In this document: positions 1 to 64,000 of the stretch, piece by piece | Layout: each line of letters starts with the position of its first letter | How positions within the stretch are numbered: the first letter of the stretch is position 1 | DNA from: a virus | Taxonomy: Duplodnaviria > Heunggongvirae > Uroviricota > Caudoviricetes | Strand: one strand, 5' to 3' | IMG/VR virus record: IMGVR_UViG_2791355382_000001 | Coordinates: 1-64,000 of that record | Length of the DNA: 64,000 nucleotides | Program-made: the position numbers and the translations under genes | Notes under the pieces: generated by a model | What the model saw: the letters and a program-made list of their open reading frames with translations, nothing else | Database searches by the model: none | Told to the model about the DNA's origin: nothing

Positions 1-2
1 GG

Positions 3-110
3 GCAATGTCTACTGATTTGTACGGTATGGCTAAGACATTAACCCCACCAACACCGCCAACACCACCAACACTCCACTACCATCATACGAACGTTGCTTT
101 GCAACATTAA
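3..110 (+). CDS. 3' end of a surface/cell-wall protein gene (start lies outside the window); C-terminus reads ...TLTPPTPPTPPTLHYHHTNVALQH
   Basis: An open frame runs from the window edge to a TAA at 108-110. Its C-terminal TPPTPPT-HYHHTNVAL motif also ends the minus-strand fragment at 3852..4685. At DNA level, 50-110 is an inverted copy of 3890-3950. Confidence 0.4.
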   Translation, partial: AMSTDLYGMAKTLTPPTPPTPPTLHYHHTNVALQH

Positions 111-264
111 TAGCTTGAGCAAACCTTGATCTAAACGCATTTTAAAATTAATCACGAGTCACTTTTGGTAAAATAATGTTTGAAATTAGCCTTGATTTTT
201 GGCTTAAATGATAAGTTAAATCTATGTTAAAACATAAATTATAATTATAGGAAGGAATAAAAAA

Positions 265-1200
265 ATGACACAAAGAGTAAGCAAAAAGTTAGTACATAAG
301 TATTATAAAGAATGGATTGAATTGTATAAGAAAGGTGCGGTAAGACACTCTACTTACCTTAAGTACGAACTTGCATACCAACACTTAAAACGACTATGCC
401 CTAACCTGCACATGAATGAATTGAATAGAAAAAGATACCAACTGTTGCTAAACGAGTACGCTGAAGAACATGTTAGAGAAACTACTATGGACTTTCACCA
501 TCACCTAAAAGCAGCCTTCGTTGATGCCTATGAAGATGGTTTAATCAAACAAGACCCTACGAGAAAAGCTATCATTAAAGGTAAACCTAAGGTTGATAAA
601 AAGAAAAAGTTTTTGGACTTGTTTGAACTTAAGGCTTTGATGCAACAGTTAGACTTGCCTGAAGATCAAGTTAACTGGGACTGGTTTGTTTATCTAATTA
701 GCAAGACTGGGTTAAGGTTTGCTGAAGCTTTGGCTTTAACTCCAAACGACTTTGATTTTAAAGGTAAGCAAATAGTTGTCAACAAATCTTGGAACTACAA
801 GTTTGGTGGTGGCTTTCAACCTACTAAAAACGAAAGTTCCAACCGCAAAGTTATCGTTGATCCAAGCCTGTTGAAAAACTTTAAAAGACTGTTAAAAGGA
901 CTTGATCCAAACGCTCCAATCTTCGTTAAAGACAACCAAAAGATATTTAACTCAACAATCAACAGTCGTTTAAACACGCTATGCAAACGAGCTGGTATCT
1001 CCCCTATTACAATTCATGGACTAAGGCATACTCATGCGTCCCTATTGCTGTTTAGCGGAGTGTCAATTTTAAGCGTGTCTAAGAGGCTGGGTCATGCAAG
1101 CACCCTAACTACACAAAAAACTTATCTACATATTATTCAAGAATTAGAGAACAAGGATAATAATAAAGTGTTAAAACACCTTAGAGAACTAGAGAATTAA
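265..1200 (+). CDS. tyrosine site-specific recombinase (phage-integrase family)
   Basis: 311 aa with the C-terminal catalytic region HGLRHTHASLL...LGHASTLTTQKTYLH (RHR...Y pattern of tyrosine recombinases). An RBS precedes the start; a bidirectional terminator follows. Confidence 0.85.
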   Translation: MTQRVSKKLVHKYYKEWIELYKKGAVRHSTYLKYELAYQHLKRLCPNLHMNELNRKRYQLLLNEYAEEHVRETTMDFHHHLKAAFVDAYEDGLIKQDPTRKAIIKGKPKVDKKKKFLDLFELKALMQQLDLPEDQVNWDWFVYLISKTGLRFAEALALTPNDFDFKGKQIVVNKSWNYKFGGGFQPTKNESSNRKVIVDPSLLKNFKRLLKGLDPNAPIFVKDNQKIFNSTINSRLNTLCKRAGISPITIHGLRHTHASLLLFSGVSILSVSKRLGHASTLTTQKTYLHIIQELENKDNNKVLKHLRELEN

Positions 1201-1210
1201 CCTAAGAAAA

Positions 1211-1252
1211 GAGGCTAGGAAAACTAATTCCTAACCTCTTTTTTTGTTTCTA
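1211..1252. terminator. bidirectional rho-independent terminator between the integrase and wzx
   Basis: Hairpin AAGAGGCTAGG-loop-CCTAACCTCTT followed by a T7 run. On the other strand it is an A-run plus hairpin, so it serves the convergent genes on both sides. Confidence 0.6.
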
Positions 1253-2673
1253 ATCAGTTTTATCTTATCTAAAATTGTAGGTTTTAAGACTAAAAGTACT
1301 AAAATGTAAATTGCTATTCCTATTATCACTTCTAGCCCTGTATACATAATTCCTTGTAGGTTCATTTCTTTTGGCTTCCAAAGCAACTCTAGGTAGTAAA
1401 CAGGAACAAACATTACGAGGCCTGCTATTAGATATTTAATAAAGTTTTCAAACATCTTCTTTAAAGCAACACTGTATCTAACTACCCATAATTGATAAAC
1501 TGTAACAGCTAGTTCTGATAACACTGTTGCCCAAACAGCTCCATACAAGCCCCATAAATAGATAAATGGGAAGTTAAGTACAATATTAACAACTGCCCCA
1601 AATACTACTGATATTGTAAAAGACCTAACTTTATTTGTAGGTAAAAGATATTGAGTTCCTACAACATTGCTCCAACCAATTAGAACAATTACTATTGATT
1701 CAATCATTAAAGCCAAACCTACTGGGTCAAAACCTGGGCCATAAAACATTGTACCTAAATACTTTGATACAGCAGCTAAACCAAACATCATAGCAATAGC
1801 TAAACAGGACACGAAATCAAACGAATTATACAACAGTTCATTTACTTTCTTAGTTTCTCCTTTAGCAAAAGCATTAGATACATGAGGTAACATAACTGTT
1901 CCAGTTGCTGTTACTAGACCTAAAACAACCTTAACAAGAGCGTCAGATTGATTATAAAATCCAGCAGAAGTAGCTCCAGCAAAAATACCTAACATGTTTT
2001 TATTCAAAATCAAATAAATTTGTGTCGCAATTTGTGGAACAAACAATGATACAGTTGGAACAAAGTGCCTTAATGGGTGTAATTCTTTAATACTTATCTT
2101 GGTTAATAAAACTCTTAGATGGGGCCATAGGGTTAAATTACCACCAATTAAAGACAAAGCTAGAATTACAATGTATACACCTACATCACTAGCATCTCTA
2201 ACAAACATAAAAATCATTGCTAAAGACGCTAGTTTAACCATTGTATTTCTAATAACTGTTCGTTTGAAGTCTTCAATTCCCATATATAGCCAAGAAATAT
2301 CTATTGCAGCTGCGATAATGTTTAAAGATTGTAATATCATGTACCAGTAATACTTACGGTAAACTTGGATAAATAGTGCAAATAAGAAAAAAGCTACAAC
2401 CGTCATTATTACTTTAAGAATTTGGATTTCCCAAAAGGTCTGAGTCATTTTCTTTTTATCTTCACGCACATACGCTATCTCACGGTTACCATAATAAGAG
2501 ATACCAATACCAGCAATTAAAACAAACCATTGGATTAAAGAGTTCGTGTAAGAATTAATCCCAACTCCTTCAGGTTTTAAAACACGTCCAATATAAGGGC
2601 CTGTTATCAACGGTAAGATTAACGCTAAGATATTATATCCTGCATTGTAAAGATAATTTTTGATTACCCTCAT
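1231..2673 (-). CDS. wzx: polysaccharide/oligosaccharide flippase (Wzx-like, MOP superfamily)
   Basis: 480 aa with about 12-14 predicted TM helices and the hydrophobic profile typical of Wzx/polysaccharide-biosynthesis proteins. It sits immediately downstream of glf in the same orientation. Confidence 0.75.
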   Translation of the reverse strand: MRVIKNYLYNAGYNILALILPLITGPYIGRVLKPEGVGINSYTNSLIQWFVLIAGIGISYYGNREIAYVREDKKKMTQTFWEIQILKVIMTVVAFFLFALFIQVYRKYYWYMILQSLNIIAAAIDISWLYMGIEDFKRTVIRNTMVKLASLAMIFMFVRDASDVGVYIVILALSLIGGNLTLWPHLRVLLTKISIKELHPLRHFVPTVSLFVPQIATQIYLILNKNMLGIFAGATSAGFYNQSDALVKVVLGLVTATGTVMLPHVSNAFAKGETKKVNELLYNSFDFVSCLAIAMMFGLAAVSKYLGTMFYGPGFDPVGLALMIESIVIVLIGWSNVVGTQYLLPTNKVRSFTISVVFGAVVNIVLNFPFIYLWGLYGAVWATVLSELAVTVYQLWVVRYSVALKKMFENFIKYLIAGLVMFVPVYYLELLWKPKEMNLQGIMYTGLEVIIGIAIYILVLLVLKPTILDKIKLIRNKKRG

Positions 2674-2675
2674 AA

Positions 2676-3833
2676 CTATCCCTCAAATTCATTCTTAACA
2701 GTTATTAAAGCTGCTCCTATAACTTGATCCATGTTGTAGTAACGATATTGACCTAAACGTCCACCAAAGATTACATTTTCAGTTTCTTTACTTGCCAGTT
2801 CTTGATATCGCTTGTAAAGGCTGTTGTTTTTACTGTCATTCACTGGATAGTAAGGTTCATCGCCACGTTTCCAATCAGCTGGATATTCACGAGTGATAAC
2901 CGTCTTACCCTTTTCACCTTTACCAAATTCAAAATGCTTGTGTTCGATTATTCTAGTATAAGGTGTTTCAGCGTCTGTATAGTTCACTACAGCATTACCT
3001 TGATGATTATCTTCATCTAACACTTCTGTTTCAAAGCGTAAACTTCTATATTCTAATTCTCCAAGTTTGTAATCAAAGAATTGATCAATCATACCTGTAA
3101 AGACAACTTTATCGTATTCTTTTAGATATTCTTCTTTATGGTCAAAGAAATCTACCCCTGTTTCTACAGTAATATTGTCATGATCCAACATCTTTTCAAC
3201 AATTTGTGTGTAACCGCCAATTGGAATGCCTTGATATGTATCATTGAAATAGTTGTTATCATAAGTTAAACGCACTGGTAAGCGGCGAATGATAAAAGCT
3301 GGTAGCTCTGTAGCTTTACGTCCCCATTGTTTTTCTGTATAACCCTTGATTAATTTTTCATAAATGTCTGTTCCAATTAATGAAATAGCTTGTTCTTCAA
3401 GGTTTTCTGGTTTCTTACCATTAAGAACTGCACGTTGTTCTTCAATTTTAGCTATAGCTTCTTTAGGAGTTGCAACTCCCCAAAGTTTATTAAATGTGTT
3501 CATGTTAAAAGGCAAGTTATAAATTTCACCATTATAATTAGCTACTGGACTATTAGTATAACGATTAAATTCAGCAAATTGGTTTACATATTCCCAAATT
3601 TCTTTCTTAGAAGTATGAAAGATATGTGCGCCAAATTGATGAACTTGAATACCGTGTACTTCTTTTGTATAAATATTTCCAGCAACGTGTTCTCTTTTTT
3701 CAATAACTTTTACTTTATGTCCTCTTTGAGCAGCTTCGTGTGCAAATACTGCACCGAAAAGACCTGCACCTACTACTAAATAATTTGTCACTTTATAGTT
3801 CCTCCAAATTTTATATATTACTTTTACTAACAA
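2676..3833 (-). CDS. glf: UDP-galactopyranose mutase
   Basis: 385 aa. N-terminal FAD-binding GxGxxG (VVGAGLFGAVFAHEAA) plus family-specific motifs (HGIQVHQFGAHIFHT, YTEKQWG, GRLGQYRYYNMDQVI). Confidence 0.9.
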   Translation of the reverse strand: MLVKVIYKIWRNYKVTNYLVVGAGLFGAVFAHEAAQRGHKVKVIEKREHVAGNIYTKEVHGIQVHQFGAHIFHTSKKEIWEYVNQFAEFNRYTNSPVANYNGEIYNLPFNMNTFNKLWGVATPKEAIAKIEEQRAVLNGKKPENLEEQAISLIGTDIYEKLIKGYTEKQWGRKATELPAFIIRRLPVRLTYDNNYFNDTYQGIPIGGYTQIVEKMLDHDNITVETGVDFFDHKEEYLKEYDKVVFTGMIDQFFDYKLGELEYRSLRFETEVLDEDNHQGNAVVNYTDAETPYTRIIEHKHFEFGKGEKGKTVITREYPADWKRGDEPYYPVNDSKNNSLYKRYQELASKETENVIFGGRLGQYRYYNMDQVIGAALITVKNEFEG

Positions 3834-3851
3834 AATACATTAATTTTATCA

Positions 3852-4787
3852 TTAAAATTGGCCGATTGGTAGCTTATAACAGCTTTTTAGCAAAGCAACG
3901 TTTGTATGATGATAGTGGATTGTTGGTGGTGTTGGTGGTGTACTTTTAATAGGTAATGGAATGCCACCTAGATTCTGATGATAGAAACCCATAAATCCTG
4001 AACCATCAGGAGCGCCATTTCCCCAAGCTGGGTCAGCAGCACTAAATACATATGATACAGTGCTTGAGTTAGGTACTAAGAACCATGATTGATACTGTGT
4101 ATTCTTACCTTCAGAGAAGTCATCAACACCATTTGTATTAATAGATCCAAGATAACCATTTCCGCTATAATCTTTATTCTCAGAACCACGCAAAGCACTA
4201 ACAGCATTATAAACAGCAACTGATTGCGCAGCATCAACGTCACCTACACCAACTAGACTAGTTATATTAATTGGTGTATTAGTACCATGTTCTAAGAATG
4301 TAAGTCCATATTTAACAGCACCAATTCCAGCTACATCAGAACCGATATACTTTTCTCCAACCATAATCATTGAAGGCAGACCATACTTTCCACTGTAGTT
4401 TAAACCCAGTCCTTGTACGGTAACTTTAAGATCAATGCTTTTACCTGATTTAGTATCGGTAAAGGCATTATTATATTTCCAAGTTGTTCCTTGCGATAGC
4501 TTATATAAGCTACCGTAAGCTTTAGATGAAATATAACCTTTTAATCCTGGATCTACTTTAGGATTAGACAAGATAGAGTTGAGTTCATTTTGATTAAAAC
4601 TTTGTAAAGTTCCTTTATCGAAGGTCATATTGGCACCAGCACTAATATATGATACGTTAGGTAAGTTTTTACCTAGAAAGTCCAAAACTTGTTGAACAGA
4701 CCAACCTGTTTTAGCTGCTGCTTCCTCTAAAAATTTTTGATTATCTTTTTCCCAATTAGCATACGTATCTCTGTATTGTTGTACTTG
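3852..4787 (-). pseudogene. N-terminally truncated fragment of a surface/cell-wall-associated protein gene (TPPTPP-tailed family)
   Basis: The frame stays open upstream of the called TTG start (4685) for about 34 more codons, up to a stop at about 4788-4790, with no ATG/GTG/TTG. The C-terminus TPPTPPTIHYHHTNVALL duplicates the window-edge gene in inverted orientation. Confidence 0.45.
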
Positions 4788-4975
4788 AGTGTTATTTAGC
4801 CTTAACTTACACTAATTAGCATACCCTAATTCTAACAAATAACTCAACTATTTTATTAACTTTTAAGCAAAAAAAGAGCTAGGATTTCTCCTAACTCTGT
4901 CATCATCACAGGTTTTTCCGTTGCCTGCCAACCGACTAGCTCTTATGTCTAGCATTGTTTTAAGTCTATCATAGA

Positions 4976-5755
4976 CTAAGCACTCTGTCTAATTGTGTAA
5001 GCGTAATAGAACATATAATACTTCTTGAACAACGTTTTATCTAATGATACGTCAAAGTAGTCCTTACGGCGAAATACACTAGAGGCATAGTGTTTAAGCA
5101 CATCTTTATCAATGCCTTGGATAAACTCTTTTAACTCATCTTCACTGATTGGCTTTACGTGGTTTACTTTGCTAGCCAAAACAACACATTCATCGAAGTT
5201 TGGTGTAGCTTTATCTACGCTAATGTAATTGTTGTCACGAAACTCTTTGCTAGCGTCGTTTGTCATGCCAATAATTTTTAAGAAATTGGTATCGCTAATC
5301 ATCTTATCACGCTTTAGGAACTCGTTATAAATATACTTAGATTTAGCGTAGATTAAGGTATTTCCCATGATACGATTACCCTTGAGTATGTCATACATAT
5401 CGTAGTAATCAGACTTTTCGTGCAACTCCATCGCCAACTCTAACACATCGTCAAATGTACGAGCTTGTTTCAAAATCTTTTGATAGAGGCTACCCTTTTC
5501 TTTTAATATATCGTCGATTGAAGCGTAGAGTTCGCCTATTTTAGGGTAGCTATCAACCTTCTTTTTATAGCCTGGGTAAATTATGTTATTCCAAGCTCTT
5601 AAGAACTCAGGCGAAGGCTCTATCGTACCGTTTAAATAATTGATAACACTTTGCTTGTTTCTGTCTACGACATTAATGCTTTTAATAATCATTTTTTCGT
5701 TAATTCTAGGGTCTAATTCACGTAATTCTTCAAATTGTTTTTGTATTAAAGTCAT
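4976..5755 (-). CDS. hypothetical protein (259 aa), 3' gene of a two-gene operon
   Basis: Long ORF with the coding periodicity of its neighbours. Its start abuts the stop of the upstream ORF (5755/5757). No recognisable motif. Confidence 0.5.
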   Translation of the reverse strand: MTLIQKQFEELRELDPRINEKMIIKSINVVDRNKQSVINYLNGTIEPSPEFLRAWNNIIYPGYKKKVDSYPKIGELYASIDDILKEKGSLYQKILKQARTFDDVLELAMELHEKSDYYDMYDILKGNRIMGNTLIYAKSKYIYNEFLKRDKMISDTNFLKIIGMTNDASKEFRDNNYISVDKATPNFDECVVLASKVNHVKPISEDELKEFIQGIDKDVLKHYASSVFRRKDYFDVSLDKTLFKKYYMFYYAYTIRQSA

Positions 5756-5756
5756 G

Positions 5757-6473
5757 TTAAATCAACCCCATGTAAGTTGTGTCTTGGTCTTTACGCTTAG
5801 AGAAGTCAAACGAATAGTTAGGTAACAATCTATAGAGCGTATTAGCTATTTCATTGTAGATACGAGCGTCCTTACAAATCTTTTCAGGGTTATTAAACAA
5901 ATCTACATCGAAGTTCAATTTATTCGCTAGTTCAGCGTTAGATAAAACGTTAGACCCATCGCCTAATCTAACACGGAAAATAAGGTTGCGAATTTGACGG
6001 TAGTTTTGAAGTGTATTGGTAAAGTTATAATCCAACTTATAGGAAGGAATTAAGTCTAAGCGTAGCATTTCGTACACATCAATTGCATAAGCGTTAGGCT
6101 TAGCATTAGGATTACTGTTGTTTAAAATCTTGGATAAACTACCGTCACTTAAGTTTGCTAATACAGATAATTGTGACCTAGAAATATTCTTCTTGTACAA
6201 GTTGTATTCAGCGTAAGCGTCAACCACATCTTGCATGGTTAGATTGCTGTAGTCAATCAAGGACTCATCAAGGATTTTCAAAGCGTCAACTAAAGCGTCA
6301 TAAGTTCTTTCGTCATCAGGGTCTTTAGCCAGCCTTAAAAATGTCCCCATAGCTGAGGTTGAATAGTAGTTGAAAAAACCAAAGATTGAACTGAAATATT
6401 TTACAGTTATTCTAGGGTCTTTGGTTGTTACTCGTTCAAACAGTTTAATAATTTCTTTATTTGGTTTTGTCAT
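5757..6473 (-). CDS. hypothetical protein (238 aa), 5' gene of a two-gene operon
   Basis: ORF with an RBS, followed 1 nt later by the 259-aa ORF. No recognisable motif. Confidence 0.5.
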   Translation of the reverse strand: MTKPNKEIIKLFERVTTKDPRITVKYFSSIFGFFNYYSTSAMGTFLRLAKDPDDERTYDALVDALKILDESLIDYSNLTMQDVVDAYAEYNLYKKNISRSQLSVLANLSDGSLSKILNNSNPNAKPNAYAIDVYEMLRLDLIPSYKLDYNFTNTLQNYRQIRNLIFRVRLGDGSNVLSNAELANKLNFDVDLFNNPEKICKDARIYNEIANTLYRLLPNYSFDFSKRKDQDTTYMGLI

Positions 6474-6730
6474 ATATCTTACCTGTCCTTAACTCTTAAT
6501 TTTATTTTTTGCAAGAAACACATATTGCATTTCTTTCTTTACTCAACTAGTGTAAAGAAAAAATAAATTTAAAGCAAATAAAAATTAATTATTATTAGCC
6601 TATTCAAACGTTTTCTTTATTTTTTGTTGCATTAAAAAAGCCCTACAATTCAACAATTGTAAGGCTTTCATAATGAAGACAAATATTTTTGTTTACTTTT
6701 TTATTAAGGTTATTTAACCCCTTGTTACAG

Positions 6731-9565
6731 CTAAAGTTGACCCTTGTCGTTACCTTCAGTCACGTCTTTGACCTTATCGCTTGAACTTGCAACAATACTT
6801 CCAGTAGACCTATGAGAATCAACGGTTTCAGCGTCTTTTTGAGCTTTATACCACTCTTCAAGTTCTTTCAGGAAAGAATTGTAAGGTGAATTTGATTTAC
6901 GTATGCCATGAAACATATTTCTACCTTTATTTTTACTTTGATCTCCATCTTTATTTTCGTCATCAAGCTTAGGAAGTTCAGGGGCCTTTTTATTCGTGTT
7001 ATTTTCAATCAGTTCTTCACGGTGATTGTATAGGTAGAACCAGTACTTTTTATCTAAAGCTTTGAGCTTATCCAAAGTCCAATCTGGTGTTGGTTTAGGG
7101 TCTGGGATAGCAACGTCTTCTGTATCTATATAGTCAGTGTTGGTACCATCGCCGTCAGAAACCGTAGTTTCCATTTCTGCTAAAACTTCTTCACGACTGA
7201 TTACATAATCGTTTCTACCAAACTTCTTGGTTAAGCTGTCGTTCAAAGCGTTCATGGTATCTTCTGAAAGATATGGTGAGTTACCGTGTTCAAAGTTAGC
7301 AACACCGTTCATGATAGAGTAAAACTCACCAGGTTGTGAGATAAAGTGAGCCTTGATACCAGTGTCTGGCAAAGCAATGTCAGATTCAATAGCTTCACTA
7401 AGTCCTAACGATACACGACCTGTGATGTTAGCGGTAATGTTACCTCTAATCTTATCTTTACGAGCTGTTTGGTTAGCGAATAACAAGCGTATACCTGTAG
7501 AACGAGCCATCTTAGCTAAGTATTCAAACCTATCGGCTGTTCCTAGCTTGCTTACTTCAGTTGGTTTTAGATCGTTGTCTTTATCCATGATTGCAGAAAA
7601 TTCGTCAACGATTACTAAAAGTTCAGGCATCTTTTGGTCTGGGAATTTCTTATTAAATTCGGCCAACTTTTGCACTGAGTTTTCTTTAAAGATAGCAATT
7701 CTTCTTCTAACTTCGTTTTCAAGGTGCTTGATTAAAGCTCTAGCATATTCAATATCCCCTGACGCATCAGCTGGTTGAGCATAAACGTATGGATTAGGGT
7801 GTCCTTTATCATTACGCATAAATTCAAAGGAGTTACCTTTACCATCAATAAATACCATCTTAACTTGGCTAGGATCAACAGCTGACATAACTGAATAAAC
7901 AATAGTCATGATTGTAACTGTCTTACCTGTACCAGTCTTACCAAATAAGATAGCGTGAGGGTTGCTATCACCTAGTTCAAAGTAGATAGGATTACCTAAT
8001 TCATCAACACCTAACATACCTGAAATAAGGTTTGATACACCCTTTTTACGAGCTAGGATCATATCGCTAAATGAAGCTGGCACGTTTACACCATTATCAA
8101 TAGAAAGCTTTAAGATACCTGCTGATAAAGTAACGATTGGTGTTGCTTTAATACGTAGGTAGTTAGCAATTTGTTTTTGAATACGATCAAAGTTGTCAGG
8201 CAAGTTAGGGTCTTGCGGTAGTACATATTCGTAAATAGCGTTGTTACCGCCGACTTCAACCTTCTTGAATTGACCGTTGATCTTAACAGCGTTCAAAGCC
8301 ATTGTTACATCTGGAATACGAGCTTTGGCTTTACGCATAGCAATTGAGCGTTGGGTTTTTGCATCATTTTTAGTTTTAGGATCAATAGCAGGTGGAATCA
8401 CGCTTAGGTCAAGATTTTGTTGAACCTTGAAGTTAGCTACTTCTGCACTTTCATCAATCGCATATCTATATTCAGACAATTTGATAAAACGTCTGTAAAT
8501 AGCGTAAGGTGTTAAATGACCGATGTAATTAAGGATCGAACCAATTTTTTCAAAGTATGAAACTAAGTAACCTTTACCACCTTGACTAGTGCTATTGTCA
8601 GGGTTAAATGGATTAGTAAAAATATCCTTCCATGCACCTAGTTGTTCATCAGCTTCATAACTAACTGAAGAGTTAAAGGTATAACCCTTTAACTTAGAGT
8701 TGTATGTAGGGTCTGATGGAAAGAAGATTGAGTTGCCAGAAATACGATCGCCTAAGCCTTTAAGGGCATTTTCAATTGAGCGGTCGGTTTCAGTTTCTCT
8801 TGACTGTCTGATTAAGATTTGTGCTTCTCTGACTCCATTAGCCGTAGTTTTAATCTTAATCTTAGTTCTTCTCATCGCTACCGCCGTAGCTTTTTTAGTT
8901 TGTGTAGCAGCAGTTCCCCCTGCCCCATCTTTAAACGGTTGCCCATTGTCTTGATAGCCTTGTACCGCAGCTTCGTAACTGTCGTTTAGGTTTTCTTTGA
9001 TTTTAGCTCTAAGTTTACCAGCTAAAATAAAGTCTGCCATCGGTGTTTGTCTACCGACTAGGTATAAGAATACTCTAGGGAATGTTAGATAAGCTGGAAC
9101 AACTACGTTAGCTGTTCGTGGGAAAGATACTCTCCAAACTAAGGCAATGCTGTCGATAATCGCTCCAAAAAAGAAGGTAACAACAAATGCTTGCCAGTAG
9201 TACCAACGATAATCACCAATCTTAGTGCTAATCCAGTGCGAAACTAGTTCATACTTTTGATGAATGGATTGCATAAACGGTGATTGTAAGAATAATTCCC
9301 AAAAGGTATGAAACCTAGCTGCAAGCATAACCCAAATTGGTTGCTTCAATAGTATAGGGTGTAAAGTCCAATGCCAAAAAGCCCAAAGACCAGCAAAGCA
9401 CCCAACTATAATTGCGCCAGTGATAACCTTATCCCAAGCAATATCAATGTTGGCTTTAATCCATGCTCTAAAGCTAAATTCAATCAACCAAAACAACACA
9501 GCAAAGGCGATACCATAAGGTAAAACATAATGTAAGATAAACCAAATAATTGATTCAAAATTCAC
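6731..9565 (-). CDS. FtsK/SpoIIIE-family DNA translocase, putative type IV coupling protein (TcpA-like) with N-terminal TM segments and a long C-terminal extension
   Basis: 944 aa. Four N-terminal TM helices. Walker A FGKTGTGKTVTIMT and Walker B LLVIVDEFSAIM in an FtsK-like motor domain. Conjugation-gene context. Confidence 0.8.
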   Translation of the reverse strand: MNFESIIWFILHYVLPYGIAFAVLFWLIEFSFRAWIKANIDIAWDKVITGAIIVGCFAGLWAFWHWTLHPILLKQPIWVMLAARFHTFWELFLQSPFMQSIHQKYELVSHWISTKIGDYRWYYWQAFVVTFFFGAIIDSIALVWRVSFPRTANVVVPAYLTFPRVFLYLVGRQTPMADFILAGKLRAKIKENLNDSYEAAVQGYQDNGQPFKDGAGGTAATQTKKATAVAMRRTKIKIKTTANGVREAQILIRQSRETETDRSIENALKGLGDRISGNSIFFPSDPTYNSKLKGYTFNSSVSYEADEQLGAWKDIFTNPFNPDNSTSQGGKGYLVSYFEKIGSILNYIGHLTPYAIYRRFIKLSEYRYAIDESAEVANFKVQQNLDLSVIPPAIDPKTKNDAKTQRSIAMRKAKARIPDVTMALNAVKINGQFKKVEVGGNNAIYEYVLPQDPNLPDNFDRIQKQIANYLRIKATPIVTLSAGILKLSIDNGVNVPASFSDMILARKKGVSNLISGMLGVDELGNPIYFELGDSNPHAILFGKTGTGKTVTIMTIVYSVMSAVDPSQVKMVFIDGKGNSFEFMRNDKGHPNPYVYAQPADASGDIEYARALIKHLENEVRRRIAIFKENSVQKLAEFNKKFPDQKMPELLVIVDEFSAIMDKDNDLKPTEVSKLGTADRFEYLAKMARSTGIRLLFANQTARKDKIRGNITANITGRVSLGLSEAIESDIALPDTGIKAHFISQPGEFYSIMNGVANFEHGNSPYLSEDTMNALNDSLTKKFGRNDYVISREEVLAEMETTVSDGDGTNTDYIDTEDVAIPDPKPTPDWTLDKLKALDKKYWFYLYNHREELIENNTNKKAPELPKLDDENKDGDQSKNKGRNMFHGIRKSNSPYNSFLKELEEWYKAQKDAETVDSHRSTGSIVASSSDKVKDVTEGNDKGQL

Positions 9566-10308
9566 TTTACACCACCGCCCTTAACGATTTTGATAGCTTG
9601 ACTTGGTGAAACAACATCAGCCTTATCCTTGTTTATCATCAAGATACTAGGGTATCTGTCAACTGTGATAAGCAAGTCAGGCCTAGCTTTTTTAACCCTA
9701 GCCAATTGTTCTTCATTAAATAATTGGAACCATGTTTCATCTTTATACCTAGCTCCAACTAAATCTTTAGTTCGCTTGAAAGCCAAAAATGAACTTACAT
9801 CATTAATGGTTAAACTAGGCATTGGTAATTGCTCCTTAGCTCGCTTTTCTTTAAGCTTTGTTTGTTTCTTTTTCCAAGCCTCAAAGCTAGCTTTCTTTTT
9901 ACGGTAAGCTCTAATGCCTAGCGTAATGTAGATTATATATAAAATAATTAATGGAACCATTACGTACGATAGTAAAGCCGTTAATGGTAAAGCGTTCAAT
10001 GCAGCGTTAATTGCCTTGTTTACAAAATCAAATATCTTATGAAGAAAACTGTATTTAAGGAAGTACCACAAGCCAAAGACAAGGATAAATTCAACCAGTG
10101 TGATGGCTATATAAACAGCAATGATCTTAGCTTTATTTGATTTTTTAGTAAAAACCTTTTGAAAAAGTCCTTTAAGCCCACCGTCTAGGTTTACTGCTTC
10201 ATCACTACTAGGGCTTGTGTAAACCATTAAATTAATATTTGCGATTAACATTAAAGCAAACATTATCCAAGGCAATAAATAAATCCAGGGTACGTTAATA
10301 CTGTTCAT
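9562..10308 (-). CDS. membrane protein (conjugation-associated, unknown function)
   Basis: 248 aa with several TM helices. Its stop overlaps the start of the FtsK-like gene (operon). Confidence 0.5.
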   Translation of the reverse strand: MNSINVPWIYLLPWIMFALMLIANINLMVYTSPSSDEAVNLDGGLKGLFQKVFTKKSNKAKIIAVYIAITLVEFILVFGLWYFLKYSFLHKIFDFVNKAINAALNALPLTALLSYVMVPLIILYIIYITLGIRAYRKKKASFEAWKKKQTKLKEKRAKEQLPMPSLTINDVSSFLAFKRTKDLVGARYKDETWFQLFNEEQLARVKKARPDLLITVDRYPSILMINKDKADVVSPSQAIKIVKGGGVK

Positions 10309-10782
10309 TTATTTCAGCACCTCGCTTATGTTGGCTTTGGAGTTAGTGTTATCGAACTTAACTACCAACCAACGATTGCCTAAAGACTTAATCTTAGCTA
10401 CAGTTGGTGTTTTGATACGGTTTTGATCGACTAGTAAAACAGGGAAACTTTTAGCGATATATGATAATTGTTTTTTATCCATTTTAGCTAAATCTAAAAC
10501 ATACACTGTCTTACCTTGTTTTCTTAGTTGTTTAACCTTAGGCACAATTGTTGATTCCATTTGTTCACAATGCTTGCAACCAGTTCTTCTTAACACTAGA
10601 TAAGCCTCACCTTGATGCTTGTTTAGTTGACTTATGCTTAAATTAATCGGTGTATCAACTGTTTGATACGAACTTTTATTATTCCTATGTGTAATCCCTA
10701 AAATAGCCCCTACAATAATGGCAATGATTAAAATGCCAGTAATTGTGATAGCTATTGTTTGAAAGTATGACTTTGACTTCAA
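10309..10782 (-). CDS. membrane-anchored thioredoxin-like protein (CxxC)
   Basis: 157 aa. N-terminal TM anchor and a CKHC motif in a thioredoxin-like context (VLRRTGCKHCEQM). Confidence 0.45.
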   Translation of the reverse strand: MKSKSYFQTIAITITGILIIAIIVGAILGITHRNNKSSYQTVDTPINLSISQLNKHQGEAYLVLRRTGCKHCEQMESTIVPKVKQLRKQGKTVYVLDLAKMDKKQLSYIAKSFPVLLVDQNRIKTPTVAKIKSLGNRWLVVKFDNTNSKANISEVLK

Positions 10783-10799
10783 TCAAACCACTCCCTATC

Positions 10800-11636
10800 T
10801 TAGTACCAACCGTGACTTTGCCAGAATTGTTGTGCGCCAGTCCAAGAGCCATAACGACTAGTTACATATTGGTCGGCTACACGTTCTTGATTAGCTGGTG
10901 AGTAATCTCCATTTAAATAAGAAGATGAAAGTTGGTACTTACCAATGTATTGGCCGTTTCTTGCGTTGTAGTTATTGCTGGATTCACGTTGAGCAATCCA
11001 TGCTTTAGCAGCTTGGTCTGAGCCTGATACATTAGATGTGTAACCACTGTTAGCACTAGCTTGCACATTTGATTGCACGTTGTTTGCACTTTGCTTAGCT
11101 TGCCAGTTGTACAAGTTTTGACGATTCTGAATTTGTTGTTGTGTTTGTTGCACTTGCTGATATGGTGTTTGAGCTTGTGCTTGTGTAGAACCTTGTGCGT
11201 TGGCTTGTGCATCGCTTTGTGCTTGCACTTGAGTTTGCGTATCGTCTTGGCTTTGACCTTTTTCTAAATTCAAGACTTGCCCTACTAAAATTAAGTTACC
11301 AGTTAAATGATTGACTGACTTTAGTTCATCAACGCTTAAACCATTAGCTTGAGCAATCTTCCATAGTGAATCCCCAGCCTTAACCGTATAAGTCTTAACG
11401 CTAGATTGAGCGTTGTTATCAACCTTAAGTTCTTGACCTGGATAAATTTTATTTACATCTTGTAAGTTATTGTTAATCTTTAGGCTCTCAACCGTTGTTC
11501 CAGCTTTATTTGCGATTTGTGACAAAGTATCTCCACTTTTGACCGTAACTTGGTCGGCATTAGCCTTAGAACTTACTGAAATAGCAGCACCTACCATCGC
11601 ACTAGACATTAATAAACCTTTATAAATATTCTTCAT
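10800..11636 (-). CDS. secreted LysM-domain peptidoglycan-binding protein with C-terminal Apf/transglycosylase-like domain
   Basis: Signal peptide MKNIYKGLLMSSAMVGAAISVSSKANA (start trimmed to the ATG at 11636, which has a GGAGGG RBS). Two LysM repeats, a Q/A-rich linker, and the C-terminus ESSNNYNARNGQYIGKYQLSSSYLNGDYSPANQERVADQYVTSRYGSWTGAQQFWQSHGWY, paralogous to the C-terminus of the 58728..60269 product. Confidence 0.75.
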   Translation of the reverse strand: MKNIYKGLLMSSAMVGAAISVSSKANADQVTVKSGDTLSQIANKAGTTVESLKINNNLQDVNKIYPGQELKVDNNAQSSVKTYTVKAGDSLWKIAQANGLSVDELKSVNHLTGNLILVGQVLNLEKGQSQDDTQTQVQAQSDAQANAQGSTQAQAQTPYQQVQQTQQQIQNRQNLYNWQAKQSANNVQSNVQASANSGYTSNVSGSDQAAKAWIAQRESSNNYNARNGQYIGKYQLSSSYLNGDYSPANQERVADQYVTSRYGSWTGAQQFWQSHGWY

Positions 11637-11820
11637 AAAATCCCTCCATTGAATTATTGCAAAATATAGATAATAACTGTTGTGATAAGGATCTTGTCCC
11701 AACTTACGTCAATCGCCCCAAACAACCGTAAAAATATGATTAGTAAAATCGTTAGGTAAGCGATGATGTGACAAAGCTCCTTGATGAAATAAATCTTCTT
11801 ATTACTCATAGCAACGCAGC

Positions 11821-12060
11821 TTACTCTAAGTTTTCAGCTGGCACTTGAAGTTGTCTGTTGGTATAAAGCGGTACTACACCTTTCTTAGATAAAGTAAATG
11901 CCACTGCTCGAATATTGTGTGCTTCAATGTGTTGTACCATTTGAATACCTTGTTCTGTCTTAGGAGCTTCTGGATCAACAAAGTTAGAACCTAGGCTTGC
12001 TCCTTCTTCAGCTGTTAATAAGTATTCTCCATCGTTAATATCTCTTTTAAGTAAAATCAT
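11821..12060 (-). CDS. hypothetical protein (79 aa)
   Basis: ORF only. Confidence 0.3.
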   Translation of the reverse strand: MILLKRDINDGEYLLTAEEGASLGSNFVDPEAPKTEQGIQMVQHIEAHNIRAVAFTLSKKGVVPLYTNRQLQVPAENLE

Positions 12061-12121
12061 GTTTTATCCTTCTTTCTTGTTGTTATATTTTTGTTGATAA
12101 AGAAAATCAAAATACGATTAT

Positions 12122-12559
12122 TTAGGCTAATAAAATACCTTCACTTACTTGCTTACGATAGGCTTGGTCGTACCATGTTATCAGGTTGATTTGCATGTTT
12201 TCTTCATCGCTTACTTCTCTTAGATTTCCCTTGTATTTAACTTGTAGATAATAGATGAAAGTTTCACCATCTTCTACAAACTTCCAGCCTTGCATCTTTT
12301 CTAGCTTAGCTGTGTCTACTGCGTCCCACATTTTCTTAATGCGTTTGTCATTGTTTTGATTAATAAAGATATACAGTTTAGCTTGTGTTGACTCAGATTG
12401 ATCTTTTAAGTTCTTAACCAACGAATTTACAATCGTGGCATAATGCTTAGCTATTCTCAAATGGACTTCAACTGCTTTGGATTTTTGATAGTTATTTTCT
12501 TCCATGATTTTGTTGAACCAACGCTCGGTTGTCATGTAATAATAATCTGGTTTTTCCAT
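12122..12559 (-). CDS. hypothetical protein (145 aa)
   Basis: ORF with an RBS. No motif recognised. Confidence 0.4.
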   Translation of the reverse strand: MEKPDYYYMTTERWFNKIMEENNYQKSKAVEVHLRIAKHYATIVNSLVKNLKDQSESTQAKLYIFINQNNDKRIKKMWDAVDTAKLEKMQGWKFVEDGETFIYYLQVKYKGNLREVSDEENMQINLITWYDQAYRKQVSEGILLA

Positions 12560-12571
12560 TTTTTCTACCTA

Positions 12572-13042
12572 TTATATAGGATAGTTATTAAGCAATTTTC
12601 TAACGTCCTTTGGAGTGTTATTAACCAGCTCTTTTGAACCTAAATCAATCTTTTGACCTTTCTTGAAACCTTGCTTTTTGCTTAGGTTTCTTGCAGCGTC
12701 ATAATCAACCTTTTTAACTTTGCCTGTATCACTTTTTACAATAATGTTATCCTTATTAACTCCTTGCACGGTATACACAACTGGTTTACTGTAAGCTGAG
12801 GCAAACGCTGAACTTACTCCTAAATAAAAACCAGTCGCTAATCCTGCTAAAACCATAATAGTAACAGTGAGTACCTTCATTGGCTTTACCGTGTACTTAA
12901 CAATCGGTCTAGCTTTACGTCTATCGAACTTTTGAAAAAGCAATAACGCTATTGCTAGTACCAACAACCCACAAGATACGTAGGTCAAGATGTAAACTAA
13001 GCTATGTGCGCTAATTGCTAGGTTTGCTATACTGTTGGGCAT
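12572..13042 (-). CDS. membrane protein (156 aa, 2-3 TM)
   Basis: Hydrophobic N-terminal half. Confidence 0.45.
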   Translation of the reverse strand: MPNSIANLAISAHSLVYILTYVSCGLLVLAIALLLFQKFDRRKARPIVKYTVKPMKVLTVTIMVLAGLATGFYLGVSSAFASAYSKPVVYTVQGVNKDNIIVKSDTGKVKKVDYDAARNLSKKQGFKKGQKIDLGSKELVNNTPKDVRKLLNNYPI

Positions 13043-13045
13043 AAC

Positions 13046-13189
13046 TCACCACCACCTTTCTAAAACTTCTTGATGGAGTTCATCAAGTTTTTCGTTTAGC
13101 TCTTTCCAAGCTTGTTTTAGCTCAATGATTGCTTCTTTTAACTCTTGTAAGCTTTGTTTGAACAACGCTTTTGGATCTTGATCTGGCAT
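13046..13189 (-). CDS. small coiled-coil protein (47 aa; MPDQDPKALFKQSLQELKEAIIELKQAWKELNEKLDELHQEVLERWW)
   Basis: Not in the ORF track because it is under 60 aa. Tandem paralogue of the next small ORF; the two DNA copies align over about 130 bp. Confidence 0.4.
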   Translation of the reverse strand: MPDQDPKALFKQSLQELKEAIIELKQAWKELNEKLDELHQEVLERWW

Positions 13190-13193
13190 AAGT

Positions 13194-13331
13194 TCACCTG
13201 CTTTCTAAAATATGATTCAGCTCATCAAGCTGTTTATTCAGCCCTTTGATAGATTGTTTTAGCTCAACAGCTGCTTTTTCCGACTCTTTTAAGCCCTGTA
13301 TAAATTCTTCTCTTGGGTTTTGATCTGGCAT
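13194..13331 (-). CDS. small coiled-coil protein (45 aa; MPDQNPREEFIQGLKESEKAAVELKQSIKGLNKQLDELNHILESR)
   Basis: Internal ATG of the called ORF 13194..13406. The upstream part of that call overlaps the flotillin gene's 3' end. Paralogous to 13046..13189. Confidence 0.4.
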   Translation of the reverse strand: MPDQNPREEFIQGLKESEKAAVELKQSIKGLNKQLDELNHILESR

Positions 13332-13347
13332 AAATCCACGTTCTTTC

Positions 13348-14706
13348 TTACTCTTGACTTGGCTCTTCTGTAACTGGAACTTGACCTTCGATAGTTCTTG
13401 TTCCAACTGCTTGTTTTTGCATGTAATCAGCTAAGTCAATACCTGTTGCTTGCTTAACAAAACTTAGAGTTTCACTTAACCCAGCTACACTTTGACGACC
13501 AACACCGTCAGCACCGTCAAATACAGTTAGACTATCAATGTTAGCAACTGATTGAGCAAAGCTATCAGCAATCTGTGGTAAAGCGTCAATAATAGCCTTT
13601 TGCAATGCGTATTGTCCGTTCTTTTCCAAAGCTTCTGCCAAAGCTTTTTGAGCGTCAGCTTGAGCTTTACCTTCTTTAGTAATCTTTTCAGAATTAGCTT
13701 CAGCTAATACCTTAGTTTGATTGGCTTGAGCTTCAGTTTCAATCTGGATTTGTTCAGCTTTTGCTTTACTGTCGATAACCAATGCTTGAGCGTCTGCTTT
13801 TTGCTTAGTAATAATAGTAGCTTGGTATTGAGTTTCATTGGTTTTAACCAACTTTTCGTTAACGTATTGTTGTTGTTCTACTTCAGCAATTTTGTAAGCA
13901 TTGTCAGCTACAGCTTGTTGTTTCTTAACTTCAGCTGTATATTCAGCCTTAGCTAAATCGGTGTCACGTTGATTTTGAGCAATTAACTTGTCAGCTTCTA
14001 GTTTAGCCTTTTGTGCTTCTTGTGCGTTTTGGGCTTCGACCAAAGTAGCTTCCTTATCAGCTACAGCTTGAGCTTGACGTGCTTTAGACTTTTTATCAGC
14101 CACTTCTTGAGCAGATAACGATTCAAAATAACCTTCATCATCATTAATATCTTTGATTTGGAAAGCTGTAATCTCTAACCCCATATTAGAAAATGTTTCT
14201 TCAATACCAGCCACAACTTCTTCTCTAAACTTAGCTCTATCGTTAGCTTCTTGTGGAGTTAATCCTGAAAGTACTTCACGAACACCACCATAAACTACTT
14301 GTTTCATTTGATTTTCTCTTTCTTCTTCGTCTAAGCCTAAAATCTTTTCTGACGCTGTGGCAATCATGTCTGGTGTAGAACCAACTCTTAATACAGCATT
14401 GGCAGAAGCGTTAACCTTAACCATGCCTTTCGTCATCACGTTCCTCACATCAACATCAACATTAAATGTATCAAGACTTTGTACAAATCCTTGTTGAACA
14501 ACTGGAATGATGAACGTTCCGCCACCTTTAACAACTTTGATTCTGGTATTTGTATCTTTGTTTTCTTGGACATAAGGGCCTGTTAGTAACGCACCTGTTA
14601 CTAACAGAACCTCATTTGGAGCCACTTTTTTGTACGAATTAAGTAAAACAATAACTATTCCAACTACTAAAACAACTAATAATCCTAAACCTATCATATG
14701 TAACAT
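13348..14706 (-). CDS. flotillin-like SPFH/band-7 domain protein
   Basis: 452 aa. N-terminal TM, an SPFH-like core, then a long A/Q/E/K-rich coiled-coil, as in the FloT/YuaG family. Confidence 0.7.
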   Translation of the reverse strand: MLHMIGLGLLVVLVVGIVIVLLNSYKKVAPNEVLLVTGALLTGPYVQENKDTNTRIKVVKGGGTFIIPVVQQGFVQSLDTFNVDVDVRNVMTKGMVKVNASANAVLRVGSTPDMIATASEKILGLDEEERENQMKQVVYGGVREVLSGLTPQEANDRAKFREEVVAGIEETFSNMGLEITAFQIKDINDDEGYFESLSAQEVADKKSKARQAQAVADKEATLVEAQNAQEAQKAKLEADKLIAQNQRDTDLAKAEYTAEVKKQQAVADNAYKIAEVEQQQYVNEKLVKTNETQYQATIITKQKADAQALVIDSKAKAEQIQIETEAQANQTKVLAEANSEKITKEGKAQADAQKALAEALEKNGQYALQKAIIDALPQIADSFAQSVANIDSLTVFDGADGVGRQSVAGLSETLSFVKQATGIDLADYMQKQAVGTRTIEGQVPVTEEPSQE

Positions 14707-14722
14707 TTAACCAAATCCTTTC

Positions 14723-15037
14723 TTAGATAACCCTAATGCAATAGCCAACGCTTGTCCCAGCCCATTTGGCTTTTTCTAATAACTGCTTTTCAGATAATTG
14801 ACGCACGGAAGCAATAAAATACGAACCAATATGATAATCTGTCTTAGCAGATTTTGATAATTGTCGTACTAACCATCGGTATTTCCTAACAGTTAGTATT
14901 TCGTATCGCCAGTTAGTTACGTCCATACTATCGTCCACTCTTGGTTCAGGATCGACATAGTACTCTGTTTTCTTGGTTAGTCTATGCCTAGTACCAACGT
15001 ATAGATACTTGTTTCCTTTATAGGTAATTTCACCCAT
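14723..15037 (-). CDS. hypothetical protein (104 aa)
   Basis: ORF whose start overlaps the methylase gene's stop. Confidence 0.4.
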   Translation of the reverse strand: MGEITYKGNKYLYVGTRHRLTKKTEYYVDPEPRVDDSMDVTNWRYEILTVRKYRWLVRQLSKSAKTDYHIGSYFIASVRQLSEKQLLEKAKWAGTSVGYCIRVI

Positions 15038-15579
15038 TACATCACTTTCCTTTCAACTGTTACGATTGTATCGTTATGCCAACCTCCATGAGCCACCAGC
15101 AAGATCTCTTGTATTTCAAAGCCATGCTTTTTGCCTATTCCACCGCTATTCCAAGCGCAACTTATAACGTAGCCACCAACTTTGACAATACGTGCAATCT
15201 CTTGCTTTTGCTTACTCCAGTAACTGCTTTGAGTTGTGGCCATGTTAACGCTCATATCTAACAGCTTGTAGGACTCGCTTACCTGCCTTGGTGAGTACGG
15301 CGGATCGTATAAGACCAAATCTACAGAATTAGCTTTGAGTTGTTTGAGAAAATCTAATGCGTCTAAGTGATAGTCGGTATCGTACTGTGAATCCAAGTCG
15401 TTAGTAATAGTTGCTAACTTGTTTGCATTAGCAAATGGATCAACTATAACCTTATCTTCGCTTAGATACCTGTGTATCAGTTCGTTAATAGGCTTGATGG
15501 TAAATGTGTTCTTGTTAGGCATGGCCCATTTCCTTGTTATCTTCAGATCATCGCCTCCCTTATTTTTCCTTATCTTCAT
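15037..15579 (-). CDS. small orphan DNA methyltransferase (N6-adenine/N4-cytosine class, DPPY motif)
   Basis: 180 aa with motif IV VLYDPPYSP. Such small orphan MTases are common on conjugative plasmids and phages. Confidence 0.6.
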   Translation of the reverse strand: MKIRKNKGGDDLKITRKWAMPNKNTFTIKPINELIHRYLSEDKVIVDPFANANKLATITNDLDSQYDTDYHLDALDFLKQLKANSVDLVLYDPPYSPRQVSESYKLLDMSVNMATTQSSYWSKQKQEIARIVKVGGYVISCAWNSGGIGKKHGFEIQEILLVAHGGWHNDTIVTVERKVM

Positions 15580-15877
15580 CTTCGTAGTCTATATCTTCGT
15601 AAAAATATTCATCTTTATACTTACCTTTGTTGTGTGATTTTGAGTAGATTGTGTAAATTAACGATAGTATCACACCAAGTACAAACACACAAATAAACAT
15701 AGCAATGAAAAAGATAATACCTACAATAGTTTTAACCAAACCTATGCTAAATACCATTGTTGCAATCAACGAAACCAAAATTGCTAGAATAATAATGGGA
15801 AGAAGCACGAAAACAGTAAACACTTCCAAACACTCAAGATTAAACGCTTCACGAAGAAAGTTCTTTAATTTGTTCAT
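15560..15877 (-). CDS. small membrane protein with an acidic C-terminus
   Basis: 105 aa; two TM helices then the tail EDIDYEDEDKEK. Confidence 0.4.
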   Translation of the reverse strand: MNKLKNFLREAFNLECLEVFTVFVLLPIIILAILVSLIATMVFSIGLVKTIVGIIFFIAMFICVFVLGVILSLIYTIYSKSHNKGKYKDEYFYEDIDYEDEDKEK

Positions 15878-16050
15878 TTTGTCACCTGCTTTTCTATCTT
15901 TTACCCAGCGTCAAGCTAAACAATTCCATGCGCTTTTGATATTCTGCAATTTCACTTTCAGATAACACTTCATCAACGTCAGTTACTGGAATTGACTTAG
16001 GACATAGCTCGTACGTGCCATAACACTCCAGTAAATCCCTGTACGTTACT

Positions 16051-16320
16051 TTATTCATCAGTTTCAGCAACCTTTGCTAGAGTAATAAGAGCCGCAACCG
16101 TAGCAAAAAGTAAAAGTAACATTTTAGGTAAAAGCAAAGCTGGGCCGAAGATTAAAGCAAAAATGATTTTTCCTATATAATTCCATTCAACAGCGATGAA
16201 AGCTACAAATCCTGCTAGAATCCCAACTACTATTAACGCTTGGACTATCCTATCTTTCATTGTTAACCCCTTCTTTCTAATCATCTGTGTACCTAACTTC
16301 AACCAATTCATTATCTTCAA
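16051..16320 (-). CDS. small membrane protein
   Basis: 89 aa, two TM helices. Confidence 0.35.
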   Translation of the reverse strand: MKIMNWLKLGTQMIRKKGLTMKDRIVQALIVVGILAGFVAFIAVEWNYIGKIIFALIFGPALLLPKMLLLLFATVAALITLAKVAETDE

Positions 16321-16906
16321 CGCTAATGTCTAGGTTATCTTCATATTTTTTGATGTAACGGTAGAGTGGGTGTCTAACCACACTACTCTCATCAGTTGCA
16401 CCTTCAAAAAAGTCAAAGTGTAAGGTTACCGCAATTTCACCTTGATCGACTAAGGCAAAGTTGATGAACTCTTGGTTCAACTCATTAACCAGCTCTTGTC
16501 TATCCTTGTTTTTATCAGCCGTTTCCTTGATTTTCAAAGCTGGAACGAAAACACCAACCCTAACTAGTTCTTTAGGCTCTTTCCAGCTAACAACAAAGGT
16601 TTGCTTACCACCTACAAACGAACTTTGTGTAAAGCTCATAGTAAAACCTCTTGAAATAACTTCGTCATACAATGGTTCGACAAAAGAATCTAAGTCTAGT
16701 TCATACAAGTCTATTCTTTGTTTGCCTAAGCTGTAATCATCAATGCTAAACCAAAGTTTGTGATAGTTGATCTCGATTTCGTATAAACCTAACTCAGCAG
16801 CTAGTTTAGCTTGATCAGTAATTTTATTAGCTAATGTTTCAACAATGAAACGACTTCTAGCCACGTCTGAATTTTTTGTAATGTCATCTAAATTAAAAAT
16901 ACTCAT
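16277..16906 (-). CDS. hypothetical protein (209 aa)
   Basis: ORF in the operon between the replication genes and the membrane proteins. Confidence 0.4.
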   Translation of the reverse strand: MSIFNLDDITKNSDVARSRFIVETLANKITDQAKLAAELGLYEIEINYHKLWFSIDDYSLGKQRIDLYELDLDSFVEPLYDEVISRGFTMSFTQSSFVGGKQTFVVSWKEPKELVRVGVFVPALKIKETADKNKDRQELVNELNQEFINFALVDQGEIAVTLHFDFFEGATDESSVVRHPLYRYIKKYEDNLDISVEDNELVEVRYTDD

Positions 16907-16920
16907 CTAATCCCTCTTTC

Positions 16921-18153
16921 TTATTCAGCATCTACTTCTTTAAACAACATATATTGTCCGTCAAAATAGTAAGTAATATCTCCAAGTTGACCTTCACGGT
17001 TCTTTTTAATGGACAACTTAACCACTGACCTATCGTCTTCGTCAGGTCGATACAAGAAAGCAACCACGTTACTGTCTTGTTCAATTGAGCCTGATTCTCT
17101 AAGGTCAGACAACATTGGTTCTTTGACCTGTCTACTCTCGACTCCACGGTTTAATTGAGCCAAAGCCACAATTGGTATGTTATACTCGTTAGCCAAAATC
17201 TTAAGTTCTCGTGTAATTTGACCTACTTGAATCCAGCGATCCTGGCGACTATTAACTTTAACTAAACCGATATAATCAACGATTGCTACATATTTATTAG
17301 GCTTAGACTTAGCAGCGTTTTTCCTAATTACATTAACAATTCCGCTGAGGTTTAAGATACGGTCATAAATTCTTAGTTTGTGGTTTCTAACCCAGTTAAT
17401 GCCATCGCTTATAAGCCTAGTAATTGCTAAGGTTAGTTCATTTGAAGGGTTTTTCAATCTCATGCTTGATACTTTAGCTTGACGTGAAATGAAACGATTG
17501 AGCATCTCACGTTTGTTCATTTCTAGGGTAAAAAAGTCAACTTGGACTTCTGGATCTCGCTCTAGGATTTGGTAGGCAAGGTTCACTGCATAAGCTGTCT
17601 TACCAACGCTTGGTCTAGCACCGATTGTAAAGAGCATAGATCCATACAAACCACCAGCTAAAAGTTCGTCTAACTTAGGGTAACTCTTAACACCAACTGG
17701 TTGATTAGTAGTTAGGCGAACTTTTAACTCTTCAATGGCATCGTCTAACTCACCGTTGTCTTCTTCTTCGTCAACTCTAGTTAGCTCTGTAATCGCATTT
17801 GATAAATTGTCTAACTCTTGTTTAGTTTTTGAGTTTTGATAGGCTTGCATACCAAGTTCTAAGTTTCGTTCAGCATAAGCTTTATGTATAGACTTAAGAT
17901 CACTGCTTAGATTAGCGCTAGTAATAGACATTCCTTGTAGTTGAATCAAGTCAGAATATTTAATTGTGCTTTTGCTTTGAACTTCATTGAAAACATTAAT
18001 CAATGAGCGTTCGTTTGGGTCTAGCGTACATAAAGCGTCTATTACACACCTGACGTTAAAGCTTTCAAACCACTTAGGGTCAACGTAGTTTGCTTCTAAT
18101 AATTCAGGCCGATTTAATAGTACTGCTGCGACTCTTAGCTCTAGCTCTTTCAA
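16921..18153 (-). CDS. DnaB-like replicative helicase (RecA-fold C-terminal domain)
   Basis: Walker A GARPSVGKTAYAVNLA and the DnaB-C-like region FFTLEMNKREMLNRFISRQAKV...IVALAQLNRGVESR. Its start overlaps the upstream initiator gene by 50 nt. Confidence 0.75.
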   Translation of the reverse strand: MKELELRVAAVLLNRPELLEANYVDPKWFESFNVRCVIDALCTLDPNERSLINVFNEVQSKSTIKYSDLIQLQGMSITSANLSSDLKSIHKAYAERNLELGMQAYQNSKTKQELDNLSNAITELTRVDEEEDNGELDDAIEELKVRLTTNQPVGVKSYPKLDELLAGGLYGSMLFTIGARPSVGKTAYAVNLAYQILERDPEVQVDFFTLEMNKREMLNRFISRQAKVSSMRLKNPSNELTLAITRLISDGINWVRNHKLRIYDRILNLSGIVNVIRKNAAKSKPNKYVAIVDYIGLVKVNSRQDRWIQVGQITRELKILANEYNIPIVALAQLNRGVESRQVKEPMLSDLRESGSIEQDSNVVAFLYRPDEDDRSVVKLSIKKNREGQLGDITYYFDGQYMLFKEVDAE

Positions 18154-19081
18154 TACGCTCGACTTCCTTTCTTATTACTTCGTCTGTTTTAAGTACGTCT
18201 GGGTTTTCTTCAACGTAAGCCAAAATGCTACGATCGTCTTCACTAATCTCTGGCTCATCGTTTTTCTTAGGCTTTGGCTTAACCTTTTTTCTAGCTTGCT
18301 TTTTAGCTTGCTTTTCTTCCCATTCTTTAGCGTCTTGCAAATAGTTGTCAAAATGCTTAGGTATAAACAAGGTATCAGGTTTTAAATAACGCTTCATCTT
18401 ATCGTTATCCTTCCACTCATTTACCTTGAACCTAGTAATTAAGTAAAAGTCATCTTCTTTAAACCCTTCGTTTAACCTAGCTCTAATTAACTTGCGCTTA
18501 TCTTCTGTATTACGGAAGTTTTTGCCTGTAATCTCGTTAAACCAATCAATAAACTTAGCGTAATCGAAGTTATACTTATCTTTTACATTAGCGCTTGGCT
18601 CAGCTTTAGCTTTAGTTTCAGTTTTAGTTTTGGCCGAAGTTTCAACTTGACTAGCTTTAGTTTTGCTTTCGACCTTAGCTTGAACTTTAGCTTCGGCTTG
18701 AACTTTAGCCTCAGTGTTTGCATTAGCGTTAGTAGAAACTTCTGGCATAACGTTACTTAACTTGTTTAATTCTTCGTAGTTAATACGATACCAATTCGTT
18801 TTATCAAACTTCTTCTTATTATAGTTTCCGATTATAAGCAAGTTTTTGTCTTTGAGTTTCTTAAACTTTCGATCTAGGCTTCGTTTTGACAACCATGGAA
18901 ACTGTTTTTGCCATTCGTCCATGCTGTTATAAACCCAGCTATAACCGTCAACAACATTCATATTCTTTTGCGTCCAATAGTGAATTTGCTGTAAGATTGC
19001 AGCTTCATCTAAGTCGCCTAAAGCTACAGCTAACGATGGTAAAATCACTAAGGGACGTTCATCAAAAAGTAAATTGTTCAT
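18104..19081 (-). CDS. replication initiator / replisome-organiser (phage_rep_org_N-like wHTH), lysine-rich C-terminus
   Basis: N-terminal segment ILQQIHYWTQKN...WVYNSMDEWQKQFPWLSKRSLDRKFKKLKDKNLLI is typical of firmicute phage/plasmid replisome organisers. An internal A/K/E/V repeat stretch (EAKVQAEAKVQAKVESK) follows. The helicase gene lies immediately downstream. Confidence 0.6.
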   Translation of the reverse strand: MNNLLFDERPLVILPSLAVALGDLDEAAILQQIHYWTQKNMNVVDGYSWVYNSMDEWQKQFPWLSKRSLDRKFKKLKDKNLLIIGNYNKKKFDKTNWYRINYEELNKLSNVMPEVSTNANANTEAKVQAEAKVQAKVESKTKASQVETSAKTKTETKAKAEPSANVKDKYNFDYAKFIDWFNEITGKNFRNTEDKRKLIRARLNEGFKEDDFYLITRFKVNEWKDNDKMKRYLKPDTLFIPKHFDNYLQDAKEWEEKQAKKQARKKVKPKPKKNDEPEISEDDRSILAYVEENPDVLKTDEVIRKEVERIERARAKSRSSTIKSA

Positions 19082-19086
19082 TGCAT

Positions 19087-19356
19087 CTATTCTTCCCCCT
19101 TACGTTGACTAAGAGTTGCATTTTGTATTTCTTTTCTAAAATAAGGGGTTGCACTAATCCTTACTTTAGAGCCACTAGCAAGCTTTTTTAGTCTGAGTTT
19201 ACCTAACATTCCTAAATATACAATCTCGCCGTTTAGTACACCCTCTTGGATATGCTTGTCGTAAGATTGTAGGATTGTTGCGACAACATCAGGATCAAGC
19301 CCAGTATCTTGGCTGACGTCTTTGATTAACTTTTCTCGTGATAACAGTTGCACCAC
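19087..19356 (-). CDS. small DNA-binding-like protein (89 aa)
   Basis: Basic; shows the G-x-LGKLRLKK pattern. Located upstream of the replication genes. Function unassigned. Confidence 0.3.
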   Translation of the reverse strand: MVQLLSREKLIKDVSQDTGLDPDVVATILQSYDKHIQEGVLNGEIVYLGMLGKLRLKKLASGSKVRISATPYFRKEIQNATLSQRKGEE

Positions 19357-19608
19357 CTTCGTTCGTGAAGAAATCTATAATACAATTCTATCATGAAGAA
19401 GAGCCTAAGGGTTGTGAAATTTCATTAAAAATAGTTTACAAAAAGCATGGAAAAACAATTGCCTAACGGTTGGAGGCAACTTAGCTCCAAATGTTTTTGT
19501 GGCTTAATTCATTTAGATATGTATATAAAAAGTAGCATTTTATCGTTGTATCTCAAGACATAAGTTGCTAAAATGTATTGTAGAGAAAATAATTTTGAGG
19601 TAATTAAA

Positions 19609-20490
19609 ATGAACAAAAATGACAAGAAGTTATCAGCTTTAATTAAAAACCGCAAACAAGCTTTTAGCCTCACAATTGGTAACCAAAAAGGTGGAGTTGG
19701 TAAAACCGCTAGTTCCGTTATTTTAGCTTACCTATTAGCTAAAAAAGGTTTTAAAGTCTTAGTCGTTGACCTTGACCCTCAAGCTAATGCAACCAAAATG
19801 CTTATTAATACTGGTATGCGTCAAGCACAAGAACAAGGAGTTGAAAAAGACTTTAGCTTTAATAAGACCTTGCTTGATGCTATTTTAGAAAAAAACATTG
19901 ACAATACAATTATTAATATTATCGACAACCTTGATATTGTGCCTTCTGATGATTCGTTTGAAGACTTTGCTCGATATGTTTATTTAAACTCTGGAGCTAA
20001 AGATGATTATAGTTTCGATCATATCTTAGAACCATTATTTGCAGACATTAAACCAAAGTATGATTTCATCGTTTTAGATACTCCCCCTTCTAACAAGGAA
20101 ATTAGATCTAATGCGGTTGTAATGACTGACTACGTTTTAATCAGCTTACAAACTCAAGATGATTCACTAGCTGGGGCTAACCTTTATATCTCAGCTTTAG
20201 TCGACTTGAAACAAAAGTATGACCTACCTGTTGAAGTCGTTGGTGTACTCGCTACTTTAAACGATCCTAGAAACACGGTAGACAAGCTCGTGCTTAAACG
20301 TGCGATTGAACTCTTTAGCGATGAAGTTGTCTTTAAGCACGTCTTACCTAATATGTCACGTATGAAACGATTCCCTATTCAAGGGGTAGGTACATCAGAT
20401 CGTTTCGACAAGTACGTCTTAGATGAGTATGAAGTTGTGGCCAACGAATTGATTAGCAAAATTTTATTTTATGAAGAAGGGGAAGACTAA
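19609..20490 (+). CDS. parA: ParA/Soj-family partition ATPase
   Basis: Deviant Walker A GNQKGGVGKTASSV. Start trimmed to the ATG at 19609 (MNKNDKK...), which has a GAGG RBS. A putative sigma-A promoter (TTGCTA...TAATTT) lies around 19563-19598. Confidence 0.85.
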   Translation: MNKNDKKLSALIKNRKQAFSLTIGNQKGGVGKTASSVILAYLLAKKGFKVLVVDLDPQANATKMLINTGMRQAQEQGVEKDFSFNKTLLDAILEKNIDNTIINIIDNLDIVPSDDSFEDFARYVYLNSGAKDDYSFDHILEPLFADIKPKYDFIVLDTPPSNKEIRSNAVVMTDYVLISLQTQDDSLAGANLYISALVDLKQKYDLPVEVVGVLATLNDPRNTVDKLVLKRAIELFSDEVVFKHVLPNMSRMKRFPIQGVGTSDRFDKYVLDEYEVVANELISKILFYEEGED

Positions 20491-20492
20491 CT

Positions 20493-20753
20493 ATGGCTGG
20501 AATCCTAGAATCAAAGATTGGTAAAAACTACCAATCAAACAAAAGTAATATTGATGAAAAAATCGCTAAGTCCAAGGAAAAACAAAAGCTGATAAACACT
20601 AAAGTCAGCACTAGCACTCTAAGAGAAATTAAATTCTTGAAACAAATCTGGGGATTGAAGTTTAATTACGAAGTCCTAGATGAGCTAGTAAAAAGAGTTC
20701 AACTTAGCGATGAAGAAAAGAAAAAATACGAAATTTTAAAAGAACTATTATAA
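20493..20753 (+). CDS. small partition partner protein (ParB/ParG-like, 86 aa)
   Basis: Begins 3 nt after the parA stop. Basic N-terminus. Typical small CBP of type Ib par loci. Confidence 0.5.
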   Translation: MAGILESKIGKNYQSNKSNIDEKIAKSKEKQKLINTKVSTSTLREIKFLKQIWGLKFNYEVLDELVKRVQLSDEEKKKYEILKELL

Positions 20754-20761
20754 AAGAGTTT

Positions 20762-20798
20762 GAGCCACACCTAGATCAGATGTGGCTTTTAGTTTGGT
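20762..20798 (+). terminator. rho-independent terminator after the par operon
   Basis: Hairpin GCCACACCTAGATCAGATGTGGC followed by TTTT. Confidence 0.6.
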
Positions 20799-21017
20799 TA
20801 TTTGTTGTGGCAAGCTTTATTAATGCAAATAAAAAACACCTATCAACTAGGTGCCTCGTACATGTCGACATTGTACAGAGTAGACAGTGCATTTCTGCCT
20901 GCGATTATATTATTACTATTTTTTCATTCAATTGTCAATAAAAAAGCTTGATCCACAGCTAGATGTAGCTATGGTTTTAGGTTTTAATATTTATATTTAA
21001 ATAAACGAATATATGAC

Positions 21018-21328
21018 CTGTCTTTGCCTATGTCATTCTGGCTAAGTTCAAAACCTTTCTTTTAGGAGTCTTACACCTATATCACTCAGTTAGGTTCAGA
21101 ACACAACTTTATCTTGAGAAATACGTTTCTTTGGTCTTACACCTATGTCATTTAACTTAGGTTCAGAATAAAGAATGACTTAAAAGTCCCTTATTTAAAG
21201 TCTTGCACCTATGCCATTTAACCAAAGTCTTGCACCTATGCCATTTAACCTAGGTTCAGAACGTGGCGGTAGCGAAAGCAACTCATACCAAGGTCTTGCA
21301 CCTACATCAATTCAACTAGGCTCAGAAC
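21018..21328. CRISPR. CRISPR-type array 1: 5 repeats of GTCTT(A/G)CACCTATG(T/C)CATTTAAC(C/T)TAGGTTCAGAAC (one truncated at 21200-21226) plus a degenerate distal repeat at 21018-21053
   Basis: Read directly. Repeats at 21068-21102, 21134-21169, 21200-21226 (truncated), 21227-21262 and 21293-21328. Unique 30-31-nt spacers at 21103-21133, 21170-21199 and 21263-21292. The conserved element begins at 21329. Confidence 0.85.
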
Positions 21329-21467
21329 CATTGTTTCCTAACCTATATTTAATTGTGACATAAGCTTCTTGGGAACTCTTCGGACTTGCGACACCTTACT
21401 GTTAGATTAACTAACTGGTATTGTAGAGGTTAAAGATATTGGCCAAGCTGTCGAGAACAAGCGTCCT
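21329..21467 (-). ncRNA. conserved array-adjacent element, copy A (CRISPR leader or omegaRNA/tracr-like scaffold); the only complete copy with no tRNA-like module
   Basis: About 140 nt, roughly 80-90% identical to copies at 22367-22506, 24668-24806, 25542-25690, 32192-32318 and 33375-33500. All end ...CCAAGCTGTCGAGAACAAGCGTCCT. Orientation is assumed from the copy abutting the TnpB-like gene. Confidence 0.6.
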
Positions 21468-22132
21468 TCAAATTTTATTATCTAACGCTCAAATAACACT
21501 TCAAACATGAGCTTTCACTCTGCTTATATGTGCTACCGCTTATTATGCGAACGTTTCAAAAGGTCTGAGCAACAAGGAGCTACCTTGCTACTTCCTTTTG
21601 CCTTAAATAACGTGGCTACTATGATAAGTACCAACTTTCAGGCAATCATTCAGAACTTTGTTTTTATTTTAATCTTAATTGTTGTATGTGGATTTCAAGT
21701 CCAAGACAACAATTACTGTCTGTAATCTTGATGCCATTGCCCTACTTGTTCTTGTTTCCGTTGTTATAGCTCAGTTTCCTAAGCGTCAAGGCAAACACTG
21801 TCTTTGGTTATTCCCATCTCACCACCTAGCTACCACCCTAAGCTGCCAATGGGTTATTCTCACACCGTGAGCGTCTATTTTATCCAGTGCCAACGGTCAA
21901 CAAAGCACTAACGTCACACACTTCCACATACGCACCAAACGTCCTAGCTTTTACCAGGTTTGATAGTTATTGCTAATAATCTCTCGACTTATCTAAGCTA
22001 TCACTCAGACTACATCTACTACGAATTACAGGTACATATCCGACAAGATTTGACTAAAACCCTTATGCAATCGGTTATGCTTGAAGCGTTATTTGAACGG
22101 TAAATAATTTCTGATTCTGGATCCTCTATATA

Positions 22133-22366
22133 GCCTTACACCTATGTCATTTAACCTAGATTCAGAACTTTTAGCAACGATGTCATAATCAGTTTTCTGT
22201 CTTGTACCTATGTCATTTAACTTAGGTTCAGAACTATATTATCCAGGACTTGGAGTTCAAGTAGGTCTTACACCTATGCCATTTAACTTAGGTTCAGAAC
22301 TACTCTCCAAATACCTTATTTCCACTACAAGTCTTACACCTATGCCATTTAACTTAGGTTCAGAAC
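22133..22366. CRISPR. CRISPR-type array 2 (4 repeats, 3 spacers of 30 nt)
   Basis: Repeats at 22133-22168 (distal variant GCCTTACA...), 22199-22234, 22265-22300 and 22331-22366. Spacers at 22169-22198, 22235-22264 and 22301-22330. Confidence 0.9.
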
Positions 22367-22506
22367 CTTTGTTTTCTAACCTATATTTAATTGTGACACA
22401 AGTTTCTTGGGAACTCTTCAGACTTGCGATGTCTTACCGTTAAATTAACCATCGACACACCGTAGAGGTTAAAGATGTTTACCAAGCTGTCGAGAACAAG
22501 CGTCCT
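22367..22506 (-). ncRNA. conserved array-adjacent element, copy B. It lies directly downstream of the TnpB-like gene's 3' end, separated only by the tRNA-like module
   Basis: Conserved sequence. Its array-proximal roughly 35 nt (TTTTCTAACCTATATTTAATTGTGACACAAG) resemble a degenerate repeat. Together with 22511..22571 it forms an omegaRNA-like 3' unit of the TnpB-like gene. Confidence 0.6.
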
Positions 22507-22510
22507 CCTA

Positions 22511-22571
22511 TAACGATGGCAGGAGTTGAACCTGCATCTGTTACCTTGCCTTACCGTTAGGCTACATCGCT
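22511..22571 (-). ncRNA. tRNA-like minihelix lacking the anticodon arm; overlaps the last 15 nt of the TnpB-like CDS
   Basis: Minus-strand read: acceptor stem AGCGATG/CATCGTT, D-arm GCCT-AACGGTA-AGGC, a 13-nt linker in place of the anticodon stem-loop, a canonical T-arm GCAGG-TTCAACT-CCTGC, discriminator A, and no encoded CCA. Confidence 0.6.
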
Positions 22572-24044
22572 ACTTGTTTCTTCTTTAGGTGTGGTTTTAT
22601 TTTTAGCTCCACACTTAGTACATGTCCACTTTTCATCTTGTGTGATAACCGTACGTTCATGCCCACATTTCTTGCAAGTATCATTCATCTTATCAAGCAA
22701 GTCTAAACCTTCATCTAAGATGTTTTTAGCTGCGTTAATATCTTGATCGTGGTGTGAATTACAGATAGGACAAGTCCACTTACGGTCGCTTAATTTAAGG
22801 TTGTGCTTAATGTAACCACAAGTATGGCAACGCTTTGAAGTTGGTGACCAACGATCAATAAACACAATCTTTTTATCAGCCCAGTCCATCATGTAAGTGA
22901 GCGTATCTCTAATTTCACGAAAGTTTGATCTAGTGATTGCTCTAGCACGGTATTTGTTCTTTTCCATGTCTGAAACAGCTAGGTCTTCCATAACGATTAC
23001 ATCATATTCATTAGCAAGCTTTGAACATGTCTTTTTAATATAGTCTTTCTTTAAGTTTTTAATACGTAAATGTAACTTAGCAATCTTCTTTTTGTTCTTT
23101 TGGTAATTGCTACGTTCAGCCAATGTAGGAACATGCTTTGGAATTAAGGCTTTTTTATTGTCTTCTTCAATGATTGCAACCTCTTTTTTCCATTGTTCAT
23201 ACTTGCGACTACGCTTTACGTTTTCTTTTTCAATCTTTTGTTCTAATTTTCTGATTTTGTCATATGGCAATTGGTATCTAGTACCATCTTGTAAAACAAT
23301 ATGACTGTTACCTGTTACGTTTAAGTCAATACCAGCTGCTAAACCAGTTCTAGGACGTTTTACTGTATGCTCAGCTTGTTCAAACACAAATGATACATAC
23401 CAAGTATCGCTGGATTCATGCTTAATTGTTACTTTATACAAACGTCCGTCACTAGGATAGTGATTAGCCATCTCAATTAAGCCTAACTTAAATCTTTTCA
23501 ATTTACCTACTCTAAGGTGCTTGCCGTCTTCACTGATTTCACAAACATGAGCGCCTGAGGTATAACTACCTTGATTTTCAACGTCCATTGTTGTTTTAAA
23601 CCTAGGAATACCAAAGTGTCTAGGGTTTTTCAAATGGTTGCTCATCGCTGTTTTTAAAGTACGTAAAGTGTAACTATACATGCTAGTATCAGCGTCTTTT
23701 AAAGTCCAACCACTTTCAAACACAGTTTCATCAGCATCGTAAATAGCCTTAGTCGAAAGTCCACGTAAACCTTTGAACAAATCACGTTGCTCTTCCCATG
23801 ACATTCTTTCAATGCGTTTATAAACTTCTTTACTTTGTTTGTTCCTAGGTAAAGCTTGAACTTCATCTAACTCACTAACTGGCTTATAAACTTCAGCTAG
23901 TAATGCGTTCCACATCTTGATATTAGCAAACATATTAAACGTTAAATATGCTTGTTGATCCTTAGTAGGATAAATTCTAATTCTACGACTTTCTAAAACT
24001 TTTTCTTCCATTTTTCTACAACTCCTTTTAAAATACCAATGCAA
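22557..24044 (-). CDS. tnpB: TnpB/Cas12-like RuvC nuclease, enlarged (495 aa) with an extra C-terminal zinc ribbon
   Basis: N-terminal RIRIYPTKDQQAYL (TnpB WED/REC signature). RuvC-I AAGIDLN, RuvC-II VIVMEDLAVSDM, Zn finger CHTCGYIKHNLKLSDRKWTCPIC, RuvC-III HDQDINAAKNI, and an additional CKKCGH...CTKCG ribbon. The REC-like region before RuvC-I is about 245 aa, longer than canonical TnpB. Confidence 0.85.
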   Translation of the reverse strand: MHWYFKRSCRKMEEKVLESRRIRIYPTKDQQAYLTFNMFANIKMWNALLAEVYKPVSELDEVQALPRNKQSKEVYKRIERMSWEEQRDLFKGLRGLSTKAIYDADETVFESGWTLKDADTSMYSYTLRTLKTAMSNHLKNPRHFGIPRFKTTMDVENQGSYTSGAHVCEISEDGKHLRVGKLKRFKLGLIEMANHYPSDGRLYKVTIKHESSDTWYVSFVFEQAEHTVKRPRTGLAAGIDLNVTGNSHIVLQDGTRYQLPYDKIRKLEQKIEKENVKRSRKYEQWKKEVAIIEEDNKKALIPKHVPTLAERSNYQKNKKKIAKLHLRIKNLKKDYIKKTCSKLANEYDVIVMEDLAVSDMEKNKYRARAITRSNFREIRDTLTYMMDWADKKIVFIDRWSPTSKRCHTCGYIKHNLKLSDRKWTCPICNSHHDQDINAAKNILDEGLDLLDKMNDTCKKCGHERTVITQDEKWTCTKCGAKNKTTPKEETSSDVA

Positions 24045-24119
24045 TTTATGTATAATCTTTTGGCTGACTACACTACATTAACCTTCCACAACGGACGTCT
24101 TTATTTGTGCTATCAGCAC

Positions 24120-24215
24120 TTTTTTGGGAACTCTTCAACAAAGAAAAGCAACCTGCAATTCTTTGCTTGCGAAGATGTTTACCAAACTGTGAAGAGCAAG
24201 CACCCTCCTATAACG
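24120..24215 (-). ncRNA. partial copy C' of the conserved element (tRNA-proximal about 95 nt only), immediately upstream of the TnpB-like gene's 5' end
   Basis: Keeps GGGAACTCTTC...GATGTTTACCAAACTGTGAAGAGCAAGCACCCT but lacks the array-proximal repeat-like part. Confidence 0.45.
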
Positions 24216-24272
24216 ATGGTAGGAATCGAACCTACGTCGCCTCGCTTTGCTCTGCCATTGAGCTACATCGTT
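24211..24272 (-). ncRNA. tRNA-like minihelix lacking the anticodon arm (copy C)
   Basis: Minus-strand read: AACGATG-TA-GCTC-AATGGCA-GAGC-A-[13 nt AAGCGAGGCGAC...]-GTAGG-TTCGATT-CCTAC-CATCGTT-A. Canonical D- and T-arms with a 13-nt linker instead of the anticodon arm. Confidence 0.6.
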
Positions 24273-24302
24273 ATTTTGACTTTAATTAAGCCCATGATTT
24301 CA

Positions 24303-24667
24303 GTCTTACACCTATGTCATTTAACCTAGGTTCAGAACTGTGAATTATAATCACTCACATAAACGTGAGTCTTACACCTATGTCAATTCAACTAGGTTCA
24401 GAATCCAAGTCGGCTTGTGAGTGTATGGAAGATAGTCTTACACCTATGTCATTTAAACTAGGTTCAGAACGATCTCCCAAGCGAAGGAATCGAAGGCATG
24501 GTCTTACACCTATGTCATTTAAACTAGGTTCAGAACTATGCTCTAAAGCTCTGAATGTTTTTCTTGGTCTTACACCTATGTCATTTAACTTAGGTTAAGA
24601 ACGTAGGACTGTCATACCTATTCCCAATACGAGTCTTACACCTATGTCATTCAACTAGGTTCAGAAC
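24303..24667. CRISPR. CRISPR-type array 3 (6 repeats, 5 spacers of 30 nt)
   Basis: Repeats at 24303-24338, 24369-24404, 24435-24470, 24501-24536, 24567-24602 and 24633-24667 (the last is a 35-nt variant). All spacers are unique. Confidence 0.9.
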
Positions 24668-24806
24668 CATTGTTTCCTAAACTATATTTAATTGTGACAT
24701 AAGCTTCTTGGGAACTCTTCAGACTTGCGATGTCTTATTGCTAGATTAACTAACTGACAACGTAGAGGTTAAAGATGTTTACCAAGCTGTCGAGAACAAG
24801 CGTCCT
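24668..24806 (-). ncRNA. conserved array-adjacent element, copy D
   Basis: Sequence conservation with the other copies. A tRNA-like minihelix follows at 24811-24858. Confidence 0.6.
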
Positions 24807-24810
24807 CCTA

Positions 24811-25095
24811 TAGGCACTAGTGGAATTGAACCACTATTACAGTAACCATACGTGCCAACCTACAATAAATATAAAGGAGATGCAGGCATAAATTCCTGCG
24901 ATAGATACAATGTACGCAGGGGTTAAGGAGAAACCCCCTATTAGCACTGGTAGAATCGAACTACCACTAAGCAACCATGCGTGCTAACCTTGAGTAAATC
25001 ATTCAGTACAATCACACCGCCGCCACGAACCCTAGATGGCGGCAATAAGCATAGCTAGAATCGAACTAACTTTTATTCCAAAATGCTTAGATTTG
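24811..25095 (-). repeat. cluster of three tRNA-like minihelices (T-arm plus acceptor stem; 24811-24858, 24939-24990, 25045-25088) with GC hairpin GCCGCCACGAACCCTAGATGGCGGC at 25018-25042
   Basis: On the minus strand each reads GGCAC...[about 15 nt]...TGGTAG-TTCGATT-CTACCA...GTGCC, i.e. a T-loop consensus GTTCGATTC closed by a 5-7-bp acceptor-like stem. The 25045-25088 unit plus the GC hairpin is repeated at 33040-33120. Confidence 0.5.
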
Positions 25096-25109
25096 CTAAG
25101 TCATGATAA

Positions 25110-25541
25110 GTCTTACACCTATGCCAATTCAACTAGGTTCAGAACTAGTATATATGCAGATGAGCCGCTAGTACTGTCTTCAACCTATGTCATTTAGCCT
25201 AGGTTCAGAACAGGACTTCACCACCGTCTTCTAACTTTCGCGTCTTATACCTATGTCATTTAACCTAGGTTCAGAACAAAACTTGTTTACGATGCCCTCA
25301 CTACTAAGTCTTGCACCTATGTCATTTAACCTAGGTTCAGAACTATCAGCTCCAGGGAATTCAGCAGAGCCACGTCTTGCACCTATGTCATTTAACCTAG
25401 GTTCAGAACTAAAAACGATGAAAGCGATAGATGATTTCGGTCTTGCACCTATGTCATTTAACCTAGGTTCAGAACATAATATTATTGCCCAAAACGCTGC
25501 GTTCTGTCTTGCACCTATGTCATTTAACCTAGGTTCAGAAC
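25110..25541. CRISPR. CRISPR-type array 4 (7 repeats, 6 spacers of 30 nt)
   Basis: Repeats at 25110-25145, 25176-25211, 25242-25277, 25308-25343, 25374-25409, 25440-25475 and 25506-25541. Spacers are unique. Confidence 0.9.
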
Positions 25542-25690
25542 CGTTATTTTCTAACATATATTTAATTGTGACATAAGTTTCTTGGGAACTCTTCAGACTT
25601 GCATAATCGTAAACAAACTAATGCAATTTGCGATTATACAGAGGCCGAAGATATTAACCAAGCTGTCAAGAACAAGCGTCCTCCAAATAG
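25542..25690 (-). ncRNA. conserved array-adjacent element, copy E
   Basis: Sequence conservation; the central part diverges (CATAATCGTAAACAAACTAATGCAATTTGCGATTATACAGAGG, similar to copy F). Followed by a tRNA-like minihelix at about 25696-25744. Confidence 0.55.
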
Positions 25691-25695
25691 CGATG

Positions 25696-25744
25696 GCAGG
25701 AGTTGCACCTGCATTGATCTACCGTTTGGCATCGCTACACATAA
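25696..25744 (-). ncRNA. tRNA-like minihelix (copy E): acceptor AGCGATG/CATCGCT, a D-loop-like remnant, T-arm GCAGG-TGCAACT-CCTGC
   Basis: Minus-strand reading; no anticodon arm. Confidence 0.5.
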
Positions 25745-26476
25745 AATGTACATAAATGAATAAAGATAAAGTTAAGATTATAAGGCTTGTGCTAATGCTT
25801 ACAGGAACGATAGAGGCTTACATGTAGTTTACTGATGTCCCTGTAGGCTTAACCCTTTGCCTTACGTTTATTATAATACACTATCTCACACTCTAAGTCA
25901 AATGTTTTTGTATACTTTTTTAAAATAAAATTCGAAAAAGTTAAAAAATAAAAAAAGCCACAAGCCTAGGTAACCCTAGATGTGACTTTCTTAACTAGAG
26001 CGAAACAAACATTAAGGAGCCTCAACTGTTTTTCGCTAGTTCTATTTTAACATAAACACTAACGTTTACAATTATCCTAATGTTTGTTTTATCATCAGTT
26101 TCTTTAACCATCTTAAAACGCTTCCTTTAATTGTTTTTCTTTACTTTTGGATCCATGCCATGTATTATTGTATATGAAAAGAGGACAAACAGGTCGCAAC
26201 TGTTTGCCCTCGAGCGTGAATGTTTAAGGCTATTGTGTGTTGGCTAATTATGATTACTTAAAATCATGATTAGCTTTTTTTATTATCCAATACGCAACGG
26301 CAACGTCTATTGTAAATAATTATGCGTAAACCTAGAAAAAGCTTGAATATCATAAAAAAAGGCTATATACTGAAAGTGTGTCGTATCAGTATATAGCCTT
26401 GTTCCTAGCCTATTTTCTAGGAACTTTTTTTTATTTATAACCAAGCATCGCACAAACGAATATCTAGTCCTTCTTC

Positions 26477-26592
26477 CTACTTTTTTTCTTGCATTTTAGC
26501 AACTTTTGCTTCAGCTTCTTCGATGGAATTAGCATTAATAATTACATTTTCGTGGACTTTACCATCTACTATATCTATTTGATACCAAGACA
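26477..26592 (-). CDS. small ORF (38 aa; MSWYQIDIVDGKVHENVIINANSIEEAEAKVAKMQEKK)
   Basis: Has an RBS GGAAGGAG. A truncated paralogue (MGWYQIDVVDGKVQ...) with the same RBS sits at 28283-28345, so the two copies bracket iscB. Confidence 0.35.
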
Positions 26593-26711
26593 TATTTCTT
26601 CACTCCTTCCCAGTCGTGTTCAATAATAATTTGGTGAGAAGTAGGATAGCCTTAGCTTGCTTAAAACAAGCTGAACTCACCACACTTCTTTTTTTATATA
26701 ATATTATTAAT

Positions 26712-28031
26712 CTATCCCATAGCATATTGCTTTTCAGTAATTGCTTGTTTTTGCCAATTATTATGATGCGATAATCTATCTAACTTAGATAAAGCCACTT
26801 TCCTATATCTATCAGATGTTGTTAGATAATTACCAAATATATCTTTAATATAACAAGACGATTGACTAAATCCACTAATATAACCTTTCTTGTTACTATC
26901 CTTGATTCTGACATAATCATTAAGCCAAAAACCTTTGGCATATTTAGTATTTCTAGCGTTTCTTTTACTTGTTATATTAGGTGTCTTACGACCCTTACGT
27001 GCCGTAGCCTCATGTAAGGAACGCTTTTTCTTTCTAAATTGCTTAAACATCATAATGCTAGTTGGTTTTGCTTTGATTTTTTTAATGCCACTAATTGCTA
27101 CAGCGTCATTATAGTGGGACTTGGTTAATTCTAAATCGACTCGCTGTAATGTTGTCCATGCTCCATACTGAAATTTAGCTTGTGGGAAAGAAGTAAATAG
27201 TCTTCTTCTTAGAATGTTCATGAAAGTCGCACCTTTATAAGACTTGTTGACTTTCTTTTTATCCTTACACCACTTAGCTAAGATTCCACTTTGATGGTTT
27301 TTAGTTGTATGACACTTAGAACATACGGTAATTAGATTATCTATGGTATTAGTTCCACCTAAGGAGCGATAGATAATATGGTGGATTTTGAGTTTACCAC
27401 CCTTTTTTTTACATACTTGACAAGTATAGTTATCTCTAGCCAAAACAAATTGTTTAACAGTTTGATAACCGTATAAATCACCTTGCTGATAACCCTCACC
27501 ATTTATTGCTGGATTCTTCATTTTTTGCATATCAAACTTACCAACTTCGATATGTAAATCAGCTTTAGGTAGAACTGATAATAATCTTTTTATCCAGTTG
27601 ATATTATGGTTAACCTTACTTGCCACTGATGGTGGCAACCAGTTATCTTTTTTACTAGCTATACGGTTTAAAAACCTCGCTTTACGATAACGTGTCTTAC
27701 GATTACGTCGACTTCTACGGTATATTCTTCTAGTATCTATCAGTTTTTTAACATCTTGTCTTAACTCTACTTCGCCTTGAAATAAGACTTTATCTTGGCT
27801 TGTAACAGCTAAACCAATATGTCGTTGACCGCTATCAATTCCAATACTTACATCTTGTTTATAGCCAGTTGAACCATATAAGAGCTGAATGGTAAAAGGC
27901 TCTTTTTTTAAGACTTTTGCTTTACCATCTCTCAACAAAATTCTAGCTTTTCTAGGTTTACATGGCATTAGTGCTTTACCATGTTTATTAATGACAAAAA
28001 CTCGGTTTTGCATAGTTTGTACTCCTTCCAT
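26712..28031 (-). CDS. iscB: IscB (OMEGA RNA-guided nuclease; RuvC split by an HNH insert, N-terminal PLMP domain)
   Basis: PLMP motif KALMPCKPRKARILLRDGKAKV. RuvC-I SIGIDSGQRHIGLAV. HNH HHIIYRSLGGTNTIDNLITVCSKCH with flanking CQVC and CSKCH. RuvC-III KSHYNDAVAISGI. Confidence 0.85.
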   Translation of the reverse strand: MEGVQTMQNRVFVINKHGKALMPCKPRKARILLRDGKAKVLKKEPFTIQLLYGSTGYKQDVSIGIDSGQRHIGLAVTSQDKVLFQGEVELRQDVKKLIDTRRIYRRSRRNRKTRYRKARFLNRIASKKDNWLPPSVASKVNHNINWIKRLLSVLPKADLHIEVGKFDMQKMKNPAINGEGYQQGDLYGYQTVKQFVLARDNYTCQVCKKKGGKLKIHHIIYRSLGGTNTIDNLITVCSKCHTTKNHQSGILAKWCKDKKKVNKSYKGATFMNILRRRLFTSFPQAKFQYGAWTTLQRVDLELTKSHYNDAVAISGIKKIKAKPTSIMMFKQFRKKKRSLHEATARKGRKTPNITSKRNARNTKYAKGFWLNDYVRIKDSNKKGYISGFSQSSCYIKDIFGNYLTTSDRYRKVALSKLDRLSHHNNWQKQAITEKQYAMG

Positions 28032-28330
28032 TTTTTATAAGGTATCTATGACCTTATCACGTATTTATCAGAGTTAATAAATACATGTTCTTACCCTTCG
28101 ACAATGTTATCTCAGCTTATAAACAAGGTTGACTAGCACATTAACCTTATGCTTGTTTACAGAGCCTTCATAGAGCTAGAAACTAGGGTATCATTTCTAG
28201 GTATGATCACTGAAATAACGTAGTTACTTAAAACTTAGTCTAGACAACAAGGCTTGTAGTTTATTGCTACAAGTCACCTACTTTAGTAGGTGGTTACTGT
28301 TGACTGCACTTTTCCGTCTACCACGTCGAT
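28032..28330 (-). ncRNA. candidate IscB omegaRNA region (upstream of iscB, same strand)
   Basis: The position matches known IscB omegaRNAs (5' of iscB). Contains stable hairpins (CTAGAAACTAGGGTATCATTTCTAG; TAGGTGGTTACTGTTGACTGCACTTTTCCGTCTACCAC). Called from position and structure only. Confidence 0.3.
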
Positions 28331-29105
28331 TTGGTACCAACCCATATTTCTTCACTCCTTCCAAGCCGTTTTCAAAGTATTTAAAGCGTTCGTAATAGCT
28401 TAAGTATCGGCTCTTTTTAACTTCTAAATTTCTAGGGTTAACTTTTAGTTTAGCTACCCAATCACCCTTACGTTGATAGTTACTACAGATGTGTATGTTT
28501 TCTTGTGGATCATCATCTTTAACGTAAGGCATACCTACATGTTCAAGCGTAATGTCTTTTAAGCCAAACTTAGTAGCGTAGAATCCATGTTCAATTCGGC
28601 CACGATAAGTGCCTACCATCGCAGTAAAATGAATGGTATCACCAACTGAGATGTAAATAGTTTGATCATCGTTGCCTTCAAAGTTGGTAATATCAGAAAA
28701 TCTAATCCATAAATGAGTGGCTAGTTTTCTGAACATATCAACTCTAGTTGCACCTTGCGTGTACTTGTATTCACTGAAATACGATTGTTCAACCAACAGT
28801 TGGCTATTCCATGGATCTTCAGGATCAATTTTAATGTCAGACACGATTGCAAATACGTCTAATTTAGTGTTGACGTAATCTTGTAAAACAAAGCGACTAG
28901 AGCTTTTTTCAGGCTTTGTTTGTAGTAAGAGTGCAGCTGTAGCTATTCTAGCTTGATTAGCATTTTGCTTGACTTCCTTGTAACCACTTAGGATAAAACC
29001 AAACGGTGAATGGTGCTTATCAGCGGTTGGAATTTTAGGAACAGCTTGCTTTTGCTCTTGTTTTTTATCTTTCTTTAAGCGTTTAATATACTTCTTTTTG
29101 TCCAT
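28278..29105 (-). CDS. hypothetical protein (275 aa), downstream partner of the Panacea-domain gene; putative toxin
   Basis: ORF 22 nt downstream of the Panacea-domain gene in the same operon. No motif recognised. Confidence 0.4.
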   Translation of the reverse strand: MDKKKYIKRLKKDKKQEQKQAVPKIPTADKHHSPFGFILSGYKEVKQNANQARIATAALLLQTKPEKSSSRFVLQDYVNTKLDVFAIVSDIKIDPEDPWNSQLLVEQSYFSEYKYTQGATRVDMFRKLATHLWIRFSDITNFEGNDDQTIYISVGDTIHFTAMVGTYRGRIEHGFYATKFGLKDITLEHVGMPYVKDDDPQENIHICSNYQRKGDWVAKLKVNPRNLEVKKSRYLSYYERFKYFENGLEGVKKYGLVPNRRGRRKSAVNSNHLLK

Positions 29106-29127
29106 TAATCACCACTCCTTTTTTTAG

Positions 29128-29679
29128 TTAGTTTTCACTTGAATCAACCGTTAGTAGCCACTTTTGATTATCGGCAAAGCATTGCTCAATTTCAGAGTTT
29201 GTGTATTCTGCGTATTCGTATGTTCTTCTATGCCCTAATATTTCACTAAGTTCGTTTATAACAGGGTCTTTGTGAGTCCTATGGTTTATGATAACTTTGC
29301 CTAACTGCCAACTCGGCTTAGAAATCAAGGCTTGAGTGACCTTTTCTAATTCTTTTACTTGAGCTTCAGGCAAGCCTACTTTTGCTTGATAAGTCTTGAT
29401 TAGAGAAAAATGTGACAATTCAAGCACTATTTTAGGACTTGTGATGTTCCCTGGCCCATAAAATTTAAACTCCCTAATAATTTCTTCGTTGAGTACACCG
29501 TGGGGATAACTCTTAAACTCACAATCCATTAACGGTTGTTTGTGCTTATCTAAATAATATCCTTGCAAGAAAAACAGGACTTTACAAAGCTTGAGATAGC
29601 TTAGGTCTTGCTTTTGTTTTAACGCTAATTCGATAGCAAAGTTAGCTACAGCCATCGTAGTTTGAGTCTTTATTTCCAT
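29128..29679 (-). CDS. Panacea-domain (DUF4065) protein, putative antitoxin
   Basis: LSYLKLCKVLFFLQGYYLDKHKQPLMDCEFKSYPHGVLNEEI fits the Panacea/SocA-like pattern (KLQKLLYFAQ...GxPLF...WxxGPV). Confidence 0.55.
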   Translation of the reverse strand: MEIKTQTTMAVANFAIELALKQKQDLSYLKLCKVLFFLQGYYLDKHKQPLMDCEFKSYPHGVLNEEIIREFKFYGPGNITSPKIVLELSHFSLIKTYQAKVGLPEAQVKELEKVTQALISKPSWQLGKVIINHRTHKDPVINELSEILGHRRTYEYAEYTNSEIEQCFADNQKWLLTVDSSEN

Positions 29680-29687
29680 AAAACCAC

Positions 29688-29882
29688 CTACTTTGCTAAA
29701 TAGTCTTTTACGCTGTCACTAGCAGCTTGGTCTAACTTACGTCTGTGATATAGTCGATTACCCATGCACCAAGGACAAGTTCCATGGTTACGGCAAGTTT
29801 GGTCTACAGCTTTTGAGCCGTAATAAGGTTTGCGATGTTCTTTTCCATGTTTGATTGCTTTTTCTAGTCCCATATAAATCAC
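29688..29882 (-). CDS. small CxxC protein (64 aa)
   Basis: CRNHGTCPWC; in the operon just upstream of the Panacea-domain gene. Confidence 0.35.
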   Translation of the reverse strand: MIYMGLEKAIKHGKEHRKPYYGSKAVDQTCRNHGTCPWCMGNRLYHRRKLDQAASDSVKDYLAK

Positions 29883-29902
29883 CTCTTTTTGGCAACACTA
29901 AC

Positions 29903-30970
29903 CTAAGCCACAGCGTATTGTGGTTTAGTTCCAAAACTAGTTAAGCTATTGACTTCAATCAGTTCATCTTGAGCTAATTCAAAGTTGTCAGACAAGTATG
30001 TCTTAATGCTATTAGCGATGTTGTTACGAATGTAAGAATACATAAAGCTTTCAGTGTTTCTAACCTTTTCTTGACCTTTGTAAATAATTTCAGTCATTCT
30101 AATTAATGCAGACTCTAAACCTTTGATTAACAAACTGTTAGTTTCAAATCTTGTAGCTTCTTGACTTGCAGGATTGTATAACCAATTAGAACTAGATAAT
30201 AACTTATTAGTCACTTGGCTTTTAGCTTTAAAGATAGTGTTAACAATAAACTTAGCTTGCTTGTAATCACCTTGAGCTAAAACTTCAACTCTACCCCATA
30301 CAGCAGGAGTTAAAACGTTAGATATTCTGTTTTTCAAAGCTAACATAGCTGTTTTATTAACGTTGTAGTCTACCTTTGAGTCGATAGAAGAAGGAGATGG
30401 TTGATTACTAATTTTTTGTAAGTTAGGATTTGATTCATATGTTTCATTTGTATTATTATATATATCTCTCTTAGAGTCTTTCTCACTTATAGGATTATTT
30501 TTCATGCCTGTAGCTGAATTATCTTCACTCACGTACTGGCCAATTATTCTAACAAGGTCTTCATTAACGTTATTACTATCGTTGATACTATTACTTTTAT
30601 CAGTACTTTTAACCTTTTTTTGAACGCTTGCTTGTGGTTCATGCACATAGATTTTGTAATGCTTTAAGCCAAGTCTTTTTACACTGATTAAGCCATGGTT
30701 AACTAACTCTTTACGTAACTTAGATACAGTTCTGCTAGTTGTACGTACTTTTTCAGCTGCTTCTTCATTAGTGAAGATAATGTATGGATTACCTTTTTCA
30801 TCAACAAAATCTTTATTTCCATTTTTAGCGCTATTAATAGAGCAAGTTAAACGTCTTGCATAAAGTGAATATAACAAGATTGATAGACCGCTTAAGTCTT
30901 TGTATTTTTCATCTTCAATTAATGTATCTGATACTTTTGTAAATGTTCCTTCAACGTTAGTTTTAGTCAT
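29903..30970 (-). CDS. RepA_N-family replication initiator
   Basis: N-terminal LSILLYSLYARRLTCSINSAKNGNKDFVDEKGNPYIIFTNEEAAEKVRTTSRTVSKLRKELVNHGLI matches the firmicute plasmid RepA_N winged-helix pattern (LSAKNGW.DE.G.VYIIFT.EE...). Confidence 0.7.
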   Translation of the reverse strand: MTKTNVEGTFTKVSDTLIEDEKYKDLSGLSILLYSLYARRLTCSINSAKNGNKDFVDEKGNPYIIFTNEEAAEKVRTTSRTVSKLRKELVNHGLISVKRLGLKHYKIYVHEPQASVQKKVKSTDKSNSINDSNNVNEDLVRIIGQYVSEDNSATGMKNNPISEKDSKRDIYNNTNETYESNPNLQKISNQPSPSSIDSKVDYNVNKTAMLALKNRISNVLTPAVWGRVEVLAQGDYKQAKFIVNTIFKAKSQVTNKLLSSSNWLYNPASQEATRFETNSLLIKGLESALIRMTEIIYKGQEKVRNTESFMYSYIRNNIANSIKTYLSDNFELAQDELIEVNSLTSFGTKPQYAVA

Positions 30971-30985
30971 ATTAAAACTTCCTTT

Positions 30986-31258
30986 CTAGTATTCGTCATC
31001 GTCTTCTTCATCATCTTCATCAAACAAGTCATGAATGCCTAAATTATCAAGTAACAAACTTGCGATTAAGATTTTTACTTCTTCGTGTAATGGCTCAAAC
31101 AAAGATGTGATAACCCTAATAGTTGTTTCAGGGCTTAGTTGACCTTCCATCATAGTTCTTTCGCCTTTTCTAAGTACCATTAAAGTTTCTTCGTAGCCTG
31201 CGTCTTGGAGTAATTTAGTAGTTTCATCAGCAATTTTTTTAATTTCGCTTGAACTCAT
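30986..31258 (-). CDS. hypothetical acidic protein (90 aa)
   Basis: ORF with a poly-D/E C-terminus. Confidence 0.35.
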   Translation of the reverse strand: MSSSEIKKIADETTKLLQDAGYEETLMVLRKGERTMMEGQLSPETTIRVITSLFEPLHEEVKILIASLLLDNLGIHDLFDEDDEEDDDEY

Positions 31259-31274
31259 GTATAAACCTTCCTTC

Positions 31275-32030
31275 TTAATCTATGTTTTCTTGGTAAGAAT
31301 CGTATTTCCAAATGTAAGTCCAACGATCGTCTACCCATTCTCGTTCACGTAGAATCGTACCTTGGTTGTCTAGCATTGTGTACTTCCAATGTAAACCATC
31401 GTTTTCTCTCCAAACAAACGCTAACCAGATAATGTCTTGCTTGTTGGACATACGTAAGATATAAGTTTCAAACGTGTTCATTGGTGTACGGTTTAGCCAA
31501 CTGTCAAAATCAATAAGTAAACCCTTGTGCCTTTCAATGCCTGTAATCTGCGATGAAATTAAGTGTGTTCTATCAACGTGATTAGGGCTTAGGCTACCTG
31601 GAATCTTAGAGTTAGGATTTTCTGAATTTAAGTCAGCTACAATGTAGGACTCATGCTTAACTCTTTGGCTTTTAGTAGCGCTTTTTTCAATTGCAGGAAA
31701 ATGACCCCTAGCATTTTTACCATTCCTTTTTCGCCAAGCTTCTCTAAACTTTTCTTCACTGTCGATACCGTTAGCAATCAAGTCTAAATAATCTCGGTTA
31801 TAAGCAAAGCCTGTGTTTTGTTTTACGTACACACAAGCTACGTGATGCGTTGGTGTATGCTGCCACAAAACCGTGTTAGGATCTACTTGATTGATGTATT
31901 TTAAAGCCTTAGATAAGCTAAAAATATTGGCACTGGTTACTTCATATACGTCAGTGCCACCGTTATTAACATTGTTTAAAATTGCGTTGAATTTTTTGAT
32001 TGCATAATCTCGAGTAATGATTTTGCTCAC
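31275..32030 (-). CDS. DNA/RNA non-specific endonuclease (NucA/EndA-like, DRGH-type)
   Basis: HVDRTHLISSQITG resembles the DRGH active-site motif. 251 aa. Located immediately downstream (minus strand) of array 5 and element F. Confidence 0.5.
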   Translation of the reverse strand: MSKIITRDYAIKKFNAILNNVNNGGTDVYEVTSANIFSLSKALKYINQVDPNTVLWQHTPTHHVACVYVKQNTGFAYNRDYLDLIANGIDSEEKFREAWRKRNGKNARGHFPAIEKSATKSQRVKHESYIVADLNSENPNSKIPGSLSPNHVDRTHLISSQITGIERHKGLLIDFDSWLNRTPMNTFETYILRMSNKQDIIWLAFVWRENDGLHWKYTMLDNQGTILREREWVDDRWTYIWKYDSYQENID

Positions 32031-32058
32031 TTCCTTATCTAAGCTATCTATAATTACA

Positions 32059-32191
32059 GTCTAAGGCTTATGCCAGTTTAATTCTCTTTCAATCCTAGTC
32101 TTAGCACTTATGCCGTTCTAACTAGATTCAGAACTTTTTGAAAATAGATATTTTAGTCTTCAACCTACGTCATTTCAGCTAGGCTCAGAAC
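32059..32191. CRISPR. CRISPR-type array 5 (degenerate: about 3 decayed repeats, 1 short spacer)
   Basis: Repeat-like copies at 32059-32094, 32098-32134 and 32157-32191 with strong divergence. It abuts element F at 32192. Confidence 0.55.
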
Positions 32192-32318
32192 CTATATTAA
32201 ATTGTGACATAAGCTTCCTGGGAACTCTTTAGACTTACATAATTGCTAACTAACTAATGCAAGTTGCGATTATGCAGAGGTTAGAGATGTTTACCAAGCT
32301 GTCAAGAACAAGCGTCCT
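32192..32318 (-). ncRNA. conserved array-adjacent element, copy F (array-proximal part shortened)
   Basis: Sequence conservation; ends ...CCAAGCTGTCAAGAACAAGCGTCCT. Confidence 0.55.
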
Positions 32319-32322
32319 TCAA

Positions 32323-32383
32323 TAGCGATGACAGGAGTCGAACCTGTATCTCATGCCTTGCTCTACCGTTAAGCTACATCGCT
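32323..32383 (-). ncRNA. tRNA-like minihelix lacking the anticodon arm (copy F)
   Basis: Minus-strand read: AGCGATG-TA-GCTT-AACGGTA-GAGC-[14 nt]-ACAGG-TTCGACT-CCTGT-CATCGCT-A. Confidence 0.6.
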
Positions 32384-32394
32384 ACACACACACT

Positions 32395-33125
32395 TTTTAT
32401 TAAGGGAGGAAAAAGTGTTGTACATATACATTCCGATTAGTTGGTTCGCCCTTGCGTTGGCAAAGGCTATTGGCACTGGTAGAATCGAACTACCACAAAA
32501 GCAACCATGCGTGCCAACCTTAAAAAAATAAAAAAGGAAAGATATTTTTGTTGCCCCACTAGGGTTATTTTAGCCCTTGTTTTACCAAGGAAATTAGCAC
32601 CAGTGGAGTCGAACCACTGTAAAAGCAACCGTACGTGCCAACCAAATCATAAATATTAAATCAAGGAGTTATGTTAGTTAGGATAATTATTACTATCCTA
32701 AAGAGAAAAAGTTTTGAGTTTGTAGCTTAATGCTACAATTGGCACTAACAGAATCGAACTGTTACAAGACAACCATGCGTGCCAGCCGATAAGTAACTTT
32801 TAAAAAAGGAGTAATATACAACCATTTTAGGGTTTATTCAAGCCCTATTGGTGTTAGCGGAATCGAACCACTATACAGCAACCATGCACACCAACCAATA
32901 TCTTAAGAGTTTATATAATAAGGCATTTGAGCCTAAAATAAGAGGAAATAGTTTTAGGGTTGTTATACCCTATTGGTAGCCAAGGAATCGAACCTTGATA
33001 CAACCACTCTACCAACTTATAAGTAATAGTTTTAGTGCAAGTGCGTTGCCACTACGAAGCTTAGGTAGCGGCAATAAGCATAGCTAGAATCGAACTAGCT
33101 TTTATTCCAAAATGCTTGTTAGATA
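32395..33125 (-). repeat. tandem array of six degenerate 100-130-bp units, each with a tRNA-like T-arm/acceptor minihelix (GAATCGAAC on plus strand = GTTCGATTC T-loop on minus strand)
   Basis: Minihelices end at about 32517, 32645, 32770, 32895, 33018 and 33118. Each is preceded on the plus strand by an AT-rich stretch with AAGGAG-like motifs and a TAGGGTT...AACCCTA hairpin. Confidence 0.55.
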
Positions 33126-33138
33126 AACCTGTGATAAT

Positions 33139-33374
33139 GTCTTATCTTATGCTAGTTTCAATTAGGTTCAGAACCTTTACAGTTAATAATGAATACAGTA
33201 GTAGGTGTCTTCAATCTATGTCAATTCAACTAGGTTCAGAACATGTGATGGATATGTTAATCAATGGTTGTCGTCTTGCATCTATACCATGTCAGATAGG
33301 TTCAGAACTATGGTCAAGATTATATAAAATCTAGGCATGTCTTCAACCTACGTCAATTCAATTAGGATCAGAAC
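33139..33374. CRISPR. CRISPR-type array 6 (4 repeats with drift, 3 spacers of 30-32 nt)
   Basis: Repeats at 33139-33174, 33207-33242, 33273-33308 and 33339-33374. Spacers are unique. Confidence 0.75.
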
Positions 33375-33500
33375 CTATATTTAATTGTGACATAAGCTTC
33401 TTGGGAACTTTCCATGCTTGCAATGTTTTACCGTTAGATTAACCAACGTTACACCGTAGAGGCTAGAAATATTTACCAAGTTGTCAAGAACAAGCGTCCT
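33375..33500 (-). ncRNA. conserved array-adjacent element, copy G
   Basis: Sequence conservation. A tRNA-like minihelix follows at 33505-33558. Confidence 0.55.
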
Positions 33501-33504
33501 CCAA

Positions 33505-34040
33505 TTAGCACTAACGGAATTGAACCGTTATTACAGCAACCATGCGTGCCAACTCAATAATTACTATAGAAAGGTTTTACTATGGCAAAACACTAGCATT
33601 ACCATCTTTTAGGGTTTATCCAACCCTATTGGCACTAGCGGAGCCGAACCGCTATGAAAGTAACCGTACGTGCCAGCCGTAAGTCGAATCGAATATATAA
33701 AGGAGTAAAGAGATGCGAGTGTTCGCAATCTTTTAGGGTCTGTTTCAACCCTATTGGCAGCCAAGGACTTGAACCTTGATGCAACCATTCTGCCAACCAA
33801 TTTAATTAATTCAATAAAATAAAGGAGAATAGGGTCTATGGCAACCCTATTGGCACTAACGGAATCGAACCGTTATTATAGCAACCATGCGTGCCACACC
33901 CAGTTAGTAAGTAAAGTAACATATAAAACGAAAGGAGCGATGCAAACAATGTTTGCAACCTTGAGCCAAGCTTTAGCTTAGCTCTATTAGCAGTTAGAGA
34001 ATCGAACCCTAACAAAGCAACCATGCCTGCTATAAGATGG
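33505..34040 (-). repeat. second tandem array of five tRNA-like minihelix units (100-130-bp period)
   Basis: GAATTGAACC / GAGCCGAACC / GACTTGAACC / GAATCGAACC / GAATCGAACC cores, each closed by a GGCAC...GTGCC-type stem and preceded by an AACCCTATTGGC hairpin. The ORF-track calls here (33609..33800, 33836..34075) are translation artefacts of the repeat. Confidence 0.55.
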
Positions 34041-35102
34041 CTAGAATGGTAAGTCATCGTTACTGATAAAATCATCTTTTGGTTTATTGTCAGTATAGTT
34101 ATCTAAAAAGCTTGAATAATCTTCTTTTTTTGTTTCATTTTCTGTAGCTGTAGAATTAGTATCAACTACTGGTTGATCGTTTAGAACTGATACAATCTTG
34201 CTCCAGTCTTCTGGTTGACCTAAGAATTTAGTTAATGTTTTGTTATCAACTACTCCTAAATTGCCTAATCTTTTAATTGTATTTGCTTTTACCACATTAT
34301 GAGCAAGTAGTTTAGCTAACATTTGATCGTTTTCTTCAATTTCATTTTTATAATCAGCAATCAAATCAAGAATTTTCTTAGCTTTAACATTCATTCTCTC
34401 TTTTTTTTCTTCTGATAATTCTTTCAATGAAAATTTAGGAATAAAAGATCCACCGTTGGAATTAGGTGCAAAGTATTGTTCATCACTGTTTGAAGTAAAT
34501 TCTTCAACCTTTAATAACTTACCTTTAATAAGTTCAGGTGCATTTCTAAAATCAAGATGTAATTGATTTAATAATCCAAAATACTTTTTGGGTGTAAGTT
34601 CTAAATAAGCTAAAACAATATTATTATTGACTTTAGAAAAACTGGCTAAGTCTTCGTCTGTATTAATTAGTTTGTTATCTTTTTTAGTTAACAAACCAAA
34701 AATTCTACGTCGTTCTTTAACCTCTTCATTAGGGAAATTTTCCTTAAAGTTGTTACTACCACCTGGGTAAATACCTAAACTAGAACTTGTGCGTCCTTGA
34801 GCAGTATCTTTGTAGCGGTATAAATCATATACACCTAGCAAAGATGGATTTGAAGAAATTCCTTTATCGCTTTTAGCAACTTTAGTCATAAATAATGGAA
34901 TAAATTCATACGATTTAGCTTGAAGCATTTGTCCACGTTCTTTGTTATTTTCAGGAAATTGGATAGTTAACATACCTGATTGCCCATTATGGCGAAGATT
35001 TAAAATATCTACACCATTAGGTCTTAAAGGCACTCCTGTTCGTGTTCCTTCATCTACATTTACCATTAAAGAGTCTAGTGTGTTCATAATAAAGTCCTCC
35101 AA
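34041..35102 (-). CDS. hypothetical protein (353 aa)
   Basis: Long ORF with an RBS. A roughly 450-bp AT-rich regulatory region lies upstream. No motif recognised. Confidence 0.45.
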   Translation of the reverse strand: MEDFIMNTLDSLMVNVDEGTRTGVPLRPNGVDILNLRHNGQSGMLTIQFPENNKERGQMLQAKSYEFIPLFMTKVAKSDKGISSNPSLLGVYDLYRYKDTAQGRTSSSLGIYPGGSNNFKENFPNEEVKERRRIFGLLTKKDNKLINTDEDLASFSKVNNNIVLAYLELTPKKYFGLLNQLHLDFRNAPELIKGKLLKVEEFTSNSDEQYFAPNSNGGSFIPKFSLKELSEEKKERMNVKAKKILDLIADYKNEIEENDQMLAKLLAHNVVKANTIKRLGNLGVVDNKTLTKFLGQPEDWSKIVSVLNDQPVVDTNSTATENETKKEDYSSFLDNYTDNKPKDDFISNDDLPF

Positions 35103-35560
35103 ATTTTATATTAAATTGTTTAAAAAGTTTTTGTAGGTTTGAAATAAAGTGATTTAAATTGCAATTCTATAATAACACATTTCCTTATCTACGGTTATAA
35201 TAATACACCTATTTTTTATTAAAAGCAATACTTTTAATGAACTTTTTTAAAACAAATTAGTATACTTTTTATGCAATGAAAATTCTCTTCCTATATAAAA
35301 GTTAACAAAAAGTTCTTATTTTTATTAACTCTAAAATGAATTAAAAAGCCTATATCCTTGCTATTGTTGAGTTTTTATTGTAATTTAATTGCATTAAAAT
35401 TATGGTTTATCCTAACTATGATATTTTTTGTGAACTTTTATTATTTACAAATGTATATAAAAATGTTAGTATTACAGTATGAAATTATTTGAAACACATC
35501 TTAAGACTAAAAGCAATAGAAGAGTGTGTTTAATTTTTAATAAAGGAAGGTATCATAAAT

Positions 35561-36667
35561 ATGACTCAAAAGAAAAATCAACCAACAAACTTTTTCGCAT
35601 TAGATATTGGCAATAAACAAAGTAAACTTAAGAATAGTAAGGACAGTTATGTATTTCCTTCATCTTTAATTAACCAAAGAGATGTTGCATCAGTTTTCTC
35701 AACATCTAAGCCAGACGGTGTAATCGACTTGTCTTTAAATGGTGATACACAAAAGTATTACTGGGGAGCAGGCATCTTGAACTACTCTCAAGACAAAATT
35801 CAAGACTCACTTGGTTTTGAAGGTAGATACCAACGCAACATCTACCGTTTATTGAACGAGTTTGCTTTAGCATTTCTAGCTAAGGATTATATTGAAAGTG
35901 AACTAACAGCTGTATCAGTTATCGCTGGTGTTCCTACTGGTGATTACAACAAAGAAACTGTAGATGAAATCAAGAGTATTTTCTTAGAAAAAGACGGACA
36001 AGACTTTAAGCCACGTAGACACTTAGTTACAGTTGATGGTAAAGAAGTAATTGTACGTGTAGTTCAAGTCTTGGTAGTGCCACAGCCAATTGGAACATTC
36101 TATGACGTTGTGTTAAACGATGAATTAAAACCTAATAGTAACAACGTAGCCTTAAACCGTGTTGGTATCATTGATGTAGGCGGTGGAACATTGTTATTAG
36201 ACCAAATAATCAACGCTAACTTAGACCGTCAAGCACGTTTACAACTACCAACTGGAGCAGATACTTTATACAACTCAGTTAAATCTTTAATCGAGCTTGA
36301 ATTAGGCATCAGCCCAGACGTGCATAAAATTGAAGCTATGGTAAGAGATGGCTTGGAACGTGGCTTTGACAATGCTAAGTTTGTCTATAAGCAATCAGCT
36401 AATAACATCTTTGATATTACCGAGTTAGTTTTAGGTGAAATTGACCACTATACTTCAAACGTAATTGATAAGGTTTATGGAGCGTTTAAAAACATCGCTG
36501 AAATTGACACTTTGTTAGTTACTGGTGGCACATCTAACATCTTAAATCACGATATGTTTGAAAAAGCTTTTGCTAAACAAGCTGCAGTAGTGTTTGTTGA
36601 CAACGCTGAATACGCTAATGTTAACGGTTTTTTGAAGTATGACAAATACCTTAATAGTAATATGTAG
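35561..36667 (+). CDS. parM: actin-like plasmid segregation ATPase (ParM/Alp family)
   Basis: Actin-fold phosphate-1 ALDIGNKQSKL and phosphate-2 GIIDVGGGTLLLDQI; adenosine motif LLVTGGTSN. Confidence 0.7.
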   Translation: MTQKKNQPTNFFALDIGNKQSKLKNSKDSYVFPSSLINQRDVASVFSTSKPDGVIDLSLNGDTQKYYWGAGILNYSQDKIQDSLGFEGRYQRNIYRLLNEFALAFLAKDYIESELTAVSVIAGVPTGDYNKETVDEIKSIFLEKDGQDFKPRRHLVTVDGKEVIVRVVQVLVVPQPIGTFYDVVLNDELKPNSNNVALNRVGIIDVGGGTLLLDQIINANLDRQARLQLPTGADTLYNSVKSLIELELGISPDVHKIEAMVRDGLERGFDNAKFVYKQSANNIFDITELVLGEIDHYTSNVIDKVYGAFKNIAEIDTLLVTGGTSNILNHDMFEKAFAKQAAVVFVDNAEYANVNGFLKYDKYLNSNM

Positions 36668-36765
36668 CATAATAGCTTAAGCTACTAAGATACTAATGTT
36701 AGAATATACGAATATACTAAGGCATAAGTAAACAAATAGCTTTATGTTTTAGCAAACGAAAGGGT

Positions 36766-37206
36766 GTGAGGTGCTTGCCTGAGAAAAGAAAAGTTGGTCG
36801 TCCAGCTAAGAAAAACAAAAAGACTAAGCGTTTAGTAACTTTGATTGATCCGATCGAAGACGCTGATATTGTTGCTTTGTTGATTAAAGAAAAGAACAGA
36901 GGCGAAAACACATCTAATATCGTGCGTAGAGCCTTACGCTTTTACGCACATCAAGAGTTCTTAAATCAACATGAATACTTTGTTGAAAGACAAGCTAATT
37001 TAAACAATAATATGATTGCTAAAGATATAAGTGGATATAGCAATATAGATACTAGTGAACAGGAACATAAATCTACTAGTGAATTTGTAGCTAAAGATAC
37101 AAGTAGCACAAACAACAAAACAAAGCCTAAAATTACTAAAATTAAAGCAGAAAACAACGATGATAATGTCTTGGATATATTAAACCAAGGATTCAAGCCA
37201 CTCTAA
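36766..37206 (+). CDS. ribbon-helix-helix DNA-binding protein (ParR-like adaptor)
   Basis: Basic N-terminus, then the RHH-like segment NTSNIVRRALRFYAHQE. Immediately downstream of the parM-like gene, with iteron-like repeats on both flanks. Confidence 0.5.
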   Translation: MRCLPEKRKVGRPAKKNKKTKRLVTLIDPIEDADIVALLIKEKNRGENTSNIVRRALRFYAHQEFLNQHEYFVERQANLNNNMIAKDISGYSNIDTSEQEHKSTSEFVAKDTSSTNNKTKPKITKIKAENNDDNVLDILNQGFKPL

Positions 37207-37352
37207 CGTTTTCTTCTACGTTGCCACTGGTAGTCAATGCTACTGGTGGCTTTGTTAGTTTAGATATAAGTAAATTTGTAGCTTAGTATCTTAGTTAATA
37301 AATATCTTAAGTTATACGTGGCAAAAACATGTAAACAAAAGGAAGTGATAAT

Positions 37353-38600
37353 TTGAAAAAAGCAATCCATCTAACATCAAAAGAACGTCAAATCTACTTA
37401 GCATTATTATCGCCAGAACAGCGAAAAACACTGAATGAATACCGTAAATATAAGTATAATTCAGAAGTTCTAACAGAGTTCAGTCAAAGTGGTGGCGACT
37501 GGAAGTTCCTAGAAATGCAAATCAACTATAATTACGATCCATCGCACCCACAAGACTCAACATTAAAATGTAGTTGTGGCAAAGGTGTTAAGTACCTGTA
37601 TTATTGTCAGTCTAACATTACTGGTGAGGTCTTAGGTTTTGGTAGTGAGCATCTCAAACAAGAAGCAGGCATCAGTAACGCTGTAGTCAGAGAAATTCTT
37701 AACGGTCAACATAGAATAGATCGAGGGTTAGACGAAATCCTGTATTGGTACGCTAGAGGTTATACTTTTCCTAAGTTGATGTACGAGTTTGTCCAAGAGT
37801 TTGCTTATGATTGTGAAGTTGACGAATATTTCAAGGCTAAGGATCTGAAATTTCTAGCAGCGTTTGAAGAGCAAAATCTACCTATATACAACCGTGATTA
37901 TAAGAAGTTAGAAAAGCTAGTTCAAGACGTAAACTCACGTAAAAGCAGCGAAGAATATGAACGCAAGCTTGAAGAAGAAGAGAAACTTAGAAAAGAACGT
38001 GAGGAAAAAGAACGTCAAGAAAGGGAAAAACGTGAGCGAGAAGAGGCTGAAAGAAGAGCTGAAGAAGAACGTAAAGCAAGGATTGAAAAAGCTAAAAAAG
38101 AAGCCAAAATCAAAAGACTTAAAGAAAAGTTCAAGTACTATTTAGATGAGCAAGCTAACTGGGAAGAAAAGCATCAAACAAAGCTAGAAGAAAAAGCTAA
38201 TCAAATTGGTAGTTCCAAGCGAAAACAAACTCTACGCAAAGACTTTTCAGGACTTGCTAATAAACGAAAAGAAGTCACACGTAGAGCTAGACTATTGTTT
38301 GACAAGTTGTTTGATGAAGAAACAAGTGAAATGTATGCTTTAGATCCAGATAATTACGGCTTAATCCTTGTTTTGTATGGAATCTTAGGGCAAGGTAAAA
38401 CTAAAGCTAACGAAAGCGTCAATATCGCTAATGTGGCCGTAGGTTTTGTCACACGCTTAGCTAAGAAGTTTGAGTACCCAGTCGAGCAAACAGATCAAGA
38501 GTTGTACCAACTTTATGACAACCTTGTTGGTATTTTGTTGTCTAAGGGTGTACTTAGAAGGCAAGGCAATAGGGTCGTGTATGGTGTAAATATACGGTAG
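37353..38600 (+). CDS. hypothetical protein with a Cys cluster and a long E/K/R coiled-coil (415 aa)
   Basis: CSCGKGVKYLYYCQS and EEEKLRKEREEKERQEREKREREEAERRAEEERKARIEKAKKEAK. TTG start with a good RBS. Confidence 0.45.
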   Translation: MKKAIHLTSKERQIYLALLSPEQRKTLNEYRKYKYNSEVLTEFSQSGGDWKFLEMQINYNYDPSHPQDSTLKCSCGKGVKYLYYCQSNITGEVLGFGSEHLKQEAGISNAVVREILNGQHRIDRGLDEILYWYARGYTFPKLMYEFVQEFAYDCEVDEYFKAKDLKFLAAFEEQNLPIYNRDYKKLEKLVQDVNSRKSSEEYERKLEEEEKLRKEREEKERQEREKREREEAERRAEEERKARIEKAKKEAKIKRLKEKFKYYLDEQANWEEKHQTKLEEKANQIGSSKRKQTLRKDFSGLANKRKEVTRRARLLFDKLFDEETSEMYALDPDNYGLILVLYGILGQGKTKANESVNIANVAVGFVTRLAKKFEYPVEQTDQELYQLYDNLVGILLSKGVLRRQGNRVVYGVNIR

Positions 38601-38830
38601 AATAATATCCAAGTATATAAGTAGCTTAATATCTTAGTACATTATAGATATAAATATCTTAGTAGCTTATTTTCTACGAAAAATACACGATGTCGATAAG
38701 CCTTGTTATATCAGCGATATTTTATTTTCTCTGAAAAATACATTTCAATTTTTTATGTATTTTAGATATAAGTATACAAATAGCTTAATATCTTAGTGGC
38801 TTAAGACATAAAAATACAGTTAGAAAGGAC
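38598..38830. repeat. iteron-like direct repeats (motif about TATATAAGTAGCTTAATATCTTAGTA); further copies at 36668-36725, 37255-37320 and 40425-40470
   Basis: Read directly: AGTATATAAGTAGCTTAATATCTTAGTAC, TAGATATAAATATCTTAGTAGCTTA and TAGATATAAGTATACAAATAGCTTAATATCTTAGTGGCTTAAG recur in the intergenic regions around parR, the 415-aa ORF and the helicase. Confidence 0.55.
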
Positions 38831-38838
38831 GTGGTTAT

Positions 38839-40422
38839 TTGGCTTATGAATTATACGGTTATCAAAAAGAAATAATCTATAAGGTTTGGCATGAGTTTGC
38901 TCATGGGAAAAAGGCGGTTATGGTTGTTTCTCCAGCTGGATCAGGTAAATCAGTGATTATTTCTGATATTATCAAAACATTAACTGACGAGAAAAAATAT
39001 GTTTATTTTATGGTTCATCGAAAGGAATTAGTCGAACAAATACGAGCTGACTTAATTGCATCTGATGTTAACATGGATTACGTAACGGTAACATCAGTAA
39101 TTAAGCTTAAGAACAGGCTAGGCAAGTTACCAGAACCTTATATGATTGTAACCGATGAAACACATCATTCTAAGGCTAACTCCTACATGGAAATCTATAA
39201 ATACTATGATAAAGCGTTAAGATTAGGCTTTACCGCAACTCCAGTCAGACTTAGTGGCGAAGGCTTTAAAGACGTATATGATACGATGGTTGAGGGTAAG
39301 AGTGTCAAATGGTTGATTGAAAATCATTATCTAGCTCCATTCAAGTATTATTCATTGTCAGTTTTAAATAGAAAGAAACTTAAGAAAAATCGTGGTGAAT
39401 ACACGAATAAATCAATTTCATCAGCCTTAGATCAAGCCGATATTTTTGGTAAAGTAGTTGATACCTACCTTGATAAAGCTAAGGGTCAACAGGCTATTTT
39501 ATACGCTCATAGCGTGGAGTTTTCCAAGAAGTATGCTAAGGAGTTTCAAGACGCTGGTATTAGTGCTATTCATGTTGATAGCGAAACTCCAGCCGAAGAA
39601 CGAGAAAGAATTATGACTGGGTTTAAGAACAAGGAATATCAGATTTTGTGTAACGTTGACTTAGTGTCAGAAGGGTTCAATGTTCCAGACTGTAACACGG
39701 TTATTCTCATGCGCCCAACTGAGTCGCTAACAGTGTTTATCCAACAATCTATGCGAGGTATGCGATACCGTCCTAGCAAACAGTCAATTATTATAGACCA
39801 CGTTGGTAATTACCTAAAGCATGGCTTACCTACAACCGAGCATTTTTGGTCGTTAGAAAAAAGCAAAGACGAAGGTCAAGTCGAAAGCTGTTGTTGCAAA
39901 ATTTGCAAAGGAGTTTTTGAAAACTGGTTAACCAAAAAAGAAGATGGCATTGAGTATCGTGTTTGCCCTAACTGCGGTCATAGGTTCATGGTATTTGAAA
40001 AAGAAGTAGAACCAAACACAGATAAAGTTGAAGACAAAGACGCTAAACTAGAAGAAATTACAGCTGAAGATCAAGAGTATTTGGAACTCAGGAAACTAGC
40101 TAATTCCAGTGTTAACTTCAAATGGAACATCAAACGCATTGTGGCAATCTTTGTTGCAAAGCACAAATTAAGCTTAATGGAAGGGCAAGTTCCAAAGATT
40201 AAATCACCTATTTATTTTGCAATACGAAAGTTCCTAGAAATTAACGACTTGGAAACTTTGAATAAAGGCTGGTTATTTAATCAATTAAGAGAAATTTCAG
40301 ACCATTACAACGACGATTATAAGGTTAGTTATAGCTTTTTAGTACAATACACAGAAAAGCTAATCCCAGAGTACCTCAATAAGCAAAGACAGGCTAAAAG
40401 AAGATACGGTTACCGCCGTTAA
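38839..40422 (+). CDS. SF2 (DEAD/DEAH-like) helicase with a C-terminal Cys4 zinc ribbon
   Basis: Walker A VVSPAGSGKS, motif II VTDETHHS, motif VI QQSMRGMRY, and CCCKICKG...CPNCGH. Confidence 0.7.
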   Translation: MAYELYGYQKEIIYKVWHEFAHGKKAVMVVSPAGSGKSVIISDIIKTLTDEKKYVYFMVHRKELVEQIRADLIASDVNMDYVTVTSVIKLKNRLGKLPEPYMIVTDETHHSKANSYMEIYKYYDKALRLGFTATPVRLSGEGFKDVYDTMVEGKSVKWLIENHYLAPFKYYSLSVLNRKKLKKNRGEYTNKSISSALDQADIFGKVVDTYLDKAKGQQAILYAHSVEFSKKYAKEFQDAGISAIHVDSETPAEERERIMTGFKNKEYQILCNVDLVSEGFNVPDCNTVILMRPTESLTVFIQQSMRGMRYRPSKQSIIIDHVGNYLKHGLPTTEHFWSLEKSKDEGQVESCCCKICKGVFENWLTKKEDGIEYRVCPNCGHRFMVFEKEVEPNTDKVEDKDAKLEEITAEDQEYLELRKLANSSVNFKWNIKRIVAIFVAKHKLSLMEGQVPKIKSPIYFAIRKFLEINDLETLNKGWLFNQLREISDHYNDDYKVSYSFLVQYTEKLIPEYLNKQRQAKRRYGYRR

Positions 40423-40528
40423 TGTCTGAATATATAAGTAGCTTAAGAAACTAAGATACTAAGATATTAATAAACGTAGGCATAAAGCCATAAGCAACGC
40501 AAGCCACAAAGCTACAGATAACTGAATA

Positions 40529-40565
40529 AACAAATAGAAAGTCAATTCTTTTTGTAGACAAAGAA
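40529..40565 (+). mobile_element. perfect hairpin GTCAATTCTTT-TTGTAGAC-AAAGAATTGAC, candidate IS200/IS605-type left-end subterminal hairpin (or helicase terminator)
   Basis: 11-bp perfect inverted repeat about 150 nt upstream of the TnpB gene. Confidence 0.35.
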
Positions 40566-40712
40566 TTGACTTTTAGCGTACTTTAAGAACTAATTACGGT
40601 ATAATTAAAAATAAGAAATCTTTTTGTATCAAAGCATTTTATATGATAAACAAATCAACAATTTATTACACACGTTCTCAATAAGAATGTACTCAAGTAG
40701 AAGAAAAAGGAG

Positions 40713-42065
40713 GTGAAAACGATGGTCAGGAAACAAAAATCTAAGAAAGCTACCATACAAGCTTTTAGAGATATAAGAGATAAAAAGACAGAAATTCAGT
40801 ATGAATACTTGGTAGAAAAACATGTTATTAGAGCTAATGACAGTCGTTATTTAACCTTAGCTAAGTACGCTCACTTGGCTAATAATATCTATAACCAAGC
40901 TTTATATCGCTTTAGGCAATCTTTATTTAAAGGTAAATGGTTGAGTTATGGAGCATTAGATAGGTCATTTAAACAGTCATATCAACAAAAAGATTGTATG
41001 CTTTATCGTTCTATGAAAAGCGTTCATTTAGCTCAACAAATTTTAAAGTTAGTCATGCAAAATATGACTGTTTGGAATAAAGCTGTTAAAGCTTATCAGA
41101 AGAATCCTGGTAAATTTACTGGTAGACCTAAGCTGCCAAAATATAAAAACAAAGGCGGTAAAAGTATCGTTATCGTAGATAATCAAACCGCTAAATTACG
41201 TCCAAATGGCATTGTTGAAATACCTGTAATGAATAATCTAAAAATTAAGTTACAACATCAAGATACAACTAAAATTCAACAAGTTAGGATTGTTCCTAAA
41301 AATAATCAGTTTGTAGTTGAAATTGTTTATAAAACTAACAAGGTTATTGCTTATAAAAAAGATAACGGACGTTATCTTACAATAGATCCAGGACTTGATA
41401 ATGCTTTTACTTTGGCATCTAATGTTAAAGAGTTTCAACCTGTAATTGTTAATGGACGACCTTTAAAGGCAATTAACCAATACTATAACAAACAAAGAGC
41501 TAAATTAACTAAGTTATACGACTTTAATAAACAAAGTCGTAATACTAAACGTTTAAATAACTTAGATTTTTATCGTAATAAAAAAGTTTTAGGATTTGCT
41601 CATGAGGCAAGTAAACGCATTGTTGAAATAGCGTTAAACCATGAGTTAAATACGATTGTTATTGGTAAAAATAAAGGTCAAAAACACTTTATTAATCTAG
41701 GTAAAATTAACAATCAGAATTTTATTGGAATCCCACATCAAAAAATGGTAGAGATGATTGAATATAAAGCTAACTTAGCTGGAATTGTTGTTATTCAAGC
41801 CAATGAGGCTTATACCAGTCAAACATCATTTTTAGATAACGAAGAACCAATTAATCAAAATGGAGATAAAGCTCGTAAACGTAAAGGACTAAGTCCTACT
41901 AAAAGACGTATAAAACGTGGATTATTCAGGTCGAATAAAGGCTTTTTGATTAATGCTGATGTTAATGGAGCTTTACAGATATTAAGAAAAGTAGTACCGA
42001 ACGCTTTTGCTGACGGTATAGATGGAATCGGATTAGTTCCAGTTAAGCTAAACTTAAATTTCTAA
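40713..42065 (+). CDS. tnpB: TnpB (IS605/IS1341 OrfB family) with a degenerate zinc finger
   Basis: RuvC-II EAYTSQTS and RuvC-III NADVNGALQILRK. 450 aa. The C-terminal region lacks the usual CxxC pair. Confidence 0.75.
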   Translation: MKTMVRKQKSKKATIQAFRDIRDKKTEIQYEYLVEKHVIRANDSRYLTLAKYAHLANNIYNQALYRFRQSLFKGKWLSYGALDRSFKQSYQQKDCMLYRSMKSVHLAQQILKLVMQNMTVWNKAVKAYQKNPGKFTGRPKLPKYKNKGGKSIVIVDNQTAKLRPNGIVEIPVMNNLKIKLQHQDTTKIQQVRIVPKNNQFVVEIVYKTNKVIAYKKDNGRYLTIDPGLDNAFTLASNVKEFQPVIVNGRPLKAINQYYNKQRAKLTKLYDFNKQSRNTKRLNNLDFYRNKKVLGFAHEASKRIVEIALNHELNTIVIGKNKGQKHFINLGKINNQNFIGIPHQKMVEMIEYKANLAGIVVIQANEAYTSQTSFLDNEEPINQNGDKARKRKGLSPTKRRIKRGLFRSNKGFLINADVNGALQILRKVVPNAFADGIDGIGLVPVKLNLNF

Positions 42066-42240
42066 TTTAAGAGGCTTACAAACAATTTTTGAAACAAAGC
42101 ACGAATGCCAAACGAGTTGTAAAGTTGTCCACGAGAGCTTTTAGAATTAATTTTAAAAGTTTGTTGACTGGTTGACTCCATTAGGTTGAGTGAAGCGTCT
42201 TTTTAAAAAGACTAGAAAATTATTAATCTAAGTATACAGA
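42066..42240 (+). ncRNA. candidate omegaRNA/reRNA of the 40713..42065 TnpB
   Basis: Called from position only (3' of tnpB); contains structured segments. Confidence 0.25.
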
Positions 42241-42246
42241 AAGTAG

Positions 42247-42504
42247 GTGATTTTATTGTCAACTTTAGATAATTTGGCTAACGCAAGTTACGAGCGTAGA
42301 CAGCAACGCATTATGAAATTGCGTCGAGATTTTAACGACATGAAATATATAACGGTTGATAGTGTGGTTAAGCTAACTGGTTACACTGAAGCTACTGTTA
42401 TTAAGTGGGCAAAGGACGGCAATATACCATTGTTAATTGACAATGGAACAACGGTTGTACCAGTCACAGACGAAAACAGACCTACCTGGATGGGGGGATC
42501 TTAA
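42247..42504 (+). CDS. small HTH DNA-binding protein (excisionase/MerR-like)
   Basis: ITVDSVVKLTGYTEATVIKWAKDGNIP helix-turn-helix. Confidence 0.5.
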   Translation: MILLSTLDNLANASYERRQQRIMKLRRDFNDMKYITVDSVVKLTGYTEATVIKWAKDGNIPLLIDNGTTVVPVTDENRPTWMGGS

Positions 42505-43247
42505 TGCGAAAACTTCCAGACATCATGCTAACCGTAGGTGTTGTTTCTTTGATATTCTTTGGCGGTTATTACATCTATTCTGCAAACCTTTTTAACAGCA
42601 CTCAAGCTGTAGCTAGTTCCAGTCGTAAGCCTTTAGTCGTATCAGATTCTGAAGTTACGGATAGTCATGTTGAAACTATCCATCAAGATGCTATTAAAAA
42701 CGATCAAGCAAATTTAAATAGGGTTGGTACGGTAGCAATTCCAGATTTAGGTATTTTGCTTCCTATTTACAATAAGCCTTATGATGAACAAGCTTTATTA
42801 GTAGGTGCGCAACAACTAGAAGCAAAAGGAAAAGATGCAGATCAAGCAACGATAGGAAAAGGTAATTTTTTACTAGTGGCTCATAATTATACTGACGGTA
42901 AGAAGATGTTTAGTCCACTCCAACAAAACATGGGACTTAACGCTCCTTATTTAGTTAATCGACACGCACAAGATAATCATTGGCTAGATGGTAAAAAGAT
43001 TTATTTAGCTAATGACAAAGGTTTGTATGAATATACAATTGATGTTCAGCATACAATTCCTGAATATAAAACAGATATTCAAAACAACACTGATAAACCT
43101 GAAATTAACGTGATTACTTGTCTTGAACCTGACGATAGTTGGAGAATTGATACTCACGGTAATTTAAGTCAAAAATGGAGTTGGGATCAAGCTCCTAGCG
43201 ATATTATTAACTACTTTGACTTAAACAAGCAACAATTCAATAAGTAA
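42504..43247 (+). CDS. sortase-like transpeptidase
   Basis: N-terminal TM anchor. A His in LLVAHNYTDG (sortase LAGH-like) and a Cys motif INVITC resembling sortase L-T-L-I-T-C, with an Arg 9 residues downstream. An LPQTG substrate is encoded at 55536..55835. Confidence 0.5.
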   Translation: MRKLPDIMLTVGVVSLIFFGGYYIYSANLFNSTQAVASSSRKPLVVSDSEVTDSHVETIHQDAIKNDQANLNRVGTVAIPDLGILLPIYNKPYDEQALLVGAQQLEAKGKDADQATIGKGNFLLVAHNYTDGKKMFSPLQQNMGLNAPYLVNRHAQDNHWLDGKKIYLANDKGLYEYTIDVQHTIPEYKTDIQNNTDKPEINVITCLEPDDSWRIDTHGNLSQKWSWDQAPSDIINYFDLNKQQFNK

Positions 43248-43251
43248 GGAA

Positions 43252-44034
43252 GTGATTTGTGTGAAAGCCAAAAAAGATAAGCAGGAACGTTTAAACCTTG
43301 TTAAAAAGATTGCTAGAAACACTTTTTGGGGATTGATGGTAACGCTGGTTATAACTTTGATGATGGTAGTTGTTGCAACGATTACACAACCTAAATACTT
43401 ACCAGTAATGTCTAACAATATTTTTGAGTTGAAGTATGTTGCTGACTGGGTATTTTTGATAGGCATTGTTTTACTTATTGTTTTAGGCGGATTTATTTTG
43501 TATAAGACCGTAAAGAAACAAAGCGTATGGAATTTTGTTTTTAGTAACTTAGCTCTACTAATGACTTCCAGTGGCTTAGGCTTTATTGTTTTATCGTTTC
43601 TCTTACCTAAAAACAAACTTACAGTTAAAGCTGTTGGTCGAGCAGTTAAATTAGTTAACATCAGCTATTTTCTTACTTTTATTATCATTGCAATTACTAC
43701 TATGTTTGCTGTTTATATAAGTAGAAAATACGTTGATAAAAACAACTGGTACTTATACTTTGCACTACTACCATACATTATTTGGGCAGGTTGGACTTAT
43801 CAGCAATACCAACACTGGCAAAGCTTTTTATCAGCTAAGAATTTTAATATTCAAAGATTAACATCTATGTTTATCTACTATCAATCACATGGGACTAAGA
43901 TTGATATGAACTTAATGTTTGAAGGCTATAAGAGTTGCGCATTTGTGGTTTTAATAGCCTTCATTTATTTATTAACAGTAGGAGGGGTGCAACTTGTTTT
44001 TAAAGTCAAAGAAAAAATCCAAAGAAAAGCCTAA
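43252..44034 (+). CDS. polytopic membrane protein (260 aa)
   Basis: 6-7 TM helices. Confidence 0.5.
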   Translation: MICVKAKKDKQERLNLVKKIARNTFWGLMVTLVITLMMVVVATITQPKYLPVMSNNIFELKYVADWVFLIGIVLLIVLGGFILYKTVKKQSVWNFVFSNLALLMTSSGLGFIVLSFLLPKNKLTVKAVGRAVKLVNISYFLTFIIIAITTMFAVYISRKYVDKNNWYLYFALLPYIIWAGWTYQQYQHWQSFLSAKNFNIQRLTSMFIYYQSHGTKIDMNLMFEGYKSCAFVVLIAFIYLLTVGGVQLVFKVKEKIQRKA

Positions 44035-45121
44035 AAAAGAAAAGAAGAAAAAGAAAGATAAAAACGTTGAAAAGGTCGATAAGGTCAACCAAAAGGTAAA
44101 CGAAAAGGAACATACCTTTGCTGACGTAAAGATGTACCGTATCATGCCTTTAATCACACTGATTGGCTTTTTGATTGTTGGTTTAAGTTTTGGAACAATT
44201 TTTAAGAATAACCATGATTATAAGGTAATGCTATCACGTATCACTATGAAAAAAGGTACAAGCTTGCCATTGTTTCAAGGTGAGTCTAAAGGTGATTTAA
44301 CAGTTGGTAATGTTATTGTTTCTAAGGATAACAAGAACTTAGCAGCCGAAATTAAATATGATGATACAGCTCACCAACAATTATCTTCATTTGGTAAAAA
44401 GTACAAGTTATACATTGTTACTAGCAAGTCTTATCATATCGAAAACCTATCAGCTAAGTATGGGTTCTTTGGAACTGACGGTAACGGTGTTTTAACGGTT
44501 AAAAGTAAGGTTCCATTTCCAAATGAGGCTTTTGTTATCATGATTTACGATAAGGGACAGTTGATTTCAAGTTCTGACATTCAATCAGACAATGTTACAG
44601 ACGAAACCCTAGACAAATCTATTACACAACAGTTGGCTGGAGATGACTCTTCAAGTATGACTAGCACTCAAAGTCAAACTAATGAAGACACAAGACCACC
44701 AGTTTACTACATTCGTGTAAACCCAGCTTCATCTAAACGAGTAGACTACAACTGGGGTAACAATGAGCGTAAGTTAGTTGACAACTTGTTTGTAAAGCAA
44801 AACCTTGCTAAGTATCGTAAGCAAATCAAAGATGCCCACAAGAAAATCAAGATGGCACAAGCTACGCTCAAAGAATATGACAAGCGTTTAGCTGAAAACC
44901 CTGAAGATCAAACAGCGCTATCAGGTAAGCAACAAATGGAACAATCCATTTCAGCTTTAAAAGAAGATGTTGCAACCGCTGATAAGAACTATCAAAGAAT
45001 GGCAAATTATAGAATTAAAAAGGACGCTTTAGGTGTTGAACAAACTAACTTCAAACGTTTGCAAGCTAACAATATGCAAATGTTTAGTGGTACAGCTGAT
45101 GACGCTAAAGCTCAACAGTAA
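43994..45121 (+). CDS. conjugation-associated membrane-anchored protein (375 aa) with a lysine-rich N-terminus and coiled-coil C-terminus
   Basis: KKKSKEKPKKEKKKKKDK, then a TM helix, then an extracytoplasmic domain. Confidence 0.45.
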   Translation: MFLKSKKKSKEKPKKEKKKKKDKNVEKVDKVNQKVNEKEHTFADVKMYRIMPLITLIGFLIVGLSFGTIFKNNHDYKVMLSRITMKKGTSLPLFQGESKGDLTVGNVIVSKDNKNLAAEIKYDDTAHQQLSSFGKKYKLYIVTSKSYHIENLSAKYGFFGTDGNGVLTVKSKVPFPNEAFVIMIYDKGQLISSSDIQSDNVTDETLDKSITQQLAGDDSSSMTSTQSQTNEDTRPPVYYIRVNPASSKRVDYNWGNNERKLVDNLFVKQNLAKYRKQIKDAHKKIKMAQATLKEYDKRLAENPEDQTALSGKQQMEQSISALKEDVATADKNYQRMANYRIKKDALGVEQTNFKRLQANNMQMFSGTADDAKAQQ

Positions 45122-45136
45122 GAAAGGGTTGATATT

Positions 45137-45376
45137 ATGACAAGAACAGAACTTTTGTTAGCAGTAACTAGATACTGTGAACAATATCCAGAAACATCGC
45201 TAGAAAGCATTATTAAAGATGTTGCTGACACTTATCACGAAGTTCAAGCCAAGACGATCAAGCCTTATGATCCAGAAGAATTAACAGGGCTTGATTTAGA
45301 TAGGGCTGATAGTTACGAAACTAGCGTTTACAAGAATAACTATGATGGAACCGCTAGAGATGATGATTTAAGCTAA
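45137..45376 (+). CDS. hypothetical acidic protein (79 aa)
   Basis: ORF with an RBS. Confidence 0.35.
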   Translation: MTRTELLLAVTRYCEQYPETSLESIIKDVADTYHEVQAKTIKPYDPEELTGLDLDRADSYETSVYKNNYDGTARDDDLS

Positions 45377-45393
45377 GGAGGTATTTTATTTAG

Positions 45394-48261
45394 ATGTTAG
45401 GATTAAAAAATGATCTAAAACTAGTTATACCTGAAGATATTGCTAAAGAGTATAACTATTCTTTGGAAGAAATTAAAACTAACGATAAAGAAATCTTAGG
45501 TTACGACAAACAAATCAGTGATTTAAACGCAGTCTTGTATAACCCTAAAGCTCCAACTGGAATGTTGTTAGGTATGCAAGGTTCAGGTAAAACTTCCTTA
45601 GTTAGATACTGGGTTAAAACACGAGCTAAAACTTCTATTCCATTAATAGTAGTACAGTTAGACATTGAACGTTTAGGCGAACTTGGATCTGATGTTATGG
45701 TTTCAAGAATGCGTAAGCTTTTGACTAACATGCAAATAATTAAAGACGCTACTAAAGAAGCTAACCCTGGTATCAACTTCCAAATGGCTTTATTTATAGA
45801 TGAAATTCACAAGTTAAACAACTATGGTGAAGCTACTAAAGGGGTTGGTGAAAAGGCTGGTTCTAGCGGTGCGATGAACGCTTTTAAGGAAGAAACAGCT
45901 GAAGGTGTATTCCCAGTAATCGCTGCGACAACTGACTATGAATATCGCATTAACATCAAGCCTGATGGAGCGTTTGACAGACGTTTTGCTAAGATTTATA
46001 TTACACAGCCAGCTAAACCAATTGTTTTTAAGATCTTAAAGACTAGCTTAAACACTTGGTTAAATGCAGGTAAATTTGTACCAGAAATATCAGATAAAAC
46101 GTTAAGTGATTTAATTGATTACACTAACGCTTATATCTACAATCAAGCTAACCCTGGTAAGTCGCTTGATATTTTAGCCTCAGCCGTAGGTTTATGTACT
46201 AACAGACATTTAGAAAACCCTGATGATGGCTGGGAGATTACGCACGAAGTCTTAGAACAAGTCTTTTTAGCTAATGGTTTTAGGATTGGTGCATACGATG
46301 AACGAGATATTAACCTAGTTATTCCTCCAGATATTCAAAAGGATTATAACGACTCTTTATCTAAGATGGAAAAAGGCAAGAATACCTTAATAGGTTATAA
46401 AGAAGAAATCATGAAGCTTGATTCAACCATGTATCGACCAGAAAAACCTTCTGCTTTGCTTTTAGGTAAGCAAGGTATTGGTAAAACAGCTTTGGTTGAA
46501 CAATGGATCTACAATCGTTCACTGACAACACTGCCAGTAGTGGTAGTAGAGTTAAACGTTGAAAAGCTAGGTACTCTAAGTGAAAATGATATGATTTCTA
46601 AGATGAAAGACCTACTTCCAACTTTAAACGAAATCAAAAAAGCAACCGTTGAAGCAAACCCTGATAAAAAATTTCAGATGGTTTTGTTCATAGATGAAAT
46701 TCATAAGTTGTATAATTATGGTAAGCCAGATAGTAATAAAGCTGGATCTTCTGCTGCGATGAACGCTTTAAAGGAAGGGCTTGCTAGAGCTAAGTTTCCA
46801 TTAATTGGAGCTACAACTGACTATGAATACCGTGATTATATCGTTAATGATGCTGCTTTTGATAGACGTTTAGGCAAAGTTATTATGACTCCACCTAGCT
46901 TAGATACAACAGTTACAATCTTACGTAGACGTGTTGATTCATGGGAAGGTAAGTTAGACTTTGTTCCAGAATGTTCAGATGATATTTTACGTGAAATTGT
47001 AAAATACGCTGATGCCTTTATTCAAAACCAAGTTAACCCAGACAAGTCTTTAACAATTTTAGACAGTTGTGTAGGGATTGCTAGAAGGTTGCATGTTTTA
47101 GATGAAAATAAAGGTAATAAAATTACTCACGAAATTGTAAGACAAGCTTTCTTAGCTGAAGATTATGAGATTGACACAGACGTTCCTCCAGAACACATCA
47201 TTAAAGTTGTTAATGAGTCTGTTTTAGGTCAACCGTTGGCTTTATATCAACTAGCTGATGTTGTAAATACTGCCTTTTATTCTGAACGTAATTTTAAGAA
47301 ACCTTTATTTACAGCCTTTTTTGTAGGTTCAACTGGGGTAGGTAAATCAGAAACAGCTAAGGCTTTAGCTCAAGCGTTTTATGGACGTAGAGATGCTATC
47401 TTAACTCTTAACGGTGGTGATTATGCAACTCCTGAAAGTGCCATTAAAGCTCAACGTTTTATCGCAGATCAAATGACGGTAAACAAACGGCAAGTTATCT
47501 TGTTAGACGAAATTGAAAAGTCACATAAAACGGTTATGGACACCTATATGCGAATGATTGATGAAGGTATTGTTGTAGATAAATACGGCAATCAACGTTC
47601 GTTAAACTCAACCGTTATTATTGCTACATCTAACTTAGGGTCTGACATCTTTAGTGACTTGTCGCAAGTTATGCACTTAAACCAACAAGAAAATCCTAAT
47701 GAGTTAACTTCACAATTAGAAGAAGCATGGTGGAGGCGAGAGTCGTCCGTACGTAAAGCTTTGCAAAATGGTGACGCTGGATTGAACAATGGTATCAAGC
47801 CTGAGTTCTTGGAAAGATTTTCCTTGTTTGTACCATTCTTACCACTAGCTAGAAAGACCATGGCGATGATTGCAAGAATGCAGTTAGAGAGGTTTAAACA
47901 AAACATGACTCACGCTAGATATAGCATAGATATTATGTTGCCTAAGAAGATGAGTCATGCCTGGTGGCAAAACCAAATGTCATTTGCTGATACACCGTAT
48001 GGCGATGATGATCCAATTTCAGTAATGATTGCCGAAGACTTAGTTGGTAGTGAAGCTAAAACTTCAGGGGCAAGATCCATTACACGTTATATTGACGGTT
48101 CGATTAAAACTAAGGTTACACGTTTGTTAGCACAAAGATTAAGGCATAATCAACCGATTGATGGAGTGTTTAAGCTTGAAGCTAAAAATGCCAGCTTTAC
48201 AACTAATACTGGTGATAGACCAACAGTTGAAGTAAGCTATATTCCTGTTGAGGAACTGTAA
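45394..48261 (+). CDS. Clp/Hsp100-like AAA+ ATPase with three nucleotide-binding modules (two tandem D1-like, one D2-like)
   Basis: D1a GMQGSGKTSLV...LFIDEIHKLNNYG...AATTDYEYRINIKPDGAFDRRF. D1b GKQGIGKTALV...LFIDEIHKLYNYG...GATTDYEYRDYIVNDAAFDRRL. D2 VGSTGVGKSETAKALA...LLDEIEKSHKTVMDTYMRMIDEGIVVD...ATSNLGS (ClpB D2 signature). Confidence 0.7.
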   Translation: MLGLKNDLKLVIPEDIAKEYNYSLEEIKTNDKEILGYDKQISDLNAVLYNPKAPTGMLLGMQGSGKTSLVRYWVKTRAKTSIPLIVVQLDIERLGELGSDVMVSRMRKLLTNMQIIKDATKEANPGINFQMALFIDEIHKLNNYGEATKGVGEKAGSSGAMNAFKEETAEGVFPVIAATTDYEYRINIKPDGAFDRRFAKIYITQPAKPIVFKILKTSLNTWLNAGKFVPEISDKTLSDLIDYTNAYIYNQANPGKSLDILASAVGLCTNRHLENPDDGWEITHEVLEQVFLANGFRIGAYDERDINLVIPPDIQKDYNDSLSKMEKGKNTLIGYKEEIMKLDSTMYRPEKPSALLLGKQGIGKTALVEQWIYNRSLTTLPVVVVELNVEKLGTLSENDMISKMKDLLPTLNEIKKATVEANPDKKFQMVLFIDEIHKLYNYGKPDSNKAGSSAAMNALKEGLARAKFPLIGATTDYEYRDYIVNDAAFDRRLGKVIMTPPSLDTTVTILRRRVDSWEGKLDFVPECSDDILREIVKYADAFIQNQVNPDKSLTILDSCVGIARRLHVLDENKGNKITHEIVRQAFLAEDYEIDTDVPPEHIIKVVNESVLGQPLALYQLADVVNTAFYSERNFKKPLFTAFFVGSTGVGKSETAKALAQAFYGRRDAILTLNGGDYATPESAIKAQRFIADQMTVNKRQVILLDEIEKSHKTVMDTYMRMIDEGIVVDKYGNQRSLNSTVIIATSNLGSDIFSDLSQVMHLNQQENPNELTSQLEEAWWRRESSVRKALQNGDAGLNNGIKPEFLERFSLFVPFLPLARKTMAMIARMQLERFKQNMTHARYSIDIMLPKKMSHAWWQNQMSFADTPYGDDDPISVMIAEDLVGSEAKTSGARSITRYIDGSIKTKVTRLLAQRLRHNQPIDGVFKLEAKNASFTTNTGDRPTVEVSYIPVEEL

Positions 48262-48315
48262 TTGCAAATAATCGTAGTTTGCATTACTTACACAACGAAA
48301 ATAGAGGTGATTTTT

Positions 48316-51300
48316 TTGGATTATGTAAAAGGTGTTAGGACTTCGCTTAACAGACAAAGCTTACTTAGGTTTTTAAAAAGTAAGTTTGTTGTTTTAGGAG
48401 TGCTAATTCTAACGATTTTTGGTAGTTTTGGTGCGTTGACACAAACTACTAAAGCCGACGATAGCGACAACATCGCTACAGTTTATCAATACTTCCTATT
48501 AAAAAACCGTTCGTCAACAAGCAAACAAAGCTTTACAGATAAAATGATGAAAGGTATTTTAGGACAAACAGATAAAAGTGGTATTTTAGGTTCTGGTGGG
48601 GCTAGTGGTACTTTTGGTTATCAAGAATTAATTGATAACTCTAAGGATAAAGCACAAGCTAAGCGTTTTTCAGAATTGATGGCCACTTTATCCTACTATA
48701 ATTATATTTCTACACAAGGTAATGGTTTTGCTTTACTTTTATCGTATGTAGGTAGATTTTTTGTAGGGTTGATTTTAACGGTATTAGGGGCAGTCATGGA
48801 TATTATGATTAACTCTTGGTATCTAATTATCAACTTCTTTGCCAAATGGAATGTATTTAATTTAATTGGCGGAACATTAGCTAAGAATAAAGTTGCACTT
48901 GATATGGCATCAGCTTTAGGTTTGAAGAGTGATTCGGTTCAATGGTTCATTAATACCTTTATGGTACTTGGAATTACAACCTTGATTGGTACATTTTGTT
49001 GGGCAGTTACTAAACGTGGTATGCAAAATGCCGATTATTCTAAGGTTAAAGGTCGAATCATTGGTTTGTTAATGGTTCCAATTGCAATGATGGCAGGGTT
49101 TGAATTACTGTCAGATATTACTGAGTACACATCAAAAGATTCAGCATCAAACACACCTTTTGCCAGCTACTTAATGGACGTTAAGACATGGGCAGAAAAG
49201 TATAACTTTGACTTAACTGTCGCTAACGTTAAGACAAGTGGTAAAACTAAAGGTTTTGTTATGACTAAGTACAATCCATACTCAGGGTTTAACCCAGTTA
49301 CAGGTCAAAGTGCATCGGATTCGCTAACACAAACGATTTTTCATGCAAACGATATGTCTAAAGGATTGTTCCCTAACACTAACTTAGCGATTGATTATCT
49401 ATCAAGTAAAGTATTTGATGGCTATAGTTATATTAGTTACTTACAAGGAGATCAATCTAAAACTGACGGTGCTTATGGTTCTATTTCATCTTTAGTAGAC
49501 TCTAAAGGTGGTAAATGGATTTACGATTTTGATACACCTTATTCATCAACTGGAATTAAGTTAGATGATGACTACTTGAAACAAAATCCAATGAGTAAAG
49601 CCAAAGATGATTACGTAGGTAAGATTGACGGCGATGAAAAGAACGTCAAATCACTTGCATCAATTTGGACTGACCGTTACGTCTACGGTTACAAAAACGA
49701 AGGTTCTAAAATTGAAGACTACTATAAAGAAGGGCCTTCAGGAGAACAAATCTCAGCCGCATATGGACGTAATGATAAAGCAGACGGTACAGCTTTAAGT
49801 GTTCCTTCCATGTTTTATGTTTTAAACACACACTGGAACGATCAAGGTGGTACATTCTCAATTACTTCACCACCTACAGGAGCATTTAAAGACATCGCTA
49901 AATTCGCTGATGATAGAGCTGTTTACTACGATGTTTCCATGGTTGGTGTACCATTCTTTAGTGTTTGTGGTTTAATCGCTATTCCATTGTTTACAGTATT
50001 GGTATTCATCGCCGCTGTTGAAGCCTTTTTAGCAATGGGTATCTTAGACATGAACATGCGTCCACTTAGAGCCTGGATGCTGGCTATTATCAAAGGTGAT
50101 TATGAATACTCGGTTGCTGTTATCGTTTATGGTTTAGGTCTTGTAGGCTCAATCATTATGGCTACAGTCGTACCTAACATGTTAATCAAATTCTTTACAG
50201 GTTCATTAAGTGGTATCTTTAGTCGTTTGAGTTCTTCTGCTGACAATGGTTCAATGGCAGGTGGAATTGGACTATTCTTTACAGCCTTTTTAGCAATCGT
50301 ATTTTGGGTTGCTTACATCAAGAATGTATCAGGGCTTAGAGATAAGTTAACAGGCTTTATTATGTTACCTTGGACATGGGCTTCATCTACAGGTCAATCA
50401 TTAGAAGATCAAGCTAATGGTGGAGCTAGAAACCTTGTAGGTAGAGGTAGTGATTTACGTAATCAAAAACGTGAACAAAGCGCATTAAGAAATAGAAACA
50501 TGATTAACGCTGCTGAAAACTGGGCTTCAGGCGGTGGCATGAAGAAAACTAGATTTGGCAGAAAACTTGATGATTTAACTGGTAATCGTATCAGTGGAGC
50601 GCAAGGTAAGTTAAGCCGTGCTGCATTGTTAGCTCAACATATGATGGGCAATTACGCAGACGGTGTAACTGGTGATGACACTCATACAGCTGGTGAAAAT
50701 AACTTAGAACGTATCAAGCGTTTAGGTTTAGCTCAACGTCAAACTCAAAAACTAGCTCAGCTATCACGCAATGCTAAAAACGGTAAGTTAGGTGTTGATG
50801 ATAAGGCTAGTGAACAAATTGACAACAAGATTAGAAACAAGATTCACCCTAACGATCTATCTAACCTAGAAAACGGCAAGGCTTTAACTGACGCATACAA
50901 GCAAATTGATAAAGCTGATGAACAAATCGGTAAAGATGACGATCGTATCAACAACATTAAAAAGGCTATTGCGTTCCAAGACAGTATTGCTACTAACCCT
51001 AACAGCGATGCTAAGACCGTTGATAAAGCAATGGCTAAGAAACGCAAACTTATGCAAGAACTTGAAAAAGCTCAACAAGATAAGAAAGAACATCAAAATC
51101 AAAAAGCAAATCTTCAACAAGTTGCTGATGACACTGTTGGTAAGATTAAGTTCAACGATAATGTTGAAGGCTTAAGCAAGGCTGATACTAAGTATCGTCA
51201 AGACCTTAACAAAGAACTTGACCGTATCAACGCTAAACAAGATGATATTGACAACAGTAGAGCTATCATAAGCGATGCTTTGGCAGATCCTAATATAAGC

Positions 51301-53001
51301 GATGCTAATAAGGCTAAGTTGAAAGATCAACTCCAAGACTTAGATAGACAACAATCAAGCTTAGATAGTGCTAAGGCAGTTCATGCTAAGAAAGCTAAGA
51401 CTTACGCAAACAGTTCTATCAAGCGTGCTGAGAAGTTGAATAATCCAAAAGCTGTTAGAGAGAGTTTACAAAAACTTGCACAACAAGCTACTAACCAGCT
51501 TAATGAGTTCGTTGACAACCCAGACGAAAAGAAAGTTAAAGTTCTTAACGAAGACTTTAAGCACCTTAAGACACAAATGGATCGCTACGGTATTACTCCA
51601 GATGAAATTGGCTTTGACCCTCAAGCTGCTATGGACGACTTAGCACAAAATAGTGGCAACTTACCAGACAGTGTATTTGATGAAAATGCCTTAGCTATTG
51701 ATGAAAATGGCTTAACTGATTACGCTGCTGATTACGGACGTAGAAATATGATTCGCAGAAAGGGTAGCATTGACTCAATGGAAACTAAAGACGGTTCTAC
51801 TTTAGGCGATGTTATGAAGAATAAGGTAAGCTTTGAAACTAAAGCTCCAAAAGAGTTTAACAATGCTGATAAGTTAGCTCAACAAGTTCAACAAATGAGA
51901 AAAGCAAGTCCTACATCAGGTAGTGGAGTTGGTGGAAATGGTAGCAAGACTATCGTTCAAAACAACCCTGCTAATAACGATGGAACAAAGGTAGTTCAAC
52001 AAACAGTTGGTGGCGGAAATCCACAACAAACTGTAGAACAAACCGTAGTTCAAGGACAAGGTAATCCTGAACAAACTGTTATCAGACGTAATGCTAACGG
52101 TGGGCAAAGGACAATCCAACAAACAGTCAGTGGTAGTGGAAATCCACAACAAACTGTTATCAGACATAATGTTAACGGTGGGCAAAGGACAATCCAACAA
52201 ACAGTTAGTGGCAATAACCCACAACAAACTGTAGTTCAAAACCAAGGTAACCCTGAGAAAACTGTTATCAGACGTAATGCTAACAACGGTGAAACAAAGG
52301 TAGTTCAAGATACAGTTAGCGGAGGAACCAACCCTACACAAACTGTAGTTCAAGGGCAAAACAACCCAGAACAAACTATCATTAGACGTAATGCTAACAA
52401 CGGTGAAACAAAGGTAGTTCAAGATACAGTTAGCGGAGGAACCAACCCTACACAAACTGTAGTTCAAGGGCAAAACAACCCAGAACAAACTATCATTAGA
52501 CGTAATGCTAACAACGGTGAAACAAAGGTAGTTCAAGATACAGTTAGCGGAGGAAATAATCCTTCTCAAACAGTAGTTCAAGGACAAAACAACCCAGAAC
52601 AAACTATCGTTAGACACGTTAATAATGGTGGAACAAAGGTAGTTCAAGATACAGTTAGTGGAGGAACCAATCCTTCTCAAACCGTAGTTCAAGGACAAAA
52701 CAATCCAGAACAAACTATCGTTAGACACGTTAATAATGGTGGAACAAAGATAGTTCAAGAAACAGTTAGTGAAGGAAGTAATCCTACACAAACCGTAGTT
52801 CAAGAACAAAAAGCACCAGAACAAACCATTATTAAGCATAATGTTAATGCTGGGAAAGAAATTCAAAATGTAGTTGACAATAGTCCACAAACTAAGGCTG
52901 ACTATAGTGTTGATAATAATCCTAAGCAAAACTTAGATGGTCTTAACCAAAACAATCACGTAAACCTAGATAATAATCCAAGCGATGATCTAGGCAAATA
53001 A
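48316..53001 (+). CDS. giant polytopic membrane protein (VirB6/TcpH-like) with a long charged coiled-coil region and C-terminal tandem repeats
   Basis: Start moved to the TTG at 48316 (RBS AGAGGTGA). At least 8 TM helices in the first roughly 700 aa, then an A/K/D/Q-rich coiled-coil, then about 7 tandem 42-aa repeats. Confidence 0.6.
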   Translation: MDYVKGVRTSLNRQSLLRFLKSKFVVLGVLILTIFGSFGALTQTTKADDSDNIATVYQYFLLKNRSSTSKQSFTDKMMKGILGQTDKSGILGSGGASGTFGYQELIDNSKDKAQAKRFSELMATLSYYNYISTQGNGFALLLSYVGRFFVGLILTVLGAVMDIMINSWYLIINFFAKWNVFNLIGGTLAKNKVALDMASALGLKSDSVQWFINTFMVLGITTLIGTFCWAVTKRGMQNADYSKVKGRIIGLLMVPIAMMAGFELLSDITEYTSKDSASNTPFASYLMDVKTWAEKYNFDLTVANVKTSGKTKGFVMTKYNPYSGFNPVTGQSASDSLTQTIFHANDMSKGLFPNTNLAIDYLSSKVFDGYSYISYLQGDQSKTDGAYGSISSLVDSKGGKWIYDFDTPYSSTGIKLDDDYLKQNPMSKAKDDYVGKIDGDEKNVKSLASIWTDRYVYGYKNEGSKIEDYYKEGPSGEQISAAYGRNDKADGTALSVPSMFYVLNTHWNDQGGTFSITSPPTGAFKDIAKFADDRAVYYDVSMVGVPFFSVCGLIAIPLFTVLVFIAAVEAFLAMGILDMNMRPLRAWMLAIIKGDYEYSVAVIVYGLGLVGSIIMATVVPNMLIKFFTGSLSGIFSRLSSSADNGSMAGGIGLFFTAFLAIVFWVAYIKNVSGLRDKLTGFIMLPWTWASSTGQSLEDQANGGARNLVGRGSDLRNQKREQSALRNRNMINAAENWASGGGMKKTRFGRKLDDLTGNRISGAQGKLSRAALLAQHMMGNYADGVTGDDTHTAGENNLERIKRLGLAQRQTQKLAQLSRNAKNGKLGVDDKASEQIDNKIRNKIHPNDLSNLENGKALTDAYKQIDKADEQIGKDDDRINNIKKAIAFQDSIATNPNSDAKTVDKAMAKKRKLMQELEKAQQDKKEHQNQKANLQQVADDTVGKIKFNDNVEGLSKADTKYRQDLNKELDRINAKQDDIDNSRAIISDALADPNISDANKAKLKDQLQDLDRQQSSLDSAKAVHAKKAKTYANSSIKRAEKLNNPKAVRESLQKLAQQATNQLNEFVDNPDEKKVKVLNEDFKHLKTQMDRYGITPDEIGFDPQAAMDDLAQNSGNLPDSVFDENALAIDENGLTDYAADYGRRNMIRRKGSIDSMETKDGSTLGDVMKNKVSFETKAPKEFNNADKLAQQVQQMRKASPTSGSGVGGNGSKTIVQNNPANNDGTKVVQQTVGGGNPQQTVEQTVVQGQGNPEQTVIRRNANGGQRTIQQTVSGSGNPQQTVIRHNVNGGQRTIQQTVSGNNPQQTVVQNQGNPEKTVIRRNANNGETKVVQDTVSGGTNPTQTVVQGQNNPEQTIIRRNANNGETKVVQDTVSGGTNPTQTVVQGQNNPEQTIIRRNANNGETKVVQDTVSGGNNPSQTVVQGQNNPEQTIVRHVNNGGTKVVQDTVSGGTNPSQTVVQGQNNPEQTIVRHVNNGGTKIVQETVSEGSNPTQTVVQEQKAPEQTIIKHNVNAGKEIQNVVDNSPQTKADYSVDNNPKQNLDGLNQNNHVNLDNNPSDDLGK
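51990..52870 (+). repeat. in-frame tandem repeat, 126-bp period (42 aa: NPEQTIIRRNANNGETKVVQDTVSGGTNPTQTVVQGQN), about 7 copies with near-identical central copies
   Basis: Seen directly in the translation; the central copies are 100% identical at DNA level. Confidence 0.85.
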
Positions 53002-53138
53002 TCAAATTCTAAAATCGTCAAAGATTAGTTAATGCTAGTCTTCGACGATTTTTTGTAAACAAAGAATTATATTTTGCAACACTTCGCACACGTTTTAATA
53101 TATAATAAATGTATCCTTACTAATACTTTTCTTAGAAG

Positions 53139-53465
53139 GTGATACAAATGCAAGCTTGGTTATTAACACAGTTATTAACCATTAACAACGTAGTCTTTGG
53201 CGCTGGTGGTGAAAACACAAGAAACTGGGGACAAAATATTGTTAAAGCTGGAATCAACGTTATCTTAGGTGTTGGTGGATTAGTCTTAGTAGGACGTGGA
53301 GCTTTTGACATTGTTAAAGGCTGGTTCAACGACAACAAAGACTGGAAACGTATTGGCATGGGTGTGCTAACAGTAATCGTTGGCGGTGCATTAATTGCAT
53401 GGTCTGTTGTTAGCCTACAAAGCTTCGCTAATAACCTTGGTGGAGATTTCAACTTAACAAACTAG
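53139..53465 (+). CDS. small two-TM membrane protein (possible VirB2-like pilin / T4SS small subunit)
   Basis: 108 aa with two hydrophobic helices. T4SS gene context. Confidence 0.4.
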   Translation: MIQMQAWLLTQLLTINNVVFGAGGENTRNWGQNIVKAGINVILGVGGLVLVGRGAFDIVKGWFNDNKDWKRIGMGVLTVIVGGALIAWSVVSLQSFANNLGGDFNLTN

Positions 53466-53469
53466 TGGC

Positions 53470-53514
53470 TTTAAAAAGCCCACATAAGAGGGCGCTTCAA
53501 ACGTCCTCTTTTTT
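53470..53514 (+). terminator. rho-independent terminator (two hairpins, second followed by T6)
   Basis: GTGGCTTTAAAAAGCCCAC and AGAGGGCGCTTCAAACGTCCTCTTTTTT. Confidence 0.6.
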
Positions 53515-53534
53515 AATTAGAACGGAGGTTTTTT

Positions 53535-55520
53535 ATGAGAAACGAAATATCTTTTGCGTTAGGTTTTCAAGCAACGAACTTAAGCCAAGGAGCAATTGAT
53601 TTTTTTGAAAATAACAATGCTATCAAAACAGAAGATGGCTACGCTTTGGCTTATAGGGAGTCTGATCAAGATTTATATGGTGATTTACTTAACTTTGATG
53701 GAACGGTTAGTTTAGGGGTTATTAACGAACAAAATCAAATGTATTATCCAAGTGATACTTTAACTAAGATTTTTGCTGATGATAACTCTATGGAAGTTAG
53801 TGAATTAGATTTAACTTTGCCATATGCTTTGGAAGACTTTGTTAATAGTCATATGCCAGAAATTCAAGATGAAATCAAGCGCATTAAAGAACAATACTAT
53901 CCTAACGACAAAGCTAAGTTAGACCTAAACCCAGGTACTAATGTTCAAACACAAACGCAAGTACAAACACAAGCTCCAGCACAAGAACAAACTCCTGTAC
54001 AAACACAAACACAAGCTCCTGCTAATAAAGCAGTTGCAGTTATTCCAAGCGTTAATGGAGAAGATGATAATTCAGAGCTTTATGACTTGTCAGGCAAAAA
54101 CGATACTCAAACAAGTAATCAAGATTTAGATGCTAACTTAGACGTCAAGGCTGATGAAAGTGTAGATACAAATGATAATCTTCCAGCACAAACAGCTGTT
54201 GAAGCTAAGCCTGAAAATCACATTGCTCAAGGCACGGTAGATCCTTTATTAACTTTAGCTGCTGACATTTTTGAAAACAATGAAGCAATCAGTTTTCCTA
54301 AATATGATGAATACACACATAAGCAAATTCAGGCTCAAATTGTTAAGAGTGAATCAACTGTATTCATCGCAAGAGATGAAGCTATTTACACGATTTACAA
54401 CATCTTAAAAGCACATGCACCTAAGTTTGAACAAGAGTTTGAAGATGATTTTCTTAACTCTAAGCAAAAGCATGATCTTAGGTTAAAGAGCATTGAAACT
54501 TCTAAGAACAATCGAATAGAAAAAATGGAAGCTGCAATGCAAAAAGAATACATGAGTAATCGTGAAAAGTTTGTTGAAGCACAACGTACAATCCTAGAAA
54601 CAAATTATGATAACGATCATTTAGCTCAACAACAACAAAGAGTTAATCAAGAACGTCAACGTTACATTGATGAAGCTGAATTTGCAACAACTAAAGAGAA
54701 AAAGGATTATCAAGATCATTATAAAGAAGAAAGACAACGTTTCTTAGAAAGACGTTTCCGCCAAATTGATATTGCTCAAGTGCTTAACGATTTTGAACAA
54801 GTTGTTCATCAAGAAACAATGGCAATTGAACAAGAAGCAACACAATTTGCTAACCAAGTTGGTGTAGTTACAGAAAGCGTTAAGAAACAACAAGAAGCTG
54901 CTGAATTAAACGCTAAAAGCGCTCAAGAACAATTAAATATCTTCAATAAGACAATGCAAGAAAAGATTGAAGCTCGTGTTGAAAAAGAAGTACAAAAGCG
55001 TACATCTTCATTACAACAACAATTAATTGACTCTCAAAAACGTGTAACTGATGCTCAAAACAACATTGAAAGCTTACAAAAGAACAACAAGGCTTTAGTT
55101 GCAAGTAATGAGAAGTTACAAACAGCTAATGACGCTTTGAATAACATTAAAATTGACAGAGTTCCAGCACCAGCACCTACTCCAGCACCAGCAGTAGAAC
55201 CTGTTACAGAACCAGCTAAAAAGAAGAATGTTTGGGGATTGGTTGCAGGCTTTATCGTAGCTTTAGTTGCAGTAGTTATTATCACAGCTGGGGTAACAAC
55301 TTTAGTTACAAACCATAATAACCAAACACAAACAACTAGTGTATCAAGCTCTCAAGAGTCTGTTGTTTCTAGTTCCAGTGCTAAGGATTATCAAAAAGGT
55401 GATACTTGGACTTATTCCAAAGATGGCCACAAGTACAAAGTAACTATGGATAACAGTACGCAAGGACATTATACAGACCAAGATGGAAGACAACATCGTA
55501 TCACTTTAACAAATGAATAA
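53535..55520 (+). CDS. conjugation-associated coiled-coil protein with a C-terminal TM anchor and extracellular domain (TcpC/PrgL-like?)
   Basis: 661 aa. Q/T/A repeats, a long coiled-coil, a PAPAPTPAPA linker, a TM helix (WGLVAGFIVALVAVVIITAGV), then a roughly 90-aa C-terminal domain. Confidence 0.45.
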   Translation: MRNEISFALGFQATNLSQGAIDFFENNNAIKTEDGYALAYRESDQDLYGDLLNFDGTVSLGVINEQNQMYYPSDTLTKIFADDNSMEVSELDLTLPYALEDFVNSHMPEIQDEIKRIKEQYYPNDKAKLDLNPGTNVQTQTQVQTQAPAQEQTPVQTQTQAPANKAVAVIPSVNGEDDNSELYDLSGKNDTQTSNQDLDANLDVKADESVDTNDNLPAQTAVEAKPENHIAQGTVDPLLTLAADIFENNEAISFPKYDEYTHKQIQAQIVKSESTVFIARDEAIYTIYNILKAHAPKFEQEFEDDFLNSKQKHDLRLKSIETSKNNRIEKMEAAMQKEYMSNREKFVEAQRTILETNYDNDHLAQQQQRVNQERQRYIDEAEFATTKEKKDYQDHYKEERQRFLERRFRQIDIAQVLNDFEQVVHQETMAIEQEATQFANQVGVVTESVKKQQEAAELNAKSAQEQLNIFNKTMQEKIEARVEKEVQKRTSSLQQQLIDSQKRVTDAQNNIESLQKNNKALVASNEKLQTANDALNNIKIDRVPAPAPTPAPAVEPVTEPAKKKNVWGLVAGFIVALVAVVIITAGVTTLVTNHNNQTQTTSVSSSQESVVSSSSAKDYQKGDTWTYSKDGHKYKVTMDNSTQGHYTDQDGRQHRITLTNE

Positions 55521-55535
55521 GGTTGGTGAAATTTT

Positions 55536-55835
55536 ATGACAGATGCAGTTATTAAAGACACGGTTGTTCATGAAGATCAATCAAATCAAAATCAAAGTCA
55601 AGACAACGTGCAAAAAACAAGTTCACAAGATAGTGAACAACAAGGTGAAGTTGTAGCTCTTAAAGACTTAGGGAAAACAGCTCAACATACTGATACACAA
55701 AACCAAGAACAAGCGATTTTGCCACAAACAGGGGTAACTAGTCCAGTACCTTTATACGGTGTGATTAGCTCAGCTACTTTAGTTTTGTGTGCCTTAGCGT
55801 TAAAGTTCAGCGAATTTATCAAAGAAAGTAGGTAG
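55536..55835 (+). CDS. small LPxTG cell-wall-anchored protein (sortase substrate)
   Basis: C-terminal LPQTG, then a hydrophobic stretch, then a basic tail (KESR). Confidence 0.6.
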   Translation: MTDAVIKDTVVHEDQSNQNQSQDNVQKTSSQDSEQQGEVVALKDLGKTAQHTDTQNQEQAILPQTGVTSPVPLYGVISSATLVLCALALKFSEFIKESR

Positions 55836-55840
55836 GTACA

Positions 55841-56707
55841 ATGGCTCAATTTCAACCTGACTCTGGTAATAAGATGTCGCTTAGAAGTGAAGCTTTAGAT
55901 CAAATCAAGCGCATTGATTCTATTTCACGGTCGATGGGGAGTTTGGGCGACTTCTTAGTATCTACGTTGTTATCAATCTTAGCGTCTTTGGTTATATTTG
56001 CGATTTTTCCTTTGCTTGCATTAGGGCTTTCAACAACTGGTGCAGGCTTGCTTAAAAACAGTGTTCCGTTTGTTGGTGTAATTATAGGTTCGTTTTTAAT
56101 TGCTTTAAACGCATTGTTTGTTAATCCATCGCAAGGAAGCCAGTTGATAATTTCTATTAATTATCTGCTTAGCCAATTCGGTGATACCAACAAGCGTTAC
56201 TGGCGAAAAGACCGTTACTTCAAGTTCTCTAGTAGAACCCCTGATCGTACGGTGCTTGAAAGCAAGTATAAAGGTAGAACTCACTATACCTTAGTGTATA
56301 AAGTTCAAGGTATGGTATCTCAAACTTCTTTTGATGATGACTTACTTTATTTAAAAATAATTAACAAAAACGCTATTAACAGTTTAGAAAAAGATACGAT
56401 TAGAACAACGGTCAACTTTATTGGAATACCTAGAACAAAGCCTAAGACCCTAAACCCTAACGCTACTCGTGAGATGCAGTTAAGGCAAAGAACACTTTCA
56501 AGAATTGTTACTGGTTTACAAGATACTCAAGTCTTAGAAACTTACATCGTGCTTGATAACGAATCATATGACAGCTTGATGAAGAAAGCTAGAGCGCATG
56601 AAGTCTTCTTTAATCAAGGCATGGTTGTTACATATCATATGCTAAAAGGCGATGAGTTGAAGAAATTGATTAATAAGCTTTATGCAAACGACAATTTTAA
56701 CAAGTGA
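55841..56707 (+). CDS. membrane protein (288 aa), T4SS-associated
   Basis: Three to four TM helices in the N-terminal third. Confidence 0.4.
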   Translation: MAQFQPDSGNKMSLRSEALDQIKRIDSISRSMGSLGDFLVSTLLSILASLVIFAIFPLLALGLSTTGAGLLKNSVPFVGVIIGSFLIALNALFVNPSQGSQLIISINYLLSQFGDTNKRYWRKDRYFKFSSRTPDRTVLESKYKGRTHYTLVYKVQGMVSQTSFDDDLLYLKIINKNAINSLEKDTIRTTVNFIGIPRTKPKTLNPNATREMQLRQRTLSRIVTGLQDTQVLETYIVLDNESYDSLMKKARAHEVFFNQGMVVTYHMLKGDELKKLINKLYANDNFNK

Positions 56708-58679
56708 GAAGGACGGTGGTATTTTGTTTTGGAATAAAAAATCAAAGGCTAAAAAAGCTAAGAAGCCTGAAGTTCAATACAAGATGACTAAGGCTGAAAA
56801 GAAAAGGGCTAAGCAACGTAGAAAAATAGCTGAAGCTCGCAAAAAGAAATTTATCGGTCAACCTGGGTTTACATCAGATGAAGGCTACGTTGAATTTGAC
56901 GGTTATATCCACGAATACAACGGACGCTATGTTTCGGTGTTTGACGTATTAGTTCAATATGGTACTCACAACCCTGAAGTTATTGGTTGGTTAACAAAGT
57001 TAATTCCAACTCAACAACTTAAAGATGGGGACATTTATTTTGCCTATCGTGAAAAGGGTATGAGTAAAGGTACAGAAAATGAAATCTTTTCTAAAAAACT
57101 ACATTCAAGAAAAGTAACCATGTTAAATTCTGAAGAGTCAACAGACGAACGTGAAAACTCAAAGAAAAGACTTGAATTAGAAGATATTCAATTAACTAAT
57201 GAATTAGCTAAAAATGAACACATCGTTGATAGTGACATTTCACTTGTAGTTTGGGCTGATACTCCAGAACAGTTGAAAAAAACTGTTGATGAACTTAGAC
57301 AAAACTATAAAGACAGCGGTATTCCTGGCTTTATGATTGTACGTAAAATCTTTAAGCAAAAAGAAGAGCTTTTCAGTTTGTTTAATAAGATTTCGGCTAA
57401 CAAATGGCATAACGCTGATATGGAGTCGGTTGCGGCTAGTCGCTTGTTTTTACCAAGTTCAGGCTTTGTCGATCCACAAGGGGTTTACGTAGGCGAAGAC
57501 CTAGAGTCGCTTTTGTATAACAACTCCTCAATCATTGATTTTAATGGTATCAGACATGCAGTTGTTATTACTGGTGGTACAAGCGTTAGATATTCTTTGA
57601 ACGGACTTGAATATCCAATTGAAACAAACCGTTCAGGTAGTGCATGGGCGCATGTAATAGCCGAAGATAACTATTTAGTTAACGGTAAAAGAACGCATCA
57701 TATCAACCTAGTTCCGTTTGATTATCATGCACCTAATTCTAAGGTTTTAGACATGCAAAAATACACGCTTAATACTTTGGAAGTATACGGTACTAAAGAA
57801 AACGTTGAAGTCGACGCTAATGACAACTTTGAAAAAGTTACTGAAATTATCATGATGTTACTTGGTGAAAATGCTGTTTCTTCAGACCAATACGCTAACA
57901 TCAGGGGTATGTTAAAGGAACAGTTGATTGACTGGGTAATTAAACGTGCTGGTGGTAATGGTATTTATACCTTAGATCCACAAAATGAACCAACTAGAGC
58001 TTGGCGAATTTTAGCTACAGAACAACATCAAAACTATCCAACCATAGGGGACTTTGTTTTGGAATTAGACTCAGTTGTAGCTAGAGAAAGGAAAGTTGGT
58101 GAAAACGCTGGTGATAGAGCGCAACTCTTGTTACGAGCAGTAAAAACAGCCGTTAACCAATACCCTCAAGTATTCAATGCCAAGACCAACATACCTGATA
58201 AGTTCACATACTATGATCGCAACATTTATTACGATTTATCTAAACTATCTAATAACCGTGTTGTTAAAGGTGCAATGTTCTTGAACACTTTATCTTATGT
58301 TGCTAATAGAGCTATGCCAGGCGATATGATTGTCATTCATGGTTTAGATAGCGTCACAGTTTCTCCAAGGATTTTAAAACCTTATCGTGAAAAGATGGAC
58401 GAAAAAGGTATTGGTTTAATCACAACTTTGGAAGAACGAGATAACAAGGAAATGAATATCAAAACTCTAAACAGTTTTATTTACCCTCTCTCAACGCAAG
58501 ACTTAGTTGTTTTGGGTGGTTTAACTCCTGATAGTTTGAAAGATATTAACTATTCTTGGAACAAAGAATTATCTAAACGTGTTCGTGATGAATTATTAGC
58601 TAATGCAAACAGTCGCTTTTACGTGTATAGAGCTAGGGATTTATTAGGAACAGTTATTGATACTCATTTGATTTTGTAG
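56682..58679 (+). CDS. large conjugation-associated protein (665 aa), function unassigned
   Basis: Its size and position suggest a VirB4-like component, but no Walker A is found. Confidence 0.4.
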   Translation: MQTTILTSEKDGGILFWNKKSKAKKAKKPEVQYKMTKAEKKRAKQRRKIAEARKKKFIGQPGFTSDEGYVEFDGYIHEYNGRYVSVFDVLVQYGTHNPEVIGWLTKLIPTQQLKDGDIYFAYREKGMSKGTENEIFSKKLHSRKVTMLNSEESTDERENSKKRLELEDIQLTNELAKNEHIVDSDISLVVWADTPEQLKKTVDELRQNYKDSGIPGFMIVRKIFKQKEELFSLFNKISANKWHNADMESVAASRLFLPSSGFVDPQGVYVGEDLESLLYNNSSIIDFNGIRHAVVITGGTSVRYSLNGLEYPIETNRSGSAWAHVIAEDNYLVNGKRTHHINLVPFDYHAPNSKVLDMQKYTLNTLEVYGTKENVEVDANDNFEKVTEIIMMLLGENAVSSDQYANIRGMLKEQLIDWVIKRAGGNGIYTLDPQNEPTRAWRILATEQHQNYPTIGDFVLELDSVVARERKVGENAGDRAQLLLRAVKTAVNQYPQVFNAKTNIPDKFTYYDRNIYYDLSKLSNNRVVKGAMFLNTLSYVANRAMPGDMIVIHGLDSVTVSPRILKPYREKMDEKGIGLITTLEERDNKEMNIKTLNSFIYPLSTQDLVVLGGLTPDSLKDINYSWNKELSKRVRDELLANANSRFYVYRARDLLGTVIDTHLIL

Positions 58680-58727
58680 GGGATAGTTGATACTATTCCT
58701 TATTTTTTTACAAGAAGGTGATAAAAA

Positions 58728-60269
58728 GTGGACTTTACAAAGAAAATAAATATTTTAGCATCGCTATTAACACTTTCCTTACTAATTATTCAACTAATAT
58801 ATCCAGCAGTAGCTAGTGCCAACTCTATTTTTGACTCAGGCTTTCAAAACAACGGTTGTTATACAATAACTAGTGACTCAGGTGATGATGATGGCTCAGG
58901 CGGTAGCGAAGGTAGTGGTGGTGCTGACGCAAGCGGTGGTAAAAACGTTCATACAGATGTTTCTGTTGACTTTGACGAAAACACACCAGCTCCAATTGGA
59001 ACAAAGAATGGTAAAAAATTAGCACGAGCTGTTGCCAAAGCTGGCGAAAAGCTTTACAACATTAAGATTGACCCAGGTTTGATTTATGCTCAATGGGTAC
59101 AAGAATCAGGAGCTAATTTAAGTGCTAATCCACCTTTAAACAATGACGCTCATAACTTAGGTGGTTTGTCAGGACAACCTCCTGAATGGTTAGCTAAAAA
59201 AGGTGTAGTTTTAGGTTCAGGTCACGCTGAAGGTGACGGTAGTTATATGAACTTTCCTAGTTATAAAGTGTTCGGCGAAGCATATATTAGTGGGCTTTTC
59301 CCAGCCGTTCCAGAAGCATTAAAATCAGCTAGTGACAGCAACTCCGAAAAAGCTAGTGCTAAAGAAATGGAAGATTATTTAACCGTAATGCACAATCATG
59401 GTTACTTTACAGCTAACGTTGCTGATTACTTACCAGGATTTCAAGCTGGGTATGCACAATACTATAACGCTGATGACATCGCTGGTGATGTAGGTACAGC
59501 AACCACTGACTCTAAAGATGACGATACTGATTGTTCAAAAGATAGTAGTGCTTCTCCTGGTGGTTCATGGGGTTGGCCTTTCCCTGACGTTGGCGAAGGT
59601 TCATTTATGGACGCTCAATTGTTTGGTACTCACCCAGGCAATCAGAGACCTAATAGTTATCACGATGGCTTAGACTTTGGTTCAGTCGATCACCCAGGTA
59701 AAGAAGTTCACGCAATCCATGGTGGCAAGGTTGTCAAAGTAGATTATGCTGGTGGATTAGAGTGGTATGTTGTAACTAAAGGTGATGACAATTTATCTAT
59801 TGTTTATCAGGAATTTGCAAGTTCAAAGAGTAATATTAAGGTTAAAGTAGATGATGTTGTAAAAACAGGCGATGTAATTGGTATTCGTGATACAGAACAC
59901 GTTCATATTGGTATAACAAAGCTACCATTTGATCAAGCTGTTTCTCATTCGTGGGATTCAAGTGGTGGTTGGATTGATCCACTAGAAACAATCAAGAACG
60001 GCCTTAAAAAAAGTGGTTCAGACGATGCAACTGGTGGCTTAAGTTCAGACGAAGACAGTGCTAGAAAGTGGATTATCGCACACGAATCTGGTGGTCGTTA
60101 TAATGCTAGAAATGGTAAATATTACGGTGCTTATCAATTAGATTTATCCTACTTAAACGGTGACCTATCTAAAGAAAACCAAGATCGTGTAGCTCAAAGT
60201 TACATGAAGAATAGATATGGTACTTGGGTTAAAGCTAAGCAATTCTGGCAAGCACATAATTGGTGGTAA
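58728..60269 (+). CDS. secreted multidomain peptidoglycan hydrolase: lysozyme-like N-domain, M23 peptidase, C-terminal Apf/transglycosylase-like domain
   Basis: Signal peptide. AQWVQESG region. M23 motifs YHDGLDFG (HxxxD) and EHVHIGI (HxH). C-terminus ESGGRYNARNGKYYGAYQLDLSYLNGDLSKENQDRVAQSYMKNRYGTWVKAKQFWQAHNWW. Confidence 0.75.
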   Translation: MDFTKKINILASLLTLSLLIIQLIYPAVASANSIFDSGFQNNGCYTITSDSGDDDGSGGSEGSGGADASGGKNVHTDVSVDFDENTPAPIGTKNGKKLARAVAKAGEKLYNIKIDPGLIYAQWVQESGANLSANPPLNNDAHNLGGLSGQPPEWLAKKGVVLGSGHAEGDGSYMNFPSYKVFGEAYISGLFPAVPEALKSASDSNSEKASAKEMEDYLTVMHNHGYFTANVADYLPGFQAGYAQYYNADDIAGDVGTATTDSKDDDTDCSKDSSASPGGSWGWPFPDVGEGSFMDAQLFGTHPGNQRPNSYHDGLDFGSVDHPGKEVHAIHGGKVVKVDYAGGLEWYVVTKGDDNLSIVYQEFASSKSNIKVKVDDVVKTGDVIGIRDTEHVHIGITKLPFDQAVSHSWDSSGGWIDPLETIKNGLKKSGSDDATGGLSSDEDSARKWIIAHESGGRYNARNGKYYGAYQLDLSYLNGDLSKENQDRVAQSYMKNRYGTWVKAKQFWQAHNWW

Positions 60270-60910
60270 TTATAGGAGGAAGAAAAAACATGAAGAAAGT
60301 TTTAATGGTAATTCTAGGAGTAATCAACGTGTTCTTGTTGGTTCTTACGTTAGTTATATATCCACGTCAAATTAAAGCAACAAAGCAAGCTATTAGTGAA
60401 AACAACGCTAAGATAGAAAACTATCAAGCCAATACTAATAACTTAACGGTTAAAGGTTATCAAAAAGTTATCCGAAACAAAGTTAAAAACATTGATATAG
60501 ACAATATCGAAAACACTTTAAGAAACAATTACTCACAAGCTATCACTGAGGCTTACAACGCTAAGACTGAAGATGAATATAAGGCTAAAGAAAACGATAT
60601 TGCTACAAAGCTTGGTTCAAACCACTTAGCAAGCAAGGTTATGTTTCAAACTGTAATTCAAAAGATAAACGGTAAAGACTATCCTAAAAGCAATGGTTTA
60701 AATTCTGTAAGTGTATCGTTTGGCAAGTTTGATGTTGATAAGCATACACTACCAGTTAACATCTTAGTTGATTACAAGCCAGTAGTTGAAGATGAATCCG
60801 CAACACAACAAGTTTCTAGCAAGAAAGTTATGTACAGCTTTAATTACAACACTAAGACACAACTTGATGGAACTGTTACCTTTACCGAACTTGTATCAGT
60901 GGATAAGTAG
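60260..60910 (+). CDS. membrane-anchored hypothetical protein (216 aa)
   Basis: N-terminal TM anchor; start overlaps the hydrolase gene's stop. Confidence 0.4.
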   Translation: MVVIIGGRKNMKKVLMVILGVINVFLLVLTLVIYPRQIKATKQAISENNAKIENYQANTNNLTVKGYQKVIRNKVKNIDIDNIENTLRNNYSQAITEAYNAKTEDEYKAKENDIATKLGSNHLASKVMFQTVIQKINGKDYPKSNGLNSVSVSFGKFDVDKHTLPVNILVDYKPVVEDESATQQVSSKKVMYSFNYNTKTQLDGTVTFTELVSVDK

Positions 60911-60922
60911 GAGGGCTTTATT

Positions 60923-61537
60923 ATGAGTGACAAGAAACAAAATGTTATATTGATGGTACTAGGGGGAATTACAGTGTTATTGCTAATATTCTTTTTAGTA
61001 TTACGAGTTCAAAGCGTTAAAGCTCAGCATGAATTATCTAAAAGCGAAGATAAAATAGAAAAAGCACAAGACGCTTATAACAAGAAAAAAGGCGATGTTA
61101 GCAAGAAGGTTTACTATTATGTAAGTGAAAACGGTGATGCTAAAACTAAGCCTATCGGCAGACAATACGTTGGCACACAGACATTAAACGCACGAGCAAA
61201 CACTTTATTCAAGATTATTTATACCTACAGTAATTCTAACGATTACACTAACCGTAAAAGCAAGGCTAGTAATTTAGTAACAACAGACGTTTTGAATAAG
61301 CAAGATATATTTGGAAATAAAAAGAACGCTTCTGTTGTAGATAGTTTAGGCATAGAATCGTCCTTTGATAGTGCTAACGCTTATTTAAGCGAATATAAAG
61401 ACAATGAACTAAAGGGTATGGTTATCGTTAAATACAGCATTGTTAATATGGCTGGCACTAAAGAAGGAACAAAGACGTTTAACGTAACTTACGACATGAA
61501 CCAAAACAAGTTCACAGCAATTGATGTAATTAATTAG
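60923..61537 (+). CDS. membrane-anchored hypothetical protein (204 aa)
   Basis: N-terminal TM anchor. Confidence 0.4.
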   Translation: MSDKKQNVILMVLGGITVLLLIFFLVLRVQSVKAQHELSKSEDKIEKAQDAYNKKKGDVSKKVYYYVSENGDAKTKPIGRQYVGTQTLNARANTLFKIIYTYSNSNDYTNRKSKASNLVTTDVLNKQDIFGNKKNASVVDSLGIESSFDSANAYLSEYKDNELKGMVIVKYSIVNMAGTKEGTKTFNVTYDMNQNKFTAIDVIN

Positions 61538-61637
61538 TTATAAGCTTTGACCAATAGTCAACATTAAACTATAATAAAAGTAGATCAAACCCTCCCAGAC
61601 CACACATCGTGGCAGGTACGTCCTGAATTGGGAGCAT

Positions 61638-61682
61638 TTTATACGAACCTAGGCACAAGGATCCTTGCCTAGGTTTATTTTT
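61638..61682 (+). terminator. strong rho-independent terminator
   Basis: ACCTAGGCACAAGG-ATC-CTTGCCTAGGT, then TTTATTTTTTT. Confidence 0.7.
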
Positions 61683-61863
61683 TTGTATTTTATACGTATT
61701 TCCAATACTTTTGTGTTAGAATGTTAATAGATATAAGTATATAAAAAGTATCAGAAAGAGAGGTGGTAAATAACAGTTAATAAAAATATAGAATTATGTA
61801 GAATTAAATAAAATGAAATGCTGTAATAAAATCATAGAAAGAACAAATGTAGGTGATTTATAT

Positions 61864-62320
61864 TATGGCAATGTTAAAACCGAAAGAAATGGCTGAAAGA
61901 TTAGGTGTTACAGTTAGAACTTTACAAATTTGGGATAAAAAGGGAACTTTAAAAGTCTATCGTACTCCCACTAATCGAAGATATTATACAGAAGAATAAT
62001 ATTTAGAATATATCGGTCAACCAACAAGTAATAATCGCAATAATGTTGCTTATGCTAGAGTATCAACATATGGACAAAAAGATGATTTTAAAAATTAAAT
62101 TGATACAATCTTTATTACATATAAAGATAGATTTATCCATTTTGGTTATGATTGGTTTGAAAGATTATGTAAAATACACAATATAGAAATTATAGTTCTG
62201 AATAATATTGAAACTAGTCCTACTCAAGAAATGGTTGACGATATGCTAAGCATTGTACATGTATTTTCTTGTCGCTTATATGGTTTGCGTAAATATAAAA
62301 GTAAATTAAAAAATGACAAG
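61864..62320 (+). pseudogene. tnpA: IS607-family tnpA (MerR-HTH serine recombinase) remnant, disrupted
   Basis: MAMLKPKEMAERLGVTVRTLQIWDKKGTLKVYRTPTNRRYYTEE, then a stop; ...VAYARVSTYGQKDDFKN, then a second stop. It is shorter than a complete IS607 TnpA. Confidence 0.55.
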
Positions 62321-62330
62321 TCTTTGAGAG

Positions 62331-63497
62331 GTGGTGAAATTAATGATTCGAGTTCAGAAGGTAAGACTTTATCCAAACCAAACGATGAAAAAGGTTCTTG
62401 ATGATCTATGTGATTATCGTAGATATTGTTGGAATCAAGGTTTAGCTTTATGGAATGATATGTATGATAGTTCTTTAATTTTAGATGATAAAAAGTTAAA
62501 GCCAACAGCATATAAAATTCGGAAAGAAATGACAGTTAACAAAGAAGACTGGCAGTATCAGTTATCTTCCAGATGCTTATATAAAGCTGTTGAAGACTTA
62601 GGAAAAGCATGGGATAACTTCTTTAATAAAGCTATGCCAGACTGGGGTAAGCCAAAATTCAAATCTAAAAAAGCTCCTAGACAAGGGTTTAAAACTGATA
62701 GAGCTAAGATTATCAATGGTAAGCTAAGGCTTGACAAACCACACGGAATCAAAACTTGGTATGATATTAGTTTTAAAGGCGCTAAGAGTTTAGATGGTGA
62801 TTTAAAAGTTGTTTCAGTTTACCGTGAAAATGGTAAATACTGGGCTAGTCTACCGTTTGAAGTTGAAATAGCTAAGAAAATTAAAACTGGTAACAAAACA
62901 GCAATAGATGTTAATGTCGGTCATTTTAACTATACCGAAGGTAAAGTTAATACACTACCTAATCATTTAAGAAAACTCTATAAACGTATCAAACATTACC
63001 AACGTCAGTTAGCTAGAAAACGTGTCGTTAATGGAAGAAAAGCTACTCAATCGCATAATTATGTTAAAACGAGAGCCAAGTTACAACGTGATTATCGTAA
63101 AGTAGCTAATATCCAACATGATATTGTGCATAAATTTACGACTAAATTAGTAAGTGATTACGATAAGATAGCCATTGAGAATTTAGCTGTAAAGAAAATA
63201 CAGATGACGCACGTTGCATCTAAAGGCTTACAAAGATCATTATTTGGCTATTTTAGACAAGTATTGGTTTATAAAGCTGATTGGTATGGCAAGGAAATCG
63301 TCTTGGCAAATCAATTTTATCCAAGTACACAAAGATGTTCTGAATGTGGTCATATTAAGGCTGGCGAAGATAAAATTGGTCTTGATGGGAACCAAAAACA
63401 TAAGACTAAACATAATGAATATATTTGTTATGAATGTGGTGCGATTATGGATAGAGATGAAAATGCAGTAAAAAATCTTTTGGCTTTAATAGTTTAA
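62331..63497 (+). CDS. tnpB: TnpB (IS607/IS605 OrfB family) with intact zinc finger and RuvC-III
   Basis: N-terminal RVQKVRLYPNQ. RuvC-II IAIENLAVKKI. CSECGH...CYECG. RuvC-III DRDENAVKNL. Confidence 0.8.
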   Translation: MVKLMIRVQKVRLYPNQTMKKVLDDLCDYRRYCWNQGLALWNDMYDSSLILDDKKLKPTAYKIRKEMTVNKEDWQYQLSSRCLYKAVEDLGKAWDNFFNKAMPDWGKPKFKSKKAPRQGFKTDRAKIINGKLRLDKPHGIKTWYDISFKGAKSLDGDLKVVSVYRENGKYWASLPFEVEIAKKIKTGNKTAIDVNVGHFNYTEGKVNTLPNHLRKLYKRIKHYQRQLARKRVVNGRKATQSHNYVKTRAKLQRDYRKVANIQHDIVHKFTTKLVSDYDKIAIENLAVKKIQMTHVASKGLQRSLFGYFRQVLVYKADWYGKEIVLANQFYPSTQRCSECGHIKAGEDKIGLDGNQKHKTKHNEYICYECGAIMDRDENAVKNLLALIV

Positions 63498-63697
63498 AAA
63501 CATTTAAAAGGGGGGTGAGCTACACCCTTAAGCTATCAGAGTTAGTCAATGTCATTACCCTCTAGTTAGGATATGGGAATACTAGCGTTGACGGTAGTAA
63601 ATAAAATTCAGGAAAGGAAAAATATATTCTTTCTAATAATGTAGAAGGAACTACATATCTTTCTATATTATTCTACATTTTATATAGCTGTTAGCTG

Positions 63698-64000
63698 ATG
63701 CCAAGATATGATTTTAAGTATAAAGTTTCTTATAAGAATGCCGATGAGGTAGAAGTTAAAGAAATTGTTGAACCAGGTTCAGATCGAATGATTGAACTTT
63801 TTGGTGCAATTGATACTATGAAAATGACCGTAAAGAAAGTTAGTCCTAACTATAAGAATGGTATTTTAGGTAAAGCTAAGCTTTTCCCTATTAAACGTGG
63901 AAATAACAATTATAAAAAAATTCAAATCAACTATGAAGTCAACGATGATAACGTGAGGATTTTAGACTTTAAACCCTTTAAGTTACTAAACTATACAGTA
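63698..64000 (+). CDS. hypothetical protein, 3' end outside the window
   Basis: ORF MPRYDFKYKVSYKNADEVEVKEIV... runs to the window edge. Confidence 0.3.
   Translation, partial: MPRYDFKYKVSYKNADEVEVKEIVEPGSDRMIELFGAIDTMKMTVKKVSPNYKNGILGKAKLFPIKRGNNNYKKIQINYEVNDDNVRILDFKPFKLLNYTV

Follow-up and report, generated by a model that had tools for sequence, protein, structure and literature searches.

CRISPR arrays associated with TnpB-derived nucleases and lacking adaptation genes have been described as V-U6 to V-U45 (PMC10691335) and as TranC (Jin et al., Cell 2025, cited in bioRxiv 10.64898/2026.03.27.714800). In these accounts and in PMC13565253, a TnpB-sized RuvC nuclease is tied to short arrays (3–20 repeats of 32–38 bp), adaptation genes are absent, some members are phage-encoded, and the guide RNA comprises a tracrRNA-like scaffold and a crRNA that are thought to have been split from an omega RNA (reRNA). 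The locus described here shares these features, and we consider it probable that the 64,000-nt stretch of DNA analysed (the window) carries a TnpB-derived, type V-like CRISPR system of the V-U/TranC kind on a linear megaplasmid of Ligilactobacillus salivarius. The preliminary description of the locus had found no subtype to match it; the published accounts already cover TnpB-derived arrays without adaptation genes. What is unusual is the repetition of scaffold-plus-array cassettes set off by tRNA-like elements, the principle itself having been described. Relative to the TranC and V-U clades, scaffold and array share a strand and are fused directly, with the scaffold 5′, the scaffold–array unit occurs six to seven times per single nuclease gene, tRNA-like elements or a ROOL RNA bound the units, and the array of most relatives lies upstream. 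The protein is likened to these clades through their descriptions, with no single clade named.

Two further groups of systems are close in organization. The RpoE-associated omega RNA arrays of inactivated TnpBs (PMC10691335) show the same tandem duplication of scaffold plus guide for several targets and the same half-repeat fused to the tracrRNA; as described there, they are nuclease-dead regulators with single guides and repeats of >60 bp, whereas the present nuclease is intact and every scaffold leads a true repeat–spacer array. Cas12f (V-F) and Cas12n (V-U4) share a miniature effector, a tracrRNA, short arrays and the absence of adaptation genes. They differ in cassette organization, the repeat here bears its own hairpin, and no Cas12f or Cas12n structure is as near to the protein, in sequence or fold, as TnpB is.

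The TnpB-like (TranC/Cas12-like) nuclease is encoded on the minus strand. Its longest ORF (22557–24044) opens with TTG and yields the 495 aa given initially; the ATG at 24011 is likely the true start, which makes a protein of about 484 aa (22557–24011) the better estimate. Pfam matches are OrfB_IS605 and Cas12f1-like_TNB, and all 16 aligned clade members retain, without change, the RuvC residues D240, E353 and D435 and a CxxC..CxxC zinc finger. The closest solved structures are the ISDra2 and ISFba1 TnpBs (8h1j, 8iaz), followed by LaTranC, for which the match (E 6e-16) covers the RuvC part only, and then by Cas12f. The protein scores 179 bits for NCBIfam guided_TnpB and 208 bits for IS200_TnpB, the latter under that model's cut-off of 425, and its best matches in the PADLOC defence library are Cas12u4 (115 bits) and Cas12f (110 bits).

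IS200/IS605 TnpBs are the best match in both sequence and fold, and they have in common with the present system a single RuvC domain and zinc finger, a large structured RNA scaffold and a guide at the scaffold 3′ end. In contrast to these transposon proteins, the gene lacks an accompanying tnpA and insertion-sequence ends, and is present as a single copy at the same place in four replicons. Between RuvC-I and RuvC-II the protein has a helical insert of greater length, and its C terminus bears an additional zinc ribbon. Scaffold and nuclease-gene 3′ end do not overlap, and one guide fixed by the insertion site is replaced by many swappable 30-nt array guides that match foreign plasmids and phages.

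The arrays have a period of 66 nt, composed of a 36-nt repeat and a 30-nt spacer. A 36-mer search allowing up to three mismatches returned 16 matches against 0 expected, and a repeat HMM found 29–30 copies in one common orientation within six mini-arrays, which agrees with the six short arrays, at least 29 repeats and 30-nt spacers first reported. All six are on the minus strand. Mini-array A (21027–21328; repeat HMM and sequence) has six repeats, those at the far end decayed, and includes one that is truncated at 21200–21223 and fused at 21200/21227. Mini-array B (22133–22366; 36-mer search and repeat HMM) contains four repeats and three spacers. The others were delimited with the repeat HMM: C (24303–24667; six repeats, five spacers), D (25110–25541; seven repeats, six spacers), E (32099–32191; two to three diverged repeats and a 21-nt spacer) and F (33160–33374; four diverged repeats), the spacers of F being identical to those of plasmid NZ_CP123973.1. 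No further arrays or scaffold elements were found elsewhere in the window or in a related complete 166.6-kb plasmid.

The absence of cas genes from the window, as first stated, holds for cas1, cas9 and cas12a: none of the 20 ORFs in a Pfam scan, which included most ORFs of >250 aa and was set above the size range of cas2 and cas4, was Cas9-, Cas1- or Cas12a-like. Beyond the window, the annotation of the related 166.6-kb plasmid contains no cas genes.

Each array adjoins a conserved element of ~145 nt. An HMM and a covariance model located seven copies, all on the minus strand, six of them full (142–158 bits by covariance model) and one a variant (48 bits), in accord with the seven ~140-nt copies noted before. 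The six full copies each directly adjoin an array at its high-coordinate end, again as noted. Copy A (21330–21478; 149 bits and alignments) lies directly 3′ of the ROOL RNA, and copy B (22368–22517; 157 bits) follows immediately on the tRNA-like element that overlaps the nuclease stop codon. Copies C (24669–24817; 158 bits), D (25543–25693; 144 bits), E (32179–32329; 142.5 bits) and F (33362–33511; 151 bits) complete the set; the terminal hairpin of E continues directly into the first repeat of its array, and a mini tRNA-like unit precedes F. The variant (24082–24217) occupies the 5′ UTR of the nuclease gene and keeps the 5′ hairpin, P1 and P2, without the terminal hairpin or an array. It is conserved upstream of the nuclease gene in L001, L009, L010 and L170, and its P1 shows compensatory changes (TTTGG/CCAAA) in the alignment. 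The core of the scaffold resembles, by eye, the Transposase-1 RNA motif at the 3′ end of an ordinary TnpB gene in the window.

The element is a structured RNA and more than a plain leader. Its consensus contains 25 pairs, 14 with compensatory changes on both sides; covariation as high as observed occurred in none of 500 shuffles, and 94.3% of the alignment cells are paired, compared with ~48% when the partners are slid. The many G-U pairs assign the scaffold to the minus strand. An Rfam search returned no family even at E ≤ 10. The best reading is a scaffold RNA that descends from omega RNA and has a tracrRNA role; the conserved copies of the preliminary description stand, and a plain leader does not fit them.

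Homology links the repeat to the final ~45 nt of the scaffold, of which it may be a duplicate in strand, hairpin and tail. In L004 and L170, the terminal hairpin of the scaffold carries the tail of the repeat itself, followed by a spacer, a scaffold-to-guide arrangement like that of omega RNA, where the guide is fused at the scaffold 3′ end. Complementarity between scaffold and repeat that is common to all seven systems is confined to one 9-bp segment in the terminal hairpin. Co-folding of the two gives −20 to −27 kcal/mol, compared with −13 to −18 kcal/mol for two separate hairpins. The 9-bp segment fits two independent cis hairpins equally well, the two modes being indistinguishable because both partners are similar hairpins.

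The units are bounded by tRNA-shaped elements on the minus strand. The element at 22511–22571 (Rfam tRNA, 48 bits, and fold) overlaps the nuclease stop codon and is followed by scaffold B and array B, the order that had been reported from inspection. It has acceptor, D and T arms, with ~7 nt replacing the anticodon arm, and ARAGORN calls no tRNA there. Two others also lack the anticodon arm: 24211–24272 (49.5 bits, and fold), in the gap between array C and the scaffold variant, and 32323–32383 (50.7 bits), directly 5′ of scaffold E, where 7 nt replace the 17-nt arm. An element at 25690–25740 (sequence and fold) lies directly 5′ of scaffold D. Three mini units of ~50 nt each, consisting of acceptor and T arm and accompanied by hairpins, are folded between array D and scaffold C (24818–25080); the mini unit before scaffold F (33505–33566) is a weak tRNA match. 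The ROOL RNA (21490–22098, minus strand; Rfam RF03087, 225 bits) separates array B from scaffold A. A promoter-like site found by consensus scan alone (TTGACT-17-TATTAT; 25873–25901, minus strand) could drive minus-strand transcription over a long stretch, from unit D to unit A, and there is a terminator-like hairpin at 20833–20857. In engineered polycistronic tRNA–guide RNA arrays and in mitochondrial tRNA punctuation, tRNA shapes between functional RNAs permit release by RNase P and RNase Z. The placement here is the same; the elements differ in lacking the anticodon arm, their processing would be analogous, and this would be a natural case in a bacterium, plasmid or phage.

The nuclease belongs to a clade (P0001–P0023) of TnpB-like proteins of 440–509 aa with intact RuvC D-E-D triads and 47–95% identity to the window protein. 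Outside the clade, the nearest sequences are ordinary TnpBs, with ~31% identity and E about 1e-38. The clade was not found in 50,697 annotated phage records and occurs in only one PLSDB plasmid; the related loci are diverged phage-like and plasmid contigs, and relatives are carried by large phages. A scaffold and adjoining array lie beside the gene in every clade locus with flanks long enough (L002/L003, L004/L005, L006/L007, L008, L009, L010, L168, L169 and L170). The repeats vary among these loci, with the hairpin ACCTATGT-N6-ACATAGGT common to all. Persistence of scaffold and array where the repeats differ supports the link between the TnpB-like effector and the arrays, which had been proposed on adjacency alone. 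The order ROOL, scaffold, array recurs in L002, L004 and L009, and in phage relatives the module sits within a tRNA gene cluster and shares its orientation. The array is upstream of the nuclease gene in most relatives. This counts against our preferred explanation, given that a downstream array is the rule in conserved Cas12–array associations (PMC10691335).

Spacers were searched against plasmids, phages and IMG/VR contigs, as proposed at the outset, and those that matched hit rival plasmids and phage-like contigs; ~38 of 45 had no match. A spacer of array D matches L. salivarius megaplasmids (30/30) beside parM, another matches small RepB/MobV plasmids (30/30) upstream of repB, and a third matches a sister linear plasmid (30/30). 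An array C spacer matches 16 IMG/VR phage-like contigs (29–30/30), and a spacer of L002 matches the ROOL gene of its sister phage L004 (29/30). The protospacer positions include a 5′ UTR, that of a phage sigma-factor-like gene, and, in the sister plasmid, the interior of a coding gene.

TTT occupies positions −6 to −4 in the 5′ flank of all six protospacers (ATTTTTG, TTTTTTA, TTTTTTT, CTTTCGT, CTTTTAG and CTTTTAAT), and the six 3′ flanks have no consensus. The PAM shown by these six protospacers, which lie in AT-rich DNA, is 5′ and T-rich, as expected for type V; Cas12f, too, uses a T-rich 5′ PAM. The CTTTCGT flank fits TTT at −6 to −4 alone, an offset that is unusual in type V. On the opposite strand, a 5′ T-rich PAM reads as a 3′ A-rich one, as used by some type II-A Cas9 enzymes, so the strand assignment carries weight. 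Replicons that share 95–98% identity in the nuclease gene have different sets of spacers; shared spacers tend to be scaffold-distal, and turnover is mostly scaffold-proximal.

This turnover bears on a tentative proposal, to which we give limited weight and which would refine the preferred explanation without replacing it. The TnpB-like protein would carry out interference, and host type II-A adaptation proteins, recognizing a mimicking repeat and also the scaffold-proximal junction, would keep the arrays. Both cas1 and cas2 are missing from the complete related replicon, yet spacers turn over with scaffold-proximal polarity, and the L. salivarius repeat alone resembles the II-A repeat of that species at both ends and in the core. 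Recombination between arrays could explain part of the variation in spacer order, however, and the 30-nt spacer length that would suit II-A proteins is matched by the 30–31-nt spacers of relatives without II-A-like repeats. In type II-A acquisition, the Cas9 PAM governs which protospacers are chosen, whereas the PAM here is 5′ T-rich, and the II-A system in question is a published one from L. salivarius, which may not be the window's own host.

It is improbable that the cassettes guide a non-cleavage function, such as transcriptional silencing of the partition or replication regions of rival plasmids or feedback on the nuclease through decoy scaffolds. TnpB and Cas12 proteins that are nuclease-dead and act as repressors have been described (PMC13565253), protospacers fall in intergenic control regions (parM, repB and the sigma-factor-like 5′ UTR), and the guide-less scaffold variant lies in the nuclease's own 5′ UTR. 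The known repressors have lost the D-E-D triad and zinc finger, however, whereas both are invariant here, and one protospacer is within a coding gene.

The preliminary description had raised the alternative of orphan arrays served by cas genes elsewhere. In its specific form, the arrays would be type II-A arrays for a host chromosomal Cas9 and tracrRNA, the element a leader and the TnpB-like gene an unrelated insertion-sequence passenger; we regard this as quite improbable. Its premise gains from the host species, since L. salivarius carries cas9-cas1-cas2-csn2 with a 36-nt repeat, GTTTCAGAAGTATGTTAAATCAATAAGGTTAAGACC (PMC10715006, PMC12502609), which the window repeat, read on the minus strand, matches at 28 of 36 bases (0 of 2000 shuffles reach this score). 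The 36/30 geometry is also that of type II-A, and there are known cases of mobile elements with mini-arrays that rely on Cas proteins of the host (PMC11656645). The two repeats fall short of identity, however, and their indels lie within the first 24 nt, the tracrRNA-pairing part; the PAM would be expected 3′ in the II-A orientation, where the flanks are without consensus. A covarying RNA is unlike an AT-rich leader, the repeat shares homology with the scaffold 3′ end, and the element and array follow the TnpB-like clade where repeats are unlike II-A (L002, L168, L169). The gene's lack of transposon features and its fixed site argue against a passenger. Given the likeness of the repeats, some use of the arrays by host machinery may still occur. 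It is hardly credible that the IscB (26712–28031; RRXRR and HNH domains) is the array effector, as in described CRISPR-associated IscB loci: it lies 1.2 kb from array D, L008 has one too and an A-rich motif placed 3′ on the opposite strand would fit a Cas9-like enzyme, but it has its own complete HEARO omega RNA just upstream (211/211 model positions), to which the scaffold has no similarity, and among loci with called genes or annotation it occurs in L008 and L001 only, being absent from L002–L007 and L167–L171.

Under the preferred reading, a TnpB-derived type V-like system, the ~484-aa protein would be an RNA-guided DNA nuclease and each cassette of scaffold and mini-array would be a single minus-strand transcript. 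Long transcripts would span tRNA-like element, scaffold, array and the next tRNA-like element, and would also carry the nuclease mRNA and ROOL RNA. RNase P and RNase Z would cut at the elements lacking an anticodon arm to define the scaffold–array RNA ends, as suggested by their tRNA-like folding and their placement within 0–5 nt. The scaffold would bind the nuclease, and the crRNA would retain the repeat's 3′ portion (UGACAUAGG and a ~8-nt tail) 5′ of the spacer, pairing with scaffold CYUAUGUCA or forming its own hairpin. The terminal stem of omega RNA would thus be rebuilt in trans, with a fused cis form in two relatives; we infer both the RNA ends and this pairing mode from sequence. The complex would recognize the T-rich motif 5′ of the target and cut DNA with its intact RuvC site. 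Spacers turn over on a replicon without cas1 or cas2, and, as the repeat resembles that of the host II-A system, we speculate that host Cas1–Cas2–Csn2 may add them in trans. The targets being rival plasmids and phages, the outcome would be the exclusion of competing mobile elements. The system looks like a young one borne by mobile elements, and its use in the competition between them is the best reading.

The window holds 29–30 copies of a 36-nt repeat in a single orientation with a 66-nt period, grouped in six mini-arrays: A (21027–21328), B (22133–22366), C (24303–24667), D (25110–25541), E (32099–32191) and F (33160–33374). The repeat profile that defines them was built from 16 matches found in the window at three or fewer mismatches, where 0 were expected, and the six arrays agree with those listed in a preliminary description made from the sequence alone. 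A second element, about 145 nt long, was located by profile and covariance model in seven copies, every one on the minus strand. The preliminary description had assigned one copy to the high-coordinate side of each array, and six full copies do abut these array ends. Repeats and elements are confined to one region, both here and in the complete 166.6-kb linear plasmid of Ligilactobacillus salivarius (NZ_CP123973.1), to which the region is 92% identical. At 21200–21262, in array A, a repeat is cut off after 24 nt and followed, 3 nt later, by a full repeat; this junction has the look of a scar left by recombination or deletion.

The element is, as judged from covariation, a structured RNA scaffold. 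The consensus of 21 distinct copies from seven systems combines a 5' hairpin, a variable apical hairpin and three long-range stems nested in one another (P1, CTTGG/CCAAG; P2; P3/P4). Pairing holds in 94.3% of cells, versus about 48% when the partners are slid by 1–3 columns; 14 of the 25 pairs have changed on both sides, and the values of five covariation measures were reached by 0 of 500 shuffles. The frequent G-U pairs indicate that the RNA corresponds to the minus strand. Rfam has no family matching the element: none reaches the gathering score, and relaxed searches of 5 kb (E ≤ 1) and of the element by itself (E ≤ 10) are negative too. By eye, the scaffold core (GGUAAACAUCUUUAACCUCUAC, nested stems, 3–6-nt junctions) resembles the Transposase-1 omega RNA motif that Rfam places at 63533–63591 (+), at the 3' end of an ordinary 388-aa TnpB gene (62331–63497, +). 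Neither covariance model links the two, the scaffold model finding its seven copies only, so the likeness is a lead by inspection only. The conserved TTCCCA and TTAAAT boxes might suggest a sigma-70 promoter, a reading we reject because the boxes fall in base-paired or hairpin regions and are also kept in a variant upstream of the nuclease gene, and a promoter scan found no minus-strand promoter-like site within any scaffold copy.

This scaffold variant (24082–24217, minus strand) has no array; the 5' UTR of the nuclease gene consists of it. The variant occupies the same position in a related plasmid (L001), an IMG/VR relative (L009) and two further loci (L010 and L170), and is conserved as far as a homologue with 74% identity. 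The 5' hairpin, P1 and P2 are kept, with compensatory changes, and the terminal hairpin is missing. Such a leader could act as an autoregulatory decoy.

The nuclease ORF (22557–24044, minus strand) belongs to the TnpB family, with Pfam matches to OrfB_IS605 and Cas12f1-like_TNB. The preliminary description had the family right and the length, 495 aa, too long: homologues and the annotation of the near-identical plasmid assign the start to the ATG at 24011, for a protein of 484 aa. The RuvC residues D240, E353 and D435 and four zinc-finger cysteines (CxxC..CxxC) are invariant in the 16 clade members aligned, and the protein has the TnpB-like split RuvC (D-E-D) and zinc-finger/TNB insert of a type V effector. 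Among solved structures the best match by sequence is ISDra2 TnpB (E 3e-28), followed by LaTranC (6e-16), Cas12n and Cas12f. An AlphaFold2 model (mean pLDDT 81) matches the folds of 8h1j, 8iaz, 9jfq, Fanzor2, Cas12f and Cas12p, with a match probability of 1.00 for TnpB, TranC and Cas12f. NCBIfam assigns the nuclease to the TnpB family, with a score below the IS200_TnpB cut-off, and among PADLOC models Cas12u4 and Cas12f score best. Two features distinguish the protein from ISDra2 TnpB: the helical segment between RuvC-I and RuvC-II is longer, and there is an additional zinc ribbon at the C terminus. From comparison and sequence, the nuclease is predicted to be an RNA-guided DNA cleaver serving the arrays.

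Searching 5.8 billion proteins gave 23 clusters at 47–95% identity to the nuclease, the next relatives being ordinary TnpBs at about 31%. Genomic contexts were examined for nine clusters of this clade. Two phage-like contigs, L002 (124 kb) and L004 (95 kb), encode homologues with 65–70% identity in the order tRNA-Arg, ROOL, element, array, nuclease gene, tRNA-Asp. Loci L168, L169 and L170 (67–74%) have a tRNA-like element, the scaffold element, repeats and the gene; L008 (50%) is arranged similarly with two or three repeats. The most distant locus, L006 (47%), has gene, element and array in this order, closely preceded by a SIR2-domain gene. Wherever the flank is long enough, the gene of a clade locus is adjoined by an array or repeat units, at identities as low as 47%, and the repeats co-vary with the locus, which is the conserved effector–array association expected of type V. 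Among 163 loci searched, the element profile matches clade loci only. Element and array follow the protein even though the repeats differ, which would not be expected of an array served solely by host Cas9 or of a chance neighbour, and the link to a TnpB-like effector first proposed from the window alone is supported across the clade.

In locus L006 (3784–8723), a 1066-aa SIR2_2/Dsr1-like gene ends 14 nt ahead of the TnpB-like gene, which is followed by a scaffold and then an array of four copies of a distinct 29-nt repeat; an integrase is encoded nearby. SIR2 and the RNA-guided nuclease may here form a joint defence module.

The repeats of the clade differ in sequence (e.g. GGCTGATACCTGTACAGAATGTCATAGGTAGAAAGC in L002 and GTATATAACCTATGCAAAATGGTATAGGTATAGGTC in L169) and have in common an internal hairpin, ACCTATGT-N6-ACATAGGT, with compensatory changes, and next to it a purine-rich tail. 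The scaffold's final ~45 nt (GTTCCCAAGAAGCTTATGTCACAATTAAATATAGGTTAGGAAAC) align with the repeat (GTTCTGAACCTAGGTTAAATGACATAGGTGTAAGAC): the start is identical, the hairpin is alike in kind and the tail is similar. Judged by this alignment, the repeat is homologous to, or a copy of, the scaffold 3' end. In L004 and L170 the terminal hairpin of the scaffold continues into the repeat's own tail and directly into a 30-nt spacer, after which ordinary repeat–spacer units follow; this fused layout is that of an omega RNA with its guide. Comparison of all scaffold columns with all repeat columns in seven systems yields one conserved complementarity, a 9-bp pairing in which the 5' arm of the scaffold terminal hairpin (CYUAUGUCA) meets the repeat hairpin's 3' arm (UGACAUAGG); in L169 a G-C pair is replaced by A-U. 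The intermolecular form is preferred on co-folding (−20 to −27 kcal/mol versus −13 to −18 kcal/mol for the monomers). Since the partners are near-identical hairpins, both results fit pairing in trans and two cis hairpins alike. The TTTAACCT box of the scaffold was considered as a second anti-repeat and rejected, as it is conserved even where the repeats have no complementary sequence. No conserved complementarity between the repeat tail and the scaffold, as in a pseudoknot, was found in the same comparison.

The cassettes are separated by non-coding RNAs. Rfam identifies in the window three 61-nt tRNA-like elements, a ROOL RNA, a HEARO omega RNA beside an IscB gene and a Transposase-1 RNA. From Rfam tRNA scores (44–52 bits) and fold, tRNA-like elements of 60–62 nt are assigned to 22511–22571, 24211–24272, 25690–25740 and 32323–32383 (all minus strand); related elements are present in L168 (445–505), L169 (192–251) and L009. 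They have normal acceptor, D and T arms, with ~7 nt replacing the 17-nt anticodon arm. ARAGORN reports no tRNA in the window and rejects the elements that Rfam scores. In addition, a mini tRNA-like unit of ~50 nt occurs 13 times (24830–25080, 32440–33100 and 33505–34040, minus strand), consisting of an acceptor stem and a T arm with a covarying stem, without D or anticodon arm and without a match to any Rfam family. Most of these units are followed by a TAGGG..CCCTA hairpin and then by a variable 40–90 nt, often containing CUCCUU.

All parts of the module lie on the minus strand in a regular order. The ROOL RNA (21490–22098, minus strand) is directly 5' of a cassette, and the order ROOL–scaffold–array is kept in L002, L004 and L009 (ROOL at 6743–7308, 7072–7639 and 6033–6643, respectively). 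Scaffold starts lie 0–5 nt from the preceding tRNA-like element, copy A instead following the ROOL RNA at a distance of ~11 nt, and every array is followed by the next tRNA-like element or ROOL. The nuclease mRNA region, led by the scaffold variant, is itself bounded by two tRNA-like elements; the downstream one (22511–22571) overlaps the gene end, with a scaffold 0–5 nt further on, which is the order noted in the preliminary description. In the phage relatives the module is located inside a tRNA gene cluster. A promoter/terminator scan identified a promoter-like site (25901–25873) and a terminator-like hairpin (20857–20833) that would frame a ~5-kb transcript covering units D to A. Cleavage by RNase P and RNase Z at the tRNA-like elements would be the simplest way to release the parts.

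The spacer set comprises 45 distinct 30-nt spacers from four L. salivarius replicons. Comparison with phage and plasmid databases, the check proposed at the outset, returned matches to both plasmids and phage-like contigs, indicating the foreign-element origin expected of type V spacers. One spacer matches (30/30) a repeated intergenic segment beside parM in the repA-type megaplasmids of the species, and a second, from another replicon, matches the same segment at 29/30. Others match small RepB/MobV resistance plasmids upstream of repB (30/30), a gene of a sister linear plasmid (30/30) and Lactiplantibacillus plasmids (28/30). A spacer common to three replicons has its match in 16 IMG/VR phage-like contigs, immediately ahead of a sigma-factor-like gene; the window version is shifted by one base relative to that of L001 and L009, and each fits a different phage variant, which suggests two separate acquisitions. 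In L002, a spacer matches (29/30) the ROOL gene of its sister phage L004. Two further spacers have no match or match their own replicon alone, and, the arrays apart, none of the spacers has a match within its own replicon. The phage matches come from IMG/VR only: the 45 spacers together with 17 from relatives have no match in 50,697 phage records, nor do the 16 targeted contigs match the annotated phage collection.

The 5' flanks of six protospacers, in the minus-strand (crRNA) sense, are ATTTTTG, TTTTTTA, TTTTTTT, CTTTCGT, CTTTTAG and CTTTTAAT. TTT occupies positions −6 to −4 in all six and TTTT is present in five, a small sample from AT-rich DNA. This pattern fits a 5', T-rich, type V-like PAM with a candidate position at −6 to −4. 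Replicons with 95–98% identical nuclease genes differ in most spacers. Where arrays can be aligned, common spacers are scaffold-distal and unique ones scaffold-proximal, with some internal losses, a distribution that agrees with new spacers entering on the scaffold side. Between replicons, the order of spacers is in part mosaic.

In the alternative raised in the preliminary description, these are orphan arrays served by cas genes elsewhere. The absence of cas1, cas9 and cas12a noted there is borne out for the 20 window ORFs scanned, a set that covers most of the ORFs >250 aa and none of cas2 size, among which no Cas9-, Cas1- or Cas12a-like protein was found; it extends to the 166.6-kb relative, which has no annotated cas gene in a PLSDB gene table that is incomplete and may omit small genes. 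A 1081-aa gene of the related plasmid considered as Cas9 is an Eco57I-like methylase. The species does have a type II-A locus, cas9-cas1-cas2-csn2, with repeat GTTTCAGAAGTATGTTAAATCAATAAGGTTAAGACC (PMC10715006; PMC12502609), and the window repeat (minus strand) matches it, similarly oriented, at 28 of 36 bases, both ends included and with indels, a value reached by 0 of 2000 shuffles. This is likeness rather than identity, the comparison being with the species repeat, from which that of the window strain may differ. The six 3' flanks (AAGAGG, CAAACG, TTATGA, ATCATT, TGATAT and TGGTTC) have no consensus and show no 3' PAM in the II-A orientation of the repeat, and both observations argue against a II-A orphan array. 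A scan of 185,579 species-representative genomes for the repeat 3' motif gave 89 isolated chance matches and no array; with a narrow pattern and one genome per species, it may have missed a chromosomal cas locus with such a repeat.

No such likeness to the II-A repeat is seen in L002, L168 or L169. Together with the 28/36 match, this makes repeat mimicry possible, and we speculate that the window arrays borrow the host II-A adaptation proteins in this way. The complete scheme, a tRNA-punctuated operon of at least six scaffold–array cassettes, each with an omega-RNA-derived scaffold and all serving one miniature nuclease, released by RNase P/Z and supplied with spacers by host II-A Cas1–Cas2, is a tentative proposal that we consider rather improbable as a whole. 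If true, it would describe both a hijack of adaptation across CRISPR types and a living intermediate on the way from omega RNA to CRISPR array.

A class of TnpB-derived effectors that have short arrays and lack adaptation genes is already described, with forty V-U branches listed (PMC10691335). TranC clades are defined by a transposon RNA split into tracrRNA and crRNA, and phage-encoded miniature Cas12 enzymes are known. The window system would work alike and is counted as a variant of the V-U/TranC class. In TranC, tracrRNA and crRNA together correspond to a split omega/reRNA, and split and unsplit guides can both be used by the enzyme; the conserved structured scaffold, the homologous repeat, the 9-bp anti-repeat in seven systems and the fused form in L004 and L170 may or may not reflect a guide of this kind. 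LaTranC, the sole TranC compared, is distant from the nuclease. The preliminary description could not match the system to a described subtype. The class had in fact been described, and what is distinctive is the organisation in repeated cassettes. As far as the literature could be followed, we found no prior description of a scaffold fused in cis to an array, six to seven cassettes per nuclease gene, tRNA-like punctuation, a constant ROOL neighbour, a scaffold variant in the nuclease's own leader or a repeat resembling that of a host II-A system. An ordinary IS200/IS605 OMEGA TnpB, which would be found between the LE and RE ends of a transposon, often with tnpA, and have a single guide set by the flank and an omega RNA that overlaps its 3' end, is rejected: no tnpA lies beside the gene, which is flanked by arrays, scaffolds and tRNA-like elements and is at the same place in four replicons, and in the phage relatives the stop codon is succeeded by tRNA-Asp, the scaffold being on the upstream side.

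The window encodes ParA, RepA_N, DnaB, FtsK/SpoIIIE, an M23 peptidase and a ClpB-like ATPase. NZ_CP123973.1 encodes a 98% identical nuclease, and a 180-kb relative is catalogued in IMG/VR as a viral genome. Linear megaplasmids of L. salivarius were described earlier without mention of these features (PMC4165912). An IscB gene (RRXRR and HNH; 26712–28031, minus strand) has a full-length HEARO omega RNA directly upstream (28087–28304, minus strand). In the annotation of the related plasmid, iscB appears twice and the name 'RNA-guided endonuclease TnpB family protein' six times, once for the nuclease under study, so the replicon is rich in RNA-guided nucleases. In L001, two extra near-identical 418-aa TnpB genes (12428–13684 and 26838–28094) lie in the cassette region and are absent from the window; it appears that ordinary TnpB elements insert into this stretch of non-coding RNAs. 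At the two ends of NZ_CP123973.1 (L172, 15866–17089; L174, 43839–45062) the same RepB, transposase and hypothetical genes occur in inverted order, indicating long terminal inverted repeats.

Comparative and sequence evidence thus confirms the original observation of repeated element–array units and supports its interpretation. The locus would be an intermediate between omega RNA and CRISPR used in competition among mobile elements, a principle already known, here in an experimentally accessible example and at an early stage of an array growing from the 3' end of a transposon guide RNA. A single protein clade retains both fused (scaffold–guide) and split (scaffold plus repeat–spacer) forms, which makes the 'RNA splitting' origin of type V testable in a cultivable lactic acid bacterium. 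The ~484-aa nuclease, with its ~145-nt scaffold, natural multiplexed cassettes and simple T-rich candidate PAM, is also a compact candidate editor. The tRNA-like punctuation and constant ROOL neighbour may inform the processing of phage non-coding RNA clusters. The linear megaplasmid and related large phages appear to turn RNA-guided nucleases on co-resident plasmids, sister replicons and temperate phages, with a bearing on plasmid incompatibility and strain engineering in probiotic L. salivarius.

Follow-up and report, generated by a model that had tools for sequence, protein, structure and literature searches.

How CRISPR arrays and tracrRNAs arose from the omegaRNAs of transposons is a current question, and the published answer is a functional splitting of the omegaRNA. 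The locus described here poses that question in concrete form. In the window (the whole stretch of 64,000 nucleotides analysed), the minus strand carries in succession the coding sequence of a TnpB-like nuclease ending at 22557, a tRNA-like module, a conserved element and, from position 22366, the first repeat of a repeat-spacer array, an arrangement that was originally predicted and that we confirm. Is the element the scaffold of a guide RNA with the array in the guide position, or is it the leader of a CRISPR array? We consider it likely that the element is a guide-RNA scaffold, an omegaRNA homologue and tracrRNA-like, serving a TnpB-derived CRISPR-associated nuclease of the type V-U/TranC kind on a linear megaplasmid of the Ligilactobacillus salivarius type.

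The nuclease gene

The open reading frame on the minus strand runs from 24044 to 22557, and its likely start, an ATG at 24011, gives a gene at 22557..24011 that encodes a TnpB-family RuvC nuclease of 484 aa with an extra C-terminal zinc ribbon (CxxC...CxxC) and a TAA stop codon at 22559-22557. The Pfam domains are OrfB_IS605 (PF01385, 49.4 bits) and Cas12f1-like_TNB (PF07282, 74.9 bits). Against the NCBIfam models the protein scores 179 bits for guided_TnpB (cut-off 100), which places it in the TnpB superfamily, and 208 bits for IS200_TnpB, under that model's cut-off of 425. The RuvC triad of D229 (GIDLN), E342 (MEDL) and D424 (QDINAAKNI) is invariant in 15 clade members and aligns with the ISDra2 motifs. 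By sequence the nearest solved structure is ISDra2 TnpB (E=3e-28); LaTranC (PDB 9JFO), the sole TranC representative compared, gives E=6e-16 over the RuvC region, and Cas12f chains reach at best E ~1e-5, in the zinc-ribbon region only.

The gene is present in a single copy on a related plasmid, and neither TnpA nor transposon ends were found near it in a scan of the 10 neighbouring ORFs and in the annotation of the related plasmid. Identity as a transposon-borne TnpB of IS200/IS605 (OMEGA) was considered and rejected: TnpA is missing, the IS200_TnpB score is below cut-off and the scaffold lies off the 3' end of the gene. Protein scans of genome and viral contigs returned only ordinary TnpBs of ~30% identity, except on one IMG/VR contig, and the relatives compared here come from metagenome assemblies, in which many such contigs break at arrays. 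Most of these relatives lack the 12-aa C-terminal extension of the window protein, and P0002 and P0003 have unrelated tails.

Copies and fold of the element

Beside the nuclease gene the element is ~143 nt long (22509-22367), its 5' end ~50 nt past the nuclease stop codon; CM R1 places it at 22505-22370 (143.7 bits), and a 5' hairpin (GAGGAC-GCUU-GUUCUC) extends it to ~22509. In the predicted fold, a P0 hairpin and the helices P1-P4 are accompanied by a tail at the 3' end. Pattern searches (0 copies expected by chance), nhmmer and CM R1 all bear out the seven copies counted originally, six canonical and one divergent, every one on the minus strand. The other canonical copies lie after a ROOL RNA (21329..21470, CM R1 144.7 bits), above array D (24668..24809, 148.9 bits), above array C (25542..25685, 136.5 bits), at 32321-32192, where the tail is cut at ATATAG and fused to array B (unit 32060..32321, 126.9 bits), and at 33503-33375, where a truncated tail is followed by array A (unit 33141..33503, 135.8 bits). 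Six of the seven copies do not adjoin the 3' end of the nuclease gene.

The divergent copy (24084..24208, CM R1 39.3 bits) lies in the 5' UTR of the nuclease gene. Its P1 reads TTTGG/CCAAA, its central hairpin is replaced, and the terminal hairpin GTGCTGATAGCAC plus AAATAAAGAC leads into non-repeat sequence; P1 and P2 are retained here without an array. L001 and L002 have kept this copy, and a miniature of it in L173 covers the RBS and the ATG. The sequence in its guide position has no second site in the window.

The original prediction had named a lack of covarying base pairs as grounds for refutation, and alignment of the elements brought out covarying helices. Across 24 copies from 9 loci, the four helices are paired in 95.4% of cases (42-52% in controls with slid partners), and compensatory changes occur at 11 pairs in 55 cells, values that 0 of 500 shuffles match; the 24 copies are mostly close paralogues representing ~6-7 independent lineages, with a CM effective sequence number of 2.9. 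G-U pairs are frequent (18/24 and 15/24 at two positions) and fit the minus strand only, and the RNA is assigned to that strand because of them. P1-P4 are backed by this covariation and P0 is predicted from folding alone; the single-sequence fold of scaffold plus repeat beats shuffles modestly (z = -1.9 and -1.1). In Rfam the element finds no counterpart, whether gathering thresholds or E<=1 are applied, and a scan with a sigma-70-type consensus found no promoter-like site on the minus strand within it. Judged by its covariation, the element is a structured RNA and more than a leader alone.

Relation to omegaRNAs

A CM R1 search over 956 kb of ordinary TnpB loci gave two matches, L064 6947-7027 and L081 6975-7094, both on the gene strand, no further than 100 nt from the TnpB 3' end, and without an array. 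The RNA core that they have in common with the scaffold consists of AGCUUGGUAAAUA...UUCCCAAGAA and the terminal hairpin. By these sequence comparisons the element is an RNA of omegaRNA/reRNA type, a structured homologous scaffold with the guide position immediately 3' of it.

Related loci extend the series. Arrays adjoin gene and scaffold in the window and in L001, L002, L003, L005, L008, L011, L173 and L176, and nuclease and scaffold occur together in all relatives, whatever the repeat type. In L005 the scaffold ends in ACATAGGTACACAAC, which is the exact 3' end of the L005 repeat, and a 30-nt spacer comes next; the scaffold tail of L173 likewise ends in the exact 3' end of its repeat, followed by a spacer. 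L008 has kept the scaffold core, but its 29-nt repeats are unrelated. In L003, L005, L011 and L176 scaffold and array lie upstream of the nuclease gene.

This variety of placement bears on the claim that the scaffold overlaps the 3' end of tnpB, which did not survive: only the tRNA-like module overlaps the gene, and it does so by way of the 12-aa extension missing in most relatives. On the sequences compared, the stop-codon overlap is incidental and not a trait of the family. The broader idea, an omegaRNA-type scaffold with an array in the guide position, gained support from every test applied: the covariation, the L064 and L081 matches, the pairing of the tail, the L005 and L173 junctions, the T-rich motif 5' of the targets and the lack of a minus-strand promoter-like site inside the element (tail and targets are treated below).

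The same observations weigh on the leader explanation offered as an alternative from the start, according to which the element is a plain CRISPR leader (a promoter and/or a spacer-integration signal) and the nuclease uses hairpin crRNAs alone in the manner of Cas12a. The element does sit in the position of a leader, the repeats decay toward the far end of the array, every repeat has an internal hairpin, and spacers turn over between close relatives. We nevertheless judge the explanation highly improbable, for compensatory changes and G-U pairs point to selection on RNA structure, the element is similar to the omegaRNAs of TnpB genes that have no array, the divergent copy holds P1 and P2 without any array, no promoter-like site lies inside the element, and the core persists in L008 beside unrelated repeats. 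A role as leader in spacer integration could exist alongside the scaffold role, and the repeats' own hairpin (ACCTAxGT...xCATAGGT) may permit a scaffold-free, Cas12a-like mode.

The 3' tail of the element and the repeat

The guide-RNA scaffold that we favour ends in a 3' tail consisting of the terminal hairpin CTTGTGTCA...ATATAGG and TTAGAAAAC, and this tail is a decayed repeat and an anti-repeat at once. The prediction that the array-proximal ~35 nt are a decayed repeat, with no spacer before the first repeat, holds, most clearly in the light of L005 and L173. The repeat is an imperfect palindrome, so these ~35 nt are at the same time complementary to it. A description of the tail as anti-repeat only was dropped, as direct and inverted similarity are both significant, again because the repeat is palindromic, and the direct one is the stronger in L011 and L176.

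At the copy beside the nuclease gene (22367..22509), the computed tail:repeat duplex has -20.5 kcal/mol, which 0 of 1000 shuffles equal. Duplexes overall range from -16 to -25 kcal/mol, and no more than 4 of 1000 shuffles equal them, except in L008, where the pairing is not significant taken alone (134/1000). All repeats pair about equally well, with means of -18.1 kcal/mol for the first repeat and -17.7 for internal ones, and preferential pairing with the first repeat, which would have backed use in cis only, was dropped on these figures. The complementarity is strong and specific; the guide RNA may be split into a tracrRNA (with the anti-repeat) and a crRNA, in a cis-fused or a trans arrangement.

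Where did the repeats come from? The window repeat is identical at 29 of 36 positions to the chromosomal type II-A repeat of L. salivarius, GTTTCAGAAGTATGTTAAATCAATAAGGTTAAGACC (PMC10715006), they share the 36/30 periodicity, and an alignment as good arose in 0 of 5000 shuffles. That the repeats came about when the 3' end of the omegaRNA was duplicated, as had been proposed, stays plausible, but this identity and the unrelated repeats of L008 leave room for other readings. The resemblance also raises the thought that the arrays serve the type II-A Cas9 of the host, host-type mini-arrays and a tracrRNA-like RNA redirecting Cas9 or adaptation while the TnpB-like gene is a bystander, the remnant of a transposon. 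Such a view could draw further on the annotation of the 166.6-kb relative NZ_CP123973.1, which lists none of Cas1, Cas2, Cas4 and Cas9 in a PLSDB gene table that is incomplete, and no cas adaptation genes were found among the 10 ORFs neighbouring the nuclease gene. It is hard to square with the tails, whose duplexes with the repeats of the plasmid itself reach -17 to -20.5 kcal/mol and those with the host repeat only -7 to -14; cross-talk with host II-A crRNAs was itself rejected as a candidate, since two of the three tails tested paired no better than chance. The motif conserved at the targets is on the 5' side (TTTN), as for TnpB and Cas12, with 3' flanks unshared, the scaffold is homologous to TnpB omegaRNAs, and nuclease and scaffold stay together irrespective of the repeat. 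We therefore find service to the host Cas9 quite improbable; use of the host Cas1-Cas2-Csn2 for spacer acquisition alone is possible.

Arrays, spacers and targets

Arrays are attached to six of the seven scaffold copies, all on the minus strand. Array E (22133..22366), with four 36-nt repeats and three 30-nt spacers, abuts the scaffold beside the nuclease gene without a gap; array F (21020..21328) has about six repeats that decay toward the 3' end and one internal 27-nt duplication; array D (24303..24668) has six repeats and five spacers, and array C (25110..25541) seven repeats and six spacers. Array B (within 32060..32321) is degenerate and joined directly to the truncated scaffold tail, and array A (within 33141..33503) follows a scaffold with a truncated tail.

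One spacer of array C matches the L. salivarius megaplasmid NZ_CP117984 at 30/30 positions, and the third spacer of array A agrees at 31/32 with many plasmids of L. salivarius. Three independent protospacers, all in plasmids of this species and a small sample, have the 5' flanks ATTTT, TTTTG and TTTTA/TTTTT, consistent with 5'-TTTN in 3/3, and their 3' flanks have nothing in common. The 22 window spacers found no match in the phage collection, and none matches the window outside the arrays. As a whole the 5-kb locus has no match in the phage collection and one in the plasmid collection, and the repeat alone, searched in the reference DNA collections, matches that same single plasmid only. Relatives with nucleases ~95-98% identical differ in their spacer content, which suggests ongoing use. 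As the spacers match other L. salivarius plasmids, competition between plasmids is the most likely role, and on this sequence evidence the scaffold-array system probably arms the TnpB-like nuclease against rival plasmids.

An invariant RuvC triad across the clade, perfect 30/30 matches in plasmids of the co-resident type with a consistent PAM, and spacer sets that differ between near-identical replicons are not what would be expected if the scaffold-array units were regulatory or decoy RNAs (a nuclease sponge, or a control of plasmid copy number) that guide no cleavage and whose spacer matches are historical. We hold this explanation to be very unlikely, even though the guide position of the gene-proximal scaffold is filled by a fixed sequence that is not a repeat, the arrays are short and partly degenerate, and nuclease-independent TnpB derivatives such as TldR and Cas12m are known (PMC10691335 and bioRxiv 10.1101/2023.11.30.569447).

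tRNA-like modules and ROOL

The module upstream of the element had been described as overlapping the last 15 nt of the coding sequence and as part of the scaffold, and the first half of that description is borne out. It occupies 22511..22572 on the minus strand (type 1), and the Rfam tRNA model matches 22571-22511 with 48 bits against a gathering score of 29. It folds into an acceptor stem of 7 bp with D and T arms, the match arising because these three are present; the anticodon arm is absent, with merely 13 nt between the D and T arms. ARAGORN called no tRNA in the whole window, and genuine tRNA identity was rejected for the module on the grounds of its missing anticodon arm and of this result.

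Further type 1 modules, again on the minus strand, lie above the divergent scaffold (24210..24274, Rfam tRNA 49.5 bits, and fold) and at 32323..32384 (50.7 bits), with a short one seen by folding at 25688..25737. Motif search and folding give three type 2 minihelices of acceptor plus T arm (24865-24808, 24987-24941 and 25089-25046), and a cluster of ~11 tRNA-like minihelices of type 2 at 32470..34033 has a small hairpin after most of them. The T-loop motif occurs 15 times, always on the minus strand (0.8 expected). A ROOL RNA (Rfam RF03087, 225 bits) lies at 21490..22098 on the minus strand, between array E and the next scaffold, and the order ROOL then scaffold recurs in L003 and L005; ROOL has been reported in L. 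salivarius in a different context, CRISPR being unmentioned (PMC5643018). A tRNA-like module or ROOL stands directly upstream of 21/21 scaffold copies in the window, L001 and L002. The module is probably a separate upstream unit outside the scaffold that sets its 5' end, and not a part of it as had been supposed.

A model of guide production and its significance

These parts can be assembled into a mechanism. One or a few long minus-strand transcripts would cover the blocks at 25.9-21.0 kb and 34.0-32.0 kb, with a candidate start at 25901-25873, where the best sigma-70-like promoter match (TTGACT-17-TATTAT, a consensus match only) is found. From the anatomy of the locus, host RNase P and RNase Z would cut where tRNA-like modules enclose the units and free scaffold-array cassettes, in which the scaffold would start 2-6 nt past the tRNA-like 3' end and fold into P1-P4, as covariation indicates, and P0, as folding alone suggests. 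The tail, presumably the ancestral terminal hairpin of an omegaRNA, is computed to pair with ~30 nt of the repeat. In cis with the first repeat this would create a natural single-guide RNA, and in trans it could engage any repeat; in either case a 7-nt handle, GTAAGAC, and the 30-nt spacer would remain as the guide. The 484-aa nuclease would bind this RNA and cut spacer-matching DNA beside 5'-TTTN.

A more ambitious version, which we find quite possible if somewhat short of probable, treats the whole as a polycistronic guide operon, in which anticodon-less tRNA mimics, and once ROOL, would act as punctuation, RNase P and RNase Z would excise the scaffold-array cassettes and the nuclease mRNA from one transcript, and the repeats would be kept near those of II-A so that host adaptation loads spacers. 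If true, this is the same design that was later invented for tRNA-gRNA multiplexing. If functional, the tRNA-like bracketing would be a natural form of guide processing based on RNase P/Z and would assign a role to at least part of the tRNA-like islands found together with ROOL and GOLLD RNAs.

For the origin of CRISPR arrays, the clade displays a range of stages in natural loci. L064 has an ordinary omegaRNA with the shared core; in L005 and L173 the scaffold closes with a genuine repeat 3' end, behind which come a spacer and further repeats; in the window the terminal repeat of the scaffold has decayed and adjoins a full array; and in L008 the shared scaffold core is joined to repeats of an unrelated type. 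The clade thereby makes testable whether arrays came by duplication or capture, and whether guides act in cis or in trans. The 484-aa nuclease, the probable short TTTN PAM and the naturally fused scaffold are traits wanted in compact genome editors, and the plasmid-targeting spacers document plasmid-plasmid warfare in a gut commensal.

Comparison with known systems

Among known systems, the closest in kind are the TranC nucleases, intermediates between TnpB and CRISPR whose omegaRNA has been split (Jin et al. 2025, Cell 188:6283, as represented in PMC13565253, PMC13639567 and bioRxiv 10.64898/2026.03.27.714800), and the V-U* branches of type V described by Altae-Tran et al. 2023 (PMC10691335). 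As far as these sources describe them, they resemble the window system in a nuclease nearer to TnpB than to any named Cas12, in short arrays without cas1/cas2, in single-molecule omegaRNA-like guides beside array-borne ones, in a PAM that is short (probably so in the window) and in a mobile carrier; their omegaRNA scaffold is divided between a crRNA and a tracrRNA-like part, as may also be the case here. A difference is that the window protein is closer to ISDra2 TnpB than to LaTranC (3e-28 and 6e-16).

With the TnpBs of IS200/IS605, such as ISDra2 (PDB 8H1J, 8BF8), the system shares the fold family and RuvC triad, a guide 3' of the scaffold and a T-rich target-adjacent motif on the 5' side, and with ordinary-TnpB omegaRNAs it shares P1 (AGCUUGG...CCCAAGAA) and a terminal hairpin just before the guide. 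It departs from them in a scaffold that does not overlap the ORF, in the lack of TnpA and transposon ends near the gene, in a guide position occupied by an exchangeable repeat-spacer array, and in ~75 extra residues of protein (an N-terminal insertion, a longer RuvC-I/RuvC-II segment and the C-terminal zinc ribbon). Cas12f (type V-F) is likewise a miniature TnpB-derived effector with Cas12f1-like_TNB and a long structured tracrRNA beside the array, the role proposed for the window scaffold; its anti-repeat:repeat duplex leaves a short handle ahead of a 3' guide, as is predicted here, and the order scaffold-linker-repeat-spacer of its engineered sgRNA is the natural layout in the window. Unlike that of Cas12f, however, the window scaffold is multi-copy and physically joined to the array, and Cas12f chains match the nuclease no better than ~1e-5.

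Flanking of crRNAs by tRNAs has precedents in the icrRNA of Haloferax (PMC4326828) and a caged pre-tRNA-like crRNA (PMC6037731). Engineered polycistronic tRNA-gRNA arrays use tRNA or tRNA-like brackets in the same way, leaving it to RNase P and RNase Z to free the guides, as is predicted here; all of these are laboratory constructs, whereas the arrangement in the window is natural and employs anticodon-less tRNA mimics. Multi-copy scaffolds with their own mini-arrays, tRNA-like brackets, ROOL in the operon and II-A-like repeats were not found in the literature searched, in which TranC is known through citing papers. Judged from its sequence, then, the system belongs to a known kind, TnpB-derived, type V and TranC-like, and what is apparently new is the presence of seven scaffold copies, six with arrays, the tRNA-like module or ROOL upstream of each, and repeats that are 29/36 identical to those of type II-A.

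Scaffold copies and arrays in the window

The order given in the original prediction, a TnpB-like gene followed by a tRNA-like module, the element and an array, is confirmed, with every component on the minus strand. The covariance model places the element at 22505-22370, the 5' hairpin lengthening it to about 22509, and the array behind it opens with a 36-nt repeat from 22366 and alternates four repeats with three 30-nt spacers. Seven copies of the element are found in the window, six of which (minus strand, 5' ends at about 21466, 22505, 24805, 25681, 32317 and 33499) lie directly 5' of their own mini-array of 2-7 repeats, while the seventh, divergent copy (24205-24084, minus strand) has a tRNA-like module on one side and the start codon of the nuclease on the other. 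The alternative that the element is simply a conserved CRISPR leader is judged unlikely; the top promoter-like site on the minus strand is at 25901-25873, and none was found on that strand within the element in question.

Array F contains an exact 27-nt tandem duplication (21197-21250, minus strand; TTTGGTTAAATGGCATAGGTGCAAGAC twice) that forms a partial extra repeat without a spacer and looks like a scar of replication slippage or recombination. The divergent copy in the nuclease 5' UTR (24084-24208, minus strand) recurs in the two closest relatives (L001, 13936; L002, 9805) and in the related locus L173 (480-600); compensatory changes preserve its helices P1 and P2, and its end is formed by a hairpin and AAATAAAGAC, after which comes non-repeat sequence. 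In the miniature version of L173 the gene's own RBS and ATG occupy the guide position, and the 5'-UTR copy may have a role in autoregulation, or the nuclease may process the mRNA there.

The element as a structured RNA

We gathered 27 distinct copies of the element from the window and from related loci with 47-98% identical nucleases, and aligned 24 of them, leaving out three divergent gene-proximal copies. The covariation on which the original prediction turned is present among these 24 as compensatory pairs. RNAalifold predicts four helices (P1-P4), in which standard pairs make up 95.4% of cells, a share that falls to 42-52% if the partners are slid by 1-3 columns; two-sided changes occur at 11 of 19 pairs (55 cells), and none of 500 shuffles equalled any observed pairing measure, in an alignment with many close paralogues, the model having an effective sequence number of 2.9. 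P1 changes from CUUGG/CCAAG to CGUGG/CCACG in L011, UUUGG/CCAAA in the divergent copy and CUUAG/CUAAG in L173, P2 exchanges U-A/C-G and C-G/U-A, and P4 is replaced wholesale (e.g. CGGUGU/ACAUCG vs GUAUAAUCG/CGAUUAUGC). Because G-U pairs, frequent at two positions (18/24 and 15/24), would be A-C mismatches on the opposite strand, the RNA is read from the minus strand.

Relation to omegaRNA

The element has no match in Rfam. Its covariance model, R1, was searched against loci with ordinary TnpB genes, about 30% identical, that total about 1.6 Mb, and gave two matches outside the clade, both on the gene strand, in omegaRNA position and at loci without an array: L064 at 6947-7027, behind a TnpB match ending at 6900, and L081 at 6975-7094, behind one ending at 6939. 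The E-values are modest (0.03-0.04, 956 kb), and both matches fall inside a target zone of about 1% of the searched sequence, which we judge unlikely to be chance. The L064 RNA (AGCUUGGUAAAUA...UUCCCAAGAA-CCCUAC..GUAGGAUGUUCAGAAAAU) and its window counterpart (...AGCUUGGUAAACA...UUCCCAAGAA-ACUUGUG..AUAGGUUAGAAAAC) have in common P1, the terminal hairpin and the end UU(C)AGAAAA(C/U); the L081 RNA retains the architecture with the compensatory sequence GCCUGC/GCAGG. Covarying helices and matches in omegaRNA position together support the proposal of an omegaRNA-like scaffold with an array in the guide position, with corrections concerning the gene overlap, the tRNA-like unit and the origin of the repeats.

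The nuclease gene and its clade

The minus-strand ORF (24044-22557, likely ATG at 24011) encodes a 484-aa protein of the TnpB family with the Pfam domains OrfB_IS605 and Cas12f1-like_TNB. It scores 179 bits against NCBIfam guided_TnpB (cut-off 100) and 208 bits against the NCBIfam IS200/IS605 TnpB model, below that model's 425-bit cut-off. Residues D229, E342 and D424 are invariant in the clade and align with the RuvC motifs of ISDra2. The nearest solved structures by sequence are ISDra2 TnpB (E=3e-28), LaTranC (E=6e-16) and 9J09 (E=3e-12), the last cited as a Cas12n structure in bioRxiv 10.64898/2026.03.27.714800. The clade is small, with about 23 clusters at 47% identity or more and the next level down at about 30%; it appears in 1 of 72,556 PLSDB plasmids, and no members were found among phage records.

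The 15-nt overlap of the gene with the tRNA-like module was correctly noted, the stop codon (22559-22557, minus strand) lying inside the module, but it does not hold as a family feature. The 12 C-terminal residues that enter the module are missing in most relatives, the tails of P0002 and P0003 are unrelated, that of P0022 is different and long, and the other full-length members stop at ...KNK; the overlap is therefore incidental.

Tail, repeat and guide position

Since the repeat is an imperfect palindrome, the scaffold's 3' end, or tail, resembles it in both orientations. Two relatives decide in favour of direct homology between tail and repeat: the scaffold end of L005 (ACATAGGUACACAAC) equals the 3' end of the L005 repeats, with a 30-nt spacer and full repeats behind it, and L173 has the same arrangement of repeat 3' end and spacer. 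The window counterpart (AUAUAGGUUAGAAAAC) is decayed, with a full repeat 4 nt later, and copies 32317 and 33499 have a tail shortened to AUAUAG and fused to the repeat. Given these exact repeat ends and decayed or shortened tails, the description of the array-proximal stretch as a decayed repeat without a spacer is correct.

Any repeat can pair with the tail over about 30 nt (-16 to -25 kcal/mol, matched by no more than 4 of 1000 shuffles), first repeats no better than internal ones, and the computed pairing leaves a 7-nt handle, GUAAGAC, ahead of the spacer. L008 retains the scaffold core next to an array with 29-nt repeats (presumably type I-E style) and 32-nt spacers, unrelated in sequence to the 36-nt repeats of the other loci; CCCAGUACAU and AUGUGGGG visibly pair at the corresponding position, with an 8-nt handle, though not significantly on that evidence alone. 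L008 (3784-8760) is the most distant relative, with a nuclease about 47% identical, in a prophage-like region directly behind a 1066-aa SIR2_2-domain gene, and has a TATAAT box just upstream of the scaffold in place of the tRNA-like module.

tRNA-like modules and ROOL RNA

The module at 22571-22511 (minus strand) matches the Rfam tRNA model with 48 bits, while ARAGORN called no tRNA gene in the whole window. When folded it has D and T arms and an acceptor stem of 7 bp, and just 13 nt take the place of the anticodon arm and variable loop. The window holds about 18 such modules, all on the minus strand, and 15 occurrences of the T-loop motif GTTCRAYTCY against 0.8 expected. One kind, of 50-65 nt, has an acceptor stem, a T arm and, except in the shortest (25737-25688), a D arm; the other consists of 43-48-nt minihelices with acceptor and T arm. 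All 21 scaffolds in the window and the two closest relatives have, a few bases upstream, either a tRNA-like module or, in one case per locus, a ROOL RNA 3' end, and arrays A, C and D have tRNA-like modules on the downstream side too. The tRNA-like unit, which had been taken as part of the scaffold, is instead a separate flanking module and probably a processing signal.

About 14 minihelices of the second kind, called by neither ARAGORN nor Rfam, lie at 32470-34033 and 24808-25089 (minus strand) in the form TTGGCAC...GGTTCGATTCC...GTGCCAA, spaced about 100-140 nt apart, most followed by a small hairpin and CTAAAA. The ROOL RNA (21490-22098, minus strand, 225 bits) lies inside the proposed guide-RNA operon, a scaffold copy and array following its 3' end within about 25 nt. 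This order is repeated in L003 (ROOL at about 8740-9300) and L005 (upstream of 9671), whose nucleases are just 64-70% identical. ROOL RNA is not known to have a function, so that its conserved association with a CRISPR system derived from TnpB may offer a lead.

Spacers, replicon and origin of the repeats

The 22 window spacers were compared together with 17 from the two closest relatives. Several match L. salivarius plasmids: one spacer many plasmids of 30-145 kb (31/32), another the 248-kb megaplasmid NZ_CP117984 (30/30), and one from L002 the 27-kb MOBV plasmids of pLS_3 type (30/30); no phage matches were found for window spacers, and no self-targets in the window outside the arrays. The protospacers' 5' flanks are ATTTT, TTTTG and TTTTA/TTTTT and their 3' flanks have nothing in common; such a 5'-TTTN side would fit the need of a TnpB/Cas12 enzyme with its guide 3' of the repeat.

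The replicon carries RepA_N, ParA and DnaB genes in the window, and a linear L. salivarius plasmid of 166.6 kb, with conjugation-type surface genes, is its sole close match in DNA; the same system is present on a 180-kb contig of IMG/VR. Spacer sets are unlike between near-identical replicons. No Cas1, Cas2 or Cas4 genes were found on the 166.6-kb plasmid or in the window neighbourhood, so the plasmid may borrow host Cas1-Cas2-Csn2 for adaptation. The window repeat (e.g. 24303-24338, minus strand) is identical at 29 of 36 positions to the type II-A repeat of the L. salivarius chromosome (PMC10715006), and the 30-nt spacer length is common to both. From this identity and the unrelated repeats of L008, array capture or mimicry of the host array would be an alternative to the proposed route in which the omegaRNA 3' end was duplicated to give the repeats. 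The tail pairs with the plasmid's own repeats; against the host II-A repeat, pairing is at chance level for two of three tails tested.

An IscB gene (26712-28304, minus strand; 439 aa; NCBIfam guided_IscB, 382 bits) with its own HEARO omegaRNA (118 bits) is 2.4 kb from the TnpB-derived system, and there are two IscB genes and several additional TnpB genes on the related plasmid. At 62331-63591 (plus strand) a 388-aa ORF is followed 36 nt on by an Rfam Transposase-1 RNA (70.5 bits); this pair may represent a TnpB of the transposon type and its omegaRNA, downstream as in the classical arrangement. A large Pnkp-type RNA repair gene (AAA_33, Metallophos and RNA_lig_T4_1; about 770 aa), a deoxynucleoside kinase, a nucleoside deoxyribosyltransferase and true tRNA genes recur near L003, L004, L005, L011 and L178; an RNA-ligase gene is also on the related plasmid NZ_CP123973.1 (41946-44351).

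Comparison with known systems

We infer all functional steps, namely transcription, RNase P/Z processing, RNP assembly and cleavage. In the searchable literature we found no description of several scaffold-array cassettes per locus, of ROOL directly upstream of a scaffold (kept in L003 and L005) or of repeats 29/36 identical to a host chromosomal II-A repeat, and tRNA-like bracketing of guide RNAs was found in engineered versions only. TnpB lineages with independently acquired CRISPR arrays are known from 40 V-U branches (PMC10691335), and from TranC (Jin et al. 2025, as cited in PMC13565253, PMC13639567 and bioRxiv 10.64898/2026.03.27.714800); the split omegaRNA idea and cases of half-repeat/tracrRNA re-fusion are documented as well. 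The window locus is a member of this known kind, a TnpB lineage with a CRISPR array, and its predicted layout of tail:repeat duplex, handle and spacer would be that found in engineered sgRNAs for Cas12f or Cas12b and in the split omegaRNA described for TranC.

Follow-up and report, generated by a model that had tools for sequence, protein, structure and literature searches.

The 64-kb window, as we call the whole stretch of DNA analysed here, comes from a large plasmid of Ligilactobacillus salivarius (filed by PLSDB as a linear plasmid and by IMG/VR as a virus) and carries 18 tRNA-shaped elements without an anticodon arm, all on the minus strand. With a probability of roughly 0.55, we read them as marks that punctuate polycistronic guide-RNA operons for RNase P and RNase Z, a reading under which we infer cleavage, co-transcription and CCA addition at the elements. 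If true, this would be a natural counterpart of an engineered genome-editing trick, in which host tRNA-trimming enzymes release the working pieces.

tRNA-shaped elements without an anticodon arm

The family comprises four type A copies and 14 smaller type B or C elements:

22511..22571, minus strand: A1, type A, 61 nt (RF00005 48.0 bits; MFE; R2 90.4 bits)
24211..24272, minus strand: A2, type A, 62 nt (RF00005 49.5 bits; array-2 repeat at 24303-24338)
25688..25736, minus strand: A3, degenerate type A (R2 40.5 bits; sequence)
32323..32383, minus strand: A4, type A, 61 nt, then scaffold S5 (RF00005 50.7 bits; MFE)
24811..24858, minus strand: B1, type B, then scaffold S3 (R1 71.5 bits; junction)
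24941..24987, minus strand: B2, type B, then a hairpin (R1 74.3 bits)
25046..25089, minus strand: C1, type C (R1 22.6 bits; fold)
32470..33118, minus strand: tandem run of six (R1 matches of 23-79 bits): B4 32470-32517, B5 32594-32641, B6 32739-32785, B7 32848-32894, B8 32973-33015, C2 33075-33118
33505..34033, minus strand: tandem run of five type B (R1 matches of 37-75 bits): B10 33505-33552 (then scaffold S6), B11 33629-33676, B12 33754-33796, B13 33850-33897, B14 33987-34033

Three type A copies (61-62 nt) exceed the 29-bit gathering score of the Rfam tRNA model RF00005, at 48.0, 49.5 and 50.7 bits for A1, A2 and A4, and align with 7-8 nt in place of the 17-nt anticodon arm, while ARAGORN called no tRNA in the window. 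RNAfold returned, for the minus strand, a cloverleaf minus the anticodon arm as the minimum-free-energy (MFE) structure. Its acceptor, D and T stems have 7, 4 and 5 bp, and its unpaired linker has 12-13 nt; class I tRNAs have about 22-23 nt where this linker lies. All three results agree with a sequence-only reading that had first described anticodon-less tRNA-like elements here, and the elements are real. The copy that it had placed at 25696-25744 with canonical arms is A3, which lies 8 nt away and is degenerate: the 5' strand of its D stem is gone and its T loop is UGCAACU.

Its count of at least four copies fits type A but missed the type B/C elements, two of them attached to scaffolds and 12 unattached in tandem runs at 24941-25089 and 32470-34033. 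These elements measure about 44-49 nt; type B combines acceptor stem and T arm with a mini D stem of 3 bp, whose loop reads YGGU, and C1 combines the acceptor UAAGCAU/AUGCUUA and a T arm with a linker of 11 nt that includes UGGAA. A variable hairpin follows each element of the 32470-33118 run. C1 begins 20 nt past the last repeat of array 3, and B14 begins 8 nt past the stop of an open reading frame at 34041-35102.

Scaffolds, arrays and element boundaries

The seven conserved elements counted by the sequence-only reading are indeed seven (six pattern matches plus a variant), and they represent omegaRNA/tracr-like scaffolds that belong to a distinct TnpB clade. Their surroundings are as follows:

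21030..21328, minus strand: array 0, 36-nt repeats, 30-nt spacers
21329..21470, minus strand: scaffold S0, omegaRNA/tracr-like, after ROOL (pattern)
21490..22098, minus strand: ROOL RNA, between array 1 and scaffold S0 (RF03087, 225 bits)
22133..22366, minus strand: array 1, 4 repeats
22367..22510, minus strand: scaffold S1, after A1 (pattern)
22557..24011, minus strand: tnpB-like gene (Pfam OrfB_IS605 and Cas12f1-like_TNB)
24045..24210, minus strand: variant scaffold S2v, tnpB 5' UTR, directly after A2 (variant match; arrangement in L016 alike)
24303..24668, minus strand: array 2, 6 repeats
24669..24810, minus strand: scaffold S3, after B1 (pattern)
25110..25541, minus strand: array 3, 7 repeats
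25542..25687, minus strand: scaffold S4, after A3 (pattern)
25873..25901, minus strand: promoter-like site TTGACT-17-TATTAT, upstream of A3 (consensus match only)
32090..32191, minus strand: degenerate two-repeat array, after S5
32192..32322, minus strand: scaffold S5, after A4 (pattern)
33150..33374, minus strand: array after S6, 3-4 diverged repeats
33375..33504, minus strand: scaffold S6, after B10 (pattern)

The tnpB product (484 aa if translation starts at the ATG at 24011, 495 aa if at a TTG at 24044) has the RuvC D/E/D residues and matches ISDra2 TnpB (E=3e-28) and LaTranC (E=6e-16). Across TnpB relatives at 47-97% identity the scaffold is conserved, with a co-varying long-range helix; its 3' part pairs with the repeat, and a CRISPR-like array of 36-nt repeats and 30-nt spacers follows each scaffold. 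One array-3 spacer (25212-25241) matches the L. salivarius megaplasmid NZ_CP117984.1 at 30/30 positions. The scaffold core, CTTGGTNAA..CCTCT..GTTCCCAAGAA, is common to omegaRNAs of ordinary IS-borne TnpBs. Among 20 filtered IS-borne omegaRNA matches, 10 of them with a TnpB reading frame detected immediately upstream, none had the T-loop motif in the preceding 110 nt, which makes the tRNA-like 5' appendage a specific trait of the clade.

Attachment of elements to six of seven scaffolds, as the sequence-only reading had it, stands, except that two of the attached elements (24811-24858 and 33505-33552) are type B and not of the class it described. These six scaffolds begin 1-4 nt past a tRNA-like discriminator, and the seventh, S0, is preceded by ROOL RNA instead. 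The same 1-4-nt spacing holds for all type A matches in the window and the loci L001, L002 and L020, and for seven type B matches (window, L001, L002 and L003); S1, directly after A1, starts UAGGAGGACGC, one nucleotide past the discriminator. Element ends fall on functional boundaries: scaffold 5' ends, the tnpB 3' end and the point where a 30-nt last spacer stops. A2 starts exactly 30 nt, one spacer length, past the last repeat of array 2, and A1 overlaps about the last 4-5 codons of tnpB plus its stop codon.

RNase P and RNase Z read the acceptor/T stack, the T loop and the elbow of their substrates, and decoding needs the anticodon arm. In the elements, acceptor and T stems stack coaxially over 12-13 bp, and both the T loop and a D loop that contains GG and forms the elbow are retained. 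CCA is encoded in 0 of 18; past the discriminator, all 18 have U at +1 and A or U at +2, and position -1 is U in the four type A copies. The CCA-less precursor of B. subtilis trnSL-Ala1 has U74 A75 (PMC1874595), and a streptococcal trailer starts with U (PMC8549757). In this, the 3' context of the elements matches that of Bacillota tRNA precursors that lack CCA and are cut by RNase Z.

Folding and pairing tell of the same structures. Type B positions are paired in 97.1% of cells across 35 distinct copies, against 25-55% in slid-register controls, with compensatory changes at 12 of 16 pairs; in type A the figure is 99%, and all three stems (D, T and acceptor) show compensatory changes. MFE folds equal the proposed structures, and the anticodon domain is missing uniformly. 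The covariation shows selection on the RNA structure of the elements. Chance is excluded: the T-loop motif GTTCRAYTCC occurs nine times against 0.34 expected in the window, and every occurrence is a minus-strand one within 22.5-33.9 kb.

Proposed punctuation marks and competing explanations

On the punctuation reading, one minus-strand transcript would start at a promoter near 25.9 kb and extend to about 20.95 kb, in the order tRNA-like, scaffold, array; tRNA-likes, scaffold, array; tRNA-like, 5' UTR scaffold, tnpB; tRNA-like, scaffold, array; and finally ROOL, scaffold, array. ROOL starts 34 nt past the last array-1 repeat and would share the transcription unit with the scaffolds. No strong terminator is predicted between the promoter-like site and about 20950, and a terminator-like hairpin lies past array 0, near 20950-20985 (consensus matches only). 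A second unit, from about 35.2 to 32.0 kb, would follow the same grammar. Host RNase P would cut the 5' end of each mimic, which would define where the preceding RNA ends (at a 30-nt last spacer, for example). Because CCA is not encoded and +1 is U, host RNase Z would cut past the discriminator, leaving a 5'-monophosphate end on the following RNA, either an omegaRNA-derived, tracrRNA-like scaffold starting U(A/U)GGAGG or a short hairpin-leading RNA. Once base-paired to the 36-nt repeats, the scaffolds would then load 30-nt guides into the TnpB nuclease; at least some of these guides may target competing plasmids. The mimics would have kept only the parts read by the RNases, the acceptor/T stack and the T-loop/GG elbow.

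A processing role had also been proposed by the sequence-only reading, as release from the tnpB-like mRNA. Anatomy and boundaries fit a processing signal, but release from that mRNA is too narrow, as only two of 18 elements flank it and most sit between non-coding modules. Several observations weigh against the punctuation reading: 12 of 18 elements have no scaffold right after them; an RNase P cut at A1 would fall about 4-5 codons before the tnpB stop and yield a non-stop mRNA; L004-type phages carry a tRNA-like element after tnpB with no scaffold next; identity between the window and L002 is 91.6% between elements and 95.8% within them, a modest gap; A3, the first element past the promoter and followed by S4, is decaying in this strain; and the predicted promoter and terminator are no more than consensus matches. 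In favour of the reading, relatives solve the scaffold 5' boundary by other means, with ROOL preceding the scaffold in L004 and L006, a type-B-like element and hairpin ahead of it in L012, and a TATAAT box just upstream in L009. In L016, a lineage at 75% identity, a tRNA-like element still precedes scaffold and tnpB in that order, and its acceptor stem is a different but compensated one.

It is conceivable, if rather unlikely, that the mimics are themselves the functional product, as stable CCA-tailed tRNA-shaped RNAs or as protective caps for the RNAs next to them, with scaffold adjacency secondary. The targets of such tRNA-shaped RNAs, to be bound or titrated, might be factors that recognise the acceptor/T/elbow half of a tRNA, such as a host toxin that acts at tRNA 3' ends, the CCA-adding enzyme or the nearby ROOL nanocage RNA. 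The unattached 12 of 18, in tandem runs of 5-6, would suit this account, as would the GG-containing D loop and T loop being the most invariant parts and the presence of ROOL (RF03087) in the same operon; ROOL and GOLLD typically lie near phage tRNA islands (PMC12286853), which we count in its favour. It leaves the nucleotide-exact junctions with scaffolds and spacer ends unaccounted for, no partner protein was identified in the window, and anticodon nucleases, the best-known tRNA-directed defences, would be blind to anticodon-less RNAs. It is also compatible with the punctuation reading.

That the elements are functionless, decaying pseudogenes of a phage-type tRNA island, adjacent to scaffolds through whole-cassette duplication, strikes us as improbable. 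In related phages the same island does include a tRNA-Arg(TCT) and a tRNA-Ser(GCT) that look normal, A3 is visibly degenerate, strains differ in cassette number, and several tRNA-like/scaffold units are clear paralogous duplicates. Neutral decay breaks stems, yet these are 97-99% paired with many compensatory changes among paralogues; moreover, the same domain is always lost, the T-loop and GG residues are invariant, the window has no intact tRNA, and anticodon-less forms of other sequence occur in L016, L012 and L004.

Still less probable are recombination modules for gain, loss and shuffling of scaffold-array cassettes. Strain rearrangement breakpoints do lie in element regions, and in L003 a type-B-like element is joined directly to a repeat; however, homologous recombination requires sequence identity and not base pairing, the covariation points to selection on RNA structure, and no dedicated recombinase is adjacent. 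We rejected the sequence-only reading's alternative, att-site relics of serial integration at tRNA 3' ends, as hardly credible: attP/attB duplications would leave a recurrent acceptor sequence and, of the tRNA, only its 3' part, but both acceptor strands are complete and co-varying in every element, at counts that exclude chance 5' strands, and the elements lie in a single orientation inside transcription units, abutting RNA modules and not integrase genes or element ends.

Relation to known systems

The bacterial Y RNA YrlA has an acceptor and D and T arms, lacks an anticodon and is an RNase P substrate. It resembles the elements as a bacterial or phage non-coding RNA with an anticodon-less tRNA-like module; it differs in that a long Ro-binding stem replaces the anticodon arm and it adjoins rsr, neither being present here, and Rfam Y RNA models gave no match at E<=5. 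mascRNA/MALAT1, MEN-beta and the vtRNA-pre-miRNAs of MHV68 (murine gammaherpesvirus 68) are non-decoding mimics cut by RNase P and/or RNase Z, which matures the neighbouring non-coding RNA. MHV68 places hairpins after a viral tRNA-like element, as type B and its hairpin do here, but all three are eukaryotic and nuclear, without a link to an RNA-guided nuclease, and mascRNA has an anticodon-arm-like stem.

In mitochondria, tRNA-shaped units between genes are the cleavage signals of a long precursor (PMC3790967); those are functional decoding tRNAs, whereas the elements here cannot decode. For t-elements (Haloferax 5S rRNA leader; plant mitochondria), tRNase Z is described as making the 5' end of the downstream RNA (PMC4326828, citing Holzle 2008, 2012). 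As described there, they share a tRNA-like structure placed immediately before an RNA that is not a tRNA, but belong to another domain of life, precede another RNA and occur singly, compared with 18 per replicon here. TranC and early type V systems (LaTranC, PDB 9jfq; bioRxiv 10.1101/2025.09.28.678669) likewise combine a TnpB-like RuvC nuclease, an omegaRNA-derived scaffold and a CRISPR array; the literature found, including that preprint, mentions no tRNA-like elements in them. LaTranC aligns only in the RuvC/TNB region, ISDra2 TnpB being closer to the locus protein, and unlike TranC the locus has multiple scaffold copies and a ROOL/tRNA-like island.

In engineered polycistronic tRNA-gRNA (PTG) arrays, guides lie between tRNAs and are released by RNase P and RNase Z. 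The engineered Haloferax icrRNA is similarly flanked by t-elements (PMC4326828). Both share with the present locus guide RNAs between tRNA-shaped elements and ends defined without Cas processing, through cleavage that is inferred here. They are man-made, using full tRNAs or an archaeal t-element, whereas this locus is natural, bacterial and plasmid- or phage-borne, and its two dedicated anticodon-less designs flank not single guides but tracr-like scaffolds and entire arrays.

tRNA-like elements without an anticodon arm

The Rfam tRNA model (RF00005) matched three type A elements, A1, A2 and A4, all on the minus strand, at 48-51 bits against a gathering score of 29, and in each alignment 7-8 nt stood in place of the 17-nt anticodon arm, confirming the loss of this arm that had been claimed from the sequence alone. 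ARAGORN called no tRNA gene in the 64 kb, as anticipated, and folding of the minus strand with RNAfold gave the expected cloverleaf lacking an anticodon arm as the minimum free energy (MFE) structure of A1, A2 and A4: the acceptor stem has 7 bp, the D stem 4 bp with an AAYGGYA loop, the linker 12-13 unpaired nt and the T stem 5 bp with UUCRAYU as its loop. Type A elements hence hold the acceptor stem, D arm and T arm (GTTCRANYC loop) of a canonical tRNA, and an anticodon stem-loop is absent, the type A linker measuring 12-13 nt and the type B linker 5 nt. A third copy reported by the sequence-only reading is real, but it is degenerate and lies at 25688-25736 rather than at 25696-25744. Elements referred to individually below are as follows.

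22511-22571, minus strand: A1, type A
24211-24272, minus strand: A2, type A
25688-25736, minus strand: A3, type A, degenerate
32323-32383, minus strand: A4, type A
24811-24858, minus strand: B1, type B
33505-33552, minus strand: B10, type B

Across type A elements from three strains, 99% of positions were paired, with compensatory changes in the D, T and acceptor stems. The T-loop motif GTTCRAYTCC occurred nine times in the window against 0.34 expected, on the minus strand only and between 22.5 and 33.9 kb only.

Reading of the flanks revealed 14 elements of types B and C beyond the copies described earlier. Type B elements span 42-49 nt. They have an acceptor stem that is usually UUGGCAC/GUGCCAA, a mini D arm in which 3 bp close a YGGU loop, a linker of 5 nt, and a T arm with 6 bp in the stem and GUUCGAYUC in the loop; in the two type C elements, an 11-nt linker containing UGGAA replaces the mini D arm. 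A3 and all 14 type B and C elements gave no RF00005 match at E<=5. Searched against the window and related loci, a type B covariance model built from ten copies gave 41 matches with E<1e-5, 35 of them distinct. Among these 35, 97.1% of cells were paired and 12 of 16 pairs carried changes on both sides (112 cells), compared with only 25-55% pairing when the same copies were read in slid registers. Acceptor and T helices together sum to 12-13 bp, a tRNA-like length, and the D-loop GG and the T-loop residues are invariant among elements. From this stack length, the covariation and the invariant residues, we conclude that the elements keep the tRNA top half and elbow, while the decoding half has been uniformly lost. 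Conservation between the window and the 180-kb IMG/VR contig (L002) was 95.8% within elements versus 91.6% between them, a weak excess signal; the alignment to the L. salivarius strain record L001 was unreliable for this purpose owing to rearrangements.

Other assignments were considered. No element matched an Rfam family other than tRNA at E<=5, Y RNA and the known tRNA-like families included. A bacterial Y RNA (YrlA) was likewise rejected, the MFE folds containing no long helix in place of the anticodon arm, and no rsr-like gene was present among the neighbours scanned. Plus-strand open reading frames (ORFs) in the tRNA-like islands lacked conserved starts, stops or ribosome-binding sites, and coding on the opposite strand was discarded.

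Locus layout and junctions

The elements are distributed over two minus-strand units, listed in the direction of reading.

Minus strand, unit 1, start: promoter-like site 25901-25873; A3; scaffold S4; array 3; C1; B2; B1; scaffold S3; array 2
Minus strand, unit 1, remainder: A2; variant scaffold S2v; tnpB; A1; scaffold S1; array 1; ROOL; scaffold S0; array 0; terminator-like hairpin near 20950-20985
Minus strand, unit 2: ORF 35102-34041; B14 to B10; scaffold S6; array; C2; B8 to B4; A4; scaffold S5; degenerate array
After unit 2: ORF 32030-31275, then replication genes

No strong terminator was predicted inside unit 1, between the promoter-like site and the hairpin near 20950-20985. The junctions are nucleotide-exact, with the scaffold starting 1-4 nt after the discriminator (the nucleotide following the acceptor stem) at six of the seven scaffolds. 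The earlier count of six attached scaffolds therefore holds, but two of the attached elements, B1 and B10, are type B and not of the class then described. The bases after the discriminator A read UAGGAGGACGC in A1 and B1, UAGGAGGGUGC in A2, UUUGGAGG in A3, UUGGAGG in B10 and UUGAAGG in A4. A scaffold followed every type A match in four related replicons, and A2 starts exactly 30 nt, that is one spacer length, past the last repeat of array 2. CCA is encoded in none of the 18 elements; the nucleotide after the discriminator (+1) is U in all 18, and the one preceding the acceptor stem (-1) is U in all four type A copies. These are features of RNase P and RNase Z substrates, as are the 12-13-bp acceptor/T stack and the elbow residues. 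The RNA 3' of an element always opens with a stem, 2-3 nt from the predicted cut, formed by GGAGG/CCUCU in scaffolds and by a variable, co-varying hairpin elsewhere.

Twelve of the 18 elements are not followed by a scaffold. Of the seven CTCCTTT sites on the minus strand of the window, five lie in the 45-95-nt segments after these elements, between type B elements and 15-40 nt ahead of the next one:

24873-24879, minus strand: CTCCTTT
32805-32811, minus strand: CTCCTTT
33699-33705, minus strand: CTCCTTT
33821-33827, minus strand: CTCCTTT
33931-33937, minus strand: CTCCTTT

Judged by its sequence, the motif resembles an anti-Shine-Dalgarno sequence, and the short stretches in which it lies may constitute tRNA-flanked small RNAs.

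Two further features of unit 1 were observed. Within the guide-RNA operon, array 1 and S0 are separated by a full-length ROOL RNA (21490-22098, minus strand; 225 bits); the other six scaffolds have a tRNA-like element in that place. The stop codon of tnpB, TAA (22557-22559, minus strand), lies inside the D arm of A1 (overlap 22557-22571), so that RNase P cleavage at A1 would remove it and leave a non-stop mRNA.

Guide-RNA scaffolds, TnpB and relatives

The conserved elements of the sequence-only reading (about 130-165 nt) are guide-RNA scaffolds: a conserved structured RNA adjoins a TnpB-family gene whose product carries OrfB_IS605 and TNB domains with intact RuvC D/E/D residues. Its best relatives of solved structure are ISDra2 TnpB and, second, LaTranC. 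Proteins of this clade (P0001-P0023) are 47-95% identical, with the next relatives near 30%, and a co-varying long-range helix of the scaffold is conserved across TnpB relatives of 47-97% protein identity. The scaffold core, CTTGGTNAA..CCTCT..GTTCCCAAGAA, is common to omegaRNAs of ordinary IS-borne TnpBs from Youngiibacter, Oceanobacillus, Bacillus and others. A loosely defined scaffold pattern, run genome-wide, proved too unspecific (120+ loci); 20 scaffold-core matches from outside this TnpB clade, mostly such ordinary omegaRNAs, survived filtering, and a T-loop motif was present upstream of none of them. In a metagenome scan for the T-loop-to-scaffold junction (53 loci), only L. salivarius-type sequences were recovered, the remainder being chance matches, and on this sequence evidence the exact design looks lineage-restricted.

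Downstream of each scaffold lies a CRISPR-like array, with 36-nt repeats and spacers of exactly 30 nt. Two segments of pairing are possible between the 3' part of the scaffold and the repeat (predicted duplex -22.9 kcal/mol versus -17.6 +/- 3.1 for shuffled repeats), a modest signal, as 17 of 300 shuffled repeats did as well as the real one. Spacer 25212-25241 (minus strand) matches 30/30 on the circular L. salivarius megaplasmid NZ_CP117984.1 (L023 1501-1530), outside any array and in an intergenic position downstream of ParM, with a 5' flank, TTTTTG, as candidate TAM/PAM. A 28/30 match to many mobilizable plasmids of Lactiplantibacillus was obtained with spacer 25476-25505, and no spacer matched a phage. 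Scaffold, arrays, TnpB relatedness and plasmid spacer matches together make the system resemble a TranC-like TnpB-CRISPR hybrid for plasmid-plasmid competition. The variant scaffold S2v (24045-24210, minus strand) sits within the tnpB 5' UTR, and a fixed sequence comes after its final ...AAAGAC; at the related locus L016 (493-600), the matching variant-scaffold 'guide' overlaps the ribosome-binding site and start codon of tnpB. Such a variant scaffold may serve autoregulation.

Close DNA relatives comprised one plasmid, the linear 166.6-kb L. salivarius 'plasmid' NZ_CP123973.1 (L001), and one IMG/VR record, the 180-kb contig (L002/L003), both 85-97% identical to the window with rearrangements; none was found among phages. 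Neighbouring genes encode RepA_N, ParA, an FtsK/SpoIIIE-like protein, IscB with a HEARO RNA and two more TnpBs.

26712-28304, minus strand: IscB gene (RRXRR + HNH) with HEARO omegaRNA (118 bits), between two tRNA-like islands
40713-42065, plus strand: TnpB-family ORF
62331-63591, plus strand: TnpB-family ORF, then a Transposase-1 RNA motif (70.5 bits)

Neither of these two TnpB-family ORFs is near a tRNA-like element or array. At L016, a HEARO-like sequence lies directly 3' of tnpB.

More distant clade members are found in tRNA islands of large Lactobacillales phages. At L016, of a 75% identical lineage, a tRNA-like element still precedes the variant scaffold and tnpB, and its acceptor stem is compensated (AACAAUG/CAUUGUU). 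L004 and L006 have the order tRNA-Arg(TCT), ROOL, scaffold, array, tnpB, an aberrant 74-nt tRNA-like element and tRNA-Ser(GCT), and also contain type-B-like elements. The 74-nt element lies directly 3' of tnpB (L004 11433-11508; equivalents in L006, L013, L014 and L015), starting 8 nt past the stop codon in L004-type phages. Its anticodon loop is CGUUAUC (G33, U37), and it falls under the Rfam tRNA threshold and is called 'Asp(atc)' by ARAGORN; it is probably a further non-decoding mimic, one retaining an anticodon-arm-like hairpin. Locus L012 has a type-B-like element and a hairpin upstream of its scaffold. A bare 12-bp acceptor/T-arm minihelix without D or anticodon region (L012 699-739; UUCCAGC-CUAGG-UUCGAUU-CCUAG-GUUGGAA) stands at the start of the phage tRNA island there. 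A fused kinase-phosphatase-RNA ligase of the tRNA-repair type (AAA_33 + Metallophos + RNA_lig_T4_1) is encoded near the tRNA/ROOL/TnpB island in L004, L006, L012 and L015 (for example L004 17165-19474). The most distant clade member (47% identity; L009 3784-8760) has no tRNA-like element and carries a TATAAT box just upstream of its scaffold. This clade member lies in a prophage, directly downstream of a 1066-aa SIR2_2 gene; after it come the scaffold and then an array with a different repeat, of 28 nt (GTTAAGTCCACGCATGTGGGGAAGATTC).

Possible function as processing punctuation

We consider it somewhat more probable than its opposite (about 0.55) that the elements act as processing punctuation. 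The analysis itself shows how the elements fold and co-vary, how their junctions are arranged and what kind of RNAs they adjoin. Under the punctuation reading, the units would in addition be co-transcribed, their transcripts cleaved and CCA added. In Bacillota, RNase Z cuts CCA-less pre-tRNAs directly after the discriminator, with U74 A75 in B. subtilis trnSL-Ala1 (PMC1874595) and U as first trailer base in streptococci (PMC8549757), and RNase P is able to act first on long-leader precursors (PMC1874595, PMC8549757). RNase P cleavage at each element would create the 3' end of the upstream module, and RNase Z cleavage after the discriminator would give the downstream scaffold or RNA a 5'-monophosphate end. 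A stem near the 5' end would be expected, in Bacillota, to shield 5'-monophosphate RNA from RNase J1. The stem lying 2-3 nt from the predicted RNase Z cut would protect the downstream RNA in this manner. Weighing against the punctuation reading are the twelve elements with no scaffold behind them, the loss of the tnpB stop codon on cleavage at A1, and the only modest excess of between-strain conservation within elements. Only tentatively, at somewhat less than even odds, would we extend this reading to a TnpB-derived CRISPR-like system on a large plasmid or phage-plasmid that hands all RNA maturation to host tRNA processing through purpose-built mimics lacking an anticodon, a natural counterpart of synthetic tRNA-gRNA arrays; the mimics would also release the short hairpin-headed RNAs with their anti-Shine-Dalgarno-like CUCCUUU motif. 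If true, this wider reading would point to one route by which early type V systems could have acquired defined tracrRNA and crRNA ends before processing of their own evolved, and would link guide-RNA biogenesis in Lactobacillales phages to their ROOL and 'tRNA island' regions.

Among the competing explanations, the mimics could be effectors, decoys or caps in their own right, which we judge improbable. It is less credible still that they are decaying pseudo-tRNAs, a reading contradicted by the covariation and the uniform architecture. A role as recombination modules appears very unlikely, and the suggestion, made from sequence alone, that the elements are att-site relics was rejected because every acceptor stem is complete and co-varying; the elements also lie inside operons, whereas att-site duplication would copy no more than the 3' part of a tRNA and would place it where an integrated element ends.

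If confirmed, processing punctuation would show how a TnpB-to-CRISPR transitional system obtains defined scaffold and guide ends. At least some of the odd 'pseudo-tRNAs' that share phage tRNA islands with ROOL or GOLLD RNAs would gain a function, and the elements (44-62 nt) would offer compact bacterial modules for RNA processing in multiplexed expression of TnpB/Cas12 guides.

tRNA-shaped punctuation is familiar from mitochondria, archaeal and plant t-elements and a few eukaryotic or viral non-coding RNAs, and is used by engineers for multiplexed guide RNAs. Precedents include mascRNA/MALAT1, the MHV68 vtRNA-pre-miRNA units and synthetic tRNA-gRNA arrays. Our literature search found engineered tRNA-flanked guide RNAs and no natural RNA-guided nuclease system with tRNA-like punctuation; for tRNA-like elements with TnpB, TranC or ROOL, it returned no more than a comment placing ROOL close to tRNA islands. 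Mitochondrial tRNA punctuation (PMC3790967) and archaeal t-elements, which also work around a crRNA (PMC4326828), set the precedent for this logic. As with t-elements and mascRNA-type elements, the elements described here directly abut functional non-tRNA RNAs, namely six of the seven scaffolds and, in the case of A2, an array whose last repeat ends 30 nt before it.
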